The position numbers were made by a program, and so were the translations under genes. From Roseiflexaceae bacterium (lineage in GTDB: Bacteria; Chloroflexota; Chloroflexia; Chloroflexales; Roseiflexaceae): a DNA stretch of 38,973 nucleotides. How positions within the stretch are numbered: position 1 is the stretch's first letter; each line of letters begins with the position of its first letter. The stretch covers positions 1 through 38,973 of the forward strand of contig DASTWM010000095.1 in the NCBI GenBank assembly GCA_035765855.1, in the 5' to 3' direction. The notes beneath the pieces are model-generated. The model was not told where the DNA came from. It ran no database searches and saw nothing but the letters and a program-made list of their open reading frames with translations. Shown here piece after piece: positions 1 to 38,973 of this stretch.

Positions 1-776
1 CCACCCATCTCCTCGGCAGGACGCCACGAAAGCCGGTTCGTGTGGGTGGCAGTCGAACCCATTCGAAATAGACCGTGGATAGATCGTTCAAGTCGCCGTG
101 CGGAACCCATTCACCGCGTGGTTTTGGCGGGTGTTGCACAATGCTGACTATCCATTTCAGGTGTTCCTGTATCCACGTTTTTCCTGCGCCAGTGTAGCCC
201 TGATCTGCCCAAAGATGTTCAATGCGCGGGAACTGTGTCGATGCATCGTCGAGCAGCAATGCGACAGCCGCGCGATCTTGAATATCAGCAGAGTGGACTT
301 GGCGCGCAGCACAAGGCCGCTCGTGTCAACCAGCAAATGGCGTTTACGGCCACTGATACGCTTTCCACCATCATACCCGCGCGGGCCACCAACACTGGTT
401 GTTTTAACCGTCTGACTATCAATAATTGCAGCACTCGGTTGCTCGTTCCGTCCAGTTTGCTGCCGAAGGTGTGAACGTAGTTCGCTGTTAGTCGCTCCCA
501 AAGCTCACTGATACCCCACGTTCGAAAATACCAATACACGGTTGGCCACCTTGGAAATTCGTGTGGCAGGAACCTCCACTGGCATCCCGTCCGGAGCACG
601 TACAAAAGAGCATTGACAATGTCGCGTAGTGTATACTCTTGGGCGTCCAAGTTTGGTCGCCCTTGGGAAAAGTGGTGCAATAATTGCCCACTCTGCATCT
701 GTGAGATCACTTGGATATGGCTTGCGTTTCATGATCAGGAAGTGTATTCAATACACTTGGCTTCCGCAAGCCTTCC
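1..776 (-). mobile_element. IS5-family insertion sequence. It is truncated by the window edge, with its outer end at ~776.
   Basis: Three overlapping ORF fragments carry IS5/IS427-group transposase motifs ([27 protein letters not shown]; [43 protein letters not shown]; [47 protein letters not shown]). The terminal sequence, read on the minus strand from 776, is GGAAGGCTTGCGGAAG, which resembles the IS5 inverted repeat GGAAGGTGCGAA. A 19-bp palindrome AAGTGTATTcAATACACTT (741-759) lies between this repeat and the transposase ATG. The other end lies outside the window. Confidence 0.6.
157..732 (-). pseudogene. IS5-family DDE transposase disrupted by at least three frameshifts. It continues past position 1.
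   Basis: The N-terminal segment is in frame 732->505. The homologous continuation is in frame 710->285, switching at the GRPR/GRPN codons (~645) where a ~13-nt quasi-duplication is visible. It then switches back to frame 501->157 right after WERL (~489), and homology is lost again after GLVLRA (~270). The shift near 489 has no slippery heptamer, so decay is more likely than programmed frameshifting. Confidence 0.6.
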
Positions 777-785
777 AAACAGTTT

Positions 786-2819
786 CTAGTCTGAGCCGTT
801 CGCCTGCAATGGCGTCGTCGGTACGGAGTCTGGCATGACGGGCGCTTCCTTTGGCTGCTCGGCCATCAGGCGCTGCACGATCTGATCGCGCATTGCCATG
901 ACCTCAGGCCGCGTTGCGTTTCCACCACTGTTGGCACTCACCTGCACGCCCATGCGCTCTGAGAGCAGCATCGCAAGCAGCCCTTCCATCAGGTTGCCGC
1001 CGCCAGACGTGCCATTACCACCGCCAACTACCACCTGCGGAACAACATTCACGCCCGCTTTCTCAATCGCCTCAGCAAATCGGTTCATCACATCCTGCGT
1101 GACCTGGAATTGCGGGCCACCATAGGCGCGCACCTGCTCTTCAATCGCGATCGCCTGGGCAATACCGATCCGGGCCGCTTTCTCGGCTTCCGCTTCAGCC
1201 AGCGCGCGAATGGTCGCCGCCTGCTGAAGGGCGCGCTGATAGTCGGCTTTACCCTGATTCCCTTGGACAGCAATACTAATTTCCGACTCGGTCAGCGCCT
1301 GCTGCTGGCGCGCGCGCGACTCCGCCTCGCGCAATTCGCGCTCCTTGACGGCCGCCTTCTCCTGGCGATTGTAGGTTTCGATCTGCTCCTCGGCGATCTG
1401 TCGCGCGCGCAACTGGGTCAGGATTTGTTCAATTTTGCTGTCGCCAGCCGAAGAAGCCGGTGTGCCGATCAGCACCTCTTCGAGTTCCAGATTATAGCGG
1501 GCGAACTTCTCGCGCATCTGTTCGCCAGCCAGCGACTGAATCGTGCTGCGTTCCTGAATAAGTTGAATAAGCGTCCGCACCTGCCCAACATTCTTGAAAT
1601 AAGCGCTCACCATGGGGTCAAGCGTCTGCTCAACAAGCCGTTTGACATCGCCGAAGCGCTGGATGACGAGCGGCGCTTGCCGGTAGTCGATATGCACGAC
1701 GACGGATAACGGCAGCGACGGCTCGAAGGCATCCTTCGTAATCAGCGAGATTTCCGACAGATTCTCATCCAGGCGGTGCGCGCCACTCTCGCTCTTGTTC
1801 CACTTTAGAATGATATTCGTCGTCGGGACCATGAGCACTTTGCCAGCATAGGTGTTGAAGGCGTACTTGCCCGGCAGCAGTGGCGTGCTCCATACGCCGC
1901 GGCTCCCCTGCTGCACCATTTCGCCATGCTTGTATTCCTCGCCCGAAATATCCACGCCAACCGCGCCGGTGTACGAAACGACCACGCCAACGCTGCCGAC
2001 TTCCACCACCGTTTTAGGAATCATTTCAACCGTGGCGAACAGCCGATTGATGTAGTAGGTACCCTCGACGAGCACCTGCAACTGCCGGCCACGCAGACCG
2101 CCAGCAAGCAGGAATTTCTCCGGATCCTGGAAGTTGTTGTGATATGTTTCCGTGTTCTTCGGCTCGTCCCCCACGGTCGGCGCAATGATTTCGCCCTGCG
2201 ACAGCGATGCGCCATCATGCACCGTCACAATCCCCACCAGATCATCGGTGCCCTTGATGACCACCGGCTGAAAGCCATCCCGGTCGCGGATCAGATCGGC
2301 CATGCGCTTGAACACAGCATCCTCGCTGCGCTCCAACGGCAGGTAGTAGGTGGTGTCGTCGGTGATGACGACGAACTGCGCGAGGTTGATAGCATAAGTG
2401 CCTTCGCGCAAAATCTTGCGCTGCGGTCCTTTCTGCCCGCCTGCCTGCAAGAAAACGCGCACATCCTGAAAATCATGCGCCGTGACATTCGAGGCAAGCG
2501 CCTGATCCGGCTCCAGCGGCTGTCCGTCGCGTGCGAATACATAACCGATTTTGCCCTGCGGAATAGTCACGAGCGGGACGCTGTGAATGCGGTACTGGAA
2601 GGGCGGCAGGACATGCCAGCCACCGCGCAGCACGTTTGGCTGGAAACCGGCCTCATTGCTGAGCGCAATAAAGCCGCTCTTTACCGACCCGCGCCCGCTG
2701 ACCAATTTTTCAATCACGCCGACGCGGTTATTCGGGATGTAGCGAATAAATCCTGACATGAAGACGACGAGCAGGATGATGGCGACGACAATCACAGGGA
2801 TGAATAGCAGCCATGCCAT
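786..2819 (-). CDS. Flotillin-like SPFH/band-7 domain membrane protein
   Basis: There is an N-terminal transmembrane segment (MAWLLFIPVIVVAIILLVVF), then an SPFH domain, then a long Ala/Glu/Gln-rich coiled-coil region (EAEAEKAARIGIAQAIAIEEQ) typical of the FloT/YqiK flotillins. An AAAGGAAG Shine-Dalgarno lies 7 nt before the ATG at 2819. Confidence 0.8.
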   Translation of the reverse strand: MAWLLFIPVIVVAIILLVVFMSGFIRYIPNNRVGVIEKLVSGRGSVKSGFIALSNEAGFQPNVLRGGWHVLPPFQYRIHSVPLVTIPQGKIGYVFARDGQPLEPDQALASNVTAHDFQDVRVFLQAGGQKGPQRKILREGTYAINLAQFVVITDDTTYYLPLERSEDAVFKRMADLIRDRDGFQPVVIKGTDDLVGIVTVHDGASLSQGEIIAPTVGDEPKNTETYHNNFQDPEKFLLAGGLRGRQLQVLVEGTYYINRLFATVEMIPKTVVEVGSVGVVVSYTGAVGVDISGEEYKHGEMVQQGSRGVWSTPLLPGKYAFNTYAGKVLMVPTTNIILKWNKSESGAHRLDENLSEISLITKDAFEPSLPLSVVVHIDYRQAPLVIQRFGDVKRLVEQTLDPMVSAYFKNVGQVRTLIQLIQERSTIQSLAGEQMREKFARYNLELEEVLIGTPASSAGDSKIEQILTQLRARQIAEEQIETYNRQEKAAVKERELREAESRARQQQALTESEISIAVQGNQGKADYQRALQQAATIRALAEAEAEKAARIGIAQAIAIEEQVRAYGGPQFQVTQDVMNRFAEAIEKAGVNVVPQVVVGGGNGTSGGGNLMEGLLAMLLSERMGVQVSANSGGNATRPEVMAMRDQIVQRLMAEQPKEAPVMPDSVPTTPLQANGSD

Positions 2820-2853
2820 GGCCTACTTCCTTTCTGGGAGGTGCCGGGTTCAA

Positions 2854-2872
2854 CACTGACAAGGCGTCAGTG
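2854..2872. promoter_or_regulatory. Perfect 7-bp-stem hairpin/palindrome CACTGAC-aaggc-GTCAGTG, 35-55 nt upstream of the flotillin start
   Basis: The palindrome is seen directly in the sequence. It lies within the AT-rich leader region of the flotillin gene. Confidence 0.3.
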
Positions 2873-3231
2873 CTTGTACATGAGTATATACGTAATCGCA
2901 GATGTTCGGTTCCATGATCATGAATCAAGAAATGATTACTTTATAGAACGTTCCGCAAGCAACTTCTGGACACATGGGGCGTAGTTTTTGAACAAGCGAT
3001 CATGGATTGCGCGACACTCCCAGGCGGAAAATTCCAATACTGCACTTTGAACTTTGAAGAAATACAGATGGGTTTCGCTCGTTCTGAAGCAAGCATCAAT
3101 GAGGAATGAGATCATGACAATGGCGCGCCGGAGGTCGTGCATCACGCGGCGCGCCAACATGCAATCATGCCGCTCTTGGAAAAGGCAGCACGGGCCACAC
3201 CAGCACGTTCCAGCGCGCTGGTGATCATGCC

Positions 3232-4080
3232 TTACTGCTGCATCACCTTGCGCACAGCTTCGCCCACAACCTTCACGCGCTCCTCGTCGGAGGGCAGATC
3301 CGCGAGCGATGCCTTGAACGGCTCGGGAACCACTGGCCCGTCGTAGTTCATGGCGCGCAGCGCCGCCATGAAACCTGCGATGTCGAGCACGCCGGTTGCG
3401 CCCGGCAGGTCGCGCACCAGATCCTGTTGTTCGTCTACATCAATCCCGGCAGGCGCGTCGTTGATATGGACATACACCACCTGATCATTCGAGAGCGACT
3501 GCAAATCGGCAAGCACGCCATGTCCGGTGTACCAGTGCCAGATGTCGAACAGCAGCCCGACATTCGGCCCCATCTCTGCGGCGATCTCAAGCGTTTCGCT
3601 CGGTTTATAGATGAATTGATGCTTGAATCGGTCACGCAGTGTTTTGGGGGCAATAAACTCAAGCCCTAAACGGCAGCCGTTGTCGGCCAGAATCTGGGCA
3701 ACTGGCTTCAACCGTTCGACATGGAAGTCCCAATTCTCCTTGAACTCGCGGTCGTTCGAGGCGGGCATAATCCCCGACAAAGCGCGGTTTGCGCCGATGC
3801 TTGCCGCCGCGCGGGCGAACCGTGGCAGCGCCGCAAGACCGGCCTGCCACTCCTCGACGCTGCCGTTCCACTTGATCGACAAACCCCAACCACCCGGACG
3901 CAGCCCTGCATTGCTGAACATGGCGGCCACCGCTGCCGCGCCGTGCTGATCAACCAGGTCGGCCACCTCGGCAACGCTGAACTCTACACCCTCGAACCCG
4001 CCTGCTTTGGCGAGCGGGATGGTGTCGGCAAGCCTGGTCGCATGAAGGCGGATCGCACCAGGATTGAGTGTTGAATACAT
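3232..4080 (-). CDS. Xylose-isomerase-like TIM-barrel sugar phosphate isomerase/epimerase
   Basis: The motifs GLEFIAP, DIWHWY and VYVHINDA match the metal-binding E/D/H/E pattern of the AP-endonuclease-2/XylA-like TIM barrel. I chose the start at M19 (ATG 4080) because AAGGAG lies 7 nt upstream. The six-frame ORF extends to 4134. Confidence 0.7.
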   Translation of the reverse strand: MYSTLNPGAIRLHATRLADTIPLAKAGGFEGVEFSVAEVADLVDQHGAAAVAAMFSNAGLRPGGWGLSIKWNGSVEEWQAGLAALPRFARAAASIGANRALSGIMPASNDREFKENWDFHVERLKPVAQILADNGCRLGLEFIAPKTLRDRFKHQFIYKPSETLEIAAEMGPNVGLLFDIWHWYTGHGVLADLQSLSNDQVVYVHINDAPAGIDVDEQQDLVRDLPGATGVLDIAGFMAALRAMNYDGPVVPEPFKASLADLPSDEERVKVVGEAVRKVMQQ

Positions 4081-4180
4081 CGCAGACTCCTTTATCTGGT
4101 CACACGTACCGCGCAATAATACCATAACGCGCAAGTACGATTCTGCGCCTGCGCCTGTCGGGTGAAGACGCGCCGTTTTG

Positions 4181-4213
4181 CATGATCAGCCGCATGATCA
4201 GCCGCTGATCATG
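4181..4213. promoter_or_regulatory. Triple CATGATCAG / CTGATCATG repeat. Two direct copies of GCATGATCAGCCG are followed by an inverted copy. This is a candidate operator in the divergent promoter region.
   Basis: Seen directly in the sequence. It lies ~100-130 nt upstream of the isomerase start, and three GATC sites fall within 33 bp. Confidence 0.3.
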
Positions 4214-4258
4214 TTCCTTCTGCAGGAAGCATGATGCAAAGAAGGTGTGTCGCTCCAC

Positions 4259-4310
4259 CTTGATTGAAGATCAAGCTCACTATTGACAATTTTAAAATTT
4301 AATCTATAAT
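4259..4310 (+). promoter_or_regulatory. Sigma70-type promoter TTGACA(4283-4288)-N16-TATAAT(4305-4310) for the LacI gene, preceded by the palindrome CTTGAT-tgaag-ATCAAG (4259-4275)
   Basis: The -35 and -10 hexamers are exact consensus matches. The spacer contains the 12-bp palindrome AATTTTAAAATT. The transcription start site would lie ~140 nt upstream of the ATG at 4455. Confidence 0.45.
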
Positions 4311-4454
4311 TGAATTAACGATTTAACCCATAATATACTTCTTCTGTTTTTCACAATGTTGTGGTTGCTGTTATCTACTATGTTCTTGCCGCACCAGTAA
4401 CTGGTGTATCTGTGCGTATCTGCGCCTAGATGCAGCAGATGAGGTCTTTGAACA

Positions 4455-5453
4455 ATGACTGTTCGTATGCAAGATATTGCTGATCACCTGGGCCTCTCGG
4501 TCAGCACCGTGTCGCTGGCTCTGCGCTCTGCGCCTCAGATAGCCGAGGATACCAGGCAGCGCGTGCGTGAAACAGCAGATCGTCTTGGCTATACGCACCG
4601 ACCTCGTCATATTGTACCAGCCACGCTCAAGCATATTGTTTTCATGACGTATACGGCTCCTGATAATGAATTCTATGGAGCGGTGTTGACTGGCGCAGAA
4701 CGCGAGTGCCGTCGCTATAACATGGCCCTGCGCTATCAGCAAATCGAAACATCAATTTCATCGTTCACTGCACGGCAAAACCAGATCGAAGGCGTGCTGA
4801 TTGTCGGAAATGTTGACGAGCGAACTATTGAGCAGTTATGCACATCGGGGCGCGTGCATGTGCTTGTTGACAACAACCCATCGTCACTTGAGATCGATCG
4901 AATCGTTATCAAGAACCGAAAAAGCGTTCATGCTGCGATTACCTACCTCCATCAACTTGGGCATCAACGCATTGCCTATCTCAGTGGCCCGCTCACCCAT
5001 TCAAGTTTTCGCGAACGGCAGCAGGGATATTATGCTGCGATCAATGAGTTAGGTTTGGAACCTTTTGAAATTCCCTGTTCAACCCTTGACGCGCATGACA
5101 TCACCAGAGCCGTGTCTCGGCATCTGGTTCCGGGTGCCGCAGTACCTTTTACCGCGATCATGGCATGCAACGATCTTGCGGCCCTGAGCATCCAGTATAG
5201 CTTGCAGGAGCAGGGGATCCGTGTTCCTGATCAGGTAGCGATCATCGGGTTCGATGATATTGATGTTGCGTCGGTTGTACGTCCCTCTTTAACGACATGC
5301 CACGTTGACCGAGAATTGCTCGGCATGCTGGCCGTCCGGCGGCTGATTGAACGGGTCAGCGAGCCGGAAAAGCCCATGGTTACGGTCGCTATTGCGACAA
5401 CGCTTATACAGCGTGGATCGACCAACGCGCCTCGGTCAGGTGCGATCTCATAG
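4455..5453 (+). CDS. LacI-family transcriptional regulator
   Basis: The N-terminal helix-turn-helix (MQDIADHLGLSVSTVSLAL) is followed by a periplasmic-binding-protein-like sugar-binding core. Confidence 0.9.
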   Translation: MTVRMQDIADHLGLSVSTVSLALRSAPQIAEDTRQRVRETADRLGYTHRPRHIVPATLKHIVFMTYTAPDNEFYGAVLTGAERECRRYNMALRYQQIETSISSFTARQNQIEGVLIVGNVDERTIEQLCTSGRVHVLVDNNPSSLEIDRIVIKNRKSVHAAITYLHQLGHQRIAYLSGPLTHSSFRERQQGYYAAINELGLEPFEIPCSTLDAHDITRAVSRHLVPGAAVPFTAIMACNDLAALSIQYSLQEQGIRVPDQVAIIGFDDIDVASVVRPSLTTCHVDRELLGMLAVRRLIERVSEPEKPMVTVAIATTLIQRGSTNAPRSGAIS

Positions 5454-5551
5454 GTGAGGCCGAGTCTGTGCAACCTTCCCAGTGTATGGGATCAGTCGTA
5501 CAGTGCATATATTCGGTGTAAATTTCAGGCAAAGATGCTAGGAGGAAAACA

Positions 5552-7468
5552 ATGGGTGGACACAAGGTTACGCGTCGGGATTTCCTACGATTTGCGACTG
5601 TCAGCGGCGCAGGGTTGATCATTGCGGCGTGTGGCGGTACGACCGAGGCTCCGCAGCCGCCAGCCGCCAATCAAAGTGGCGGCGAGGCCGCTACCGCAGC
5701 CCCGCAGACAGCGGCGGAAGCAACGACTGCTCCTGAGGCAACCGCTGCTGATGCCAGCGCGCCCACTGCGGCGGCGGCAACCCCAACCCGCGAAGTGCCG
5801 CGCGGCCAGGCGAAGGATGTGGCCCGCGAGAAGAGCCTTATCCTCATGTGGTCGATTAGCGCGAATGAGGTCGGCGTCGGCAACCCCTATGTCGCAGGCC
5901 ACAACCACCAGAGCGGCACCATGGCGATGTGGGAACCGCTCTACTTCTACTCGGCATACGCCGACAAAACGATCCCATGGTTGGCCGATGGCGATCCGCA
6001 GTACAACGCGGACTTCACCGAAGTCACCATTCCGATCCGCAAGGGCGTCGAGTGGAGCGATGGGCAGCCGTTTACCGCAAGTGACGTTGCCTTTACGCTG
6101 AATGCCCTGCGGAAGGATGAGAACGCCGCAGCGCCGTACGCCGCCGACATGAAGAAGTGGGTCAAGGACGCCAGCGCGCCGGATGCGAACACGATAAAGA
6201 TCAGCTTCAACCAGCAGGCACCGCGCTTCGTGTTCGACTTCTTCGATTATAAATTTGACCTTGGCCTCTTCATTCTGCCCGAGCATATCTTTAAGGATGA
6301 GAAAGACCTCGTCAGCAGCCTGTTCTACGACCCGGCCAAGGGCTGGCCGGTAACAACCGGACCATACAAGGTCGTTGACTGGACGCCACAGCAGAAGCTG
6401 ATGGACGTGCGGCAAGATTGGTGGGGTGCCAAGACCGGCTTCCAGCAGTTGCCAAAGATCGAGCGCATTGTCGTCGTGCCATTCCCCACTGGTGATGCAA
6501 CACCAGCCGCGCAGGCGATGATCAATAATGAGATCGACACCAGCCTAGATCTGCGCCCGCCAGTGATCAAGACGGTTGTCGAGCAGAATCCAAAGGTTAT
6601 CACGCATTCGGGCCGCCAGGCACCGTATGGCTACACCGACTGGTGGGCGAACTCGCTGTGGATTAACTGCTCGACAGATCCCTACACCGACCCGGAAATT
6701 CGGCAGGCCATGAACTATCTGATCGATCGCCAGCAGCTTGTTGAGATCGGCTACGAGGGCGCTGGCTCGGCGACCGACCTGCCGTTCCCGGCGTTCCCGT
6801 CGCTCCAGAAGTATTTCGATGCCGCCAAGCCACTGCTTGAAAAGTACCCAACCAGCGCGACTGATCCCGCCAAGACCGAAGAGATCATGACCAAGAAGGG
6901 CTACACCAGAAATGGCGATGGCCTGTGGGTCAGCCAGGATGGCAAGAAGATCGACGCGACGATCTACGGTTTTGATATTATGGCGGACTACGGCCCGGTA
7001 CTGGCCGAGCAGTTGCGCAACGGTGGCTTCGACGCATCGTTCCAGGCTCCGCCCGACTCCTATGACCGCATGGCAAACGGATCAGCCAACACGTTTGTGT
7101 TCGGTCATGGCGGCGCAATCGCCGACGTGTACCCGACGCTCGACCTGTTCCACAGCCGCCATATCAAGCCGACTGGCACGGCTGGCGACATCAGCCCGCG
7201 CTGGAAGAACGACGAGTACGACAAGATTGTGGACCAGATGGCGCTGTTGCCGGTCGGCGATCCGAAGGGCATGCCGCTCTACCTGCAAGCGCTTGAAATC
7301 TACCTGAAGGAGAAGCCAGAGTTGCCGGTTGTGCAGTGGTACCACCGCATCCCCATGAACACAACCTACTGGACTAACTGGCCAACGGCGGAAAATCCCT
7401 ACGTCAATGGTGCGTTCTGGCACAAGACGTTTCTCCTCATGCTGACAAATCTACAGCCAGCAAAGTAA
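5552..7468 (+). CDS. ABC transporter substrate-binding protein, family 5 (Opp/Dpp-like), TAT-exported lipoprotein
   Basis: It has an RRDFLRF twin-arginine motif, an IIAAC lipobox, an Ala/Thr/Pro-rich linker and an SBP_bac_5-like body. An AGGAGG Shine-Dalgarno lies upstream. Confidence 0.9.
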   Translation: MGGHKVTRRDFLRFATVSGAGLIIAACGGTTEAPQPPAANQSGGEAATAAPQTAAEATTAPEATAADASAPTAAAATPTREVPRGQAKDVAREKSLILMWSISANEVGVGNPYVAGHNHQSGTMAMWEPLYFYSAYADKTIPWLADGDPQYNADFTEVTIPIRKGVEWSDGQPFTASDVAFTLNALRKDENAAAPYAADMKKWVKDASAPDANTIKISFNQQAPRFVFDFFDYKFDLGLFILPEHIFKDEKDLVSSLFYDPAKGWPVTTGPYKVVDWTPQQKLMDVRQDWWGAKTGFQQLPKIERIVVVPFPTGDATPAAQAMINNEIDTSLDLRPPVIKTVVEQNPKVITHSGRQAPYGYTDWWANSLWINCSTDPYTDPEIRQAMNYLIDRQQLVEIGYEGAGSATDLPFPAFPSLQKYFDAAKPLLEKYPTSATDPAKTEEIMTKKGYTRNGDGLWVSQDGKKIDATIYGFDIMADYGPVLAEQLRNGGFDASFQAPPDSYDRMANGSANTFVFGHGGAIADVYPTLDLFHSRHIKPTGTAGDISPRWKNDEYDKIVDQMALLPVGDPKGMPLYLQALEIYLKEKPELPVVQWYHRIPMNTTYWTNWPTAENPYVNGAFWHKTFLLMLTNLQPAK

Positions 7469-7480
7469 ACTCCTGAATTT

Positions 7481-7512
7481 CAGCAGGTGCCATGGCTTCA
7501 TGGCACCTGCTG
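7481..7512 (+). other. Perfect 13-bp-stem hairpin CAGCAGGTGCCAT-ggcttc-ATGGCACCTGCTG, 13 nt after the substrate-binding-protein stop
   Basis: Seen directly in the sequence. No U-tract follows. It looks like an intercistronic stabiliser or partial terminator between the substrate-binding-protein gene and the permease genes. Confidence 0.5.
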
Positions 7513-7616
7513 AGGTATCGTAAGCGTTTGAACGAGGGAAAAGGAGATCGAGAGGTGGGCTGGCACTGTTGCGCTGCATCGGAATAAGCCCCCGGTACAA
7601 GAAAGAAGGGAGACTC

Positions 7617-8621
7617 ATGTCAGTAGGATATTTAGTGCGGCGTGTTTTTCTGCTGCTGCTCGTGGTTTGGACAGCAGCAACGATCAATTTCTTTGTTCCC
7701 AAGCTTAGCCCGCGAAATCCTGTGCTTGAACGGCTGCAGGAAGCATCGCGCGGCGGCGGGCGGCAACAGACCGGCTTGCAGGAAATGATGAAAGCCTACC
7801 AAGCCCAATTCGGGTTGGACAAGCCATTGTGGGAACAATATGTCAACTACATGAGCGGTGTTGTGCGGCTTGATTTTGGCTACTCGATCAACGCATATCC
7901 CAAGAAGGCCATGGATGTGATTGCCGAGGCCTTGCCCTGGACGATTGGCCTCGCAACCGTTGCGACTATCCTGGCCTTTTTTATTGGCACCATCCTTGGC
8001 GCGCTGATTGCGTGGCCGCGCGCGCCGCGTTTTTTCCGCTCGCTCATTCCTCCGCTTATGATGTTTCAGGCCATGCCCTTTTATCTCCTTGGTCTGATTC
8101 TGATCTATATTTTTGCCTTCAAGTTCCGCATTTTGCCACTTGGCGGCGGCTTTTCGCGCGGGGCCGTTCCGCGCTGGAACCTTACGTTCGCGCTTGATCT
8201 GGTGAAGCATGCTGTTTTGCCAGCTTTAGCGATCATTCTTTCATCGCTTGGCGGCTGGGCGCTCGGCATGCGCGGCCTCATGGTATCGATTCAAGGCGAA
8301 GATTTTATCACCTTCGCCGAGGCGAAAGGGCTGAAATCATCGCGCATCTTTACCCGCTATGCCATGCGTAATGCTATGTTGCCGCAAATCACCGCGTTGC
8401 TGCCGAGTTTAGGCTTTATCATCATCGGCACAAGCCTGGTAGAGATTATCTTTGGGTATCCGGGGCTTGGCACCGTCATCAGTCAGGCAATCAACAGTCT
8501 GGACTATTTTGTCATTTATGCAATTACCGTTATCCTGACCATCGTGATTTGTATCGCAACCCTTATCATGGATTTGACCTACCCGCTACTTGATCCGCGT
8601 ATTAAATACGAGCGAGGCTAA
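7617..8621 (+). CDS. ABC transporter permease (DppB/OppB-like)
   Basis: It is a BPD_transp_1 multi-transmembrane protein. The start MSVGYLV is preceded by GAAGGGAG. Confidence 0.9.
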   Translation: MSVGYLVRRVFLLLLVVWTAATINFFVPKLSPRNPVLERLQEASRGGGRQQTGLQEMMKAYQAQFGLDKPLWEQYVNYMSGVVRLDFGYSINAYPKKAMDVIAEALPWTIGLATVATILAFFIGTILGALIAWPRAPRFFRSLIPPLMMFQAMPFYLLGLILIYIFAFKFRILPLGGGFSRGAVPRWNLTFALDLVKHAVLPALAIILSSLGGWALGMRGLMVSIQGEDFITFAEAKGLKSSRIFTRYAMRNAMLPQITALLPSLGFIIIGTSLVEIIFGYPGLGTVISQAINSLDYFVIYAITVILTIVICIATLIMDLTYPLLDPRIKYERG

Positions 8622-8622
8622 T

Positions 8623-9531
8623 ATGGCAACACTTGCTGGAACTGCTGCACCGGCGGCAAGCGCTGCAGGACCAGGCCGCTTAACGCGCTTCTTCCGCTAT
8701 GCGCGCCGAAATCCGGCCTTTGGCATCGGGTTGATTATTCTGATCACACTGGTGCTTTTCTCAACAGTGGGCATGTTGTTCATCGATCTGAGAAAAGCGC
8801 CCTACCCGCTCGGAACGCCACCCAGCAAACCGCCGTCCTGGCAGTATCCATTCGGGACCGATGCCCAGGGACGCAATCTGATCGCGGTGATGATCGTCGG
8901 CACGCAGTTGACGCTGCGGGTCGGGCTCATGGCCGGCGCGATTGGTATCGCCGTTGGAACCATTCTGGGGTTTGTGTCGGCCTACTACGGCGGCTTCCTC
9001 GACGGAGTGGTCAAGTGGATCGTCGACGTCATGCTCACGATTCCCGCGTTCCTCATCCTGGTGGTGATCGCTTCGACGCTGCGCAATTTCCTCACGGTTG
9101 AGAGCATGGCCCTGATTATTGCGGTTCTGGCGTGGGTCGGCCCAACGCGCATGATTCGCGCCCAGGTGCTTACCTTACGCGAACGCCAGTTTGTGCTCAT
9201 GGCACGGCTTTCTGGCATGAATAACATCGAGATCATGTTCAAGGAGTTGCTGCCGAACGTGCTGCCGTATCTGCTGGCCGGATTCGTGCAGTCCGTCACT
9301 GCGGCGATTCTGACCGCGCTTGGCCTTGAGTTGCTGGGACTCGGGTCGCAGCGCGAGCCAACGCTCGGCATGACGATTTACTGGGTTCAGAAGTATTCAG
9401 CCATTTTGCGCGGCCTGTGGTGGTGGTGGACCATTCCGGTTATCATCATTGTGCTGCTGGTTGTCTCTCTGGCGTTAATTTCGTTGGGCTTGGACGAATG
9501 GTCGAACCCCCGCACACGGAGGGCAGCGTGA
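8623..9531 (+). CDS. ABC transporter permease (DppC/OppC-like)
   Basis: It is a multi-transmembrane permease. The ATG at 8623 follows a GAGG Shine-Dalgarno. The six-frame ORF begins earlier, inside the upstream gene. Confidence 0.85.
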   Translation: MATLAGTAAPAASAAGPGRLTRFFRYARRNPAFGIGLIILITLVLFSTVGMLFIDLRKAPYPLGTPPSKPPSWQYPFGTDAQGRNLIAVMIVGTQLTLRVGLMAGAIGIAVGTILGFVSAYYGGFLDGVVKWIVDVMLTIPAFLILVVIASTLRNFLTVESMALIIAVLAWVGPTRMIRAQVLTLRERQFVLMARLSGMNNIEIMFKELLPNVLPYLLAGFVQSVTAAILTALGLELLGLGSQREPTLGMTIYWVQKYSAILRGLWWWWTIPVIIIVLLVVSLALISLGLDEWSNPRTRRAA

Positions 9532-10499
9532 GCGATCAACTATTACAAGTTCGGGATTTGCTGGTTCAGTATCATACTGATCGCGGCGTTGTCAAAGCGG
9601 TGAACGGAGTCAGTTTTGATCTCCAGCCCGGCGAACGGCTCGGCCTTGTTGGGGAGTCCGGCTCCGGCAAATCGACCATGGCGCTGGCGCTGATGCGCAT
9701 GATTAAAGCGCCAGGTCGCGTTGCAGGCGGCCAGATTTTGTTGCACGGACAAGATTTGCTCGCCCTTTCTGAAGAGCAGATGCGCAAAGTTCGCGGCGCT
9801 AAAATCAGCATGGTGCCGCAGGGCGCGATGAACTCGCTCAACCCGGTGGCGCGCATCAAAGATCAGATCATCGACACGATGAAAGATCATGATATGAGCA
9901 TGTCCAAGACTCAGATGGAGGAGCGCGCGGCTCAGGTGCTCGAAATGGTGGACCTGAAGCGCGAGGTTGGCAGGATGTACCCGCATGAGCTGAGCGGCGG
10001 CATGAAGCAGCGCGTCTGCATCGCCATCGCGGTCGCAATGCGGCCCGATGTGATCATTGCCGACGAGCCAACCAGCGCGCTCGACGTGGTCGTGCAGCGC
10101 CAGGTCATGGAAACCTTTGGCAAGCTGCAAGACCTGATGGGCGTGGCAATCATCCTGATCGGCCACGACATGGGCCTCATGGCGCAGTTCGTCGATCGGC
10201 TTGCGGTGATGTACGCCGGCCAGTTTGCCGACCTCAGCCCGATTCGTGAAACGTTCAGCGAACCACTGCATCCATACACACAAATGCTCATCAACAGCCT
10301 GCCAAGCCTGGATGTTAAAGGCGAACTGAAAGGCATTACTGGATTACCGCCTTCATTGCTGAAGCTGCCATCAGGATGTGTGTTTCATCCGCGCTGCCCC
10401 AGCGTGATGGAGCGTTGCACAAAACAGGTGCCGATGTATCAGGAAGTGCGGCCACAACGCTGGGTCGCTTGTCATCTGTACGATGAGGTTAAGCCATGA
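9528..10499 (+). CDS. ABC transporter ATP-binding protein (DppD/OppD-like) with a C-terminal oligopeptide-type extension
   Basis: It has Walker A GESGSGKST, the signature LSGGMKQRV and Walker B IIADEPTSALD. A GTG start at 9528 follows GGAGGG and overlaps the upstream stop. Confidence 0.85.
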   Translation: MSDQLLQVRDLLVQYHTDRGVVKAVNGVSFDLQPGERLGLVGESGSGKSTMALALMRMIKAPGRVAGGQILLHGQDLLALSEEQMRKVRGAKISMVPQGAMNSLNPVARIKDQIIDTMKDHDMSMSKTQMEERAAQVLEMVDLKREVGRMYPHELSGGMKQRVCIAIAVAMRPDVIIADEPTSALDVVVQRQVMETFGKLQDLMGVAIILIGHDMGLMAQFVDRLAVMYAGQFADLSPIRETFSEPLHPYTQMLINSLPSLDVKGELKGITGLPPSLLKLPSGCVFHPRCPSVMERCTKQVPMYQEVRPQRWVACHLYDEVKP

Positions 10500-11386
10500 C
10501 ACCCATTATGGAATTACGCAACGTCACGAAGGTGTACGGCAGCAGCGGGCTCCTGGCGAAAAAGGGAACTGCCGCGCTGAAGAGCATGAATTTGGCACTC
10601 GAAGCTGACGATCCGTCGATCCTTGCGGTGGTCGGCGAGAGCGGCAGCGGTAAGAGCACGCTTGCTTCGCTTATTCTGGGTTTCATTTCGGCAACTGAAG
10701 GCGAGGTGTTGTATAACGGTAAGGATGTGAAGCGGCTTTCCAATGCCGAGCGACAGGTCTACCGGCGCGAAGTGCAAGCTATTTTTCAGGATCCATTTGC
10801 CGTGTACAACCCGTTCTATCGCGTCGATCATGTGCTTAACGTTCCGCTCAGCAAATTCAAACTTGCGCGCACGAAGGCCGAAGCGCAGCGCATGATGGAG
10901 GAGGCGCTCAGCGCGGTCGGCCTGCGGCCCGAGGAAACCCTTGGCCGCTATCCGCACCAGCTCAGCGGCGGGCAGCGGCAGCGCATTGTCGTGGCGCGCG
11001 CGCTGATGCTGAAGCCGAAGCTCATTATTGCTGACGAGCCGGTTTCCATGGTGGATGCATCGCTACGGGCGACGATTCTTGAGAGCCTGCGCACGCTCAA
11101 CAAGGATCTGCGCATCCCTGTTGTCTACATTACCCACGATCTGGCGACCGCATACCATGTGAGCGACCAGATTGTCGTGCTGTTTCGCGGCGAGGTCGTC
11201 GAGTCGGGCGAGACCGAGACTGTTATCAAGAATCCGCAGCACTCCTATACCAAGCTGCTGATCGACTCGATTCCATGGCCGGACCCAGAGCGCCGCTGGG
11301 GACAAACGAAGGAAGAATTCGAGCAGGAGTTGCATTCTGTCGCGCGGCAGGCTACCGCCAGTGGCAGCCGCTGGATGCCAGAGTAA
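10496..11386 (+). CDS. ABC transporter ATP-binding protein (DppF/OppF-like)
   Basis: It has Walker A GESGSGKST, the signature LSGGQRQRI and Walker B IIADEPVSMVD. An ATGA overlap with the upstream gene suggests translational coupling. Confidence 0.9.
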   Translation: MTPIMELRNVTKVYGSSGLLAKKGTAALKSMNLALEADDPSILAVVGESGSGKSTLASLILGFISATEGEVLYNGKDVKRLSNAERQVYRREVQAIFQDPFAVYNPFYRVDHVLNVPLSKFKLARTKAEAQRMMEEALSAVGLRPEETLGRYPHQLSGGQRQRIVVARALMLKPKLIIADEPVSMVDASLRATILESLRTLNKDLRIPVVYITHDLATAYHVSDQIVVLFRGEVVESGETETVIKNPQHSYTKLLIDSIPWPDPERRWGQTKEEFEQELHSVARQATASGSRWMPE

Positions 11387-11506
11387 TCCTGCGAAAACTG
11401 TTTCCTGATGTACAATACAGCCTATGAAGAACTGCTGACATCGTCTTCATGGGCTGTATCATTTTCAGGTCGCCAGCCGCGCCTCGAAAGCGTTGCATTG
11501 CTCACT

Positions 11507-11851
11507 ATGCTGCGTATGCGCCGGATGTTCGCCATTATGCTGCTTACAAGCCTCATGGTGCTGGTTCTCGGCTGTGGCGGCATGGCGGCCGCTCTGCACC
11601 AGGGCTTGCTCATGCCCCTCGCATTCGATGCCCGCGTTGGCCCGCTGCACATCGTGACGCACGCGCCGCGCGCAATTCAATGCCCGCAAAGCACCAATTG
11701 GTCAGCCAGAGAATGCGCGCATTATCAGGCTGATTTCACAGCAGCGCCGCGCAACTACCGCGTGTGGGTGTTTGTCAATCAGCAGCAGCACGGCCAACCT
11801 GCCGCGCGCCTGCTCATGCAGCTACAGTTGCCGCTCCGCGCGTCCTCATAG
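11507..11851 (+). CDS. Hypothetical small lipoprotein (uncertain)
   Basis: It has a signal-peptide-like N-terminus MLRMRRMFAIMLLTSLMVLVLGC with an LGC lipobox. The mature part is Cys/His-rich. GC3 is typical only downstream of ~11500. There is no clear Shine-Dalgarno. Its stop abuts the stop of the convergent ATPase gene. Confidence 0.3.
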   Translation: MLRMRRMFAIMLLTSLMVLVLGCGGMAAALHQGLLMPLAFDARVGPLHIVTHAPRAIQCPQSTNWSARECAHYQADFTAAPRNYRVWVFVNQQQHGQPAARLLMQLQLPLRASS

Positions 11852-12568
11852 CGCTTGTTCCTCGACCATCTCAACGAGTTGGCCGTCCTCCATGTGGTAG
11901 GTAATGTCGGCGAATGCGCGCGTGGAAGGATCATGGGTGGTCATGACCAGCGTCACGCCGGTGGAGCGAACGATGTCGCGCAAGAGGTGCAGAATCGCGC
12001 GGCCAGTGGTGGAGTCGAGCTGGCCGGTCGGCTCGTCTGCGAGCAGCAACTGCGGGCGCGAGACCAGCGCGCGGGCGATGGCAACGCGCTGCTGCTGGCC
12101 GCCGCTCATCTCCGGCGGGCGGTGCGTAGCCCACGCGCCGATGCCCACGAGTTCGGCCACCTCATTCACGCGCGCGGCGCGCTCATGGCGCGGCAGCGAG
12201 CCATTGATGCGCAGCGGCACCTCGATATTTTCCCATGCGGTCAGAATGGGCAGCAGCGCGAACGATTGAAAGATAAAGCCGAGCCGCTCGCGCCGCAGTC
12301 TGGTGAGTTGTTCCTGACTCAGCGCGTTCAATGGCTGCCCAAACAACTCGACATTGCCGCTGGTGGCCTGATCCAGCCCGCCCAGAATATTCAGCAGGGT
12401 GGTTTTGCCAGAACCAGAGCGGCCTTCGAGCGTCACGAACGTGCCGGACTGCACGGCCAGGCTGACACCGCGCAGCGCGTTCACGGGCTTGCCGCCAGCG
12501 TGGTAGGTGCGCGCGAGATTCGTGATGCGCACGGCAGGGGCTTCAGATTGCATGGGTGTGTATGTCAT
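11846..12568 (-). CDS. ABC transporter ATP-binding protein (MacB/LolD/FtsE-type nucleotide-binding domain)
   Basis: It has Walker A GRSGSGKTT, the signature MSGGQQQRVAIARAL, Walker B LLLADEPTGQLD and H-loop LVMTTHD. Its start overlaps the upstream stop as ATGA. Confidence 0.9.
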   Translation of the reverse strand: MTYTPMQSEAPAVRITNLARTYHAGGKPVNALRGVSLAVQSGTFVTLEGRSGSGKTTLLNILGGLDQATSGNVELFGQPLNALSQEQLTRLRRERLGFIFQSFALLPILTAWENIEVPLRINGSLPRHERAARVNEVAELVGIGAWATHRPPEMSGGQQQRVAIARALVSRPQLLLADEPTGQLDSTTGRAILHLLRDIVRSTGVTLVMTTHDPSTRAFADITYHMEDGQLVEMVEEQAL

Positions 12569-13464
12569 GGTACGTGTTCGTCATCGGCGGGCCGCAGCAG
12601 CAGGCCGTCGGGGCGTTCTTCAAAAACCACGCGCCGCGCGAATCCATAGCGCTCGCGCAGCGCCTTCGGCAGTTGCACCCGCCCGGCTGCGTCCATCAGC
12701 ATGCTTTCTTCAAGATGCTCGATGACCACTGGCGCAGCAGAATCTGCTCCGTCGCCGTTCAGGCGGCGCTTGCGGCGGGTTTCGCTGGCGGTGCGGCCAT
12801 CGTGGATCATCACTACCCGGTCGACATGCGTGGTGATGTGCGGATCGTGCGAGACAATCACGACCGTCAAGCCAAATGTCTGGCTTAAGGTGTGGAACAG
12901 GTCGAAGATCGTCGACGCCGTGCCGGTGTCAAGTTCGCCGGTTGGCTCATCGGCCAGCAGCAGCCGAGGCCGGTTGGCGAGCGCAATGGCGATGGCGACG
13001 CGCTGCTGCTCGCCGCCGGAAAGCTCCGCGAGGCGATGCCCGGCGCGATCCGTCAGCCCGACCGCTTCAATCAGCTCGCGCATCCATGCCCGGCGCGCGC
13101 GCCCACCAACTCCTTGCAGCATCATGGGCAGCGCGATCTGCTGTTCAATCGTGAGATAGGGAATGAGGTTGCGGGCCTTTTGCTGCCACACAAAGCCAAC
13201 CACCCGCGAACGATAATGATCGAGCGCGCGGTCGGACATCTGGCGCAAATCATTGCCTGCGACGAGCACGCGCCCGCTCGACGGTCGATCCAGACCGCCC
13301 AGAATATTCAGCAGCGTAGTCTTGCCGGAGCCGCTTGCGCCGACAAGCGCCAGCACTTCCGCTGGCTGCACAGCTAAATCAACGCCTTGCAGCGCAACAA
13401 CCTCGATCTCGTCGAGTTCGTAGATTTTGATGAGATTATCACAGACGATCAATGGGTCTGACAT
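12565..13464 (-). CDS. ABC transporter ATP-binding protein fused to a C-terminal AbrB/SpoVT/MazE-like swapped-hairpin domain
   Basis: It has Walker A GASGSGKTT, the signature LSGGEQQRVAIAIAL, Walker B LLLADEPTGELD and H-loop VVIVSHD. The C-terminal ~45 aa (MDAAGRVQLPKALRERYGFARRVVFEERPDGLLLRP) matches the GRVxIPKxIRExxG..D-G-L-L-RP pattern of SpoVT/AbrB domains. I chose the start at MSDPLIV (ATG 13464). The ORF's N-terminal extension is Arg-rich and unlikely to be real. Confidence 0.85.
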   Translation of the reverse strand: MSDPLIVCDNLIKIYELDEIEVVALQGVDLAVQPAEVLALVGASGSGKTTLLNILGGLDRPSSGRVLVAGNDLRQMSDRALDHYRSRVVGFVWQQKARNLIPYLTIEQQIALPMMLQGVGGRARRAWMRELIEAVGLTDRAGHRLAELSGGEQQRVAIAIALANRPRLLLADEPTGELDTGTASTIFDLFHTLSQTFGLTVVIVSHDPHITTHVDRVVMIHDGRTASETRRKRRLNGDGADSAAPVVIEHLEESMLMDAAGRVQLPKALRERYGFARRVVFEERPDGLLLRPADDEHVP

Positions 13465-13560
13465 GGGAAGGTTCCGTTGCATACAGCGGCGTACCGACGG
13501 GCGACGAGCAAGCCAGCCGCGCCTGCTCCTTCTGCGGTGCGTTGTTCGACACAACCTTTA

Positions 13561-13663
13561 CCATCATACCACAAGTCACAGTTAAACTAACTACGATGCA
13601 GGACGGTTTTTGGCGCGGCACCAGACGCAGGCGACTTGACCACAAGCACATTCGCAAGTATGA
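13561..13663. promoter_or_regulatory. Divergent promoter region. The plus-strand promoter is TTGACC(13635-40)-N17-TATGAT(13658-63). The minus-strand promoter is an extended -10 TGgTATGAT (plus coordinates 13561-13572). A direct repeat ACCACAAG(T)CACA at 13568-13580 and 13638-13649 overlaps both.
   Basis: Seen directly in the sequence. A second extended -10 (TGaTATAAT, 13760-13768) lies closer to the lipoprotein ATG. Confidence 0.4.
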
Positions 13664-13825
13664 TAGTGCCAGTATAAACGTTATAGATTTTTGACTTTTG
13701 AAACCCTCGAGAGCTGTAACCCCTCTGCACAATACCGCATACGAAGCCCATCCATAGCCTGATATAATCATCCATGGCGCGTGATGAACCGTGTGCCTGT
13801 TTGTGCAGCGAAATAGGAGACATGA

Positions 13826-15340
13826 ATGGTACATCGCTACGGCGCGAGTGTCCGAGCAACGCTTGCTCTGTGCGCCTGCATGGTGCTTGTGGCGGGCTGT
13901 GGTTCGATTGCAAGCTCCTCCGCGCAGGAGTTGCCGACATTTCCACCCCTGGAAGTCGAGCCAGCAGCCGCGCATGCTGCCCCGACGCCACGCCCCGGCC
14001 AGCCGCAGCCCACGGTTGCGCCCGAGCCGACCGCTGTACTCGGCGAGCCGAAATCGCTGCGCGAAGACATCCGGATTCGCAAGGTGCTGGAGACTGGCGG
14101 CGGTTTTGTGCGCCTGAAGCACGATCCAAAGAGCGACGAATTGTATTACATGGATGACAAGGTAAATATTTACCGGCTCGATCCAGCGGGCAGTGATGAC
14201 GATAAAGGAACGCCCGTCTTTACGCGCGCTGATGTCGGCGTTGAGAAGCAGTTTACCAGCCAGGGTTTGGCGTTCGGCCCGGATGGCACACTCTATGTTC
14301 TCGGAAATATCAACGACAAGATCACCACCCACGCGATTATTCGCAAAGGCGTGGCAGATGCATCCGGCAAACGAACATGGACGACGCTTGCCGAAACCGC
14401 GCCGTACCAAAAGAGCAACACGCAGTTCGATCACGTCTGCAACGGTATCGTCGTCAGCCCCGACGGGCGCTACCTGTACATGAACAGCGGCTCGCGCACC
14501 GATCATGGCGAAGTGCAGGCCACCAAGGGCGCGTTTCCCGACGCGCGCGAGGTGCCGCTTACATCGGCAATCTTCCGCATTCCGACTGATACGGACAACC
14601 AGGTGCTGCCCAACGACGAAGCACAACTGAAGGAAAAGGGCTATCTGTTTGCCGATGGCACGCGCAATTCCTTCGACCCTGCGTTTGCGCCGAATGGCGA
14701 CCTGTTTGCCGGCGACAATGGGCCGGATGCTGACTTTCCCGATGAGCTGAACTGGCTGCGCGAGGGACATCATTATGGTTTTCCATGGCGCTTCGGCAAT
14801 TACGACAATCCGCAACAATTCCCCGATTACGATCCGTCGAAGGATGGCCGACTCCAGCAAGAGTTCTTCGCCGTCAGCAATCACTTTTACGCCAACGATC
14901 CGACCTTCCCGCCACCACCGCCGGGCGTGACTTTTACCGACCCGGTCGCTAATCTCGGCCCGGACGCCAACATCGTCCGCGATGCCGATGGTAGCGCGCA
15001 CCGGGCGAGCGACCTTGGCGAAGCAGCATACAGTTTTACCCCGCACCGTTCGCCGCTCGGGCTGGTGTTCGATGCAGCCGGGGCCGTCGGCGGCGGGCTG
15101 ACGGGTGACGGCTTTATTCTGAGTTGGGGCGCGGCTGCCGGTCATCTGCCCGATCAAGGGCGCGACCTGATTGACATCAAGCTCACCAAAGTGCAGGACG
15201 CGTATCAGGCCAAGATGACGCAACTCGTCGTCGGATTTGATCATTCCATCGATGCCGTGCTTGTGCAAAACCGGCTGTATGTGCTGGACAACGGCGGCAA
15301 AGGGACGATCTGGGAAGTCACGTTACCGAAACATGGCTAG
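13826..15340 (+). CDS. Secreted lipoprotein with a PQQ-dependent sugar dehydrogenase (GSDH/YliI-family)-like beta-propeller
   Basis: It has a signal peptide with an LVAGC lipobox, then a Pro-rich linker. The propeller has blade motifs GLAFGPDGTLYV and GIVVSPDGRYLY and the family hallmark DGTRNSFDPAFAPNGDLFAGDNGPDADFPDELNWLREGHHYGFPW (compare YliI GHRNPQG..GP..DEINLI..G.NYGWP). An AGGAGA Shine-Dalgarno lies 7 nt before the ATG. Confidence 0.8.
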   Translation: MVHRYGASVRATLALCACMVLVAGCGSIASSSAQELPTFPPLEVEPAAAHAAPTPRPGQPQPTVAPEPTAVLGEPKSLREDIRIRKVLETGGGFVRLKHDPKSDELYYMDDKVNIYRLDPAGSDDDKGTPVFTRADVGVEKQFTSQGLAFGPDGTLYVLGNINDKITTHAIIRKGVADASGKRTWTTLAETAPYQKSNTQFDHVCNGIVVSPDGRYLYMNSGSRTDHGEVQATKGAFPDAREVPLTSAIFRIPTDTDNQVLPNDEAQLKEKGYLFADGTRNSFDPAFAPNGDLFAGDNGPDADFPDELNWLREGHHYGFPWRFGNYDNPQQFPDYDPSKDGRLQQEFFAVSNHFYANDPTFPPPPPGVTFTDPVANLGPDANIVRDADGSAHRASDLGEAAYSFTPHRSPLGLVFDAAGAVGGGLTGDGFILSWGAAAGHLPDQGRDLIDIKLTKVQDAYQAKMTQLVVGFDHSIDAVLVQNRLYVLDNGGKGTIWEVTLPKHG

Positions 15341-18200
15341 CGAACCAACAACTGAAAGCATCACGAATCCTACCGTCACGACATCCGACGCCGAGCACTG
15401 GTCGTTCGGACTGAACTGGCTCAGCAGCATCGTCGGCCTGGTGCAGATCGTTGCATTGCGCATCTGGAGCAACCTGCGGCTCATGCTCGCTATCCTGGCT
15501 GGCATGATCGTCGCTGTCGCGCTCGTGAGCAGCATTCCGGTGTACGCCGAAGCGGTTGGCTACCGCGTTTTACGTGATGAGTACGCGCAGAACACGTTTG
15601 CGAATGTGCTGCGCTTCGATTTTTTGTACCGCTACCTCGGAGCGCAGGGCGGCCTCACGGTCGCGCAGTACAATAAACTGAACGATTATTTCAACCAGCA
15701 GGCACCCGGCACGATCGACCTGCCAGTGCTCATGCGCGGGCGCTACATTTCATCCGACAAGCGCTCGCTCATGCCACCCGGCGGCGATAGCCCGGCGGTC
15801 ACGTCGGTCAACCTGGCCTTCAGCGATGGACTGGCGGACCATATTCAGATCACAGATGGTGGCTGGCCGCGTACCACGTCAAGCGGCCCGATTGAAGTAT
15901 TAATGACGGGAGCGCTCGCCAGGCAACTCAAGGCAGTGGTCGGGCAGGAGTTTTTCGTCGTTGACTCGCAAGATAACCCGAGCGGCAATGGTGTTACCAT
16001 TCGCGTCGCGGGCATCTGGCAGCCGAAAAACCCTGCCGAGCCATTCTGGTTCTACTCGGAGATGAAAGCGGATACCGTTCTCTATGTTCCGCTGGAGAGT
16101 TATACCAGACGGCTGCTGACCCGCGAACCACGAATGATCACCGTCGCGTTGTGGTATCTCTCTGACGATGGCCGCGTTATTCGCTCGGCGGCGGTGCCTG
16201 CGGTGCAGGCGCACATCGACGAGGGCATCCGCGAGTTCGAGGCGCTGCTGCCCGGCGTGCAGTTAGATGTCTCGCCGGGCGGCGTGCTCGCGCGCCATCA
16301 GGAACGCGTGCAAAGCCTCACAACCTCGCTGACGCTGTTTAGCCTGCCGCTGCTTGGCCTGGTGGCCTATTTCGTGATCCTGGTTGCTGGCCTCGTCGTG
16401 CAGCGCCAGAGCAACGAGATCGCCGTGCTGCGCAGCCGTGGCGTGTCGCGGCTGCAAATCCTTGACATTTACCTGCTCGAAGGCGTGCTGCTCGGCCTGC
16501 TGGCGCTTGGCCCCGGCTTATTGCTCGGTCTCGGCGCGGCGCTGCTCATGACATGGGTACAATCCTTCCTGGTGCTCCAGCCGGTCAGCGATCTGCCGAT
16601 TGAATTGACGCCTGCGGCATGGCAGCGCGCCGGACAGGTGCTGCTGCTGCTGATCGTCGCCAGCCTGATTCCGGCGTTCGGCGCGGCCAACTACACGATT
16701 GTTTCGTACAAAAGCGCGCGCGACCGCCTGACACGCGGGCCGCTCTGGCAGCGCATGTGGCTCGATCTCATTCTGCTCGTCGTGGTCGCGTATGGGTTCT
16801 GGCAATTGACGCGCAATGGCACCGTGACGGTGTTCGGCGTCGAGGCAGCGACCGGCGATCCATTTACCAGCCCGCTGCTGCTGCTCGCGCCGACGCTGTA
16901 CATCGTGGTGCTTGGCATGGTCAGCCTGCGCATTTTCCCGATTGTCATCACGGCGCTCACATGGCTCTCGGATCGGCTGCGCGGCATTGTGGTGGTGACG
17001 GCGCTGCGCTATCTTGCCCGCACGTCGCGCGCCTACATCGGGCCGGTGCTGCTGCTCGTACTGACGCTCAGTTTGTCGATCTTCACCGCGTCCATGGCTG
17101 GCACGGTCGATCGCCAACTCTTTGATCAGATCTACTACGCCACTGGCGGCGACATGCCGATTACTGATCGTGGGCAGCCAGCCGACGGTGGGAAATTATC
17201 GTTTGTGCCGCTTGAGAAGTACGCGCAGATTCCGGGCGTCAACGGTCTAACGCAGGTGGTACAGAGTCCCGCCGAGGTGCCGATATCCAACGGCAGCGTT
17301 CAGGCACAGTTCCTCGGCATCGACCGGACGACCTTTGCCAGTGTCGCTCGGTGGCGACCCGACTATGCCGACGCGCCGCTCGATCAATTAATGCAGCGGC
17401 TCGCTTCTGCCCAACAAAACGTACTGATTAGCAGCGCGTTGCGCGACCAGCAGGGGCTACAGATTGGCGACCACATGACGCTGAAGTTGTACGGCGGCAC
17501 GGGCGGTTTCGATCTGCCGGTGGTCGTCGCGGGCGTCGTCAATCTTTTTCCAACCGTCTATCCCGAGGATGGCCCGTTCATTATCGGCAATCTGCCGTAT
17601 GTGTTCAGCAAAGCCGGCGGGCCGTACTCGTACGATGTCTGGCTGAAACTCAGCGACAATGCCGCGCGCACGGATGTGGAAACCGGGCTGCGCAACGCTG
17701 GCATTGATTTTATCGAGCGCGGCTACGCGCCCAAGGACATCGTGGCCGAGCGCGGGCGGCCCGAACGTCAGGGGCTGTTTGGGCTGCTCTCGGTCGGCTT
17801 TGTCGCGTCGGCCTTTCTGACGGTGCTCGGCTTCCTGTTTTACGCGGTGTTGTCGTTCCAGCGGCGCTTCATCGAATTTGGCATGCTGCGCGCGATTGGG
17901 CTATCATCACGGCAACTCGGCGCGCTGCTGGCATGCGAGCAGGCGCTGATCATTGGCATCGGCGCGCTTGCGGGAACGGTGATTGGCGTCAGCGCCAGCT
18001 ACCTGTTCATTCCATTCATGCAGGTGCGGGCGGAAAAGCATGCGCTGACGCCGCCATTTCTGGTCGAGATTGCATGGCTGCGCATTGCGATTATTTATGT
18101 CGTGTTCGGCGTCATGTTGCTGTGCGCCGTTTCGATTACCCTGCTGCTGCTACGCCGGATGAAGCTGTTCCAGGCCGTGAAGCTGGGCGAGACGGTGTAG
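15333..18200 (+). CDS. Large ABC transporter permease with two FtsX/MacB-type domains. It has ~10 transmembrane helices and large extracytoplasmic domains.
   Basis: There are two copies of the FtsX hallmark (EIAVLRSRGVSRLQI and FGMLRAIGLSSRQL), each followed by transmembrane bundles. A ~280-aa extracytoplasmic domain follows transmembrane helix 1. The ATG at 15333 overlaps the upstream TAG (ATGGCTAG), so it is translationally coupled to the lipoprotein. Confidence 0.85.
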   Translation: MASEPTTESITNPTVTTSDAEHWSFGLNWLSSIVGLVQIVALRIWSNLRLMLAILAGMIVAVALVSSIPVYAEAVGYRVLRDEYAQNTFANVLRFDFLYRYLGAQGGLTVAQYNKLNDYFNQQAPGTIDLPVLMRGRYISSDKRSLMPPGGDSPAVTSVNLAFSDGLADHIQITDGGWPRTTSSGPIEVLMTGALARQLKAVVGQEFFVVDSQDNPSGNGVTIRVAGIWQPKNPAEPFWFYSEMKADTVLYVPLESYTRRLLTREPRMITVALWYLSDDGRVIRSAAVPAVQAHIDEGIREFEALLPGVQLDVSPGGVLARHQERVQSLTTSLTLFSLPLLGLVAYFVILVAGLVVQRQSNEIAVLRSRGVSRLQILDIYLLEGVLLGLLALGPGLLLGLGAALLMTWVQSFLVLQPVSDLPIELTPAAWQRAGQVLLLLIVASLIPAFGAANYTIVSYKSARDRLTRGPLWQRMWLDLILLVVVAYGFWQLTRNGTVTVFGVEAATGDPFTSPLLLLAPTLYIVVLGMVSLRIFPIVITALTWLSDRLRGIVVVTALRYLARTSRAYIGPVLLLVLTLSLSIFTASMAGTVDRQLFDQIYYATGGDMPITDRGQPADGGKLSFVPLEKYAQIPGVNGLTQVVQSPAEVPISNGSVQAQFLGIDRTTFASVARWRPDYADAPLDQLMQRLASAQQNVLISSALRDQQGLQIGDHMTLKLYGGTGGFDLPVVVAGVVNLFPTVYPEDGPFIIGNLPYVFSKAGGPYSYDVWLKLSDNAARTDVETGLRNAGIDFIERGYAPKDIVAERGRPERQGLFGLLSVGFVASAFLTVLGFLFYAVLSFQRRFIEFGMLRAIGLSSRQLGALLACEQALIIGIGALAGTVIGVSASYLFIPFMQVRAEKHALTPPFLVEIAWLRIAIIYVVFGVMLLCAVSITLLLLRRMKLFQAVKLGETV

Positions 18201-18265
18201 CTGTGACGAAAGACATGCAGCAGATGGGACGCATCCTTGAAATAGCATCTTGTTAAAGGAATAGT

Positions 18266-19102
18266 ATGCAGATTGCAATCACCGGCGGCAGCGGGCGCAT
18301 TGGTCGCGCCGTTGCTGCGCTGGCGCGCGCGCAAGGACACCGCGTTGTCAGCATTGACCGCGTGCTTCCACCTGAGGATGCTGTGTCACCTGAGGTAACG
18401 TTTGTTGAATTGGATACGACCAATTACGACGGCTTTGTGCGGGCGTTAGACGGATGTGACGCGCTGATTCACCTGGCCGCTATTCCAGCGCCGGGGTTCC
18501 ATCCCGACCATGTCGTTCATAACAACAATGTGGTTGGCAGCTATAACGCGCTGCGCGCCGCAGCAGAGCAGGGCATCATGCGCGTGTGCCAGGCATCCAG
18601 TATCAACGCTACCGGCGCGGCCTTTAGCCGCTGGCCGCACTACGACTACTTTCCGCTCGACGAGCAGCACCCGACCTACAACGAAGATCCGTACAGCCTC
18701 TCGAAGTGGATTTGCGAGCAGCAGGGCGACTCGTTCGCGCGCCGCTACGAGGGCATGACCATCGCCAGCCTGCGCTTCCACGGTGTCATGCCGGCGCGCC
18801 CGTCAGCGGCATGGTTTGAACAATATCCTGAGGGCAAAGCAATTCTTACCAAACACCTGTGGGGCTACACACTGCTGGAGGCCGCCGCGCGGGCCTGCCT
18901 GGACGGGATCACTGCTGATTTCTCCGGCCACGAAGCGTTTTATATTGTCGCGCCAGATACCATGATGGAGACGCCATCGCGCAATCTGGCTCATGAGTTT
19001 TTCCCTGACGTTCCCATTCGCGGCGACTTGAGCGGTACGCAGGGGTTTTTCAACTGTGAAAAGGCCGAACGGCTGCTCGGCTGGCAGCATAACGCAGCAT
19101 AA
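18266..19102 (+). CDS. NAD-dependent epimerase/dehydratase family (extended SDR) protein
   Basis: It has the N-terminal Rossmann motif ITGGSGRIG and a YxxxK-type catalytic region. An AAAGGAA Shine-Dalgarno lies upstream. Confidence 0.85.
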   Translation: MQIAITGGSGRIGRAVAALARAQGHRVVSIDRVLPPEDAVSPEVTFVELDTTNYDGFVRALDGCDALIHLAAIPAPGFHPDHVVHNNNVVGSYNALRAAAEQGIMRVCQASSINATGAAFSRWPHYDYFPLDEQHPTYNEDPYSLSKWICEQQGDSFARRYEGMTIASLRFHGVMPARPSAAWFEQYPEGKAILTKHLWGYTLLEAAARACLDGITADFSGHEAFYIVAPDTMMETPSRNLAHEFFPDVPIRGDLSGTQGFFNCEKAERLLGWQHNAA

Positions 19103-19159
19103 AAGCTGCATGCGTGTTCCTGATTGGTTCAATCGTAGCGATAGATCAAAGGTTGTTGT

Positions 19160-20416
19160 ATGAAAATCACCAAAGTTCGTCCGATTCTGACCGCGCCCGA
19201 CGGTATCGCGCTCGTGATCGTCAAAGTTGAAACCGACCAGCCCGGCCTGTATGGGCTTGGCTGTGCCACGTTTACGCAACGCCCAACGCTGGTCGCCAAG
19301 GCGGTCGAGGAGTACCTTGATCCGCTGTTGCAGGGCCGCGACCCGCGCAACATCGAAGACCTGTGGCACATGATGTACGTCAATTCCTACTGGCGCAACG
19401 GCCCGGTGCTGAACAATGCGATCAGTGGCGTGGACACCGCGCTGTGGGACATCAAGGGCAAGGTCGCCAACATGCCGGTGTACGACCTGCTGGGCGGCAA
19501 GTGCCGCGAGGCGGCCATGGTCTACCGCCATGCCGACGGGCGCGAACCGCAGGAAGTGCTGGAGAACGTTATCAAGTACCAGGAACAGGGCTACCTGGCG
19601 GTGCGCTGCCAGATGGGCGGCTACGGCGGGCGCGTCAAGGACATCACGGCGGCCACGGCGGTGCCGAGCAAGGACGCGCCGCAGGCGACCCATCGCATGC
19701 AGATGATGGATCGGCTCAACAGCAATTTTCCGGGCGCGTACTACAACCCGGATGTCTACGCGCGCTCCATCCCGCCTATGTTCGATTACATTCGCTCCAA
19801 GATCGGCTTTGACCTGTTCCTGCTGCACGACATTCACGAGCGACTCGCGCCGATCGATGCCATCCGCATGGCCAAAGAGCTGGAGCCGTATCGCCTGTTC
19901 TTCCTTGAAGACCCGCTCGCGCCCGATCAGATCGAGTGGTTCCGCCGCCTGCGCGAGCAGTCCGCCACACCAATTGCCATGGGCGAACTGCACAACAACC
20001 CGCTGGAATGGCGACCACTGATTGCCGAGCAGTTGATTGATTTTGTCCGCGCCCACATCTCGCAGCTGGGCGGCCTTTCGCCAGCGCGCAAAATGGCATC
20101 GTTGTGCGAGTCGTTCGGCGTGCGCACCGCCTGGCACGGCCCGGGCGACACGTCGCCGGTCGGTCACGCGGCCAACCTGCACCTCGATCTGGCCTGCCAC
20201 AACTTCGGCATCCAGGAAGTGATCAACTTCAGCGAGGCGATTTACGAGGTCTTTCCCGGCACGCCCGAATTGCACGAAGGCCACCTGTGGGCCAACGACA
20301 AGCCCGGCCTGGGCATTGACATCAACGAGGAGGCCGCCGCGAAATACCCGATTACACTCAAGCCGATTGAGTGGACCCAGAGCCGCTGGCCCGACGGCAC
20401 AGTCTGGACGCCATAA
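19160..20416 (+). CDS. Enolase-superfamily D-mannonate/D-gluconate dehydratase family protein (ManD/RspA-like)
   Basis: The N-terminal capping domain (MKITKVRPILT..LVIVKVETDQPGLYGLGCATF) and barrel motifs are characteristic of the ManD/RspA subgroup. Its ~418-aa length is typical. Confidence 0.9.
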   Translation: MKITKVRPILTAPDGIALVIVKVETDQPGLYGLGCATFTQRPTLVAKAVEEYLDPLLQGRDPRNIEDLWHMMYVNSYWRNGPVLNNAISGVDTALWDIKGKVANMPVYDLLGGKCREAAMVYRHADGREPQEVLENVIKYQEQGYLAVRCQMGGYGGRVKDITAATAVPSKDAPQATHRMQMMDRLNSNFPGAYYNPDVYARSIPPMFDYIRSKIGFDLFLLHDIHERLAPIDAIRMAKELEPYRLFFLEDPLAPDQIEWFRRLREQSATPIAMGELHNNPLEWRPLIAEQLIDFVRAHISQLGGLSPARKMASLCESFGVRTAWHGPGDTSPVGHAANLHLDLACHNFGIQEVINFSEAIYEVFPGTPELHEGHLWANDKPGLGIDINEEAAAKYPITLKPIEWTQSRWPDGTVWTP

Positions 20417-20423
20417 CGCGCCG

Positions 20424-20798
20424 CTAGTCGCAGCATTGCTGAATAAACGCCAGCAGCCGATCAAGATCCAGAGGCTTTGGGAAATATTCCTCGGCATCGA
20501 TGGTCGGCTGCTGCACGATGCTGCGGTCGGCGGAAATGACGGCCACGGGAACGTTGGCGATGGCAGGATCGTGCTGCTGCTCCTGCCGAAACTCCCAGCC
20601 GGTCATCACCGGCATGTTCAGATCAAGCAACACGACGCGCGGTTGATCTGCCGCCGACCGCAGCAGATCAATCGCCTCGCGCCCGTTGGTTGCACAGACT
20701 GCATTGAAGCCCTCTTCTTCAAGAAACATGGTTAGCATATCACGAATAGCGTAATCATCATCGACCACCAGAACATTGTAAGATTGTGATGTGCTCAT
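20424..20798 (-). CDS. Single-domain (REC-only, CheY-like) response regulator
   Basis: It has the pattern VLVVDDD..LLDLNMP..T..FPKP. There is no output domain. An AAAGAGG Shine-Dalgarno lies within the kinase 3' end. I chose the start at MSTSQSY. Confidence 0.85.
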   Translation of the reverse strand: MSTSQSYNVLVVDDDYAIRDMLTMFLEEEGFNAVCATNGREAIDLLRSAADQPRVVLLDLNMPVMTGWEFRQEQQHDPAIANVPVAVISADRSIVQQPTIDAEEYFPKPLDLDRLLAFIQQCCD

Positions 20799-20808
20799 GC
20801 GCCCCAAA

Positions 20809-22662
20809 TCAGCCTCTTTCTGTTGTGTCGTGCTGCGCCGAAGAGAAAGGCAGCCTCGCCGCAGGCAGGTCTGTCTCGCTGGGCAGGTACACTCTGAACG
20901 TGCTGCCCTGCTCGGGCACGCTTTCAACTTGCACATGGCCGCCATGGTGGGCCACAATTTCATGCACTAAATACAGGCCAATGCCAAGCCCGCTAATCCG
21001 CTTTGGATCGACGTTTGAGGCCCGGTAGAATTGAGCAAAGAGCCGCGACTGCTCATTGAGCGGAATGCCGATGCCCTGATCGGTGATCGTCAGACGGATG
21101 TGTTCAGCCAATTGCTCCAGGCGAACGTCAACTATTCCTCCCATGGGGCTATATTTTACCGCATTGGTGAGCAGATTTTGCAGCACCTGCTCCATGCGCA
21201 TCTCGTCGCCTTTGAAGACAATCCCCGGCGCGATGGTAGCGTGAATGGTATGTCGATGCAATGTCAGCCCAAATTCATCCACCACACGCTGCACAAAGGC
21301 ACTGAAGTCGAACAGTTGCACGCTGAGCGTGAAATGGCCTAGCTGCAACCGCGAAACATCCAGCAACGTTTCAATTAAGGTGTTCAGGCGCTGGCCCTGC
21401 TCCTGAATAATGACAAGACTCCGCTGATCGCGTTCGGTGAGCACGCCATTGCGCATGGCGCGGCGCTCCAGAATCTGCGCATTGCCCAGCAGTGCGGTGA
21501 GCGGCGTGCGCAGCTCATGCGCGGCAATCGACAGAAAGACCTCGCGCATGTGAATGGCCTGCTGGGCGTCGCGGTAGAGTAGGTCATTCTCAATCGCGAG
21601 CGCGGCACGGTCGGCAAGATCCGTGGCAAACACAACATCGTCCTGCGTGTAGCTCACGCCATTGCGGTCGCGCGCAACAATCATGGTGCCGAGGAAACGT
21701 GCGCTACTCTGGATCGGCACAATCATCATGCTCACAACACCAAATTGTTCAAAGTACGGCCGGTATGCAGATTGACGTATGTTGCGCAGCAGTTCGTCTG
21801 GTATTTCAGCCAGTAGCAGCGATTGTCCAGCCTGCGCAACGCGGCCTTGCAAACCCTCGCCAAAGTGCAACCTCATGTCACTTATGACGGTGTGGAGCAG
21901 CTTCAGCGCCTCAGGATTGCGATGAAAACTGGCTATCGGCTTTAATGTCTGTTCATCGTCTGAGATCAGCGAGATCATGCAGACATCGCCCAGGAGCGTC
22001 GCAATTTGCTGTGCCACCGTGTCCAGCAAATCAGGAGCATGGAGGCTTTTCGCGGTGAACAGCCGGGACGCCTCGACCAGCATATGCAGGCGCGCTTCGG
22101 CCCGTTTGCGCTCGGAAATGTCTTCGATCACCGAGATAAAATAGTCGGGCGTTCCATCGGCGGCGCGCACCAGCGAGACGGTTAAGTTAATCCATATCAG
22201 CGAGCCGTTTTTGTGAATATAGCGCTTCTCCAGGCTATACTGATCAAGCTCATTGTTGAGCACCCGCCGCGCATACGCAAGATCTATTTCGAGGTCATCC
22301 GGGTAGGTAAGATCCTGGAACGTGCGGGTTGATAGTTCATCGCGAGAATAGCCGACAATATCACACAACTTTTGGTTGACCCGCAGCCATGATCCATCGG
22401 GAGCGACAAGCGAGAGTCCGACCGCCGCCTGGTTGAAGGTTGCCGCGAATCGCGCTTCGCTGGCCTGGAGCGCCGCCGCAATCTGTTGCCGCTCGTCCGA
22501 TGCGCCTTGCTCAACGCTGGTTGATTCCTGCTGATGCTGCACATGCGCGCGGTACGACTCAAAAAAGTTCAGCAGGCCGGGCTCTTGCTCTATCAGTGAG
22601 CGAAGATTATGTATACCAAAAGTGGCCTGTATTTCGGCAATAAGCTCATCGCTCGATTGCAT
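20809..22662 (-). CDS. Cytoplasmic sensor histidine kinase (PAS - GAF - HisKA - HATPase_c)
   Basis: It has no transmembrane segments. The PAS region is VGLSLVAPDGSWLRVNQKLCDIVGYSRDEL. The H-box is IAAHELRTPLTALLGNAQIL. The N/G boxes include LTNAVKYSPMGGIVDV and DQGIGIP. The start could be 22662 or 22725. Confidence 0.85.
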   Translation of the reverse strand: MQSSDELIAEIQATFGIHNLRSLIEQEPGLLNFFESYRAHVQHQQESTSVEQGASDERQQIAAALQASEARFAATFNQAAVGLSLVAPDGSWLRVNQKLCDIVGYSRDELSTRTFQDLTYPDDLEIDLAYARRVLNNELDQYSLEKRYIHKNGSLIWINLTVSLVRAADGTPDYFISVIEDISERKRAEARLHMLVEASRLFTAKSLHAPDLLDTVAQQIATLLGDVCMISLISDDEQTLKPIASFHRNPEALKLLHTVISDMRLHFGEGLQGRVAQAGQSLLLAEIPDELLRNIRQSAYRPYFEQFGVVSMMIVPIQSSARFLGTMIVARDRNGVSYTQDDVVFATDLADRAALAIENDLLYRDAQQAIHMREVFLSIAAHELRTPLTALLGNAQILERRAMRNGVLTERDQRSLVIIQEQGQRLNTLIETLLDVSRLQLGHFTLSVQLFDFSAFVQRVVDEFGLTLHRHTIHATIAPGIVFKGDEMRMEQVLQNLLTNAVKYSPMGGIVDVRLEQLAEHIRLTITDQGIGIPLNEQSRLFAQFYRASNVDPKRISGLGIGLYLVHEIVAHHGGHVQVESVPEQGSTFRVYLPSETDLPAARLPFSSAQHDTTERG

Positions 22663-22746
22663 CGCCCACACCTTTGTCCAACGTTTCTCTTTGAGGAGTT
22701 TGCTGTTTGCAGCTAAAGCATGCACATGAACACCTATAATGATATT

Positions 22747-22793
22747 GAAAGCGCCGTCACACCTGTTCTGGCGTATAGCTCTGACGGCGCTTC
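22747..22793 (-). terminator. Candidate terminator hairpin downstream of the aldo-keto reductase gene. The stem is AGCGCCGTCA/TGACGGCGCT with a 22-nt loop.
   Basis: Seen directly in the sequence. A U-rich stretch (UUUCAAUAUCAUUAU) follows on the minus-strand transcript. The loop is long, so this is only a moderate call. Confidence 0.35.
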
Positions 22794-22843
22794 ACAAACA
22801 CGCATTCTATGTGCAAAGTATATGAGGCGTGATTACGTACGTG

Positions 22844-23812
22844 TTACCATGCATATGCTTCTGGCGCGGGGCCGCCGGGGCCGGGCCAGATTTCGTCAAG
22901 TCGCTTCATCTGTTCGTCGGACAAGGTGATTTCGACCGCGCGCAGGCTGTTCTCGAACTGCTCCATGGTGCGCGGGCCGATGATCGGCGCAGTGACATCG
23001 GGGTTGTGCAGCAGCCATGCCAGCGCGACGTCGGCGGGCTGTTCGCCCATGTCGCGGCAGAAGTTTTCGTAGGCTTCCAGCTTCGGGCGATTTTCCTCGA
23101 CGGTCTTCTGCATGCGCTCGTTCGAGCGACGGCCTTCGCTGGCTTTCTGGAGCGCGCCGCCCAGCAGACCGCCACCCAGCGGGCTCCACGGAATCACGCC
23201 CAGGCCGTAGGCATGGCAGGCCGGAATCACTTCCAGTTCGATCATGCGGGCGTTGAGATTGTACAGGCTTTGCTCCGACACCAGCCCCATGAAATGACGT
23301 GCTTTGGCCGCCTCGTTGGCCTGCGCGATGTGCCAGCCGGCGAAGTTGCTGCTGCCGACGTACAGCACCTTGCCTTCGCGCACAAGCTGCTCCATGGCCT
23401 GCCAGATCTCTTCCCATGGTGTGCCGCGATCAACATGGTGCATCTGGTACAGGTCGATGTGGTCGGTCTGCAAGCGGCGCAGGCTGTCCTCGCAGGCCTT
23501 GCGGATGTGGTACGCGGAAAGGCCGCGGTCGTTCTGACCTTCGCCCATCGCGCCGAAAACCTTGGTCGCCAGCACGATCCGTTCGCGTCGCCCGCCCTGC
23601 TTGAGCCAGCGCCCAATGATTTCCTCAGTTGCGCCATGGCCCTTGTCGCCGCCGTAGCGGTTCGCGGTGTCAAAGAAATTGACGCCGCGCTCCAGCGCCT
23701 GATCCATGATCGCGAAGCTGTCCGGCTCGCTGGTCTGCGGGCCAAAATTCATCGTTCCAAGGCACAGGCGGCTGACTCTCAATCCGGTTCGTCCAAGATG
23801 TGTGTACTGCAC
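22844..23812 (-). CDS. Aldo/keto reductase family oxidoreductase
   Basis: The N-terminus (M)QYTHLGRTGLRVSRLCLGTMNFG matches the aldo-keto reductase start consensus. I chose the GTG start at 23812 because AGGAGG lies 6 nt upstream. The six-frame ORF starts at 23830. Confidence 0.85.
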   Translation of the reverse strand: MQYTHLGRTGLRVSRLCLGTMNFGPQTSEPDSFAIMDQALERGVNFFDTANRYGGDKGHGATEEIIGRWLKQGGRRERIVLATKVFGAMGEGQNDRGLSAYHIRKACEDSLRRLQTDHIDLYQMHHVDRGTPWEEIWQAMEQLVREGKVLYVGSSNFAGWHIAQANEAAKARHFMGLVSEQSLYNLNARMIELEVIPACHAYGLGVIPWSPLGGGLLGGALQKASEGRRSNERMQKTVEENRPKLEAYENFCRDMGEQPADVALAWLLHNPDVTAPIIGPRTMEQFENSLRAVEITLSDEQMKRLDEIWPGPGGPAPEAYAW

Positions 23813-23885
23813 GGTGTTCCTCCTTGACATGCGTTTCCAGAAAGCACATGTTACACAGATCGATCCACCGCAGCACGCAACTGCA

Positions 23886-25103
23886 TCACGCCTTACCTTC
23901 GTTTAATTCAGGCTGGATCACTGGCAAAATCACATGCCAATGCAGCGCGCCAAGCCCGGCCACGCCAATCAGCGCCAGCACAACGAACAGTATGTTATAG
24001 CCCAGCAAAGATGCCAGACCCCCGGCCAGCAGTGGCCCGGCAATCGCCGCCGGGGCCAGCGCCGTGTTGGACACGCCGATGTACGTCGGGCGCTCTTGCG
24101 GGCCGCTGAAGGCAAACGCCAGCGTGAACGCGGAAATCTGGTAGCCCGCCTGCGATGCGCCGATTAGCACAAAAATCAGCATGAACCAGGCCGGGGTGGG
24201 AGCAATGACTGCCAGCAGCATCGCCAGCAACCCCAGGGCAGTCGAAAGCTCCAGCACCTGCTTATGCCCCCAGCGGTCGGCCAGCGCGCCGAAGCCAAGG
24301 TTCGCAACCGCCTGCGCGCCGAGCAACACCACCGTGAACACGCCGATTTGCTCGTTCGGCAGCCGGAAGCGCCCGAGCGCGGCGGCGGTGATGAAGCTGT
24401 GGCCGACCAGCGCAATCGCAATCGCCGTGCGGCTGAACAGGTAGCGCCGGAACGCGGTATCGCGGCGCAGCAGCGGAATAATGCCGCGCAAAAACATGTG
24501 CAGCGGCTCGCGCGGCGGGGCGGGCTGCGCAGGCTCGATGGTTAAGCCGAGGAACATGTACGACAGCATCACGCCCACGAAGCAGATCAGCGACAGAATG
24601 CCGACGCTTTGCGGGAATGGCTGCGTCGCCAGAATGGTCGTGGCAACCGCCGCGCCCACTACGCCCAGCAGGCCGCCGAGACCATTTTGCAGCCCGAAGA
24701 AAATGCCCCAGCGCCGCTGAGGAATGACACGGCCAATAAAATCCTGCCATGCGGTCGAGGTGAAACCGGCGCTGAACGCGAAGATCGCGTACATGGAGAA
24801 AAAGGTCAGCAGCAGCGCCCAGACAGGCCATGTCGGCCACCATAGCAACACCAGGCCCAGAATCAGGAATGGAAACCGCTCGCCTGTCGTCGCGATCATG
24901 ATCCACGGCTTGCGGCGCGGCAGGCTGGCTATGACCGGCGCGATAAACAGGCCCGGCAGCAGCCAGCCAACATAGAACAGCATCGGGATAAGCCCCTGAA
25001 GCCAGGGCTGCGGCGACAGGCGCTCGACGAACAACGGCAACACGGTATAGCGCGAGAGCACGCTCATCCCCAGGACGAACATGGTGCCGTCGAGTACGTT
25101 CAT
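23886..25103 (-). CDS. MFS transporter
   Basis: It has ~12 predicted transmembrane segments with the MFS loop pattern. I chose the start at MNVLDGTMF, which is uncertain. The ORF extends to 25277. Confidence 0.75.
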   Translation of the reverse strand: MNVLDGTMFVLGMSVLSRYTVLPLFVERLSPQPWLQGLIPMLFYVGWLLPGLFIAPVIASLPRRKPWIMIATTGERFPFLILGLVLLWWPTWPVWALLLTFFSMYAIFAFSAGFTSTAWQDFIGRVIPQRRWGIFFGLQNGLGGLLGVVGAAVATTILATQPFPQSVGILSLICFVGVMLSYMFLGLTIEPAQPAPPREPLHMFLRGIIPLLRRDTAFRRYLFSRTAIAIALVGHSFITAAALGRFRLPNEQIGVFTVVLLGAQAVANLGFGALADRWGHKQVLELSTALGLLAMLLAVIAPTPAWFMLIFVLIGASQAGYQISAFTLAFAFSGPQERPTYIGVSNTALAPAAIAGPLLAGGLASLLGYNILFVVLALIGVAGLGALHWHVILPVIQPELNEGKA

Positions 25104-25422
25104 CCAAAAATTGCGCCTGGCATGCCGCGCAATGATAATCTCAGCTTGTTGTACACTCACACACTGCTCCGACGTATGAAATAACGAGAATATCTCAGGA
25201 GCAGCATGGTACCACGTCTTGCGAAAGACAGATTCGGGCGTAACGCGCCACTCGCTTGCGTGGAAACATCTGCGCACGACAGCTGATGAACATTTCCTAC
25301 GTTATCTGGTATTCCGTAGCCGACGCCCACGAGGGACGTCGCTACATGTACGCACCCGCATCATTCCTCATTGTTCACCAAACCATGGGTACATGCTCAC
25401 GCATAACGCTTTTATGTCAATG

Positions 25423-26490
25423 TTAGCTCGCATGTTGCTTGCCTTGCACACCAAACCGAAAGATCGTGGTCTGCTGGTACGTTTCGCCAGGGCGCAACAC
25501 CGTGGACGGGAACTGCGGCTGGTTGGGCGAGTCAGGAAAGTGCTCGGTTTCCAAGCAGAAGCCGGTGCGCCGGGCGTATACTTCGCCGTTCTTACCCGTC
25601 AGGCTGCCGTTCAGCATGTTGCCGGAGTAAAATTGCACGCCCGGCTCGGTGGTGAACACATCCAGCGTGCGCCCGCTCGCCGGATCATAGACATGCGCCG
25701 CATGGCCGAGCGCGCCCGGCTGTTTGTCCAGCACCCAGCAGTGGTCGTAGCCCTGGCCGTTGCGCAACTGCTCATTATCTTCATTAATGCGCGCGCCAAT
25801 TGGCGTCGGCGTGCGGAAGTCCATCGGCGTGCCTTCAACCGAACGAATCTCGCCGGTCGGAATCAGATTGTCGTTGATCGGAATGAAGCGCGAGGCGAAA
25901 AGCTGCATTTCATGCTCAAGAATATCGCCGCCGCCCGCCAGATTAAAGTACGAGTGATTCGTCAGGTTAATCACCGTGTCCTGATCAGTCGTCGCTGTAT
26001 AGTCAATCCGCAACTCGTTCCGGTCGGTCAGCGTGTACACGACCGTGACGGAAAGATTGCCGGGATAGCCTTCCTCGCCATCGGGACTTATAATCGAAAG
26101 TTCAAGGCTTGGTTCGGCGGCGTCGTGCGGCTGCGCGGCCCAGACCTTCTGATGGAAGCCGCCCGGCCCGCCATGAAGCTGATTCTTGCCGTCATTCTGC
26201 GCCAGTTTGTAGGTTTTACCGTCAAGTTCAAACCGCCCATTTGCGATGCGGTTGCCGTAGCGACCAACCAGCGCGCCGAAGAAAGGATTTTTGTCCAAGT
26301 AGGGTGCTAAGGTATCAAAACCCAGCGCCACATCGCCCAGTTGGCCGTTGCGATCCGGCACGCGCAGCGCGATGATGATCCCGCCGAAGGTCATGATGTC
26401 GGCTTCCACGCCATGCGCATTTGTGAGCGTGTAGCGTTCAATCGTCGTGCCGTCGGATGTCGTTCCGAAATTATGTCGTGTAATGGGCAT
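25423..26490 (-). CDS. galM: Aldose 1-epimerase (galactose mutarotase)
   Basis: Aldose-1-epimerase motifs are present: GGIIIALRVPDRNG, GRYGNRIANGRFELDGKTYKLAQNDGKNQLHGG and HSYFNL. Confidence 0.9.
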   Translation of the reverse strand: MPITRHNFGTTSDGTTIERYTLTNAHGVEADIMTFGGIIIALRVPDRNGQLGDVALGFDTLAPYLDKNPFFGALVGRYGNRIANGRFELDGKTYKLAQNDGKNQLHGGPGGFHQKVWAAQPHDAAEPSLELSIISPDGEEGYPGNLSVTVVYTLTDRNELRIDYTATTDQDTVINLTNHSYFNLAGGGDILEHEMQLFASRFIPINDNLIPTGEIRSVEGTPMDFRTPTPIGARINEDNEQLRNGQGYDHCWVLDKQPGALGHAAHVYDPASGRTLDVFTTEPGVQFYSGNMLNGSLTGKNGEVYARRTGFCLETEHFPDSPNQPQFPSTVLRPGETYQQTTIFRFGVQGKQHAS

Positions 26491-26535
26491 AGCATGTACC
26501 TTTAACTATGTATAGGCAAGATATTGGCATGCCTG

Positions 26536-26598
26536 CCCTCACCCTGGCGCTGCCACGCCACCCCTCTCCCCATCTGGGAGAGGGGCCGGGGGTGAGGG
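26536..26598. repeat. Structured G/C-rich palindromic repeat, copy A. A nested hairpin CCCCTCTCC-ccatct-GGGAGAGGGG is enclosed by CCCTCACCC...GGGTGAGGG.
   Basis: Seen directly in the sequence. It lies 39 nt downstream of the araA stop. Copy B at 28166-28225 is near-identical but inverted. Confidence 0.6.
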
Positions 26599-26636
26599 AG
26601 AAAGATTGCCAAGCTCATGCGCTCGGTCTTCGCGTG

Positions 26637-28142
26637 CTACAATCCTTTCGCGAGATGGTAGTACAGGTCGTTCCAGCGCAGTTCTTTCTTGAAATTCGAC
26701 ACCGTAGTGCTCTTGTCGATCAGCAGGAACTCCATGCCGGCCATGTCGGCAAAATCTTCCAGATGCTCGGCGGTGAGATCGTAGCTGAAGCCAGTGTGGT
26801 GCGCTCCACCCGCGTAAATCCATGCCGCCGCGGCCGTCTTCAAATCAGGTTGCGGCACCCACAGCACGCGCGCGACCGGCAGCCTGGGCAGCGGCTCGTC
26901 GGCAGGCACCGCATCGACGGCGTTGACGACCATGCGCAGGCGGTTGCCCATCTCGACAATCGAGGCGCAGACTGCCGGGCCGGTCTTCGAGTCGAACACC
27001 AGCCGCACCGGGTCGGCCTTGCCGCCGATGCCGAGCGGATGCACCTCAAGTTTGGGCTTGCCGTCGGCAATCGTCGGGCAGACTTCGAGCATGTGCGCGC
27101 CGAGCACCTTCATGCCATTCTGGTTGAGGTGATAGGTGTAGTCCTCCATGAAGGACGTACCCTTCGGCAGACCGGTGGCCATGACCTTCATCGCCCGCAC
27201 CAGCGCGGCGGTCTTCCAGTCGCCCTCGCCCGCAAAGCCGTAGCCTTCGGCCATGAGGCGCTGCGGGCCGAGGCCCGGCAGTTGCGTCAGGCCATGCAGA
27301 TCCTCAAAGGTCGTGGTGAAGCCCTTGAAGTTACCGTCCTGCAGGAAGCGGCGGATTCCAATCTCGATCCGCGCGCCATCGCGCAGCGACTGGTGGCGCG
27401 CGCCGCCGGGCCGCAATTCCGGCGCAACGTCGTACTGGTCGCCGTACTCCTCGATGATACTATCAATATCAGCGTCGGAAACCTCGTTCACAACGCGCAC
27501 CAGATCGCCCACGCCGTAGCCGTTGACACTGTAGCCGAGCCGCATCTGCGCGTTGACCTTGTCGCCCTCGGTGACGGCCACCTCGCGCATGTTGTCGCCG
27601 AAGCGGCAGAACCGAGCGCCCTGCGCGTCGGCCCAGGCGCATGCCGCGCGCGTCCACGCGCCCAGGCTGGCCTGTACGTCCTTGTCCTGCCAGTGGCCGA
27701 CGACGACTTTACGCTCCAGCCGCATGCGGCTGCCGATAAAGCCGAACTCGCGGTCGCCGTGCGCCGACTGATTCAGGTTCATGAAATCCATGTCGATGTC
27801 GGCCCACGGGATGTCGCGGTTGAACTGGGTGTGCAGGTGCGCGAAGGGCTTCTGCAGCACGCGCAGCCCGGCGATCCACATCTTGGCGGGCGAGAAGGTG
27901 TGCATCCATGTAACCAGGCCGATGCAGCTCTGCGCCGCGTTGGCCTCCAGCGCAAGCTGATAGATTTCGTCGGGCGTCTTCACCACTGGCTTGAACACGA
28001 CCTTGACCGGAATGCTGGCGGATTCATCGAGCCCCTGCGTGATGGCGCGCGAATGCTCGGCCACTTGCTCCAGCGTTTCGGGGCCGTACAAATGCTGGCT
28101 GCCGGTCACGAACCAGACCTCGTATTGTGAAAGATCGATCAT
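26637..28142 (-). CDS. araA: L-arabinose isomerase
   Basis: The N-terminus [24 protein letters not shown] is diagnostic. The ~501-aa length and an AGGAG Shine-Dalgarno 8 nt upstream support the call. Confidence 0.95.
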
Positions 28143-28165
28143 TATGCATGCTCCTGAGTGAATGA

Positions 28166-28225
28166 CCCTCACCCCCGGCCCCTCTCCCGATGGGAGAGGG
28201 ATGGCGCGGCAGCGCCGGGGTGAGG
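28166..28225. repeat. Structured G/C-rich palindromic repeat, copy B. It is inverted relative to copy A and lies in the araD-araA spacer immediately upstream of the araA Shine-Dalgarno.
   Basis: The sequence CCCTCACCCCCGGCCCCTCTCCCgatGGGAGAGGGatggcgcggcagcGCCGGGGTGAGG is the reverse complement of copy A with a few substitutions. Confidence 0.6.
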
Positions 28226-28256
28226 AGATCTGTGCTAAACTGAGTTGAACCTATGC

Positions 28257-28898
28257 CTACTGCCCGTACACATTCACGTAGCGGTCATGCAATTTGGCCA
28301 CATCCTCGGGCGCGATCTCGTCGGGCGTGCCGAGTTGCAGCGCATACCAGACCGTGCGCGCGACATCTTCGACCATCACAGCGGCCTTCACGGCAGCCTT
28401 GGCCGACTTGCCGATCGTGAACACGCCATGGTTCTTCAGCAGCACCGCCGGTGAGTCGCCGATGTGCTCGACCACCTGCTGGCCGATCTCCTCGCCGCCG
28501 ATCAGCGCGAAGCCCGCGCATGGGATCGGGCAGCCAAATTCGTCGGCAATCGCGGTGAGGTACACCGGAATGGGCTTGCCTACTGCGGCGAACGCGGTGG
28601 CATACGGCGAGTGGGTGTGGACAACGCCGTTGACATCGGGGCGGTGGCGGTAGATATACAGGTGGCTGGCGGTGTCCGACGACGGCTTGAGCGTGCCTTC
28701 AACCACGTTGCCGTCCAGGTCAAGCACCACATGATCTTCGGGGCGCAGGTCTTCGTACATCACGCCGCTGGGCTTGATCGCCACCAGCCCGCTCTCCGGG
28801 TCGCGCGCGCTGACGTTGCCGCCCGTCCATGTGACCAGGCCATTCTTGGGTAATTCCAGGTGCAGCTTCCAGAGCTGTTCTTTGAGTTGTTCGAGCAT
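28257..28898 (-). CDS. araD: L-ribulose-5-phosphate 4-epimerase
   Basis: It is a class II aldolase/adducin-fold protein. The N-terminus MLEQLKEQLWKLHLELPKNGLVTWTGGNVSARD matches araD. A GAGGAAG Shine-Dalgarno lies upstream. Confidence 0.9.
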   Translation of the reverse strand: MLEQLKEQLWKLHLELPKNGLVTWTGGNVSARDPESGLVAIKPSGVMYEDLRPEDHVVLDLDGNVVEGTLKPSSDTASHLYIYRHRPDVNGVVHTHSPYATAFAAVGKPIPVYLTAIADEFGCPIPCAGFALIGGEEIGQQVVEHIGDSPAVLLKNHGVFTIGKSAKAAVKAAVMVEDVARTVWYALQLGTPDEIAPEDVAKLHDRYVNVYGQ

Positions 28899-28925
28899 AT
28901 CACTTCCTCGTTTGCTGATACTCTT

Positions 28926-30527
<1,602 letters not shown>

Positions 30528-30588
30528 GTTCAGCTCCCATGTAGCGAAACCGTTCTTTCAAAACCCTCATGAACGAGATTTCGCTTGC

Positions 30589-30661
30589 CACAGAGATAAC
30601 AGAGGGTACAGAGATGAAACCTGGACTGGTCTAACCTCTGTATCCTCTGTGTCCTCTGTGA
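30589..30661. promoter_or_regulatory. Imperfect 25-bp inverted repeat built from three heptads (c)ACAGAG x3 and CTCTGT(g) x3, separated by 21 nt, in the xylA-araB spacer
   Basis: 21 of 25 arm positions are complementary. It starts 23 nt after the xylA stop. It could be an RNA stem-loop or a multi-half-site operator. Confidence 0.45.
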
Positions 30662-30684
30662 CTAAAGTCGCATCCCAGGCCGTG

Positions 30685-31860
30685 TTAGCGCGCGCCAAGC
30701 AGCAGTTCGATCAGCAACTGATCAAGCTCCTCGTAGCGCCGCCCGCGCCCGGCCAGCGCCGCCGTGTCAAAGCTCTGGTCCTTCAACTGCCGGGCTTTGT
30801 CGGCGCTGTAGCCGCCGGATGCCGCCGGGCCATTGTATGCGCTGTCACCCTGCTGCAATTCCTTGATCACACTCTGAATCTCGGCGTCCTCATGGAAGCG
30901 CTTGACCTTGTCTTTCAAGATCAGGTAGGTGCGCATGCAGCCGCGCGCGAAAGCCCACACGCCATCCTCGTCCTCGGTGCGGTAGGCGTGCGCGTCGTAA
31001 TGCAGCGGGCCGTCGTAGCCGCTTTCTTCCAGCAGCCTCACCAGGAAGAAGGCGCGCTTGATATTCTCGGAGCCGAAGCGGAAGTCCTGATCGTAGCGCC
31101 CCATGACCTGATCGTTCAGGTCGATATGAAACAGCTTGCCCGCTTCGAGCGCCTGCGCTACGCCATGCACGAAATTCAGCCCGGCCATGGTCTCATGGGC
31201 GAATTCGGGATTGACGCCGACCATGTCGGGGTCGTCGAGCGTGGTGATGAAGTGCAGCGCATGGCCGACGGTCGGGAAGTACAGGTCGCCACGCGGTTCG
31301 TTCGGCTTGGGTTCCAGCGCGAACCGCATGCCGTAGCCCTGCTCCTTGACGTAGTCGCACAGATAGTTAATCGCCTCGCGGAACCACTTGATCGCGTCGC
31401 GGCCATCGCGGTACACATCTGTCTCCACGCCTTCGCGCCCGCCCCAGAAGACGTAGGTTTTCGCGCCCAGCTCCGCGCCCAGGTCAATCGAGCGCATGGT
31501 TTTTTGCAACGCGAATGCGCGCACGGCCGCGTCGGACGACGTGAACGCGCCATCTTTGAAGATTGGGTGCGTAAACAGATTCGTGGTCGCCATCGGCACG
31601 ACCATGTCATTGTCGGCCAGCGCCTTCTTGAAGCGCGCGACGATCTGATCGCGCTCTTGCGGCGTGGCGTCGAACGGCACCAGATCGTTGTCATGGAAAT
31701 TAATGCCCCACGCGCCCAATTCACTGAGTTTCTCTACACTGTGTACAGGATCGAGCGGCGGGCGCGTCGGATCGCCAAATGGATCGCGCCCGATGTTGCC
31801 AACCGTCCACAAACCAAAGCTAAAGTGATCACTCTTCTGCGGGGTAAAAGGATCAGCCAT
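30685..31860 (-). CDS. xylA: Xylose isomerase, class I (short, actinobacterial/Thermus type)
   Basis: The N-terminus [22 protein letters not shown] is diagnostic. Metal-site motifs FHDND, WGGREG and PKPNEP are present. The ~391-aa length is typical. An AAAGG Shine-Dalgarno lies upstream. Confidence 0.95.
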
Positions 31861-31932
31861 CGTGGATGCCTTTCTACTAGTGTATCAGGCCACTGCAAAG
31901 CGCAATGCTTGCGCAGTATAGCACTTCTTTTA

Positions 31933-32976
31933 TTACTCCGATGTGCAGCATGCAGGCCAGCCGTCGTCGGTCCATGTCAGGTCGCTAATCTTGAGTTTGG
32001 GCGCGCCGTTGTCGTTCGCATCGTAATAATGGTATACCATCCGGTACACCCCATCGTCATGGTAAACGGACTGACCGCCCGGCCCAATGTAGCGCCCATG
32101 GCTTTGCAGCACTGGCGTGCCGCCGCCAAGTTCCATGCGCTTGCCATCGCGGTCGATATACGGTCCGGTGATGCTTTTCGCCCGCCCGGCCATGATTTTG
32201 TAGGTGCTGTTCGCGCCACGGCAGCACAAATCAAACGAGACGAACAGGTAGTAATACTCGTTGCGGGCGACAATCGAGGGCGCTTCAATCGGGCCACCGC
32301 CGCGCGACGCCAGCGAGTACAATTTTTTGTCGTCTGCCGCCAGCTTGCCGGTACGCGGGTCGATCTTGCGCATCTTGATACCATCCCAGAACGAGCCGAA
32401 CGACAGCCACGGCGTACCCTCGGCGTCGAATGCCAGGTTCGGGTCGATCGCGTTCCAGTTGTCGGCCTTGACCGATTGAAGCACCATGCCCTGATCAACC
32501 CATTTGTAATCCGGGCTTTTCGGGTCAAGCGTCGTGTTGGTAGCCAGGCCGATCACCGACGTGTTGGTGCCGAAGCGCGAGCCAGCGTAGTACAGGTAAT
32601 ATGTGCCATTGTGAAAGGAAATATCGGGTGCCCACAGGTTGGGCGGCGTGCCGCCGATCGCCTGCCCGATCCATGCCGGAATGACGATGAACACGGATCC
32701 GATCCGTTCCCATGTCGCCATGTCGGTCGAGCGGCGAATCTGAATGTTGCCGCTGTTGTAGCCGCGCTCCTCGCCCGTCGAGAAGACGTAATACGCATCC
32801 CCCTGCTTGATCATGGTCGGGTCATGCACGCGGAAGTCGCCTTTCAATGCCTGCGGCGCTGGCGCAGCGGTCGGCGTGCTGCTTGCGGACGGCAGCCTGT
32901 TGGCGCATGACGCAAGCACGAGCGGCATGAGCAGCAAAGTCATGATGTGTGATAGATAGCTTTTCCCCAAATCCAT
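31933..32976 (-). CDS. GH43 family glycoside hydrolase (endo-alpha-1,5-L-arabinanase-like), lipoprotein
   Basis: It has a signal peptide with an LASC lipobox. The GH43 catalytic N-terminal motif FRVHDPTMIKQGDAYYVFST is present, and it is a 5-bladed propeller. An AGGAA Shine-Dalgarno favours the 32976 start. Confidence 0.8.
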   Translation of the reverse strand: MDLGKSYLSHIMTLLLMPLVLASCANRLPSASSTPTAAPAPQALKGDFRVHDPTMIKQGDAYYVFSTGEERGYNSGNIQIRRSTDMATWERIGSVFIVIPAWIGQAIGGTPPNLWAPDISFHNGTYYLYYAGSRFGTNTSVIGLATNTTLDPKSPDYKWVDQGMVLQSVKADNWNAIDPNLAFDAEGTPWLSFGSFWDGIKMRKIDPRTGKLAADDKKLYSLASRGGGPIEAPSIVARNEYYYLFVSFDLCCRGANSTYKIMAGRAKSITGPYIDRDGKRMELGGGTPVLQSHGRYIGPGGQSVYHDDGVYRMVYHYYDANDNGAPKLKISDLTWTDDGWPACCTSE

Positions 32977-32999
32977 GACGCTGTTCCTAAAGCATATGT

Positions 33000-34022
33000 T
33001 CAGCGTTCGCCAGCAGGCGCAGGCTGCGGCGTGCCGAGCGGCACCGGCGTGCCAAAGTTGGGCGTGCCATCCTCATTCCAGCTAAACCTCTGCACGCGCG
33101 TGGTGCGCTTCCCAACGCAGCCGTCGTTTGCTGCCGCGTTGGCATGGTAGACAATCCAATTCTCCGTACCGTCGGGCGAGGTGAAGAATCCATTATGCCC
33201 CGGCCCGTACACGCCGTTCGCATCCGAGCGCTCGAACACCGGCGCGCGCTGCTTGACCCATGAACTGGCGCTCAGCACATTGCCGCCGTTGTACTGCAGC
33301 ATGCCGAGCTTGTAATCCGGCCCCCAGCACGCGCTCGCCGAATAGACGATGAAAATATTGCCGTCGTGGTACAGCGCCTCCGGCCCTTCGTTGACATTTG
33401 CCACCGAGCGTTCCCACGGCAGCAGCGGCGCGGAGATCATGACGCGCGGGCTGCTGATCGTCCAGGGATTGCTCATGGGCGCAAGAAACAGGCTTTGCTC
33501 GTCGCCCACCCAGGATGAAAAGAGAAAGTACAGCTTGCCATCAGGCATCTTCAGCACGCTGCCGTCAATTGCCCAGCCGTCGTTCGCGCGGTCGTAAATC
33601 CGCCCTTTGTACGTATACGGACCAAGCGGATCGGTGCCGCTGCTTTCCATGACGTGCGTGCGCTGGTTGTCGAACGTGCCGTTCGTGCCGGCCGTGTAGT
33701 ACATGTACCAGCGTTTGCCGTCGGGGCCATCCAGCAGGTGAAATTCTGGCGCCCAGACGTTACAGCAGCGCGACGGCGTGGCGTCCTGCCAGATCGTCAC
33801 CGGCCTGGCGGTTGCAAGGCCAGCAATGGTCGGCGACTTCCACATGCGAATCGCGGTCCACTGCGTCGTCGTCAGGTAATAATTGCCGTTGTAATACTGC
33901 ATCCACGGATCGGCACCATCGGCTGTGTTGAGTGGATTGGTAAACGTGGCGCGCGGCGTGCCGACCTGACAGGCCGCCAGCAGCACCGCCAGCAGCGCGG
34001 CCCATTGCAGATTGTGCGCCAT
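33000..34022 (-). CDS. GH43 family glycoside hydrolase (exo-arabinofuranosidase/xylosidase-like), lipoprotein
   Basis: It has the signal and lipobox AALLAVLLAAC, then GH43 motifs (DPWMQYYNGNYYL, WAPEFHLL, MYYTAG). I rejected the upstream ORF start at 34091 because it lies inside the palindrome at 34078-34103. Confidence 0.8.
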   Translation of the reverse strand: MAHNLQWAALLAVLLAACQVGTPRATFTNPLNTADGADPWMQYYNGNYYLTTTQWTAIRMWKSPTIAGLATARPVTIWQDATPSRCCNVWAPEFHLLDGPDGKRWYMYYTAGTNGTFDNQRTHVMESSGTDPLGPYTYKGRIYDRANDGWAIDGSVLKMPDGKLYFLFSSWVGDEQSLFLAPMSNPWTISSPRVMISAPLLPWERSVANVNEGPEALYHDGNIFIVYSASACWGPDYKLGMLQYNGGNVLSASSWVKQRAPVFERSDANGVYGPGHNGFFTSPDGTENWIVYHANAAANDGCVGKRTTRVQRFSWNEDGTPNFGTPVPLGTPQPAPAGER

Positions 34023-34077
34023 GCGATTCAATGAGCGTGTGCCTTTACCCAATGGATGCTCCACATGAAGCAATCCG

Positions 34078-34103
34078 CAGGGGCGCGGCATGCCGCGCCC
34101 CTG
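34078..34103 (-). terminator. Perfect 26-bp GC-rich palindrome CAGGGGCGCGGCA|TGCCGCGCCCCTG, 10 nt after the stop of GH51 gene 1
   Basis: Seen directly in the sequence. Moderate U content follows on the transcript. It is a candidate intrinsic terminator or RNA stabiliser. Confidence 0.5.
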
Positions 34104-34112
34104 CCGGAGCTG

Positions 34113-35603
<1,491 letters not shown>

Positions 35604-35610
35604 GCTTGCC

Positions 35611-37107
<1,497 letters not shown>

Positions 37108-37160
37108 GGCACGCTTTCAAATAGTCCCTGATAAACATTTGCGAAATAATCGGTTCGTTC

Positions 37161-37231
37161 AAACCTGTCAGGTCAGCGCGCTGTGCTGCTGTATTCATCC
37201 GCATCTGGCGCGCTGCTGACCTGACAGGTTT
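37161..37231 (-). terminator. Long stem-loop with a 17-bp perfect stem AAACCTGTCAGGTCAGC, a further bulged GCGC pairing and a ~22-nt loop. It lies between GH51 paralogs 3 and 2.
   Basis: Seen directly in the sequence. No clean U-tract follows. It could be a terminator, an attenuator or a processing-site stabiliser. Confidence 0.45.
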
Positions 37232-37245
37232 CAGGAGAATCAGAA

Positions 37246-38760
37246 TTACTTGACGTTGTACCCGCCCAGCGACACGACCGTGAACGAAAGCGGCGGCAGT
37301 TGTACCGTCAGTGTGCCGTCCTGGATTTTAAGATCGTTCAACTGCTCTGGCACAATCGTGTTGGGATTCTCGAAGGTGTTCGTCGCCTTGGGGTCGGTGC
37401 CGGACAATTGCGAGGCCGACAGCACCTTGCCGGGTGCCGCGCCCTGCCATGTCACATCGGTGGTCAGCGTCTCGGTCTGGCTGCGGTTGACGATGAACAC
37501 TGCGCCCTGGTCGTTGGCTGCGTCATAGCTGGCCGACACATCCAGCAGCGGCATGGAGCCGAACTGCGCGGTGTCATATTCCGGCGCAGCGACCAGCGGC
37601 TCCAGCGCCTGGCCCGCGGCGTTGTTGCTGAACATGACGAACGGATAAAACGTCGTCTGGCGCAACAGGCTGTCGCGCGTGGTCGTCAGCGGCGAAATGA
37701 CGTTGACGATCTGCGCCAGACAGGCGATGTGCAGAATGTCGCAGCGGCGCAGGAACACGCTCATCCACTGCGCGACGACCAGCGCATCCTCAAGGTTGTA
37801 GAGTTCTTCGCTGAGGTGCGGCGCTTCTGTCCAGCCGCCGCGACCCGAGCGATCCTTGTACCACACGTTCCACTCGTCCCATGCGAGGAATACATCGTGT
37901 TTGGAGCGGCGCTTGGCCTTGACGTAGCGCAGCATGCCGCCCAGTGTGTCGAGGTGCGACTCGAACTGCGCGGCTTGCGCCAGGTAGCTGTTGGTATCGT
38001 TCTCGTAGTTGGTAGCGTAATAATGGAGCGACAGGTAATCGACATGCTCCCAGCATGTTTCCATCACGATGCGGTCCCACTCCGGGTAGGTTGGCATGTC
38101 CGTATTCGACGAGCCACATGCGATCAACTTGAGATCCGAATCTTGCCAGCGCATGACTTTGGCGGTCTCGCGCGCCTTGCGGGCATATTCGTCGGCCTCA
38201 AGGTGGCCGATCTGCCATGGGCCGTCCATTTCGTTGCCAACGCACCAATACTTTACATTGTGCGGCTCGCGGTAGCCGTGCGCCACGCGCATGTCGGCGT
38301 ATTTGGTACCAGCCGGGGCGTTGCAGTATTCTACCAGCGCCGCCGCATCAGCGATCGAGCCGGTGCCAAGATTCGTGCCGAGCATCGGGATCATGTTGAG
38401 CGCACGGCAGTATTCGATGAATTCATTCGTGCCGAACTGATTGGTTTCAATCGATTGCCATGCCATTTCGCGGCGGCGCGGGCGCTGATCTTTCGGGCCG
38501 ACGCCGTCGAGCCAATCGTACCCGCTCAGCATGTTGCCGCCGGGGTAGCGCAGCGTGCTGATCCGCATCTGGCGGAGCGCGTCCATGACATCGCGCCGAA
38601 AGCCGCGCTCGTCGGCCTGCGGCGAGGCCGGATCGTAGATACCTTCGTAGACACAGCGGCCCATGTGCTCGGCGAAGCCACCGAACAGCAGGGGTGAGAT
38701 GGTTCCGACGATGCGCTCGTTATCGAGCGTGATACGGGCCGTTGGCGAGCTGTTGCTCAT
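37246..38760 (-). CDS. GH51 alpha-L-arabinofuranosidase (paralog 3, more divergent)
   Basis: It has [23 protein letters not shown] and [16 protein letters not shown]. An AGAGGTG Shine-Dalgarno lies upstream. Confidence 0.9.
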
Positions 38761-38973
38761 AATTACACCTCTATCAAGAGAACGGACAAACGATTACTTT
38801 CACGAAAAGGCCAAACGGTTGAATGCCACGTGCTTCAACAACACGTTGCAAACACCTACATTTGAGCACAGCAAGGCATGGGACCAAGATCATGAAGCTC
38901 GATCCCCTGTTTCTCCTGCATGTATGTAAACGGCTCAGACGCGCCGTTAGTAGCAAGGCTCAGAATAAACTAC

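Follow-up and report, generated by a model that had tools for sequence, protein, structure and literature searches.

Why does a lipoprotein that resembles a sugar dehydrogenase sit beside the permease of an FtsX-type ABC transporter, and could the two work together? The question arises from a 39-kb stretch of DNA from an uncultured Chloroflexia bacterium (the window below), in which a first-pass annotation had proposed a divergent four-component module with the lipoprotein as the extracytoplasmic partner of the transporter. By analogy with YbbAP-TesA, our analysis suggests that a physical partnership of the lipoprotein with the transporter is plausible, at a probability of roughly 0.45. The pairing may be an enzyme-partnered variant of this recently described E. 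coli type.

Genes of the module and their products

All four genes are intact ORFs (4/4) lying where they had been placed, and they are not chance reading frames because they are long and have highly significant homologs. Two ABC ATPase genes occupy the minus strand, NBD-B (12565..13464; MacB/LolD class; 299 aa counted from its ATG) followed by NBD-A (11846..12568; MacB/LolD/DevA class; 240 aa), and they overlap by ATGA (CCATGACA, minus strand). A divergent intergenic region of 361 bp (13465..13825) separates them from a plus-strand pair, namely the lipoprotein gene (13826..15340; 504 aa) and the permease gene (15333..18200; 955 aa), with the permease ATG 8 nt inside the lipoprotein ORF and its start overlapping the lipoprotein stop (ATGGCTAG). 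By consensus match alone, a candidate promoter-like site, TTGACC-17-TATGAT, was located at 13636-13664 on the plus strand. The proposed divergent layout with its two overlaps is confirmed. Of the proposal that lipoprotein and permease are stoichiometrically co-expressed, translational coupling stands, but the stoichiometry goes beyond it.

The window as a whole constitutes a carbohydrate island. Pfam identifies a LacI-type regulator and an Opp/Dpp-type ABC importer with SBP5, two permeases and two ATPases (4455..11386, plus strand), and the context genes for an NAD-dependent epimerase/dehydratase (18266..19102, plus strand) and an enolase-superfamily MR/MLE enzyme (19160..20416, plus strand); an arabinan/arabinose cluster is found at 22.8-38.9 kb.

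Both NBDs match Pfam ABC_tran (E 2.4e-33 for NBD-A and 1.5e-32 for NBD-B), the top NCBIfam matches being DevA, LolD and MacB for NBD-A and LolD, YbbA and MacB for NBD-B. The NBD-A translation shows the Walker A, Q-loop, signature (MSGGQ), Walker B-Glu and H-loop elements, and by their canonical motifs both MacB-class ATPases are predicted to be catalytically intact. NBD-B has a conserved C-terminal tail of ~70 aa, whose match to MazE/AbrB-like domains is weak and below the cut-off (E 0.0026).

The permease is a fused, YbbP-like type VII protein. Its two FtsX domains, claimed earlier, were recovered as two Pfam stretches, and the helices of its structural model (pLDDT 80) fit 10 TM segments plus two coupling helices, with extracytoplasmic domains predicted between TM1-2 (~88-315) and TM7-8 (~605-808). 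The top Foldseek match, over the full length, is E. coli YbbP (9ge6/9ge7, E 7e-20), followed by BceB, LolE and MacB. With two ATPases and a one-chain permease, the module has all the parts of a MacB/FtsX-type (type VII) ABC system, as had been suggested.

The lipoprotein belongs to the GSDH family and is PQQ sugar dehydrogenase-like (39.4 bits against Pfam PF07995, with a cut-off of 25). A lipobox (L-V-A-G-C25) is followed by a disordered Pro-rich tether of ~50 residues, from Cys25 to ~residue 75, where an all-beta propeller begins in the AlphaFold2 model (pLDDT 84, pTM 0.84). This predicted six-bladed GSDH-type fold agrees with the propeller first proposed, and its best PDB matches by Foldseek are soluble PQQ glucose dehydrogenase, AA12 and YliI/Asd (E 3e-16 to 1e-12). 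The likeness to sGDH, YliI (Asd) and AA12 extends to the conserved catalytic His and the R-N, (Q/N)-G-P, D-E-x-N and Y-G-(W/F)-P motifs of PF07995, whereas identity is only ~15-17% and the window protein is lipid-anchored. D202-H203, R280-N281, N298-G-P and Y317-G-F-P are invariant in the lipoprotein family, as is a motif private to it, N-x-G-S-R-x-D-H-G-E (220-229). H203 falls on position 114 of the Pfam GSDH profile, the same as the catalytic His147 of YliI. The first-pass annotation had asked whether the GSDH site is kept: the catalytic His is, but no C-terminal R-x-R can be recognised of the kind that binds the PQQ carboxylates in YliI and sGDH. Use of the PQQ cofactor is putative. Since it keeps the catalytic His together with the R-N motif, the lipoprotein has the look of an enzyme that functions by itself. 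Permease-linked lipoproteins carry no extra docking domain.

The family operon and its missing adaptor

We surveyed 89 full-length permease homologs, and 73 of them have an RND_mfp/YknX-like lipoprotein adaptor gene directly upstream, with the genes for NBD-B and NBD-A following downstream in that order (L081, L164, L166, L167 and L173 are examples). The usual, ancestral operon of this Chloroflexota family is lipoprotein MFP adaptor, permease, NBD-B, NBD-A. Against the final gene of these canonical operons the window NBD-A shows 50-68% identity; NBD-B, with its tail counted, shows 50-69% to the gene that follows the permease in ~65 loci. The architecture had been called atypical; it is in fact ordinary, a fused permease with two different ATPases being the norm of the Chloroflexota family and matching E. 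coli YbbP. The odd feature is the absence of the adaptor, with a GSDH lipoprotein in its position. No adaptor homolog was found in the window or in any lipoprotein-linked locus, and Pfam detects no MFP domain in any ORF of the window, where the lipoprotein gene occupies the adaptor slot directly upstream of the permease. The adaptor is absent from 11/11 lipoprotein-linked permeases, and where the flank is sufficient only two adaptor-less permeases occur without the lipoprotein (L100 and L115).

Recurrence of the lipoprotein-permease pairing

The lipoprotein gene precedes the permease gene in the window, L001, L161, L163 and L170, and follows it in L003, L101 and L172; the two are convergent in L043, and in L099 the permease is followed by one intervening gene and then by the lipoprotein on the opposite strand. 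A start/stop overlap is seen for either same-strand order, one of 8 nt in the window and one of 4 nt in L101. In trees built by neighbour-joining only, permease clades I and II were each recovered in 200/200 bootstraps and were joined together in 0/200, while clade II grouped with the adaptor-bearing L102 in 200/200; the permease-linked lipoproteins were monophyletic in 0/100. Judging from the two separately supported permease clades, the pairing appears to have arisen at least twice. No MacB-type ATPase is encoded within 10 kb of the clade II loci. L001 and L170 keep the window arrangement at 66-89% identity, and L170, where all four genes recur in an unrelated flank with no Opp genes within 8 kb, shows that the module moves as one block.

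Synteny had been expected elsewhere, and it recurs in two clades and four arrangements but is not general. Our counts are drawn from a subset of the 461 loci with the lipoprotein and the 308 with the permease. The permease is nearby in 3/80 lipoprotein genomes (77/80 do not have it) and the lipoprotein in 2/80 permease metagenome contigs; L169 and L171, whose lipoproteins are 68-70% identical to that of the window, have no permease nearby. The dominant context of the lipoprotein is a sugar-oxidation locus with epimerase/dehydratase, enolase-superfamily enzyme, lactonase and Opp-type importer. An epimerase homolog (53-59% identity) is directly downstream in 23/77 genomes, an MR/MLE enzyme is among the neighbours in 26/80, and an SBP5 homolog is less than 10 kb away in 21/80. 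Orthologs of the importer operon (60-90% identity) adjoin the lipoprotein and/or the permease in L001, L003, L043, L099, L101, L163 and L172. The LacI regulator and Opp-type importer recur with the lipoprotein, and in clade II with the permease too. Because all pairings except L170 share Chloroflexia sugar loci that also hold an Opp-type operon, the linkage could be to the locus and not to the lipoprotein.

The first extracytoplasmic domain of the clade I permeases is remodelled, with 13 of 45 family-conserved positions replaced; the same comparison gives 0-3 replacements in 9 of 10 adaptor-linked control clades, and in the clade I TM8-10 region only 1 of 64 conserved positions has changed. 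The clade II changes in this domain are largely common to L102. These changes could reflect relaxation after adaptor loss instead of adaptation to a new partner. The coupling-helix and FtsX motifs are invariant in linked and unlinked permeases alike.

Partner or neighbour of the transporter

YbbAP-TesA combines an E. coli type VII ABC transporter and a periplasmic GDSL hydrolase whose gene is divergent from the ABC genes (PDB 9GE6-9GE8; PMC12646458). YbbP has 10 TM segments, with extracytoplasmic domains at TM1-2 and TM7-8; coupling helices follow TM2 and TM8, and TM5-6 serves to link the halves (PMC12646458). The window permease has the same topology, with YbbP as its nearest solved structure, its partner candidate is also an extracytoplasmic enzyme, and enzyme and ABC genes are again divergent. 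However, the permeases share only 15-16% identity, the window has two different ATPase genes in place of the YbbA homodimer, and the candidate, unlike a soluble GDSL esterase, is a GSDH-type propeller with a lipid anchor. The window lipoprotein is, moreover, translationally coupled to the permease and not to another gene, the lineage of the window transporter descends from adaptor-dependent systems, and the window complex is putative. No paper naming both FtsX and this dehydrogenase type was found in our literature search, in keeping with the earlier view that such a partner is undescribed, but YbbAP-TesA is an earlier case of a type VII system with an enzyme as its partner (PMC12646458).

MacAB, YknXYZ and Spr0693-0695 are MacB pumps that depend on an adaptor. 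The canonical relatives are like them in having an adaptor gene, here for an RND_mfp/YknX-like lipoprotein, ahead of the permease gene and MacB-class ATPase genes after it, and the extracytoplasmic domains of MacB, LolC/E and YknZ match those of the window permease. The window differs in its single fused 10-TM chain, its two different ATPases and the absence of the adaptor, a defining component. BceAB-BceS, the second-best structural match, likewise has a fused 10-TM double-FtsX permease and two ATPase subunits, but in BceB the first extracytoplasmic domain is missing and the partner is a membrane histidine kinase, and no BceS-type kinase gene adjoins the window module.

Under the partnership we propose, the ancestral operon would have lost its adaptor gene in the window lineage, the ATPase pair would have relocated to the divergent position, and a membrane-anchored, aldose dehydrogenase-like GSDH lipoprotein would have been recruited from a neighbouring sugar-oxidation locus into the adaptor slot, its gene becoming translationally coupled to the permease. 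The 10-TM permease would be powered by an NBD-A/NBD-B heterodimer, and ATP binding and hydrolysis would move the two extracytoplasmic domains, on which the tethered propeller would dock. The transporter might extract or present a membrane-proximal substrate or acceptor to the enzyme, or switch access to it. The role could be extracellular oxidation of a sugar or oligosaccharide, feeding the adjacent Opp-type importer and cytoplasmic aldonate enzymes. We infer the physical complex, the direction of flow and the substrate.

It is possible, though we do not favour it, that a stand-alone, extracytoplasmic aldose dehydrogenase and a separate adaptor-less exporter or extractor are merely co-located in a carbohydrate island and physically independent. 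The dehydrogenase would then belong to an oxidative sugar pathway with lactonase and aldonate dehydratase, and adjacency would come from operon hitch-hiking and co-regulation. The mostly sugar-related neighbours of the lipoprotein and the rarity of the permease among them agree with this, as do the lactonase gene that immediately precedes the lipoprotein homolog in L169, the kept active-site residues, the arabinan/arabinose cluster, and L100, where an adaptor-less permease adjoins glycoside-hydrolase-like genes and the lipoprotein is absent. Independence leaves unexplained why loss of the adaptor goes with an adjacent lipoprotein gene in two independent clades, why coupling is seen in both gene orders, and why the four genes travel together outside an Opp context.

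We consider it unlikely that the permease assists the Opp-type oligosaccharide importer as an accessory, handling or positioning its lipid-anchored binding protein or pre-processing its substrate, with the lipoprotein a bystander in the same operon. The clade II permease does lie inside the importer operon (SBP5-OppB-OppC-OppD-OppF-permease-lipoprotein; 3 nt after OppF in L172) and has no MacB-type ATPase nearby, and in L043 it follows an orphan SBP5 gene by 15 nt. However, L170 combines NBD pair, lipoprotein and permease away from Opp genes, and everywhere except L043 it is the lipoprotein gene, not SBP5, that overlaps the permease or lies closest to it. We know of no FtsX-type permease working with an Opp-type system, and a search gave no match.

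It is also unlikely that the lipoprotein is cargo of a LolCDE/LolDF-like transporter whose task in the Chloroflexia envelope would be to extract or reposition lipoproteins, the acylated propeller or others. The closest PDB sequence matches of the first FtsX module (residues 335-455) are LolF, LolC and LolE, and the propeller is a lipoprotein, as is the canonical adaptor; but these matches are weak (E 0.002-0.07; LolCE NCBIfam score 30 bits against a cut-off of 362), the fold is closest to YbbP and BceB, most lipoprotein homologs occur without such a permease, and the window has no LolA-like gene. The rearranged, adaptor-less operon is scarcely credible as a decaying, functionless remnant of an adaptor-permease-ATPase operon, a reading already disfavoured, given four intact ORFs, canonical ATPase motifs, invariant coupling-helix and FtsX motifs, a nearly unchanged TM8-10 region and an arrangement kept in L001 and L170.

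Architecture of the four-gene module

The first-pass annotation had described two overlapping ABC ATPase genes facing a lipoprotein-permease operon, and the open reading frames and Pfam matches agree with it on all four genes and on both overlaps. On the minus strand, NBD-A (11846-12568, 240 aa) and NBD-B (12565-13464, 299 aa counted from its ATG) are intact, match Pfam ABC_tran, and overlap at the NBD-B stop and the NBD-A start as ATGA. On the plus strand, the intact lipoprotein gene (13826-15340, 504 aa, Pfam GSDH PF07995) is followed by the intact permease gene (15333-18200, 955 aa, two Pfam FtsX stretches), whose ATG lies 8 nt ahead of the lipoprotein stop in the sequence ATGGCTAG. The 361-bp intergenic region between NBD-B and the lipoprotein gene holds a sigma-70-like site at 13636-13664, a consensus match only. 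Reading the regions 4100-4480, 5430-5580 and 13380-13900 gave no convincing palindrome shared by the Opp promoter and the divergent region as a common LacI-type operator, and the Rfam and tRNA scans of the window returned no match. A 609-aa ORF antisense to the lipoprotein gene (13439-15268, minus strand) appears "conserved" in 43 loci by ORF clustering; it is without independent support and was set aside as a shadow ORF of a GC-rich gene. Between the Opp ATPase genes and NBD-A lies a 147-aa ORF (11408-11851, plus strand) with no Pfam match, which among the loci examined is conserved only in the homologous locus L001 (77% identity).

Both ATPases carry canonical Walker A, Q-loop, signature, Walker B-Glu and H-loop motifs, as read in their translations, and their top NCBIfam matches are DevA, LolD, MacB, YbbA and FtsE with E-values of 1e-52 to 1e-62, none of which reaches its equivalog cut-off. 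They are two distinct genes with ~43-44% mutual identity, and both are kept across the permease family. NBD-B ends in a C-terminal tail of ~70 residues (12565-12790, minus strand; …GRVQLPKALRERYGFARRVVFEERPDGLLLRP…), which is conserved in the NBD-B of ~65 canonical operons and has a weak, sub-threshold Pfam match to the MazE/AbrB/MraZ swapped-hairpin domain (E 0.0026). A possible role of this tail, present on only one of the two heterodimer subunits, is regulation or dimerisation.

The two FtsX domains claimed earlier for the permease are borne out by two Pfam stretches (63.9 bits, cut-off 25.5) and by a predicted model with 10 TM helices (pLDDT 80, pTM 0.74). The model has mixed alpha/beta extracytoplasmic domains at residues ~88-315 and 605-808; TM2 and TM8 are followed by short helices. 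Foldseek against the PDB gave E. coli YbbP (9ge6_A/9ge7_A) as the best match, with E 7e-20 and a full-length alignment, followed by BceB, LolE/LolC and MacB; HrtB and the isolated periplasmic domains of LolE (5udf), MacB (5lj8), LolC (6f49) and YknZ (5f9q) were also retrieved. Pfam MacB_PCD is on record for many permease homologues. Together the permease and the two ATPases have the features of a type VII ABC transporter (MacB/FtsX superfamily), i.e. FtsX modules, a Porter/Sabre-type domain and intact nucleotide-binding domains.

The lipoprotein starts with a signal peptide, in which a hydrophobic h-region precedes the lipobox M-V-L-V-A-G-C25-G-S as read from the sequence, with the Cys kept in the alignment consensus; a Pro-rich tether, of low confidence in the model, runs up to ~residue 75. 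Its Pfam GSDH match (39.4 bits against a cut-off of 25) covers just profile positions 64-223 of 332. The propeller fold proposed in the first-pass annotation is supported by an AlphaFold2 model from a 29-sequence alignment, an all-beta six-bladed propeller with pLDDT 84 and pTM 0.84, and by Foldseek matches in the PDB to sGDH (1c9u/8re0, E 3e-16), fungal AA12 (6h7t), E. coli YliI/Asd (2g8s), Streptomyces Adh, HHIP and 3das. The catalytic general-base His (sGDH His144, YliI His147) is retained: YliI His147 and H203 of the lipoprotein both fall at Pfam GSDH profile position 114, and D202-H203 is invariant in 29 homologues. A weak phmmer alignment had put Phe143 in the place of this His; the Pfam profile mapping and the spacing to the R-N motif identify that placement as a blade-register error. 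The family shows no variation in the motifs R280-N281, N298-G-P, D-E-x-N and Y-G-F-P, which align in sequence to sGDH R228-N229, Q246-G-P and further motifs. The PQQ-binding C-terminal R-x-R (YliI R341/R343; also in sGDH) has no visible counterpart in the lipoprotein, which has F-D-H-S-I-D-A-V. Using hhalign, only the central blade of the lipoprotein family could be aligned to YliI, and therefore a full-length sequence alignment of the two is impossible.

The permease family and its partners

We collected 80 metagenome contigs encoding permease homologues at 37-60% identity, plus loci from an exact protein look-up. The canonical operon is co-directional throughout and encodes a coiled-coil lipoprotein of ~450-530 aa, the permease, NBD-B including its tail, and NBD-A. 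The upstream lipoprotein is a membrane-fusion/periplasmic adaptor (NCBIfam RND_mfp, 115 bits against a cut-off of 94.9), and the Pfam YknX, RND-MFP and CzcB families are also on record. Since the canonical operon has both a fused permease and two different ATPases, these are the family norm, not the "atypical" traits that they were first taken to be, and the unusual part of the window is the missing adaptor. Among the 89 full-length permeases, 73 have an adaptor within 4 kb, 11 have a GSDH lipoprotein instead, and five have neither, three of these five being without upstream sequence. No adaptor homologue was found in the 39-kb window (tblastn with eight family adaptors, E<1e-3) or in any lipoprotein-linked locus, and no MFP domain was found in the window ORFs scanned.

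The lipoprotein and permease genes are linked in ~8 distinct pairs, in four arrangements. The lipoprotein gene comes first in the window and L001 (8-nt overlap), in L161 and L170 (4-nt gap) and in L163 (13-nt gap); the permease gene comes first in L003, L101 (4-nt overlap) and L172; the two are convergent in L043; and in L099 one gene separates the permease gene from a lipoprotein gene on the opposite strand. On the NJ tree the linked permeases form two groups, clade I (window, L001, L163, L161/L170 and L043) and clade II (L003, L101 and L099), each recovered in 200/200 bootstraps, and the two are joined in 0/200. Clade II groups with the permease of the adaptor-bearing locus L102 in 200/200, and the sisters of clade I are adaptor-bearing systems at 50-55% identity. 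The linked lipoproteins are monophyletic in 0/100 NJ bootstraps and are interspersed with unlinked ones. A single origin of the pairing was rejected on the bootstrapped NJ trees of both proteins, and the phylogeny points to more than one origin. The four genes of the module recur in L170 in the layout that they have in the window, with the NBD-A/NBD-B pair divergent to lipoprotein and permease, in an unrelated flank, so the module travels as a unit. Upstream of this relocated module, two consecutive ~1060-1080-aa proteins without a Pfam domain are encoded (L170, 1-6045). The clade II operon SBP5-OppB-OppC-OppD-OppF-permease-GSDH is found at 4073-14395 in L172, 4210-14421 in L101 and 1188-11437 in L003.

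We examined the permease columns that are at least 85% conserved among adaptor-linked permeases. In the first extracytoplasmic domain of clade I, 13 of 45 such columns are replaced, e.g. P93-P94 (95% and 100% conserved) by L-R, G200 by K and P243 by E, and the replacement residues are common to the window, L001, L163 and L170. The clade I transmembrane regions have 1/33, 3/53 and 1/64 columns replaced, and the same extracytoplasmic domain has 0-3 of ~45 replaced in nine of ten adaptor-linked control clades. The clade I changes fit an altered partner surface, and they could reflect either relaxation after adaptor loss or adaptation to a new partner. Clade II has 8/45 columns changed in this domain, mostly in common with L102. 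Only five of the family-conserved columns differ in clade I as well as in clade II, e.g. D233N and Y207F. We rejected these as evidence of convergent substitution, since L102 and two of ten adaptor-bearing sister sequences compared have D233N too.

A candidate exchange of partners

What a type VII ABC system does in the cell is set by its extracytoplasmic partner. Partners described for type VII systems are EnvC, LolA, MacA and BceS, joined since 2025 by the esterase TesA (PMC12646458). FtsEX has PcsB, CwlO and RipC as further partners. A GSDH-like propeller is not among them, as the first-pass annotation had stated: of the papers searched, none mentions FtsX together with a PQQ-dependent sugar dehydrogenase, and nothing relevant was found on Chloroflexi MacB systems. 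The precedent for a type VII transporter with an enzyme as its partner dates from 2025, and therefore the pairing would not be categorically new.

On the best-supported reading, the closest known analogue of the module would be E. coli YbbAP-TesA, in which the two periplasmic domains of the YbbP permease bind a single periplasmic enzyme between them, whose gene is divergent to the ABC genes (PMC12646458). Like YbbP, the permease of the window is a single chain with 10 TM helices and extracytoplasmic domains between TM1-2 and TM7-8, the topology given in PMC12646458. The module differs from YbbAP in having two distinct ATPase genes and not a YbbA homodimer. Its adjoining secreted protein is a GSDH-type propeller, whereas TesA is a GDSL esterase/lysophospholipase, and there is no GDSL gene in the module. 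Unlike MacAB and YknXYZ, the window lacks a co-encoded membrane-fusion adaptor, which most relatives have.

On the same best-supported reading, an adaptor-dependent MacB-type pump would have lost its adaptor, and the adaptor-less pump would have become operonically coupled to a membrane-anchored GSDH-type enzyme. We give a direct functional and physical partnership between the lipoprotein and the transporter a probability of roughly 0.45. A wider reading, offered tentatively and at somewhat less than even odds, is that type VII ABC transporters can swap their MFP adaptor for an extracytoplasmic redox enzyme, and that on at least two independent occasions in Chloroflexia a YbbP-like permease has acquired a PQQ-type sugar dehydrogenase lipoprotein as its mechanotransmission partner. 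If so, enzyme-partnered ABC machines would have a second class, unrelated to the first, and a dehydrogenase-type propeller placed twice in the adaptor slot would make partner exchange an evolutionary route to new functions. Cytoplasmic ATP hydrolysis would then be coupled to extracellular carbohydrate oxidation, an ATP-driven link so far undescribed, which in one clade would be wired into an Opp-type sugar importer operon. The hypothesis lends itself to direct testing, with a defined four-gene module, adaptor-bearing sisters at 55% identity as natural controls and YbbAP-TesA as a structural template.

Sugar loci and alternative explanations

Relatives of the lipoprotein number more than 2,000 and are encoded in at least 461 species-representative genomes, mostly of Chloroflexota with some Nostoc and others, and we surveyed the neighbourhoods in the best 80 of these genomes (46-86% identity). 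The first-pass annotation had made its case depend on synteny elsewhere, which stands in so far as the adjacency recurs, but a permease homologue lies within 5 kb of the lipoprotein in only three of the 80 genomes (L001, L003 and L043). The main rival explanation has the enzyme acting on its own, as is evidently the case in most genomes, with the transporter no more than a resident of a carbohydrate island; we consider this possible, if on the doubtful side. An epimerase/dehydratase homologue (53-59% identity to that of the window) is directly downstream of the lipoprotein in 23 of 77 genomes, and in the best 80 its neighbourhood includes an enolase-superfamily enzyme in 26 genomes and an Opp-type SBP5 in 21. 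At L169 (224-2897), which has no permease, a lactonase (PF10282) gene is directly upstream of a 70%-identical lipoprotein homologue, a neighbour that supports a genuine aldose-to-lactone dehydrogenase role for the lipoprotein family. Because of these epimerase, enolase-superfamily, SBP5 and lactonase neighbours, we take the normal setting of the lipoprotein to be a locus for extracytoplasmic aldose oxidation and aldonate catabolism. The locus of another close relative, L171, has an epimerase and a divergent Opp operon. Even mere co-location would still define a large Chloroflexota family of pumps with an adaptor, a fused permease and heterodimeric ATPases, as well as the sugar-acid setting in which a widespread family of GSDH-like lipoproteins is usually found.

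A minor alternative would have the permease serve the Opp-type importer. OppF and the permease gene are only 3 nt apart in L172, and no MacB-class ATPase was found within 10 kb of the permease in clade II; clade II permeases nevertheless keep the invariant coupling-helix motifs, and the flank of the module in L170 has no Opp genes. It is likewise improbable that the lipoprotein is a Lol-like cargo. In its favour, permease residues 335-455 have LolF/LolC/LolE sequence matches; against it, the LolC/E model TIGR02212 gives 30 bits where the cut-off is 362, and no LolA-like gene was found in the window. That the module is a decaying remnant is also a minor possibility, with all four reading frames intact.

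The window shares the usual setting of the lipoprotein family: its module is preceded by LacI and Opp-type importer genes (4455-11386, Pfam) and followed by epimerase and MR/MLE enzyme genes (18266-20416, Pfam). The MR/MLE protein (19160-20416) has just 28-30% identity to the one usually following the lipoprotein and epimerase elsewhere. Its identity is higher to a second copy in L033 (80%) and to the copy in L001 (70%), where no epimerase lies between the permease and MR/MLE genes. Just downstream of these sugar genes, a PAS-GAF histidine kinase (638 aa) and a response-regulator receiver protein (179 aa) are encoded at 20424-22725 on the minus strand. An arabinan/arabinose utilisation cluster follows on the minus strand (22844-38760), encoding an aldo/keto reductase, an MFS transporter, an aldose 1-epimerase, an L-arabinose isomerase, a class II aldolase (AraD-like), an FGGY kinase, a xylose-isomerase-like TIM barrel, two GH43 and three GH51 alpha-L-arabinofuranosidases. 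A further permease homologue without adaptor or ATPases was found at L100 (253-4982), where it overlaps and lies directly downstream of GHL6/alpha-L-fucosidase-like glycoside hydrolase genes, with an SBP_bac_1 gene and a second GHL6 gene close by. This locus hints that adaptor-less members of the permease family may generally be recruited to carbohydrate loci.

Follow-up and report, generated by a model that had tools for sequence, protein, structure and literature searches.

An AbrB/MazE/MraZ-type swapped-hairpin domain at the C terminus of one ATPase of a two-ATPase, MacB-type pump in Chloroflexota

Accessory domains on ABC ATPases are a known route for throttling transporters. The textbook examples, the TOBE domains of MalK and ModC and the C2 domain of MetN, belong to importers, and these regulatory domains are located on both ATPase subunits and pair within one transporter. 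TOBE, the C2/NIL ACT-like domain of MetN, the CBS domains of OpuA, and oligo_HPY of the Opp/Dpp systems are all located behind the final strand of the nucleotide-binding domain. The ATPase described here, NBD1, likewise carries an extra domain at this position, the “tail,” and its role is probably modulatory rather than catalytic. It differs from the known domains by its fold, by its presence on one of two unlike ATPases of a MacB-type pump, and by its long flexible tether. Since only one of two unlike subunits carries the tail, the textbook pairing within a single transporter is impossible.

The fold points to the swapped-hairpin superfamily (PF04014/PF02381) of the N-terminal domains of AbrB and SpoVT, of MazE, of AbrB-type VapB, and of MraZ. 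To our knowledge, this fold has been seen elsewhere only in antitoxins and in regulators that bind DNA, and every characterized swapped-hairpin domain of the AbrB type binds DNA. Such domains are described as DNA binders, and in MraZ the DxxxR motif contacts the bases, with the Asp holding the Arg (PMC12957436). The tail, in contrast, is a C-terminal appendage of a membrane-pump ATPase and not a free small regulator.

The pump shares with MacAB, YknXYZ, LolCDE, and YbbAP the type VII character, the FtsX-type permease, and the YknX_C/CzcB_C-type adaptor. It differs from them by two distinct ATPase genes and a single permease of ~960 aa with two FtsX units, by the AbrB-like tail, which was found in none of their solved structures when compared by sequence, and by NBD1 scores far under the equivalog cut-offs of LolD, MacB, and FtsE. 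No paper describing an AbrB-tailed pump ATPase was found in the literature on AbrB or swapped-hairpin domains in connection with ABC ATPases or MacB.

Gene organization and distribution of the tailed ATPase

The window is the whole stretch of DNA that was analyzed, 38,973 nucleotides from a Roseiflexaceae bacterium. The relevant features are, in order of position:

11846..12568, minus strand: NBD2, second ABC ATPase, 240 aa, without tail (PF00005, E = 2.4e-33; DevA/LolD/MacB-type)
12565..12585, minus strand: six-residue C-terminal stub DDEHVP of NBD1 with its stop codon, the latter overlapping the start of NBD2 (ATGA)
12586..12720, minus strand: AbrB/MazE/MraZ-type swapped-hairpin domain, NBD1 residues 249-293, as assigned by profile and predicted structure
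12721..12768, minus strand: hypervariable flexible linker, NBD1 residues 233-248, as judged by entropy, length spread, and pLDDT
12769..13464, minus strand: NBD1 core, complete MacB/LolD/FtsE-type ABC nucleotide-binding domain, residues 1-232 (PF00005, NCBIfam, motifs)
13465..13825, no strand: intergenic region from which NBD1 on one side and the GSDH-like and permease genes on the other diverge, proposed by the initial annotation as operator
13826..15340, plus strand: secreted GSDH-like beta-propeller protein (PF07995, E = 5.9e-10; lipobox-like N terminus ...LVAGCGS)
15333..18200, plus strand: double-FtsX (MacB-type) permease, ~955 aa (PF02687 in two stretches, weak LolC/E match)

The NBD1 gene (12565..13464, minus strand) encodes a MacB/LolD-type ABC ATPase of 299 aa. 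Its ATG start codon at 13464 is backed by ortholog alignments, which gave no support to the TTG at 13554 chosen by the ORF lister. The core matched PF00005 with E = 1.5e-32 and contains Walker A GASGSGKT (residues 42-49, with G42 to K48), the Q-loop Q94, the signature LSGGEQ (148-153, with S149 to Q153), Walker B LLLADE (168-173, with D172/E173), and the H-loop H206, all of which show no or almost no variation across 106 orthologs. The top NCBIfam models were LolD, YbbA, MacB, and FtsE, each under its equivalog cut-off, with 210.7 bits and a cut-off of 307.75 in the case of LolD (TIGR02211); the DevA model likewise stayed under its cut-off. LolD, MacB, MJ0796, YbbA, YtrE, BceA, and FtsE are the nearest solved single-domain ATPases, and in the sequence comparison no solved ABC ATPase aligned past NBD1 residue ~240.

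The combination of an ABC ATPase with this tail is present in at least 465 species genomes, as found by a genome scan with an 11-sequence tail alignment (a 52-sequence version was too diverse) and confirmed with one strict pattern. Of the 80 loci inspected, almost all belong to Chloroflexota; Thermobaculum terrenum (P0101; locus L002) is a cultivated species among the carriers. The usual operon encodes adaptor, double-FtsX permease, NBD1 with tail, and NBD2, co-directional in nearly all 80 loci and with NBD1 in third position. In each of these 80 related loci, the tail is on the first of the two ATPase genes, and NBD2, translationally coupled to NBD1, follows directly in essentially all of them. 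Permease orthologs of ~950-1000 aa adjoin NBD1, and the adaptors possess YknX_C/CzcB_C-type domains.

An FtsX-type permease is found in the window as well as in the related loci, and the one at 15333..18200, the start of which was taken from a 954-aa gene call in the relative L003, serves the NBD1/NBD2 pair as membrane partner. The GSDH-like gene sits in the operon slot that is occupied by the membrane-fusion or adaptor protein in other species. A divergent arrangement occurs only in the window and in the 93%-identical L003, and L070 is divergent, too. The lineage of the window is a derived variant with a lost C-terminal helix, a GSDH-like lipoprotein in place of the adaptor, and an inverted ATPase pair.

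Some proteins contain the tail between two fused ATPase domains (P0018, P0045, P0091, P0098, P0112, P0256, and L063), and P0064 is a two-ATPase fusion without any tail. P0254, a lone case on a 4-kb contig, is composed of ATPase, tail, and a large membrane domain without Pfam match, and was for these reasons left out of the evidence. P0170 is a stand-alone close relative of 60 aa, which keeps the hallmark residues without an ABC partner and is located beside SSB and HTH genes in a context resembling a mobile element. It is the only convincing free-standing case; the other short hits of this kind were nearly all ATPase fragments at contig edges or with wrong starts. A search with the tail hidden Markov model (HMM) of 86 loci plus the window found no second half-barrel copy in any ORF of at least 40 aa, and no complementing half-barrel in NBD2, permease, or adaptor. 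There was also no conserved toxin gene near the tailed NBD1 in the 80 loci, the downstream gene being always the second ABC ATPase. This sets the tail apart from the MazE and VapB antitoxins and rules out its reading as a type II antitoxin of the MazE, VapB, or PrlF type.

Fold and conservation of the tail

Positions 12565-12720 comprise the final 51 codons plus stop of NBD1 and read ...EHLEESMLMDAAGRVQLPKALRERYGFARRVVFEERPDGLLLRPADDEHVP. The tail is composed of beta1 (EHLEESMLM), a DxxGR loop with D258, G261, and R262, a helix (PKALRERYG), and a hairpin (RRVVFEE-RPDG-LLLRP). When searched alone, it matched PF04014 (E = 0.0014, 19.0 bits) and the MraZ family PF02381 (E = 0.003, 17.9 bits) and no other Pfam family, with both scores under the gathering cut-offs of 24.7 and 23, respectively. 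Ortholog tails matched these two families in 18 of 23 and 19 of 23 cases at E ≤ 1 (best E = 1.4e-6), again without any other family. Typical tails of the family score 21 to 23.5 bits. As most members narrowly miss the 24.7 bits of Pfam, surveys of domain architecture that rely on Pfam hardly register this design. A word-indexed search with the tail alone recovered only the fragment of the window itself, and the full-length protein was used instead.

The predicted secondary structure is strand-loop-helix-strand-strand. In the AlphaFold model of full-length NBD1 (pLDDT 85.4), a strand at 248-255, a helix at 267-273, and strands at 279-284 and 287-292 were predicted, and the model of the tail alone (pLDDT 84.6) contained the same helix and hairpin, with beta1 and beta2 not formed in this monomer. 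The models agree with a beta1-beta2-alpha-beta3-beta4 unit of ~45-50 residues as in the superfamily, and the structure search showed three-dimensional similarity to solved SpoVT/AbrB members. AbrB ranked first in Foldseek against the PDB, although so short a query kept its E value above 0.1. A comparison of the tail profile with PDB sequences returned AbrB and SpoVT at E of ~0.23-0.27, which is not significant and was mixed with chance matches, the SRP54 “DTAGRLQ” hits among them. The assignment is settled at the level of predicted models by the structure search, not by sequence alone, and the tail with this architecture is very probably an AbrB/MazE/MraZ-type swapped-hairpin half-barrel.

TOBE, NIL/ACT, CBS, and oligo_HPY gave no Pfam match in the C-terminal region of NBD1 even at E ≤ 10, which rules out a TOBE, ACT, or CBS reading; the neighboring Opp-type ATPase at 10496-11386 does have oligo_HPY. 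The initial annotation had described a catalytically complete NBD1 that, alone among two ATPases, carries an AbrB/MazE-type tail unlike TOBE and C2/ACT, and had quoted letters that match the NBD1 translation at 12565-12720. These statements were borne out by the intact motifs in 106 orthologs, the uniform position in 80 loci, the PF04014/PF02381 matches of window and orthologs together with the predicted structure, and the lack of a counterpart in solved ABC ATPases. The expected match to PF04014 was present, but its score remained under the cut-off.

Profile matches in 18 to 19 of 23 ortholog tails and the presence of the tail in every full-length ortholog examined speak against a chance resemblance or a species-specific low-complexity sequence. 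The idea of the initial annotation withstood both of the refuting conditions named there, the lack of a significant AbrB/MazE profile match and a tail not conserved in orthologs. The tail is conserved nearly as strongly as the catalytic core. The adjoining linker, in contrast, is hypervariable, with a majority fraction of 0.29, an entropy of 3.07 bits, a length of 10-28 aa (median, 17; 106 orthologs), and a pLDDT under 50 at residues 235-247. Strong purifying selection acts on this tail design, which is ancient. D258, G261, and R262 are invariant (106 of 106 orthologs; D258-A-A-G261-R262 in the window), and this DxxxR loop is the most invariant segment of the tail. R270, at the position of R23 in AbrB, is near-invariant, and the consensus PKEIR at the start of the helix is presumably SpoVT-like. 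The tail differs from the AbrB superfamily, besides its scores of 19 to 23.5 bits, by a Glu at the position of AbrB R24 (97 of 106 tails), a hydrophobic residue at that of R8, conserved E252/E253 on beta1, and an acidic character. Its net charge has a median of −2 in the family, and the tail of the window, at +1, is the most basic of all. Charged surface residues are conserved at E253, R270, E271, R278, E282, and R291. In the lineage of the window, the tail diverged faster than the core, with 53% and 71% identity, respectively, to other orthologs.

In 103 of 106 orthologs, the six-residue stub is replaced by an extension of ~35 aa (median, 35), a Pro-rich spacer followed by a basic, Trp/Arg-rich amphipathic helix such as GLRGWWARRRRG or KGIKKFLAGLQRRR. 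The net charge of the extension is +4, and its hydrophobic moment is 0.77, compared to 0.60 after shuffling, with 10% of the shuffles being equal or better. Only the window protein and P0004 lack it, and in P0003 it is short, with 12 aa and no basic helix. We take it to resemble the C-terminal amphipathic membrane-targeting helices of the MinD/FtsA type, which are also short, basic, and located behind a spacer; this likeness concerns the extension of the orthologs, not the protein of the window. The helix suggests a location of the tail near the membrane, and it could equally bind protein or nucleic acid.

Upstream regions and the search for an operator

The initial annotation had suggested that the state of the nucleotide-binding-domain dimer may assemble the barrel and thereby couple to DNA binding, with autoregulation of the divergent promoter at 13465-13825, or to protein-protein regulation. 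In this region, the half on the GSDH side is ~90% conserved with L003, and the half proximal to NBD1 has diverged. A sigma-70-like promoter is located at 13636-13664 on the plus strand, and 13440-13850 contains short, imperfect repeats only. Upstream of 55 non-redundant operons, no common operator was found with exact k-mers of 6-10 nt or with inverted or direct dyads; this is weak evidence, given how short and degenerate the sites of AbrB and MraZ are. What these regions had in common were terminator-like T/A runs and an extended −10 element with the sequence TGnTATAAT. The palindrome TGTGAC..TCACA occurs only in Roseiflexus-type loci, where it overlaps the promoter of the operon at its −35 region. 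This is the Roseiflexus-type TGTGACCGYTCWCA promoter. As to a local regulator gene, the short upstream stretches of these operons were uninformative.

The proposed autoregulation was not upheld by these data: divergence is confined to the window, L003, and L070 with the other loci being co-directional, and the only promoter element common to the 55 operons is the extended −10. Nor does the dimer state fit as the cause of barrel assembly. With one tail per heterodimeric ATPase pair and no second copy in 86 loci and the window, closure of NBD1 with NBD2 cannot bring two half-barrels together.

Possible functions of the tail

The preferred reading, with a probability of about 0.4, is that the tail serves as a protein-level pairing, assembly, or regulatory module of the pump, as opposed to regulating the local promoter through a specific operator. 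The pump is a type VII (MacB-like) complex, in which two different ATPases join a single double-FtsX permease, and a fold of this kind closes into a barrel only when two copies interleave. One copy per pump and per operon indicates that the tail would most likely pair with the tail of another NBD1. Such a pairing would connect one pump complex to another, or join NBD1 proteins that are not yet assembled, at the cytoplasmic face of the membrane, where the basic C-terminal helix would hold the tail in most species. In its role, albeit not in its fold, the tail would be comparable to the domains by which MalK, ModC, and MetN are regulated at their C termini. The acidic tail, the replacement of R24 by Glu and of R8 by hydrophobic residues, the lack of a shared operator, and the lineage-specific promoter favor pairing over an operator; the invariance of the DxxxR motif, the conserved R270, and a stand-alone P0170 in a setting typical of small DNA-binding regulators argue against pairing. 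We know of no precedent for two membrane pumps linked via a cytoplasmic tail.

These latter observations would agree with two NBD1 tails forming an AbrB-type barrel on DNA, which is possible if rather doubtful. In that case, the ATPase of the pump would also act as a transcription factor; NBD1 that is idle or unassembled might, for instance, repress the pump operon or other genes until its recruitment to the permease at the membrane relieves this repression. Characterized members of the fold bind DNA, with DxxxR contacting bases in MraZ (PMC12957436), and the net charge of the tail in the window and the lineage-restricted palindrome over the −35 region point in the same direction. A single tail per heterodimeric pump, from which ATPase closure cannot build a barrel, speaks against DNA binding, as do the sole shared −10 element despite invariant putative DNA-reading residues, the restriction of the divergent promoter to one lineage, the mostly acidic tail with its substitutions at R24 and R8 and its E252/E253, the use of the tail as internal linker between fused ATPase domains, and the helix that suggests a near-membrane position. 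That the pump ATPase itself is an AbrB-type DNA binder, the idle or unassembled amount of which sets expression or which tethers a chromosomal site to the membrane, is unlikely.

Docking within one pump is improbable. Here, the tail, together with the extension in most species, would bind either to NBD2 or to the permease at its cytoplasmic face, strands of the partner would complete the half-barrel, and the contact would fix the arrangement of NBD1 and NBD2 on the asymmetric permease or gate the ATPase activity. The tail is always on NBD1 beside the translationally coupled NBD2, natural fusions of NBD1, tail, linker, and NBD2 demonstrate that its C terminus can run straight into NBD2, and the conserved charged residues fit a fixed protein interface. 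Nevertheless, no half-barrel homolog or other complementing element was detected in NBD2, permease, or adaptor, P0170 keeps the hallmark residues without an ABC partner, and a fixed contact within one molecule would not usually involve so long and hypervariable a tether. A functionless relic of an old gene fusion, for instance with an antitoxin-like gene, is highly improbable. The lost extension and the faster divergence of the tail in the lineage of the window and the tail-less P0064 would be in line with it, but retention in at least 465 species genomes, a conservation near that of the catalytic core while the linker drifts, and the lack of a conserved toxin gene nearby are not.

The tail domain is part of a MacB-type exporter, unlike the textbook cases, which are importers. 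Whether the tail couples pump to pump, clamps a single pump, or binds DNA while tethered to the membrane, its role would be something new, either among ABC transporters or among proteins with the AbrB fold. If DNA binding were true, a single polypeptide would link an ABC pump to transcription, and this link would be conserved across the Chloroflexota.

The tailed ATPase and the fold of its C-terminal domain

The interval 12565-12720 closes the minus-strand gene of the ATPase NBD1 at its 3' end, encoding residues 249-299 and the stop codon, and the translation agreed exactly with the tail sequence quoted in the initial annotation. A TTG start, which the ORF lister used for an open reading frame at 12565..13554, was dropped in favor of the ATG indicated by the ortholog alignment.

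Features of the ATPase pair (window coordinates or NBD1 residues, strand)
12565..13464, minus: NBD1 gene with the tail; ATG at 13464 (MSDPLIV...), 299 aa, start from the ortholog alignment
NBD1 residues 1-232, minus: complete ABC nucleotide-binding domain (PF00005, E = 1.5e-32)
11846-12568, minus: NBD2, the second ATPase, 240 aa, without a tail; its start overlaps the NBD1 stop codon (ATGA)

The nucleotide-binding domain had been described as complete, and this agreed with the PF00005 match and with 106 orthologs, in which Walker A, the Q-loop, the LSGGE signature, D172 and E173 of Walker B, and H206 were invariant or nearly so. Judged by its sequence, the core belongs to the LolD/MacB/YbbA/FtsE type, but it scored far under every NCBIfam equivalog cut-off, and NBD1 is therefore no ortholog of any named system. 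The nearest solved single-domain ATPases were LolD, MacB, MJ0796, YbbA, YtrE, BceA, and FtsE, and no sequence match to solved single-domain ATPases extended past NBD1 residue ~240.

The window tail reached 19.0 bits (E = 0.0014) against PF04014 and 17.9 bits (E = 0.003) against PF02381/MraZ, both under the Pfam cut-off, and no further Pfam family was matched. When 23 ortholog tails were scanned singly, 18 matched PF04014 (best E = 1.4e-6) and 19 matched PF02381, again with no third Pfam family. The usual score against PF04014 was 21 to 23.5 bits, slightly short of the 24.7-bit cut-off, which is why the precomputed Pfam lists of more than 100 orthologs contain ABC-related families only. Against PDB sequences, the tail profile found AbrB and SpoVT at a nonsignificant E of ~0.23-0.27. 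In the profile searches of PDB and Pfam, the motif "DTAGRLQ" of the SRP54/FtsY G domain was a chance match to "LDSAGRLQ" of the tail; such matches rank above the true AbrB matches in sequence-only searches and are a trap for automated annotation.

Structure prediction was decisive for the proposed AbrB/MazE-type domain, which was borne out. The full-length AlphaFold model of NBD1 (pLDDT 85.4) was disordered at residues 235-247, followed by a strand (248-255), a helix (267-273), and two further strands (279-284 and 287-292), and a model of the tail only, from 52 sequences, reached a pLDDT of 84.6; in the structure search, the eleventh match was the evolutionarily related Cdc48 N-domain. Foldseek, too, ranked AbrB and SpoVT on top with TM scores of 0.64-0.71, probabilities of 0.95-0.99, and E > 0.1, the latter because the query is short. 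As a predicted structure, the AbrB-type fold is a secure assignment, and by this model, the tail is a true swapped-hairpin half-barrel joined to the core through a flexible tether.

Conservation, distribution, and genomic surroundings

The tail was kept in every full-length ortholog recovered (57-93% identity, 97-100% coverage), so that the initial annotation's alternative of a nonconserved C terminus did not apply. D258, G261, and R262 were present in 106 of 106 sequences, and E253, L257, A260, Q264, P266, R270, E271, Y273, R278, E282, G287, R291, and P292 were conserved in at least 90% of them. The mean majority-residue fraction was 0.84 for the catalytic core, 0.80 for the tail domain, and 0.29 for the linker, which ranged from 10 to 28 residues across orthologs.

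An extension of ~35 residues followed the tail domain in 103 of 106 orthologs (in the Thermobaculum terrenum ortholog, P0101, residues ~295-334). It is made up of a Pro-rich spacer (consensus xVKRLxxPDxPPPxK, with xDxPPxxK conserved) and a basic amphipathic, often Trp-rich helix, for instance, GLRGWWARRRRG or KGIKKFLAGLQRRR; the median net charge of the extension was +4, and its hydrophobic moment was 0.77 versus 0.60 for shuffled sequence. Its ligand could be a membrane, a protein, or a nucleic acid. The helix is absent from the window protein (12565-12585) and its two closest relatives and has been lost in this lineage, where the tail also diverged faster than the core (53% versus 71% identity to other orthologs).

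One genome per species from 185,579 species was scanned with the single pattern [MVL]LD[SQP]AGRLQ[VIL], yielding at least 465 confirmed tail loci, a minimum count, since the pattern misses the variant in the window itself (LMDAAGRVQL). The 80 loci kept were nearly all from Chloroflexota, with a few bins under other names, and included Roseiflexaceae, Chloroflexia, Anaerolineae, Thermoflexales, Ardenticatenaceae, Promineifilaceae, and Thermobaculum. Among 1.84 billion cluster representatives, a profile search detected 753 matches at E <= 0.001, of which 174 reached E <= 1e-10; the short matches were mostly C-terminal pieces of the same ATPases.

The gene order in the 80 loci was adaptor/membrane-fusion protein, double-FtsX permease (~960 aa), NBD1 with the tail, and NBD2, all co-directional wherever the contig permits a view. 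Exceptions were the window and the locus of its 93%-identical relative, L003, with an ATPase pair divergent from a GSDH-like secreted protein and the permease and without an adaptor gene; L070, also divergent; L071, with a different order; and L063, with fused ATPases. Single chains of NBD1, tail, linker, and NBD2 also occurred in six proteins (P0018, P0045, P0091, P0098, P0112, and P0256) and at L063, and one fused two-ATPase protein, P0064, had no tail. The fused protein at L006 7001-8569 lies near GT87 glycosyltransferase and PIN/FitA genes, presumably pointing to an actinobacterial host, and the fused design may reach outside Chloroflexota.

When the tail HMM was applied to all ORFs of 40 aa or more in the window and in every locus, no second copy turned up, in agreement with the earlier observation that only one of the two ATPases carries the tail; hence, there is exactly one half-barrel per operon. 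Every pump has a single half-barrel, carried by NBD1 alone, and this unit is strongly conserved in a MacB-type system that spans the phylum.

Features surrounding the ATPase pair (window coordinates, strand)
5552-11386, plus: importer parts, comprising a 638-aa ORF (SBP_bac_5 in syntenic L003), two permease-sized ORFs, and two ATPases
11408-11851, plus: 147-aa ORF between the Opp-type operon and NBD2, no Pfam match
13636-13664, plus: sigma-70-like promoter
13670-13850, plus: leader of the GSDH-like gene, ~150 nt, ~90% identical to its L003 counterpart
13721-13817, plus: long hairpin in the leader, up to the AGGAG ribosome-binding site (-40.4 kcal/mol, z = -2.74)
13826-15340, plus: GSDH-like beta-propeller protein, 504 aa, PF07995, lipobox-like N terminus (...LVAGCGS)

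The GSDH-like gene fills the operon slot that belongs to the membrane-fusion/adaptor protein in nearly all related loci. Its leader, which matched no Rfam family, could be a cis-regulatory element for this gene and the permease; outside the leader, the intergenic sequence has diverged from that of L003. The Opp/Dpp-type peptide importer operon, with oligo_HPY confirmed on the ATPase at 10496-11386, adjoins the pump ATPases and converges on them, a neighborhood also kept in L003. The 147-aa ORF may be spurious; at the corresponding site, L003 carries a called gene of 111 aa on the other strand.

Possible functions of the tail

It had been proposed that AbrB dimerization couples the dimer state of the nucleotide-binding domains to DNA binding. 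The two ATPases form a heterodimer that has only one tail, so that closure of the nucleotide-binding domains cannot unite two half-barrels. Autoregulation of the divergent promoter at 13465-13825 fared no better: this arrangement is peculiar to the window's lineage, and NBD1 is elsewhere the third gene of a co-directional operon. Upstream of 55 nonredundant operons, the sole over-represented motif was an extended -10 element, ATGGTATAAT, in 11 loci versus at most 4 in shuffles. No common inverted or direct dyad was found there, which is weak evidence because AbrB/MraZ sites are short and degenerate. Six Roseiflexus-type loci (L009, L011, L012, L021, L013, and L017) possess a palindrome, TGTGACCG(C/T)TC(A/T)CA, at the -35 position of the pump operon promoter, ~30-50 nt upstream of the extended -10 element and before the adaptor gene; by sequence, it looks like a lineage-restricted operator. 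The window's intergenic region contained short imperfect repeats only, and its NBD1-proximal half was unconserved even in the 93%-identical relative.

Since two copies are required to complete the fold and the neighborhood encodes no second one, the tail of one NBD1 most likely pairs with that of another NBD1. The C-terminal amphipathic helix would hold the tail near the membrane in most species, and the paired tail may work as a protein-level assembly or regulatory module, with a probability of about 0.4. Alternatively, the tail may form a DNA-binding barrel, making the ATPase double as a regulator, which is possible but doubtful. To our knowledge, every characterized member of the fold binds DNA, and R8, R15, R23, and R24 are important for this in AbrB. 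The most invariant part of the tail is a DxxxR motif (D258-x-x-G261-R262), and in a 2026 MraZ-DNA structure, the SpoVT/AbrB DxxxR loop contacts bases, with Asp positioning Arg (PMC12957436). R270 aligns with R23 of AbrB, highlighted together with R24 as conserved among AbrB proteins (PMC9598496). However, the position of R24 is Glu in 97 of 106 tails, that of R8 is hydrophobic, E252/E253 are conserved on beta1, and the domain is acidic overall (median net charge -2, range -4 to +1). A mobile-element-like setting of a tail relative also fits DNA binding: P0170, a free-standing 60-aa protein (L087 4005-4187), lies mid-contig beside SSB, HTH, and DUF3467 genes. It scored 73.6 bits against the tail profile, as strong as true tails, and may be either the origin of the domain or a copy that escaped.

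The natural NBD1-tail-NBD2 fusions suggest docking inside one pump, onto NBD2 or the permease, which is less probable than DNA binding; a functionless relic is hardly credible given the degree of conservation. Compared to these options, pairing between NBD1 tails is preferred.

A new accessory domain of ABC ATPases

Closest in role are TOBE of MalK/ModC and C2 of MetN, regulatory domains at the C termini of importer ATPases, which in contrast differ in fold, occur on both subunits, and form pairs inside a single transporter. AbrB, SpoVT, MazE, and MraZ are closest in fold, but these are free DNA-binding proteins. Annotation pipelines have already flagged the fusion, since IMG automatic names read [quoted passage not shown] for many orthologs and "AbrB family looped-hinge helix DNA binding protein" for one. 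A literature search found no paper describing or testing an ABC ATPase-AbrB-type fusion, and by sequence, no solved ABC ATPase has such a tail domain. The tail is an accessory C-terminal domain of an ABC ATPase, with a fold that is new to this position, and it would be of greater interest if it binds DNA.

Follow-up and report, generated by a model that had tools for sequence, protein, structure and literature searches.

Palindromic repeats of a probable BoxC/PIT/TM-ECO kind on both sides of araA in an arabinose operon of Roseiflexaceae

Two inverted, G/C-rich units of ~60 nt flank araA in a 39-kb metagenome contig of a Roseiflexaceae bacterium (the window, i.e., the whole stretch of 38,973 nucleotides analyzed here), and we conclude, with a probability of roughly 80%, that they are non-coding, G/C-rich palindromic interspersed repeats of the BoxC/PIT/TM-ECO/HPGQ kind situated in the arabinose/pentose operon spacers of Roseiflexaceae (Chloroflexota). 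That such repeats spread is suggested by the distribution of their sequence across genomes, the window itself holding two copies. At the level of the locus, the repeats leave the gene order unexplained and are dispensable in relatives, and they are better masked or annotated as repeats than taken for ara-specific regulators.

Position and similarity of the two units

The gene calls around the units were confirmed and are all on the minus strand: galM (aldose 1-epimerase; 25423-26490), araA (L-arabinose isomerase; 26637-28142; 841 bits to NF002795; 100% identical to a protein recorded under the name "MAG TPA: Roseiflexaceae bacterium"), araD (L-ribulose-5-phosphate 4-epimerase; 28257-28898) and a gene for an FGGY-family sugar kinase (28926-30527). 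An earlier note on this DNA had named the last gene araB; its product is an FGGY kinase that falls short of the NCBIfam cut-offs for ribulokinase and for xylulokinase alike. The same note had reported the two units, and both are real: copy A at 26536-26598 on the plus strand (C-arm to G-arm, antisense to the operon) in the araA-galM spacer, and copy B at 28166-28225 on the minus strand (canonical orientation, sense to the operon) in the araD-araA spacer. Both are intergenic, lying between confirmed coding regions. Copy A is 38 nt, rather than the previously counted 39 nt, from the araA stop codon, while copy B is 31 nt past the araD stop codon and ends 23 nt ahead of the araA ATG. Copy B was also correctly placed just upstream of the araA ribosome-binding site, AGGAG at 28151-28155 on the minus strand, which is outside the unit and 10 nt downstream of its junction. 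By our own estimate, two copies placed at random among the ~33 gaps would adjoin one gene with a chance of ~6%.

The inverted-repeat search returned two pairs of arms, 26537-26570/28192-28225 (34 nt, 91% identical) and 26576-26598/28166-28188 (23 nt, 100% identical). In a global alignment, copy A and the reverse complement of copy B are identical at 57 of 63 positions, with two 1-nt indels in the inner loop region, so that copy B is a near, and not an exact, reverse complement of copy A as had been claimed. Within the window there are exactly two occurrences of the G-rich 23-mer and two of the inner hairpin, versus 0 expected in shuffles, and copies A and B are the sole copies in this metagenome/MAG contig; a search with an nhmmer profile yielded no additional ones, whether in the window or in four relatives (L003-L006). 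The profile was used instead of a covariance model because MAFFT aligned the loops in a register that did not agree with the structure.

Relationship to known repeat families

The core of each unit reads CCCTCTCCC-loop-GGGAGAGGG-CC(G)-GGGTGAGGG, which, judged by its sequence, is the motif of TM-ECO type B (PMC4666352, Table 1) and of HPG2 (dGGGAGAGGGCCGGGGTGAGGG; Kaplan et al., 2016, PMC5100583), with one extra G/C per tract. Holder et al. (2015, PMC4666352) catalogued the TM-ECO element, for which BoxC and PIT are other names, in 262 proteobacterial genomes. The strict TM-ECO pattern, CCCTCNCCC N3-6 GGGNGAGGG N3 GGGNGAGGG, has 0 matches in the window because each tract carries one extra base. 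Both copies match the relaxed pattern (C-tract, loop, G-tract, loop, mirror G-tract) of the general ITxF definition, which takes stems of 6-15 nt and loops of 1-6 nt and allows one mismatch; a reading of the units with 9-nt stems makes the second loop 5 nt long (GCCGG) and is equivalent to 10-nt stems with the loop CC/CCG. Save for an A to T change, GGGAGAGGGG is the mirror image of the reversed GGGGTGAGGG, as in E. coli type B, where T likewise replaces A in the second of the two mirrored G-tracts. Other shared features are the intergenic location, also inside operons, the occurrence as single elements or as composites with an outer stem, and a stem centre that varies between T:A and a fixed G.A; an E. 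coli copy located between wcaJ and cpsG shares the layout of outer arm and inner hairpin. The window units differ from TM-ECO in their tracts of 10-11 nt rather than 9 nt, in the addition of an outer 5' arm and a GGCG/CGCC mini-hairpin that make a three-way junction, and in their host, which belongs to the Chloroflexota whereas the catalogue is proteobacterial. The literature search returned nothing relevant to this additional conserved mini-hairpin module, which is undescribed in the searchable literature, and no functional follow-up of BoxC/TM-ECO. To our knowledge, the BoxC-type repeat has been known from E. coli for 30 years without a function or a spreading mechanism.

The earlier suggestion of a REP/MITE-like interspersed element therefore holds at the level of the family, given the BoxC/PIT/TM-ECO/HPG2 core and its wide dispersal, but neither for a strict REP nor for a classical MITE. 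Like REPs and BIMEs, the units are short, G/C-rich intergenic palindromes that are often intercistronic and occur in either orientation. REPs and BIMEs can be barriers to mRNA decay. The units are not strict REPs because they lack the GTAG/GGAG head, beginning instead with CCCTCACCC, and because no transposase domain, including Y1 (RAYT), was found among the window genes scanned or annotated. In addition, REPs are species-specific, whereas the window sequence is common to many phyla. With MITEs such as ERIC/IRU, Correia/NEMIS, RUP and BOX, the units share small size, lack of autonomy, location between co-transcribed genes and folding in mRNA, but they lack terminal inverted repeats that match those of a known IS and, at ~60 nt, are much shorter than is typical. 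Nor is there the target-site duplication expected of a classical MITE, as no direct repeat of at least 3 nt abuts either unit. Neither a mobilizing enzyme nor a pair of empty and filled alleles was found.

Predicted fold

Folding of each unit predicts a three-way junction that consists of an outer stem, a GGCG/CGCC mini-hairpin and an inner hairpin. In copy A, the outer 5' arm CCCTCACCC (26536-26544, plus strand) pairs with 26590-26598, TGGCG-CTGCCA-CGCCA (26545-26560, plus strand) forms the third branch and CCCCTCTCCC-CATCT-GGGAGAGGGG (26561-26585, plus strand) forms the inner hairpin; the mini-hairpin of copy B is GGCG-CTGCCG-CGCC (28203-28216, minus strand). Of the nested hairpin proposed previously, the outer stem and the inner hairpin stand, while the two-level layout gives way to the junction, since a second small hairpin, GGCG-CTGCCR-CGCC, separates the outer 5' arm from the inner hairpin. 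The predicted folds are very stable in both orientations, with RNA minimum free energies of -47 to -51 kcal/mol and z-scores of about -4.5 on both strands, and the araA ribosome-binding site stays unpaired in the local fold with copy B. At the stem centre the pair is T:A or else a fixed G.A mismatch, and a search for compensatory covariation there found none. The units resemble structured-RNA families of Rfam in their stable branched fold but differ in that there is no credible match: neither copy matches at the gathering threshold, and the best permissive match, RAGATH-10, scores 22.3 bits versus a cut-off of 41.2 bits (E = 0.28), which is at chance level.

The G-rich strand carries the canonical G-quadruplex (G4) pattern that had been pointed out, G3+ N1-7 G3+ N1-7 G3+ N1-7 G3+, at 26576-26598 (plus strand) and 28166-28188 (minus strand). 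In copy A this is the 23-mer GGGAGAGGGGCCGGGGGTGAGGG, which is a formal G4 motif as well as the purine "triplex" arm, and the two 23-mers are the sole canonical G4 motifs in the window. A non-B DNA or RNA switch, in which the G-rich arm as a G4 or a purine-motif intrastrand triplex regulates transcription or replication or causes instability, would accord with this exclusive location, with the triplexes, G4s or hairpins that isolated TM-ECO and HPG oligonucleotides form in vitro (PMC4666352; PMC5100583), with the greater variability of TM-ECO loci between E. coli strains (PMC4666352) and with the fast turnover of the spacers here. We nevertheless consider such a switch very unlikely. The G4-aware minimum free energy fold retains the junction (-47 to -51 kcal/mol versus -9.6 kcal/mol for the free 23-mer), so the G4, though formally present, is predicted to be outcompeted. 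Because the G-rich arm, the would-be third strand, has a Watson-Crick partner in cis, the outer C-arm, the junction rather than a G4 or an intrastrand triplex is expected to be the single-strand form. Moreover, in vivo DMS footprinting in E. coli did not support triplex formation, and RNA does not form purine-motif triplexes according to Holder et al. (PMC4666352).

The strong G/C-rich stems after stop codons would also fit terminators or attenuators that lack a U-tail and separate araD, araA and galM. The chance of this is slim indeed, given that no T-run follows either unit, that the scan for terminators and promoters placed no site at either copy, that the units are found in both orientations and that the E. 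coli PIT elements have no terminator activity (PMC4666352). The one weak terminator site of the scan, at 26626-26609, is located upstream of copy A, and sites are fewer than expected from shuffled sequence.

Dispersal across genomes

At least 120 genome stretches from roughly eight phyla contain the exact 23-mer, its hosts being Chloroflexota, Planctomycetota, Acidobacteriota, Armatimonadota, Gemmatimonadota, Verrucomicrobiota, Melainabacteria and Proteobacteria. In these scans, bacteria of many phyla from soil and water thus share identical 23-mers of a repeat known from E. coli. The chance expectation for an exact 23-mer is, by our own estimate, about 0.02. The sub-type of the window, with the outer arm, the GGCGCTGC mini-hairpin and the inner stem, is present in at least 120 metagenome stretches, and L012, L111, L139, L172, L178, L184, L187, L201 and L234 have the full three-way-junction layout as well. 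Family copies also occur in 65 viral-contig stretches, while curated phage genomes gave no match and the plasmid matches are confined to 15 large non-mobilizable replicons. Open frames of at least 150 codons, which say little about intergenic location in GC-rich DNA, contain 74% of the family copies versus 94% of random positions.

A wider interpretation, which we offer tentatively and regard as doubtful, is that the blocks CCCTCACCC/GGGTGAGGG and CCCTCTCCC/GGGAGAGGG and the GGCGC-TGC-GCGCC mini-hairpin belong to an under-described, modular and pan-bacterial repeat system that implies a trans-acting partner. If so, the blocks would be kept letter for letter across at least eight phyla and built into hairpins and three-way and four-way junctions, and the exact identity of non-coding 23- to 31-mers would point to a trans-acting mobilizer or a universally conserved host factor able to read branched DNA or RNA. 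The variants in mini-hairpin and outer arm would then indicate that conservation bears on the junction rather than on a triplex or G4, and the in-place flip between the window and the relative L002 (see below) would be a trace of the machinery or of cruciform-templated repair.

Comparison of the araA spacers among relatives

In L003-L006 (95-96% araA identity) and L313 (87%), the repeat is absent and araD-araA is kept; the order kinase-araD-araA is the same in these relatives without the pair. This result bears on the proposal that the inverted pair is a recombination cassette that moves or inverts araA and explains the gene order. Two 90%-identical inverted copies do bracket exactly one gene, but comparison of the araA flanks, which had been suggested as a check, speaks against the cassette through the unchanged order. 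Furthermore, inverted repeats invert rather than excise, so araA would end up antisense within its operon; the longest perfect identity between the copies is only 23 nt; and no inverted or relocated araA was found among the relatives examined. The araB-D-A order is, besides, common in Actinobacteria-type ara clusters. We therefore regard the cassette as extremely unlikely, and its claim to explain the gene order is not supported.

L002 has a copy at the site of copy A that is ~75% identical, diverged and internally flipped. It was revealed by folding, as the strict pattern scan does not match L002, and its identity is in line with the ~77% identity at third codon positions. Its inner stem is kept through a two-sided T:A to G:C change, and its left flank can be aligned to the window, the sole flank of a relative that can. 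The exact boundaries of insertion are unreadable because the spacers of the relatives with 95-96% araA identity are unalignable. Other lineages have different palindromes in the same two spacers, which turn over rapidly. Wherever a relative has expanded spacers, they contain some stable hairpin, with z-scores from -2 to -4.5, which could mean that hairpins are selected at these positions and not merely tolerated.

An intercistronic RNA structure that sets the stability or translation of araA mRNA, as had been suggested, is plausible on the predicted folds. REP elements act as such stabilizers or tuners in malEFG. In its stronger form, the units would be selected RNA elements that tune the ara operon, either by protecting araD/araA from 3'-5' decay or by adjusting the araA/galM ratio; we consider this possible but rather unlikely. 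It is consistent with the very stable folds in both orientations that spare the ribosome-binding site, with the position of both copies 31-38 nt past a stop codon, with the hairpins of all relatives with expanded spacers and with the preserved inner stem of L002. Against it, L313 runs araD, araA and the next gene with spacers of only 16 nt and 4 nt, respectively, and no hairpin; the sequence is a pan-bacterial repeat that is not ara-specific; and the E. coli PIT/TM-ECO elements have neither promoter or terminator activity nor a tie to a gene class (PMC4666352).

Under our preferred reading of the units as interspersed repeats of the BoxC/PIT/TM-ECO kind, we propose that the spreading mechanism of the family recently brought in or renewed the copies and that they were tolerated because the spacers flanking araA are permissive. 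As the units would be transcribed inside the polycistronic mRNA, they may fold into a three-way junction in either orientation, and the transcribed junction would leave the araA ribosome-binding site free. Any effect on the mRNA would most likely be REP-like, with the units acting as barriers that shield the upstream segment from exonucleolytic decay, and would probably be dispensable for the function of the operon. With different palindrome families in the same spacers of sister lineages, this operon provides a natural comparison of whether hairpins are selected or tolerated. One of these other palindrome families is also present in the window, at 34077-34104.

Identity of the repeats flanking araA

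Both units that the earlier note had described as an inverted pair around araA are present, copy A at 26536-26598 on the forward strand and copy B at 28166-28225 on the reverse strand, and they are a real, ordinary finding: two copies of the BoxC/PIT/TM-type palindromic repeat family in permissive, fast-evolving spacers. A repeat finder recovered their inverted arms at 26537-26570/28192-28225 (34 nt, 91%) and 26576-26598/28166-28188 (23 nt, 100%), and global alignment gave 57 identical columns of 63, so that B is nearly, though not exactly, the reverse complement of A. The 38,973-base window has exactly two sites for the G-rich 23-mer GGGAGAGGGGCCGGGGGTGAGGG (up to three mismatches allowed) and exactly two for the inner hairpin CCCTCTCCC-N-GGGAGAGGG, against none in shuffles, and no additional diverged copies were found in the window by a profile made from family members.

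The confirmed gene calls around the units, all on the reverse strand, are xylA (30685-31860), an FGGY kinase (28926-30527), araD (28257-28898), araA (26637-28142), galM (25423-26490) and an MFS transporter (23886-25277); the same contig also carries Pfam annotation. In the mRNA sense, copy B stretches from 31 nt past the araD stop to 23 nt short of the araA ATG, where the AGGAG stays clear of it, and copy A begins 38 nt past the araA stop. The araA product is 100% identical to a protein that NCBI records as 'MAG TPA: Roseiflexaceae bacterium', which makes the host a member of the Chloroflexota known from metagenome sequence alone; the contig is also present in JGI metagenome 3300047677. The kinase, previously called araB, scores better with a xylulokinase model (E = 5e-35) than with ribulokinase models (E = 6e-12), but all scores lie under the curated cut-offs, and the models fix no substrate.

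A full-text search with two 9-mers led to the family (Holder et al., 2015, PMC4666352; Kaplan et al., 2016, PMC5100583), which includes E. coli 'TM-ECO type B', CCCTCTCCCTGTGGGAGAGGGCCGGGGTGAGGGC (Table 1 of Holder et al., 2015), and HPG2, dGGGAGAGGGCCGGGGTGAGGG (Kaplan et al., 2016); BoxC and PIT are older names of the TM-ECO element (Holder et al., 2015). The TM-ECO motif, catalogued at 3,610 occurrences in 262 proteobacterial genomes, is intergenic in all cases, shows no gene class bias, has no promoter or terminator activity and is associated with higher local variability between E. coli strains (Holder et al., 2015; Kaplan et al., 2016). The window's units have the same core as type B with one more G or C in each tract, because of which the strict published pattern is unmatched in the window; the pattern with relaxed loop lengths matches them. 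A partial match is found in 784 of 5,426 E. coli genomes, and the copy inspected, in the wcaJ/cpsG gap, is a nested palindrome, CCTCACCCC-AG-CCCTCTCCCC-ACC-GGGGAGAGGG-CT-GGGGTGAGG, which shares the outer-arm and inner-hairpin layout with the window's units, whereas the mini-hairpin is found only in the latter. The units are a structural variant of the family with 10-nt tracts, an outer arm and a mini-hairpin. The suggestion of a REP/MITE-like element is therefore borne out in the broad sense of a known interspersed palindromic repeat family, but not for REP proper, as the units have no GTAG head and the window's genes include no Y1 transposase nearby, nor for MITE, as target-site duplication is absent at both units.

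Predicted structure of the units

The hairpins proposed from the sequence are supported, but the two-level nesting is not: each unit is a predicted three-way junction, running from outer arm CCCTCACCC through the mini-hairpin GGCG-CTGCCR-CGCC, the inner hairpin CCCCTCTCCC-loop-GGGAGAGGGG and CC to outer arm GGGGGTGAGGG. Folded as RNA, the units reach -47 to -51 kcal/mol (z about -4.5) on either strand alike, none of 200 shuffles folds as well, and the junction is kept in folds of the entire spacers. No Rfam family matches either unit at its gathering score; the best permissive match, RAGATH-10, reaches 22 bits against a cut-off of 41 bits (E = 0.28), which is chance level. A scan found no promoter-like or terminator-like sites at either unit, and neither is followed by a T-run.

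The canonical G-quadruplex (G4) motif noticed in the G-rich arm is formally there in both 23-mers, which are the only such motifs in the window. The rest of the window holds none on either strand, against a mean of 3.5 in block shuffles, and G4 motifs are thus otherwise depleted in it. Under a G4-aware fold the junction is retained: its energy is -47 to -51 kcal/mol, versus -9.6 kcal/mol for the free 23-mer. The isolated TM-ECO oligonucleotide forms a triplex, or a hairpin/G4, and the triplex was not detected in vivo (Holder et al., 2015; Kaplan et al., 2016). In copies A and B the triplex is also disfavored, since the stretch that would serve as third strand already forms Watson-Crick pairs with the outer C-arm.

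Comparison of orthologous araA loci

Among the relatives compared, araA is followed by galM in all five of L002-L006. L002 (araA 96%; a 506-kb contig with kinase-araD-araA) carries one diverged family copy in its araA-galM spacer, while neither regular expression nor profile found the family repeat in L003/L004 (araA 96%; araD-araA, with an additional gene between araA and galM) or L005/L006 (araA 95%; araD-araA in L005, L006 starting at araA). The repeat is also absent from L313, labeled Roseiflexaceae (araA 87%), which has a compact araD-16 nt-araA-4 nt-next gene arrangement; more distant relatives are arranged differently. The idea that the pair makes araA a flanked cassette is refuted by the note's own criterion, because relatives that lack the pair keep the gene order; moreover, inverted copies would flip araA rather than mobilize it.

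Even at 95-96% protein identity, the spacers do not align. Structured palindromes of other kinds fill those of L003-L006, including a perfect 28-bp palindrome, GCAGGGGCGCGGCATGCCGCGCCCCTGC, between araA and galM in L005/L006, and the L002 araD-araA spacer has a hairpin of roughly 85 nt. A role of the two units as intercistronic RNA structures may be considered: their predicted structures are strong in either orientation and avoid the ribosome-binding site, and every expanded spacer among the relatives holds some hairpin, yet both the compact operon of L313 and the negative results from E. coli (Holder et al., 2015; Kaplan et al., 2016) argue that the units are dispensable. Any effect of the units on mRNA, like the mechanism by which the repeat spreads, is something we infer rather than observe.

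The L002 copy (11573-11633), at the site orthologous to that of copy A, is a three-way-junction copy with about 75% identity to A and B, whose inner stem is preserved through a two-sided T:A to G:C change. Given that the window and L002 agree at about 77% of third codon positions, it could, judging from these identities, be a neutrally drifting orthologue; the window's copy, unlike it, is still consensus-perfect. The L002 copy and copy A have their left flank in common (GAGCGCAT, TTGGC, AATCTTTCT), and the asymmetric interior is flipped in L002, perhaps because the segment enclosed by the outer arms inverted in place, or perhaps through an independent re-insertion.

By-products of greater interest are this orthologous copy with its flipped interior, the colonization of the same operon spacers by differing palindrome families in sister lineages, modules that are letter-perfect across phyla and a previously undescribed mini-hairpin module. 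In L003, a CACAGAG/CTCTGTG palindromic repeat lies in two operon spacers (about 2458-2535 and 5484-5550), as it does in L004. The extra gene of L003/L004 encodes 458 aa, with Fe-ADH_2 in L004.

Distribution of the family

A scan in which each species was represented by one genome found the exact 23-mer in at least 120 genome stretches, against about 0.02 chance matches that we estimate for 596 Gb. Titles among the matches listed include Chloroflexota types (Anaerolineae, Thermomicrobiales, Dehalococcoidia, Chloroflexus, Sphaerobacter), Planctomycetota, Acidobacteriota (Thermoanaerobaculia, Terriglobia, Holophagales), Armatimonadota, Gemmatimonadota, Akkermansiaceae, Gastranaerophilales, Desulfobulbaceae and alpha-, beta- and gamma-Proteobacteria. 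Chloroflexota is a phylum without an earlier catalogue of the family. A complementary C-tract hairpin almost always lies 5' of the 23-mer, and the architecture beyond varies: some loci are the TM core alone, and others have a simple nested palindrome (L009, L095, L108), a long palindrome (L027, L083), two large hairpins within an outer stem like the E. coli pairs (L081, L110, L114) or the window's three-way junction with a small hairpin unrelated in sequence (GCCC-TTCT-GGGC in L012, GCC-TTC-GGC in L111, CCCG-GTACG-CGGG in L184). Head-to-tail tandem TM arrays, repeating about every 45-48 nt, occur instead of scattered single copies at L038 and L108.

The window's sub-type (CCTCACC, GGCGCTGC, CCCTCTCCC) was found in at least 120 metagenome stretches, the main module among the matches listed being CCTCACCC-GGCGC-TGC-GCGCC-A-CCCTCTCCC. 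L161, L166, L199 and L206 share the window's longer-loop variant, GGCGCTGCCGCGCC, and the window's complete three-way-junction layout is seen again in L139, L172, L178, L184, L187, L201 and L234. Soil metagenomes (L127-L246, matches listed) contain the 31-mer module CCTCACCCGGCGCTGCGCGCCACCCTCTCCC extremely often and almost without variation, some metagenome copies have a mini-hairpin at each side and so form a four-way junction (e.g., L229), and no paper containing the mini-hairpin/31-mer module was found in the literature.

Across about 360 hairpins (L007-L311), the inner-stem center is T:A in about 72% and a fixed G.A mismatch in about 26%, and never a compensated G:C. The family is kept as sequence variants, beyond fold alone, and the E. 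coli 'mm' variant is accordingly conserved across phyla.

The 23-mer also occurs in 65 IMG/VR viral-contig stretches; curated phage genomes did not match the unit, and plasmids gave partial unit matches only, in 15 large non-mobilizable plasmids. In multi-copy viral contigs (L250, L281, L292) the 23-mers are mostly on the same strand (e.g., 4/4, 3/3), a pattern that might come from biased orientation with respect to transcription, or from coding use; UViG_3300020048_000734 has six copies in 20 kb.

The window holds further palindromes. A second interspersed family, a perfect 28-bp GCAGGGGCGCGGCA|TGCCGCGCCCCTGC, is found at 34077-34104, in an arabinan cluster spacer 8 nt past an arabinofuranosidase gene stop, and is the palindrome that stands, letter for letter, between araA and galM in L005 (2887-2914) and L006 (1686-1713). 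The longest local hairpin of the window, at 37161-37231 between two arabinofuranosidase genes, consists of perfect inverted arms of 17 nt (AAACCTGTCAGGTCAGC/GCTGACCTGACAGGTTT) separated by 37 nt and bears no relation to the BoxC-type units.
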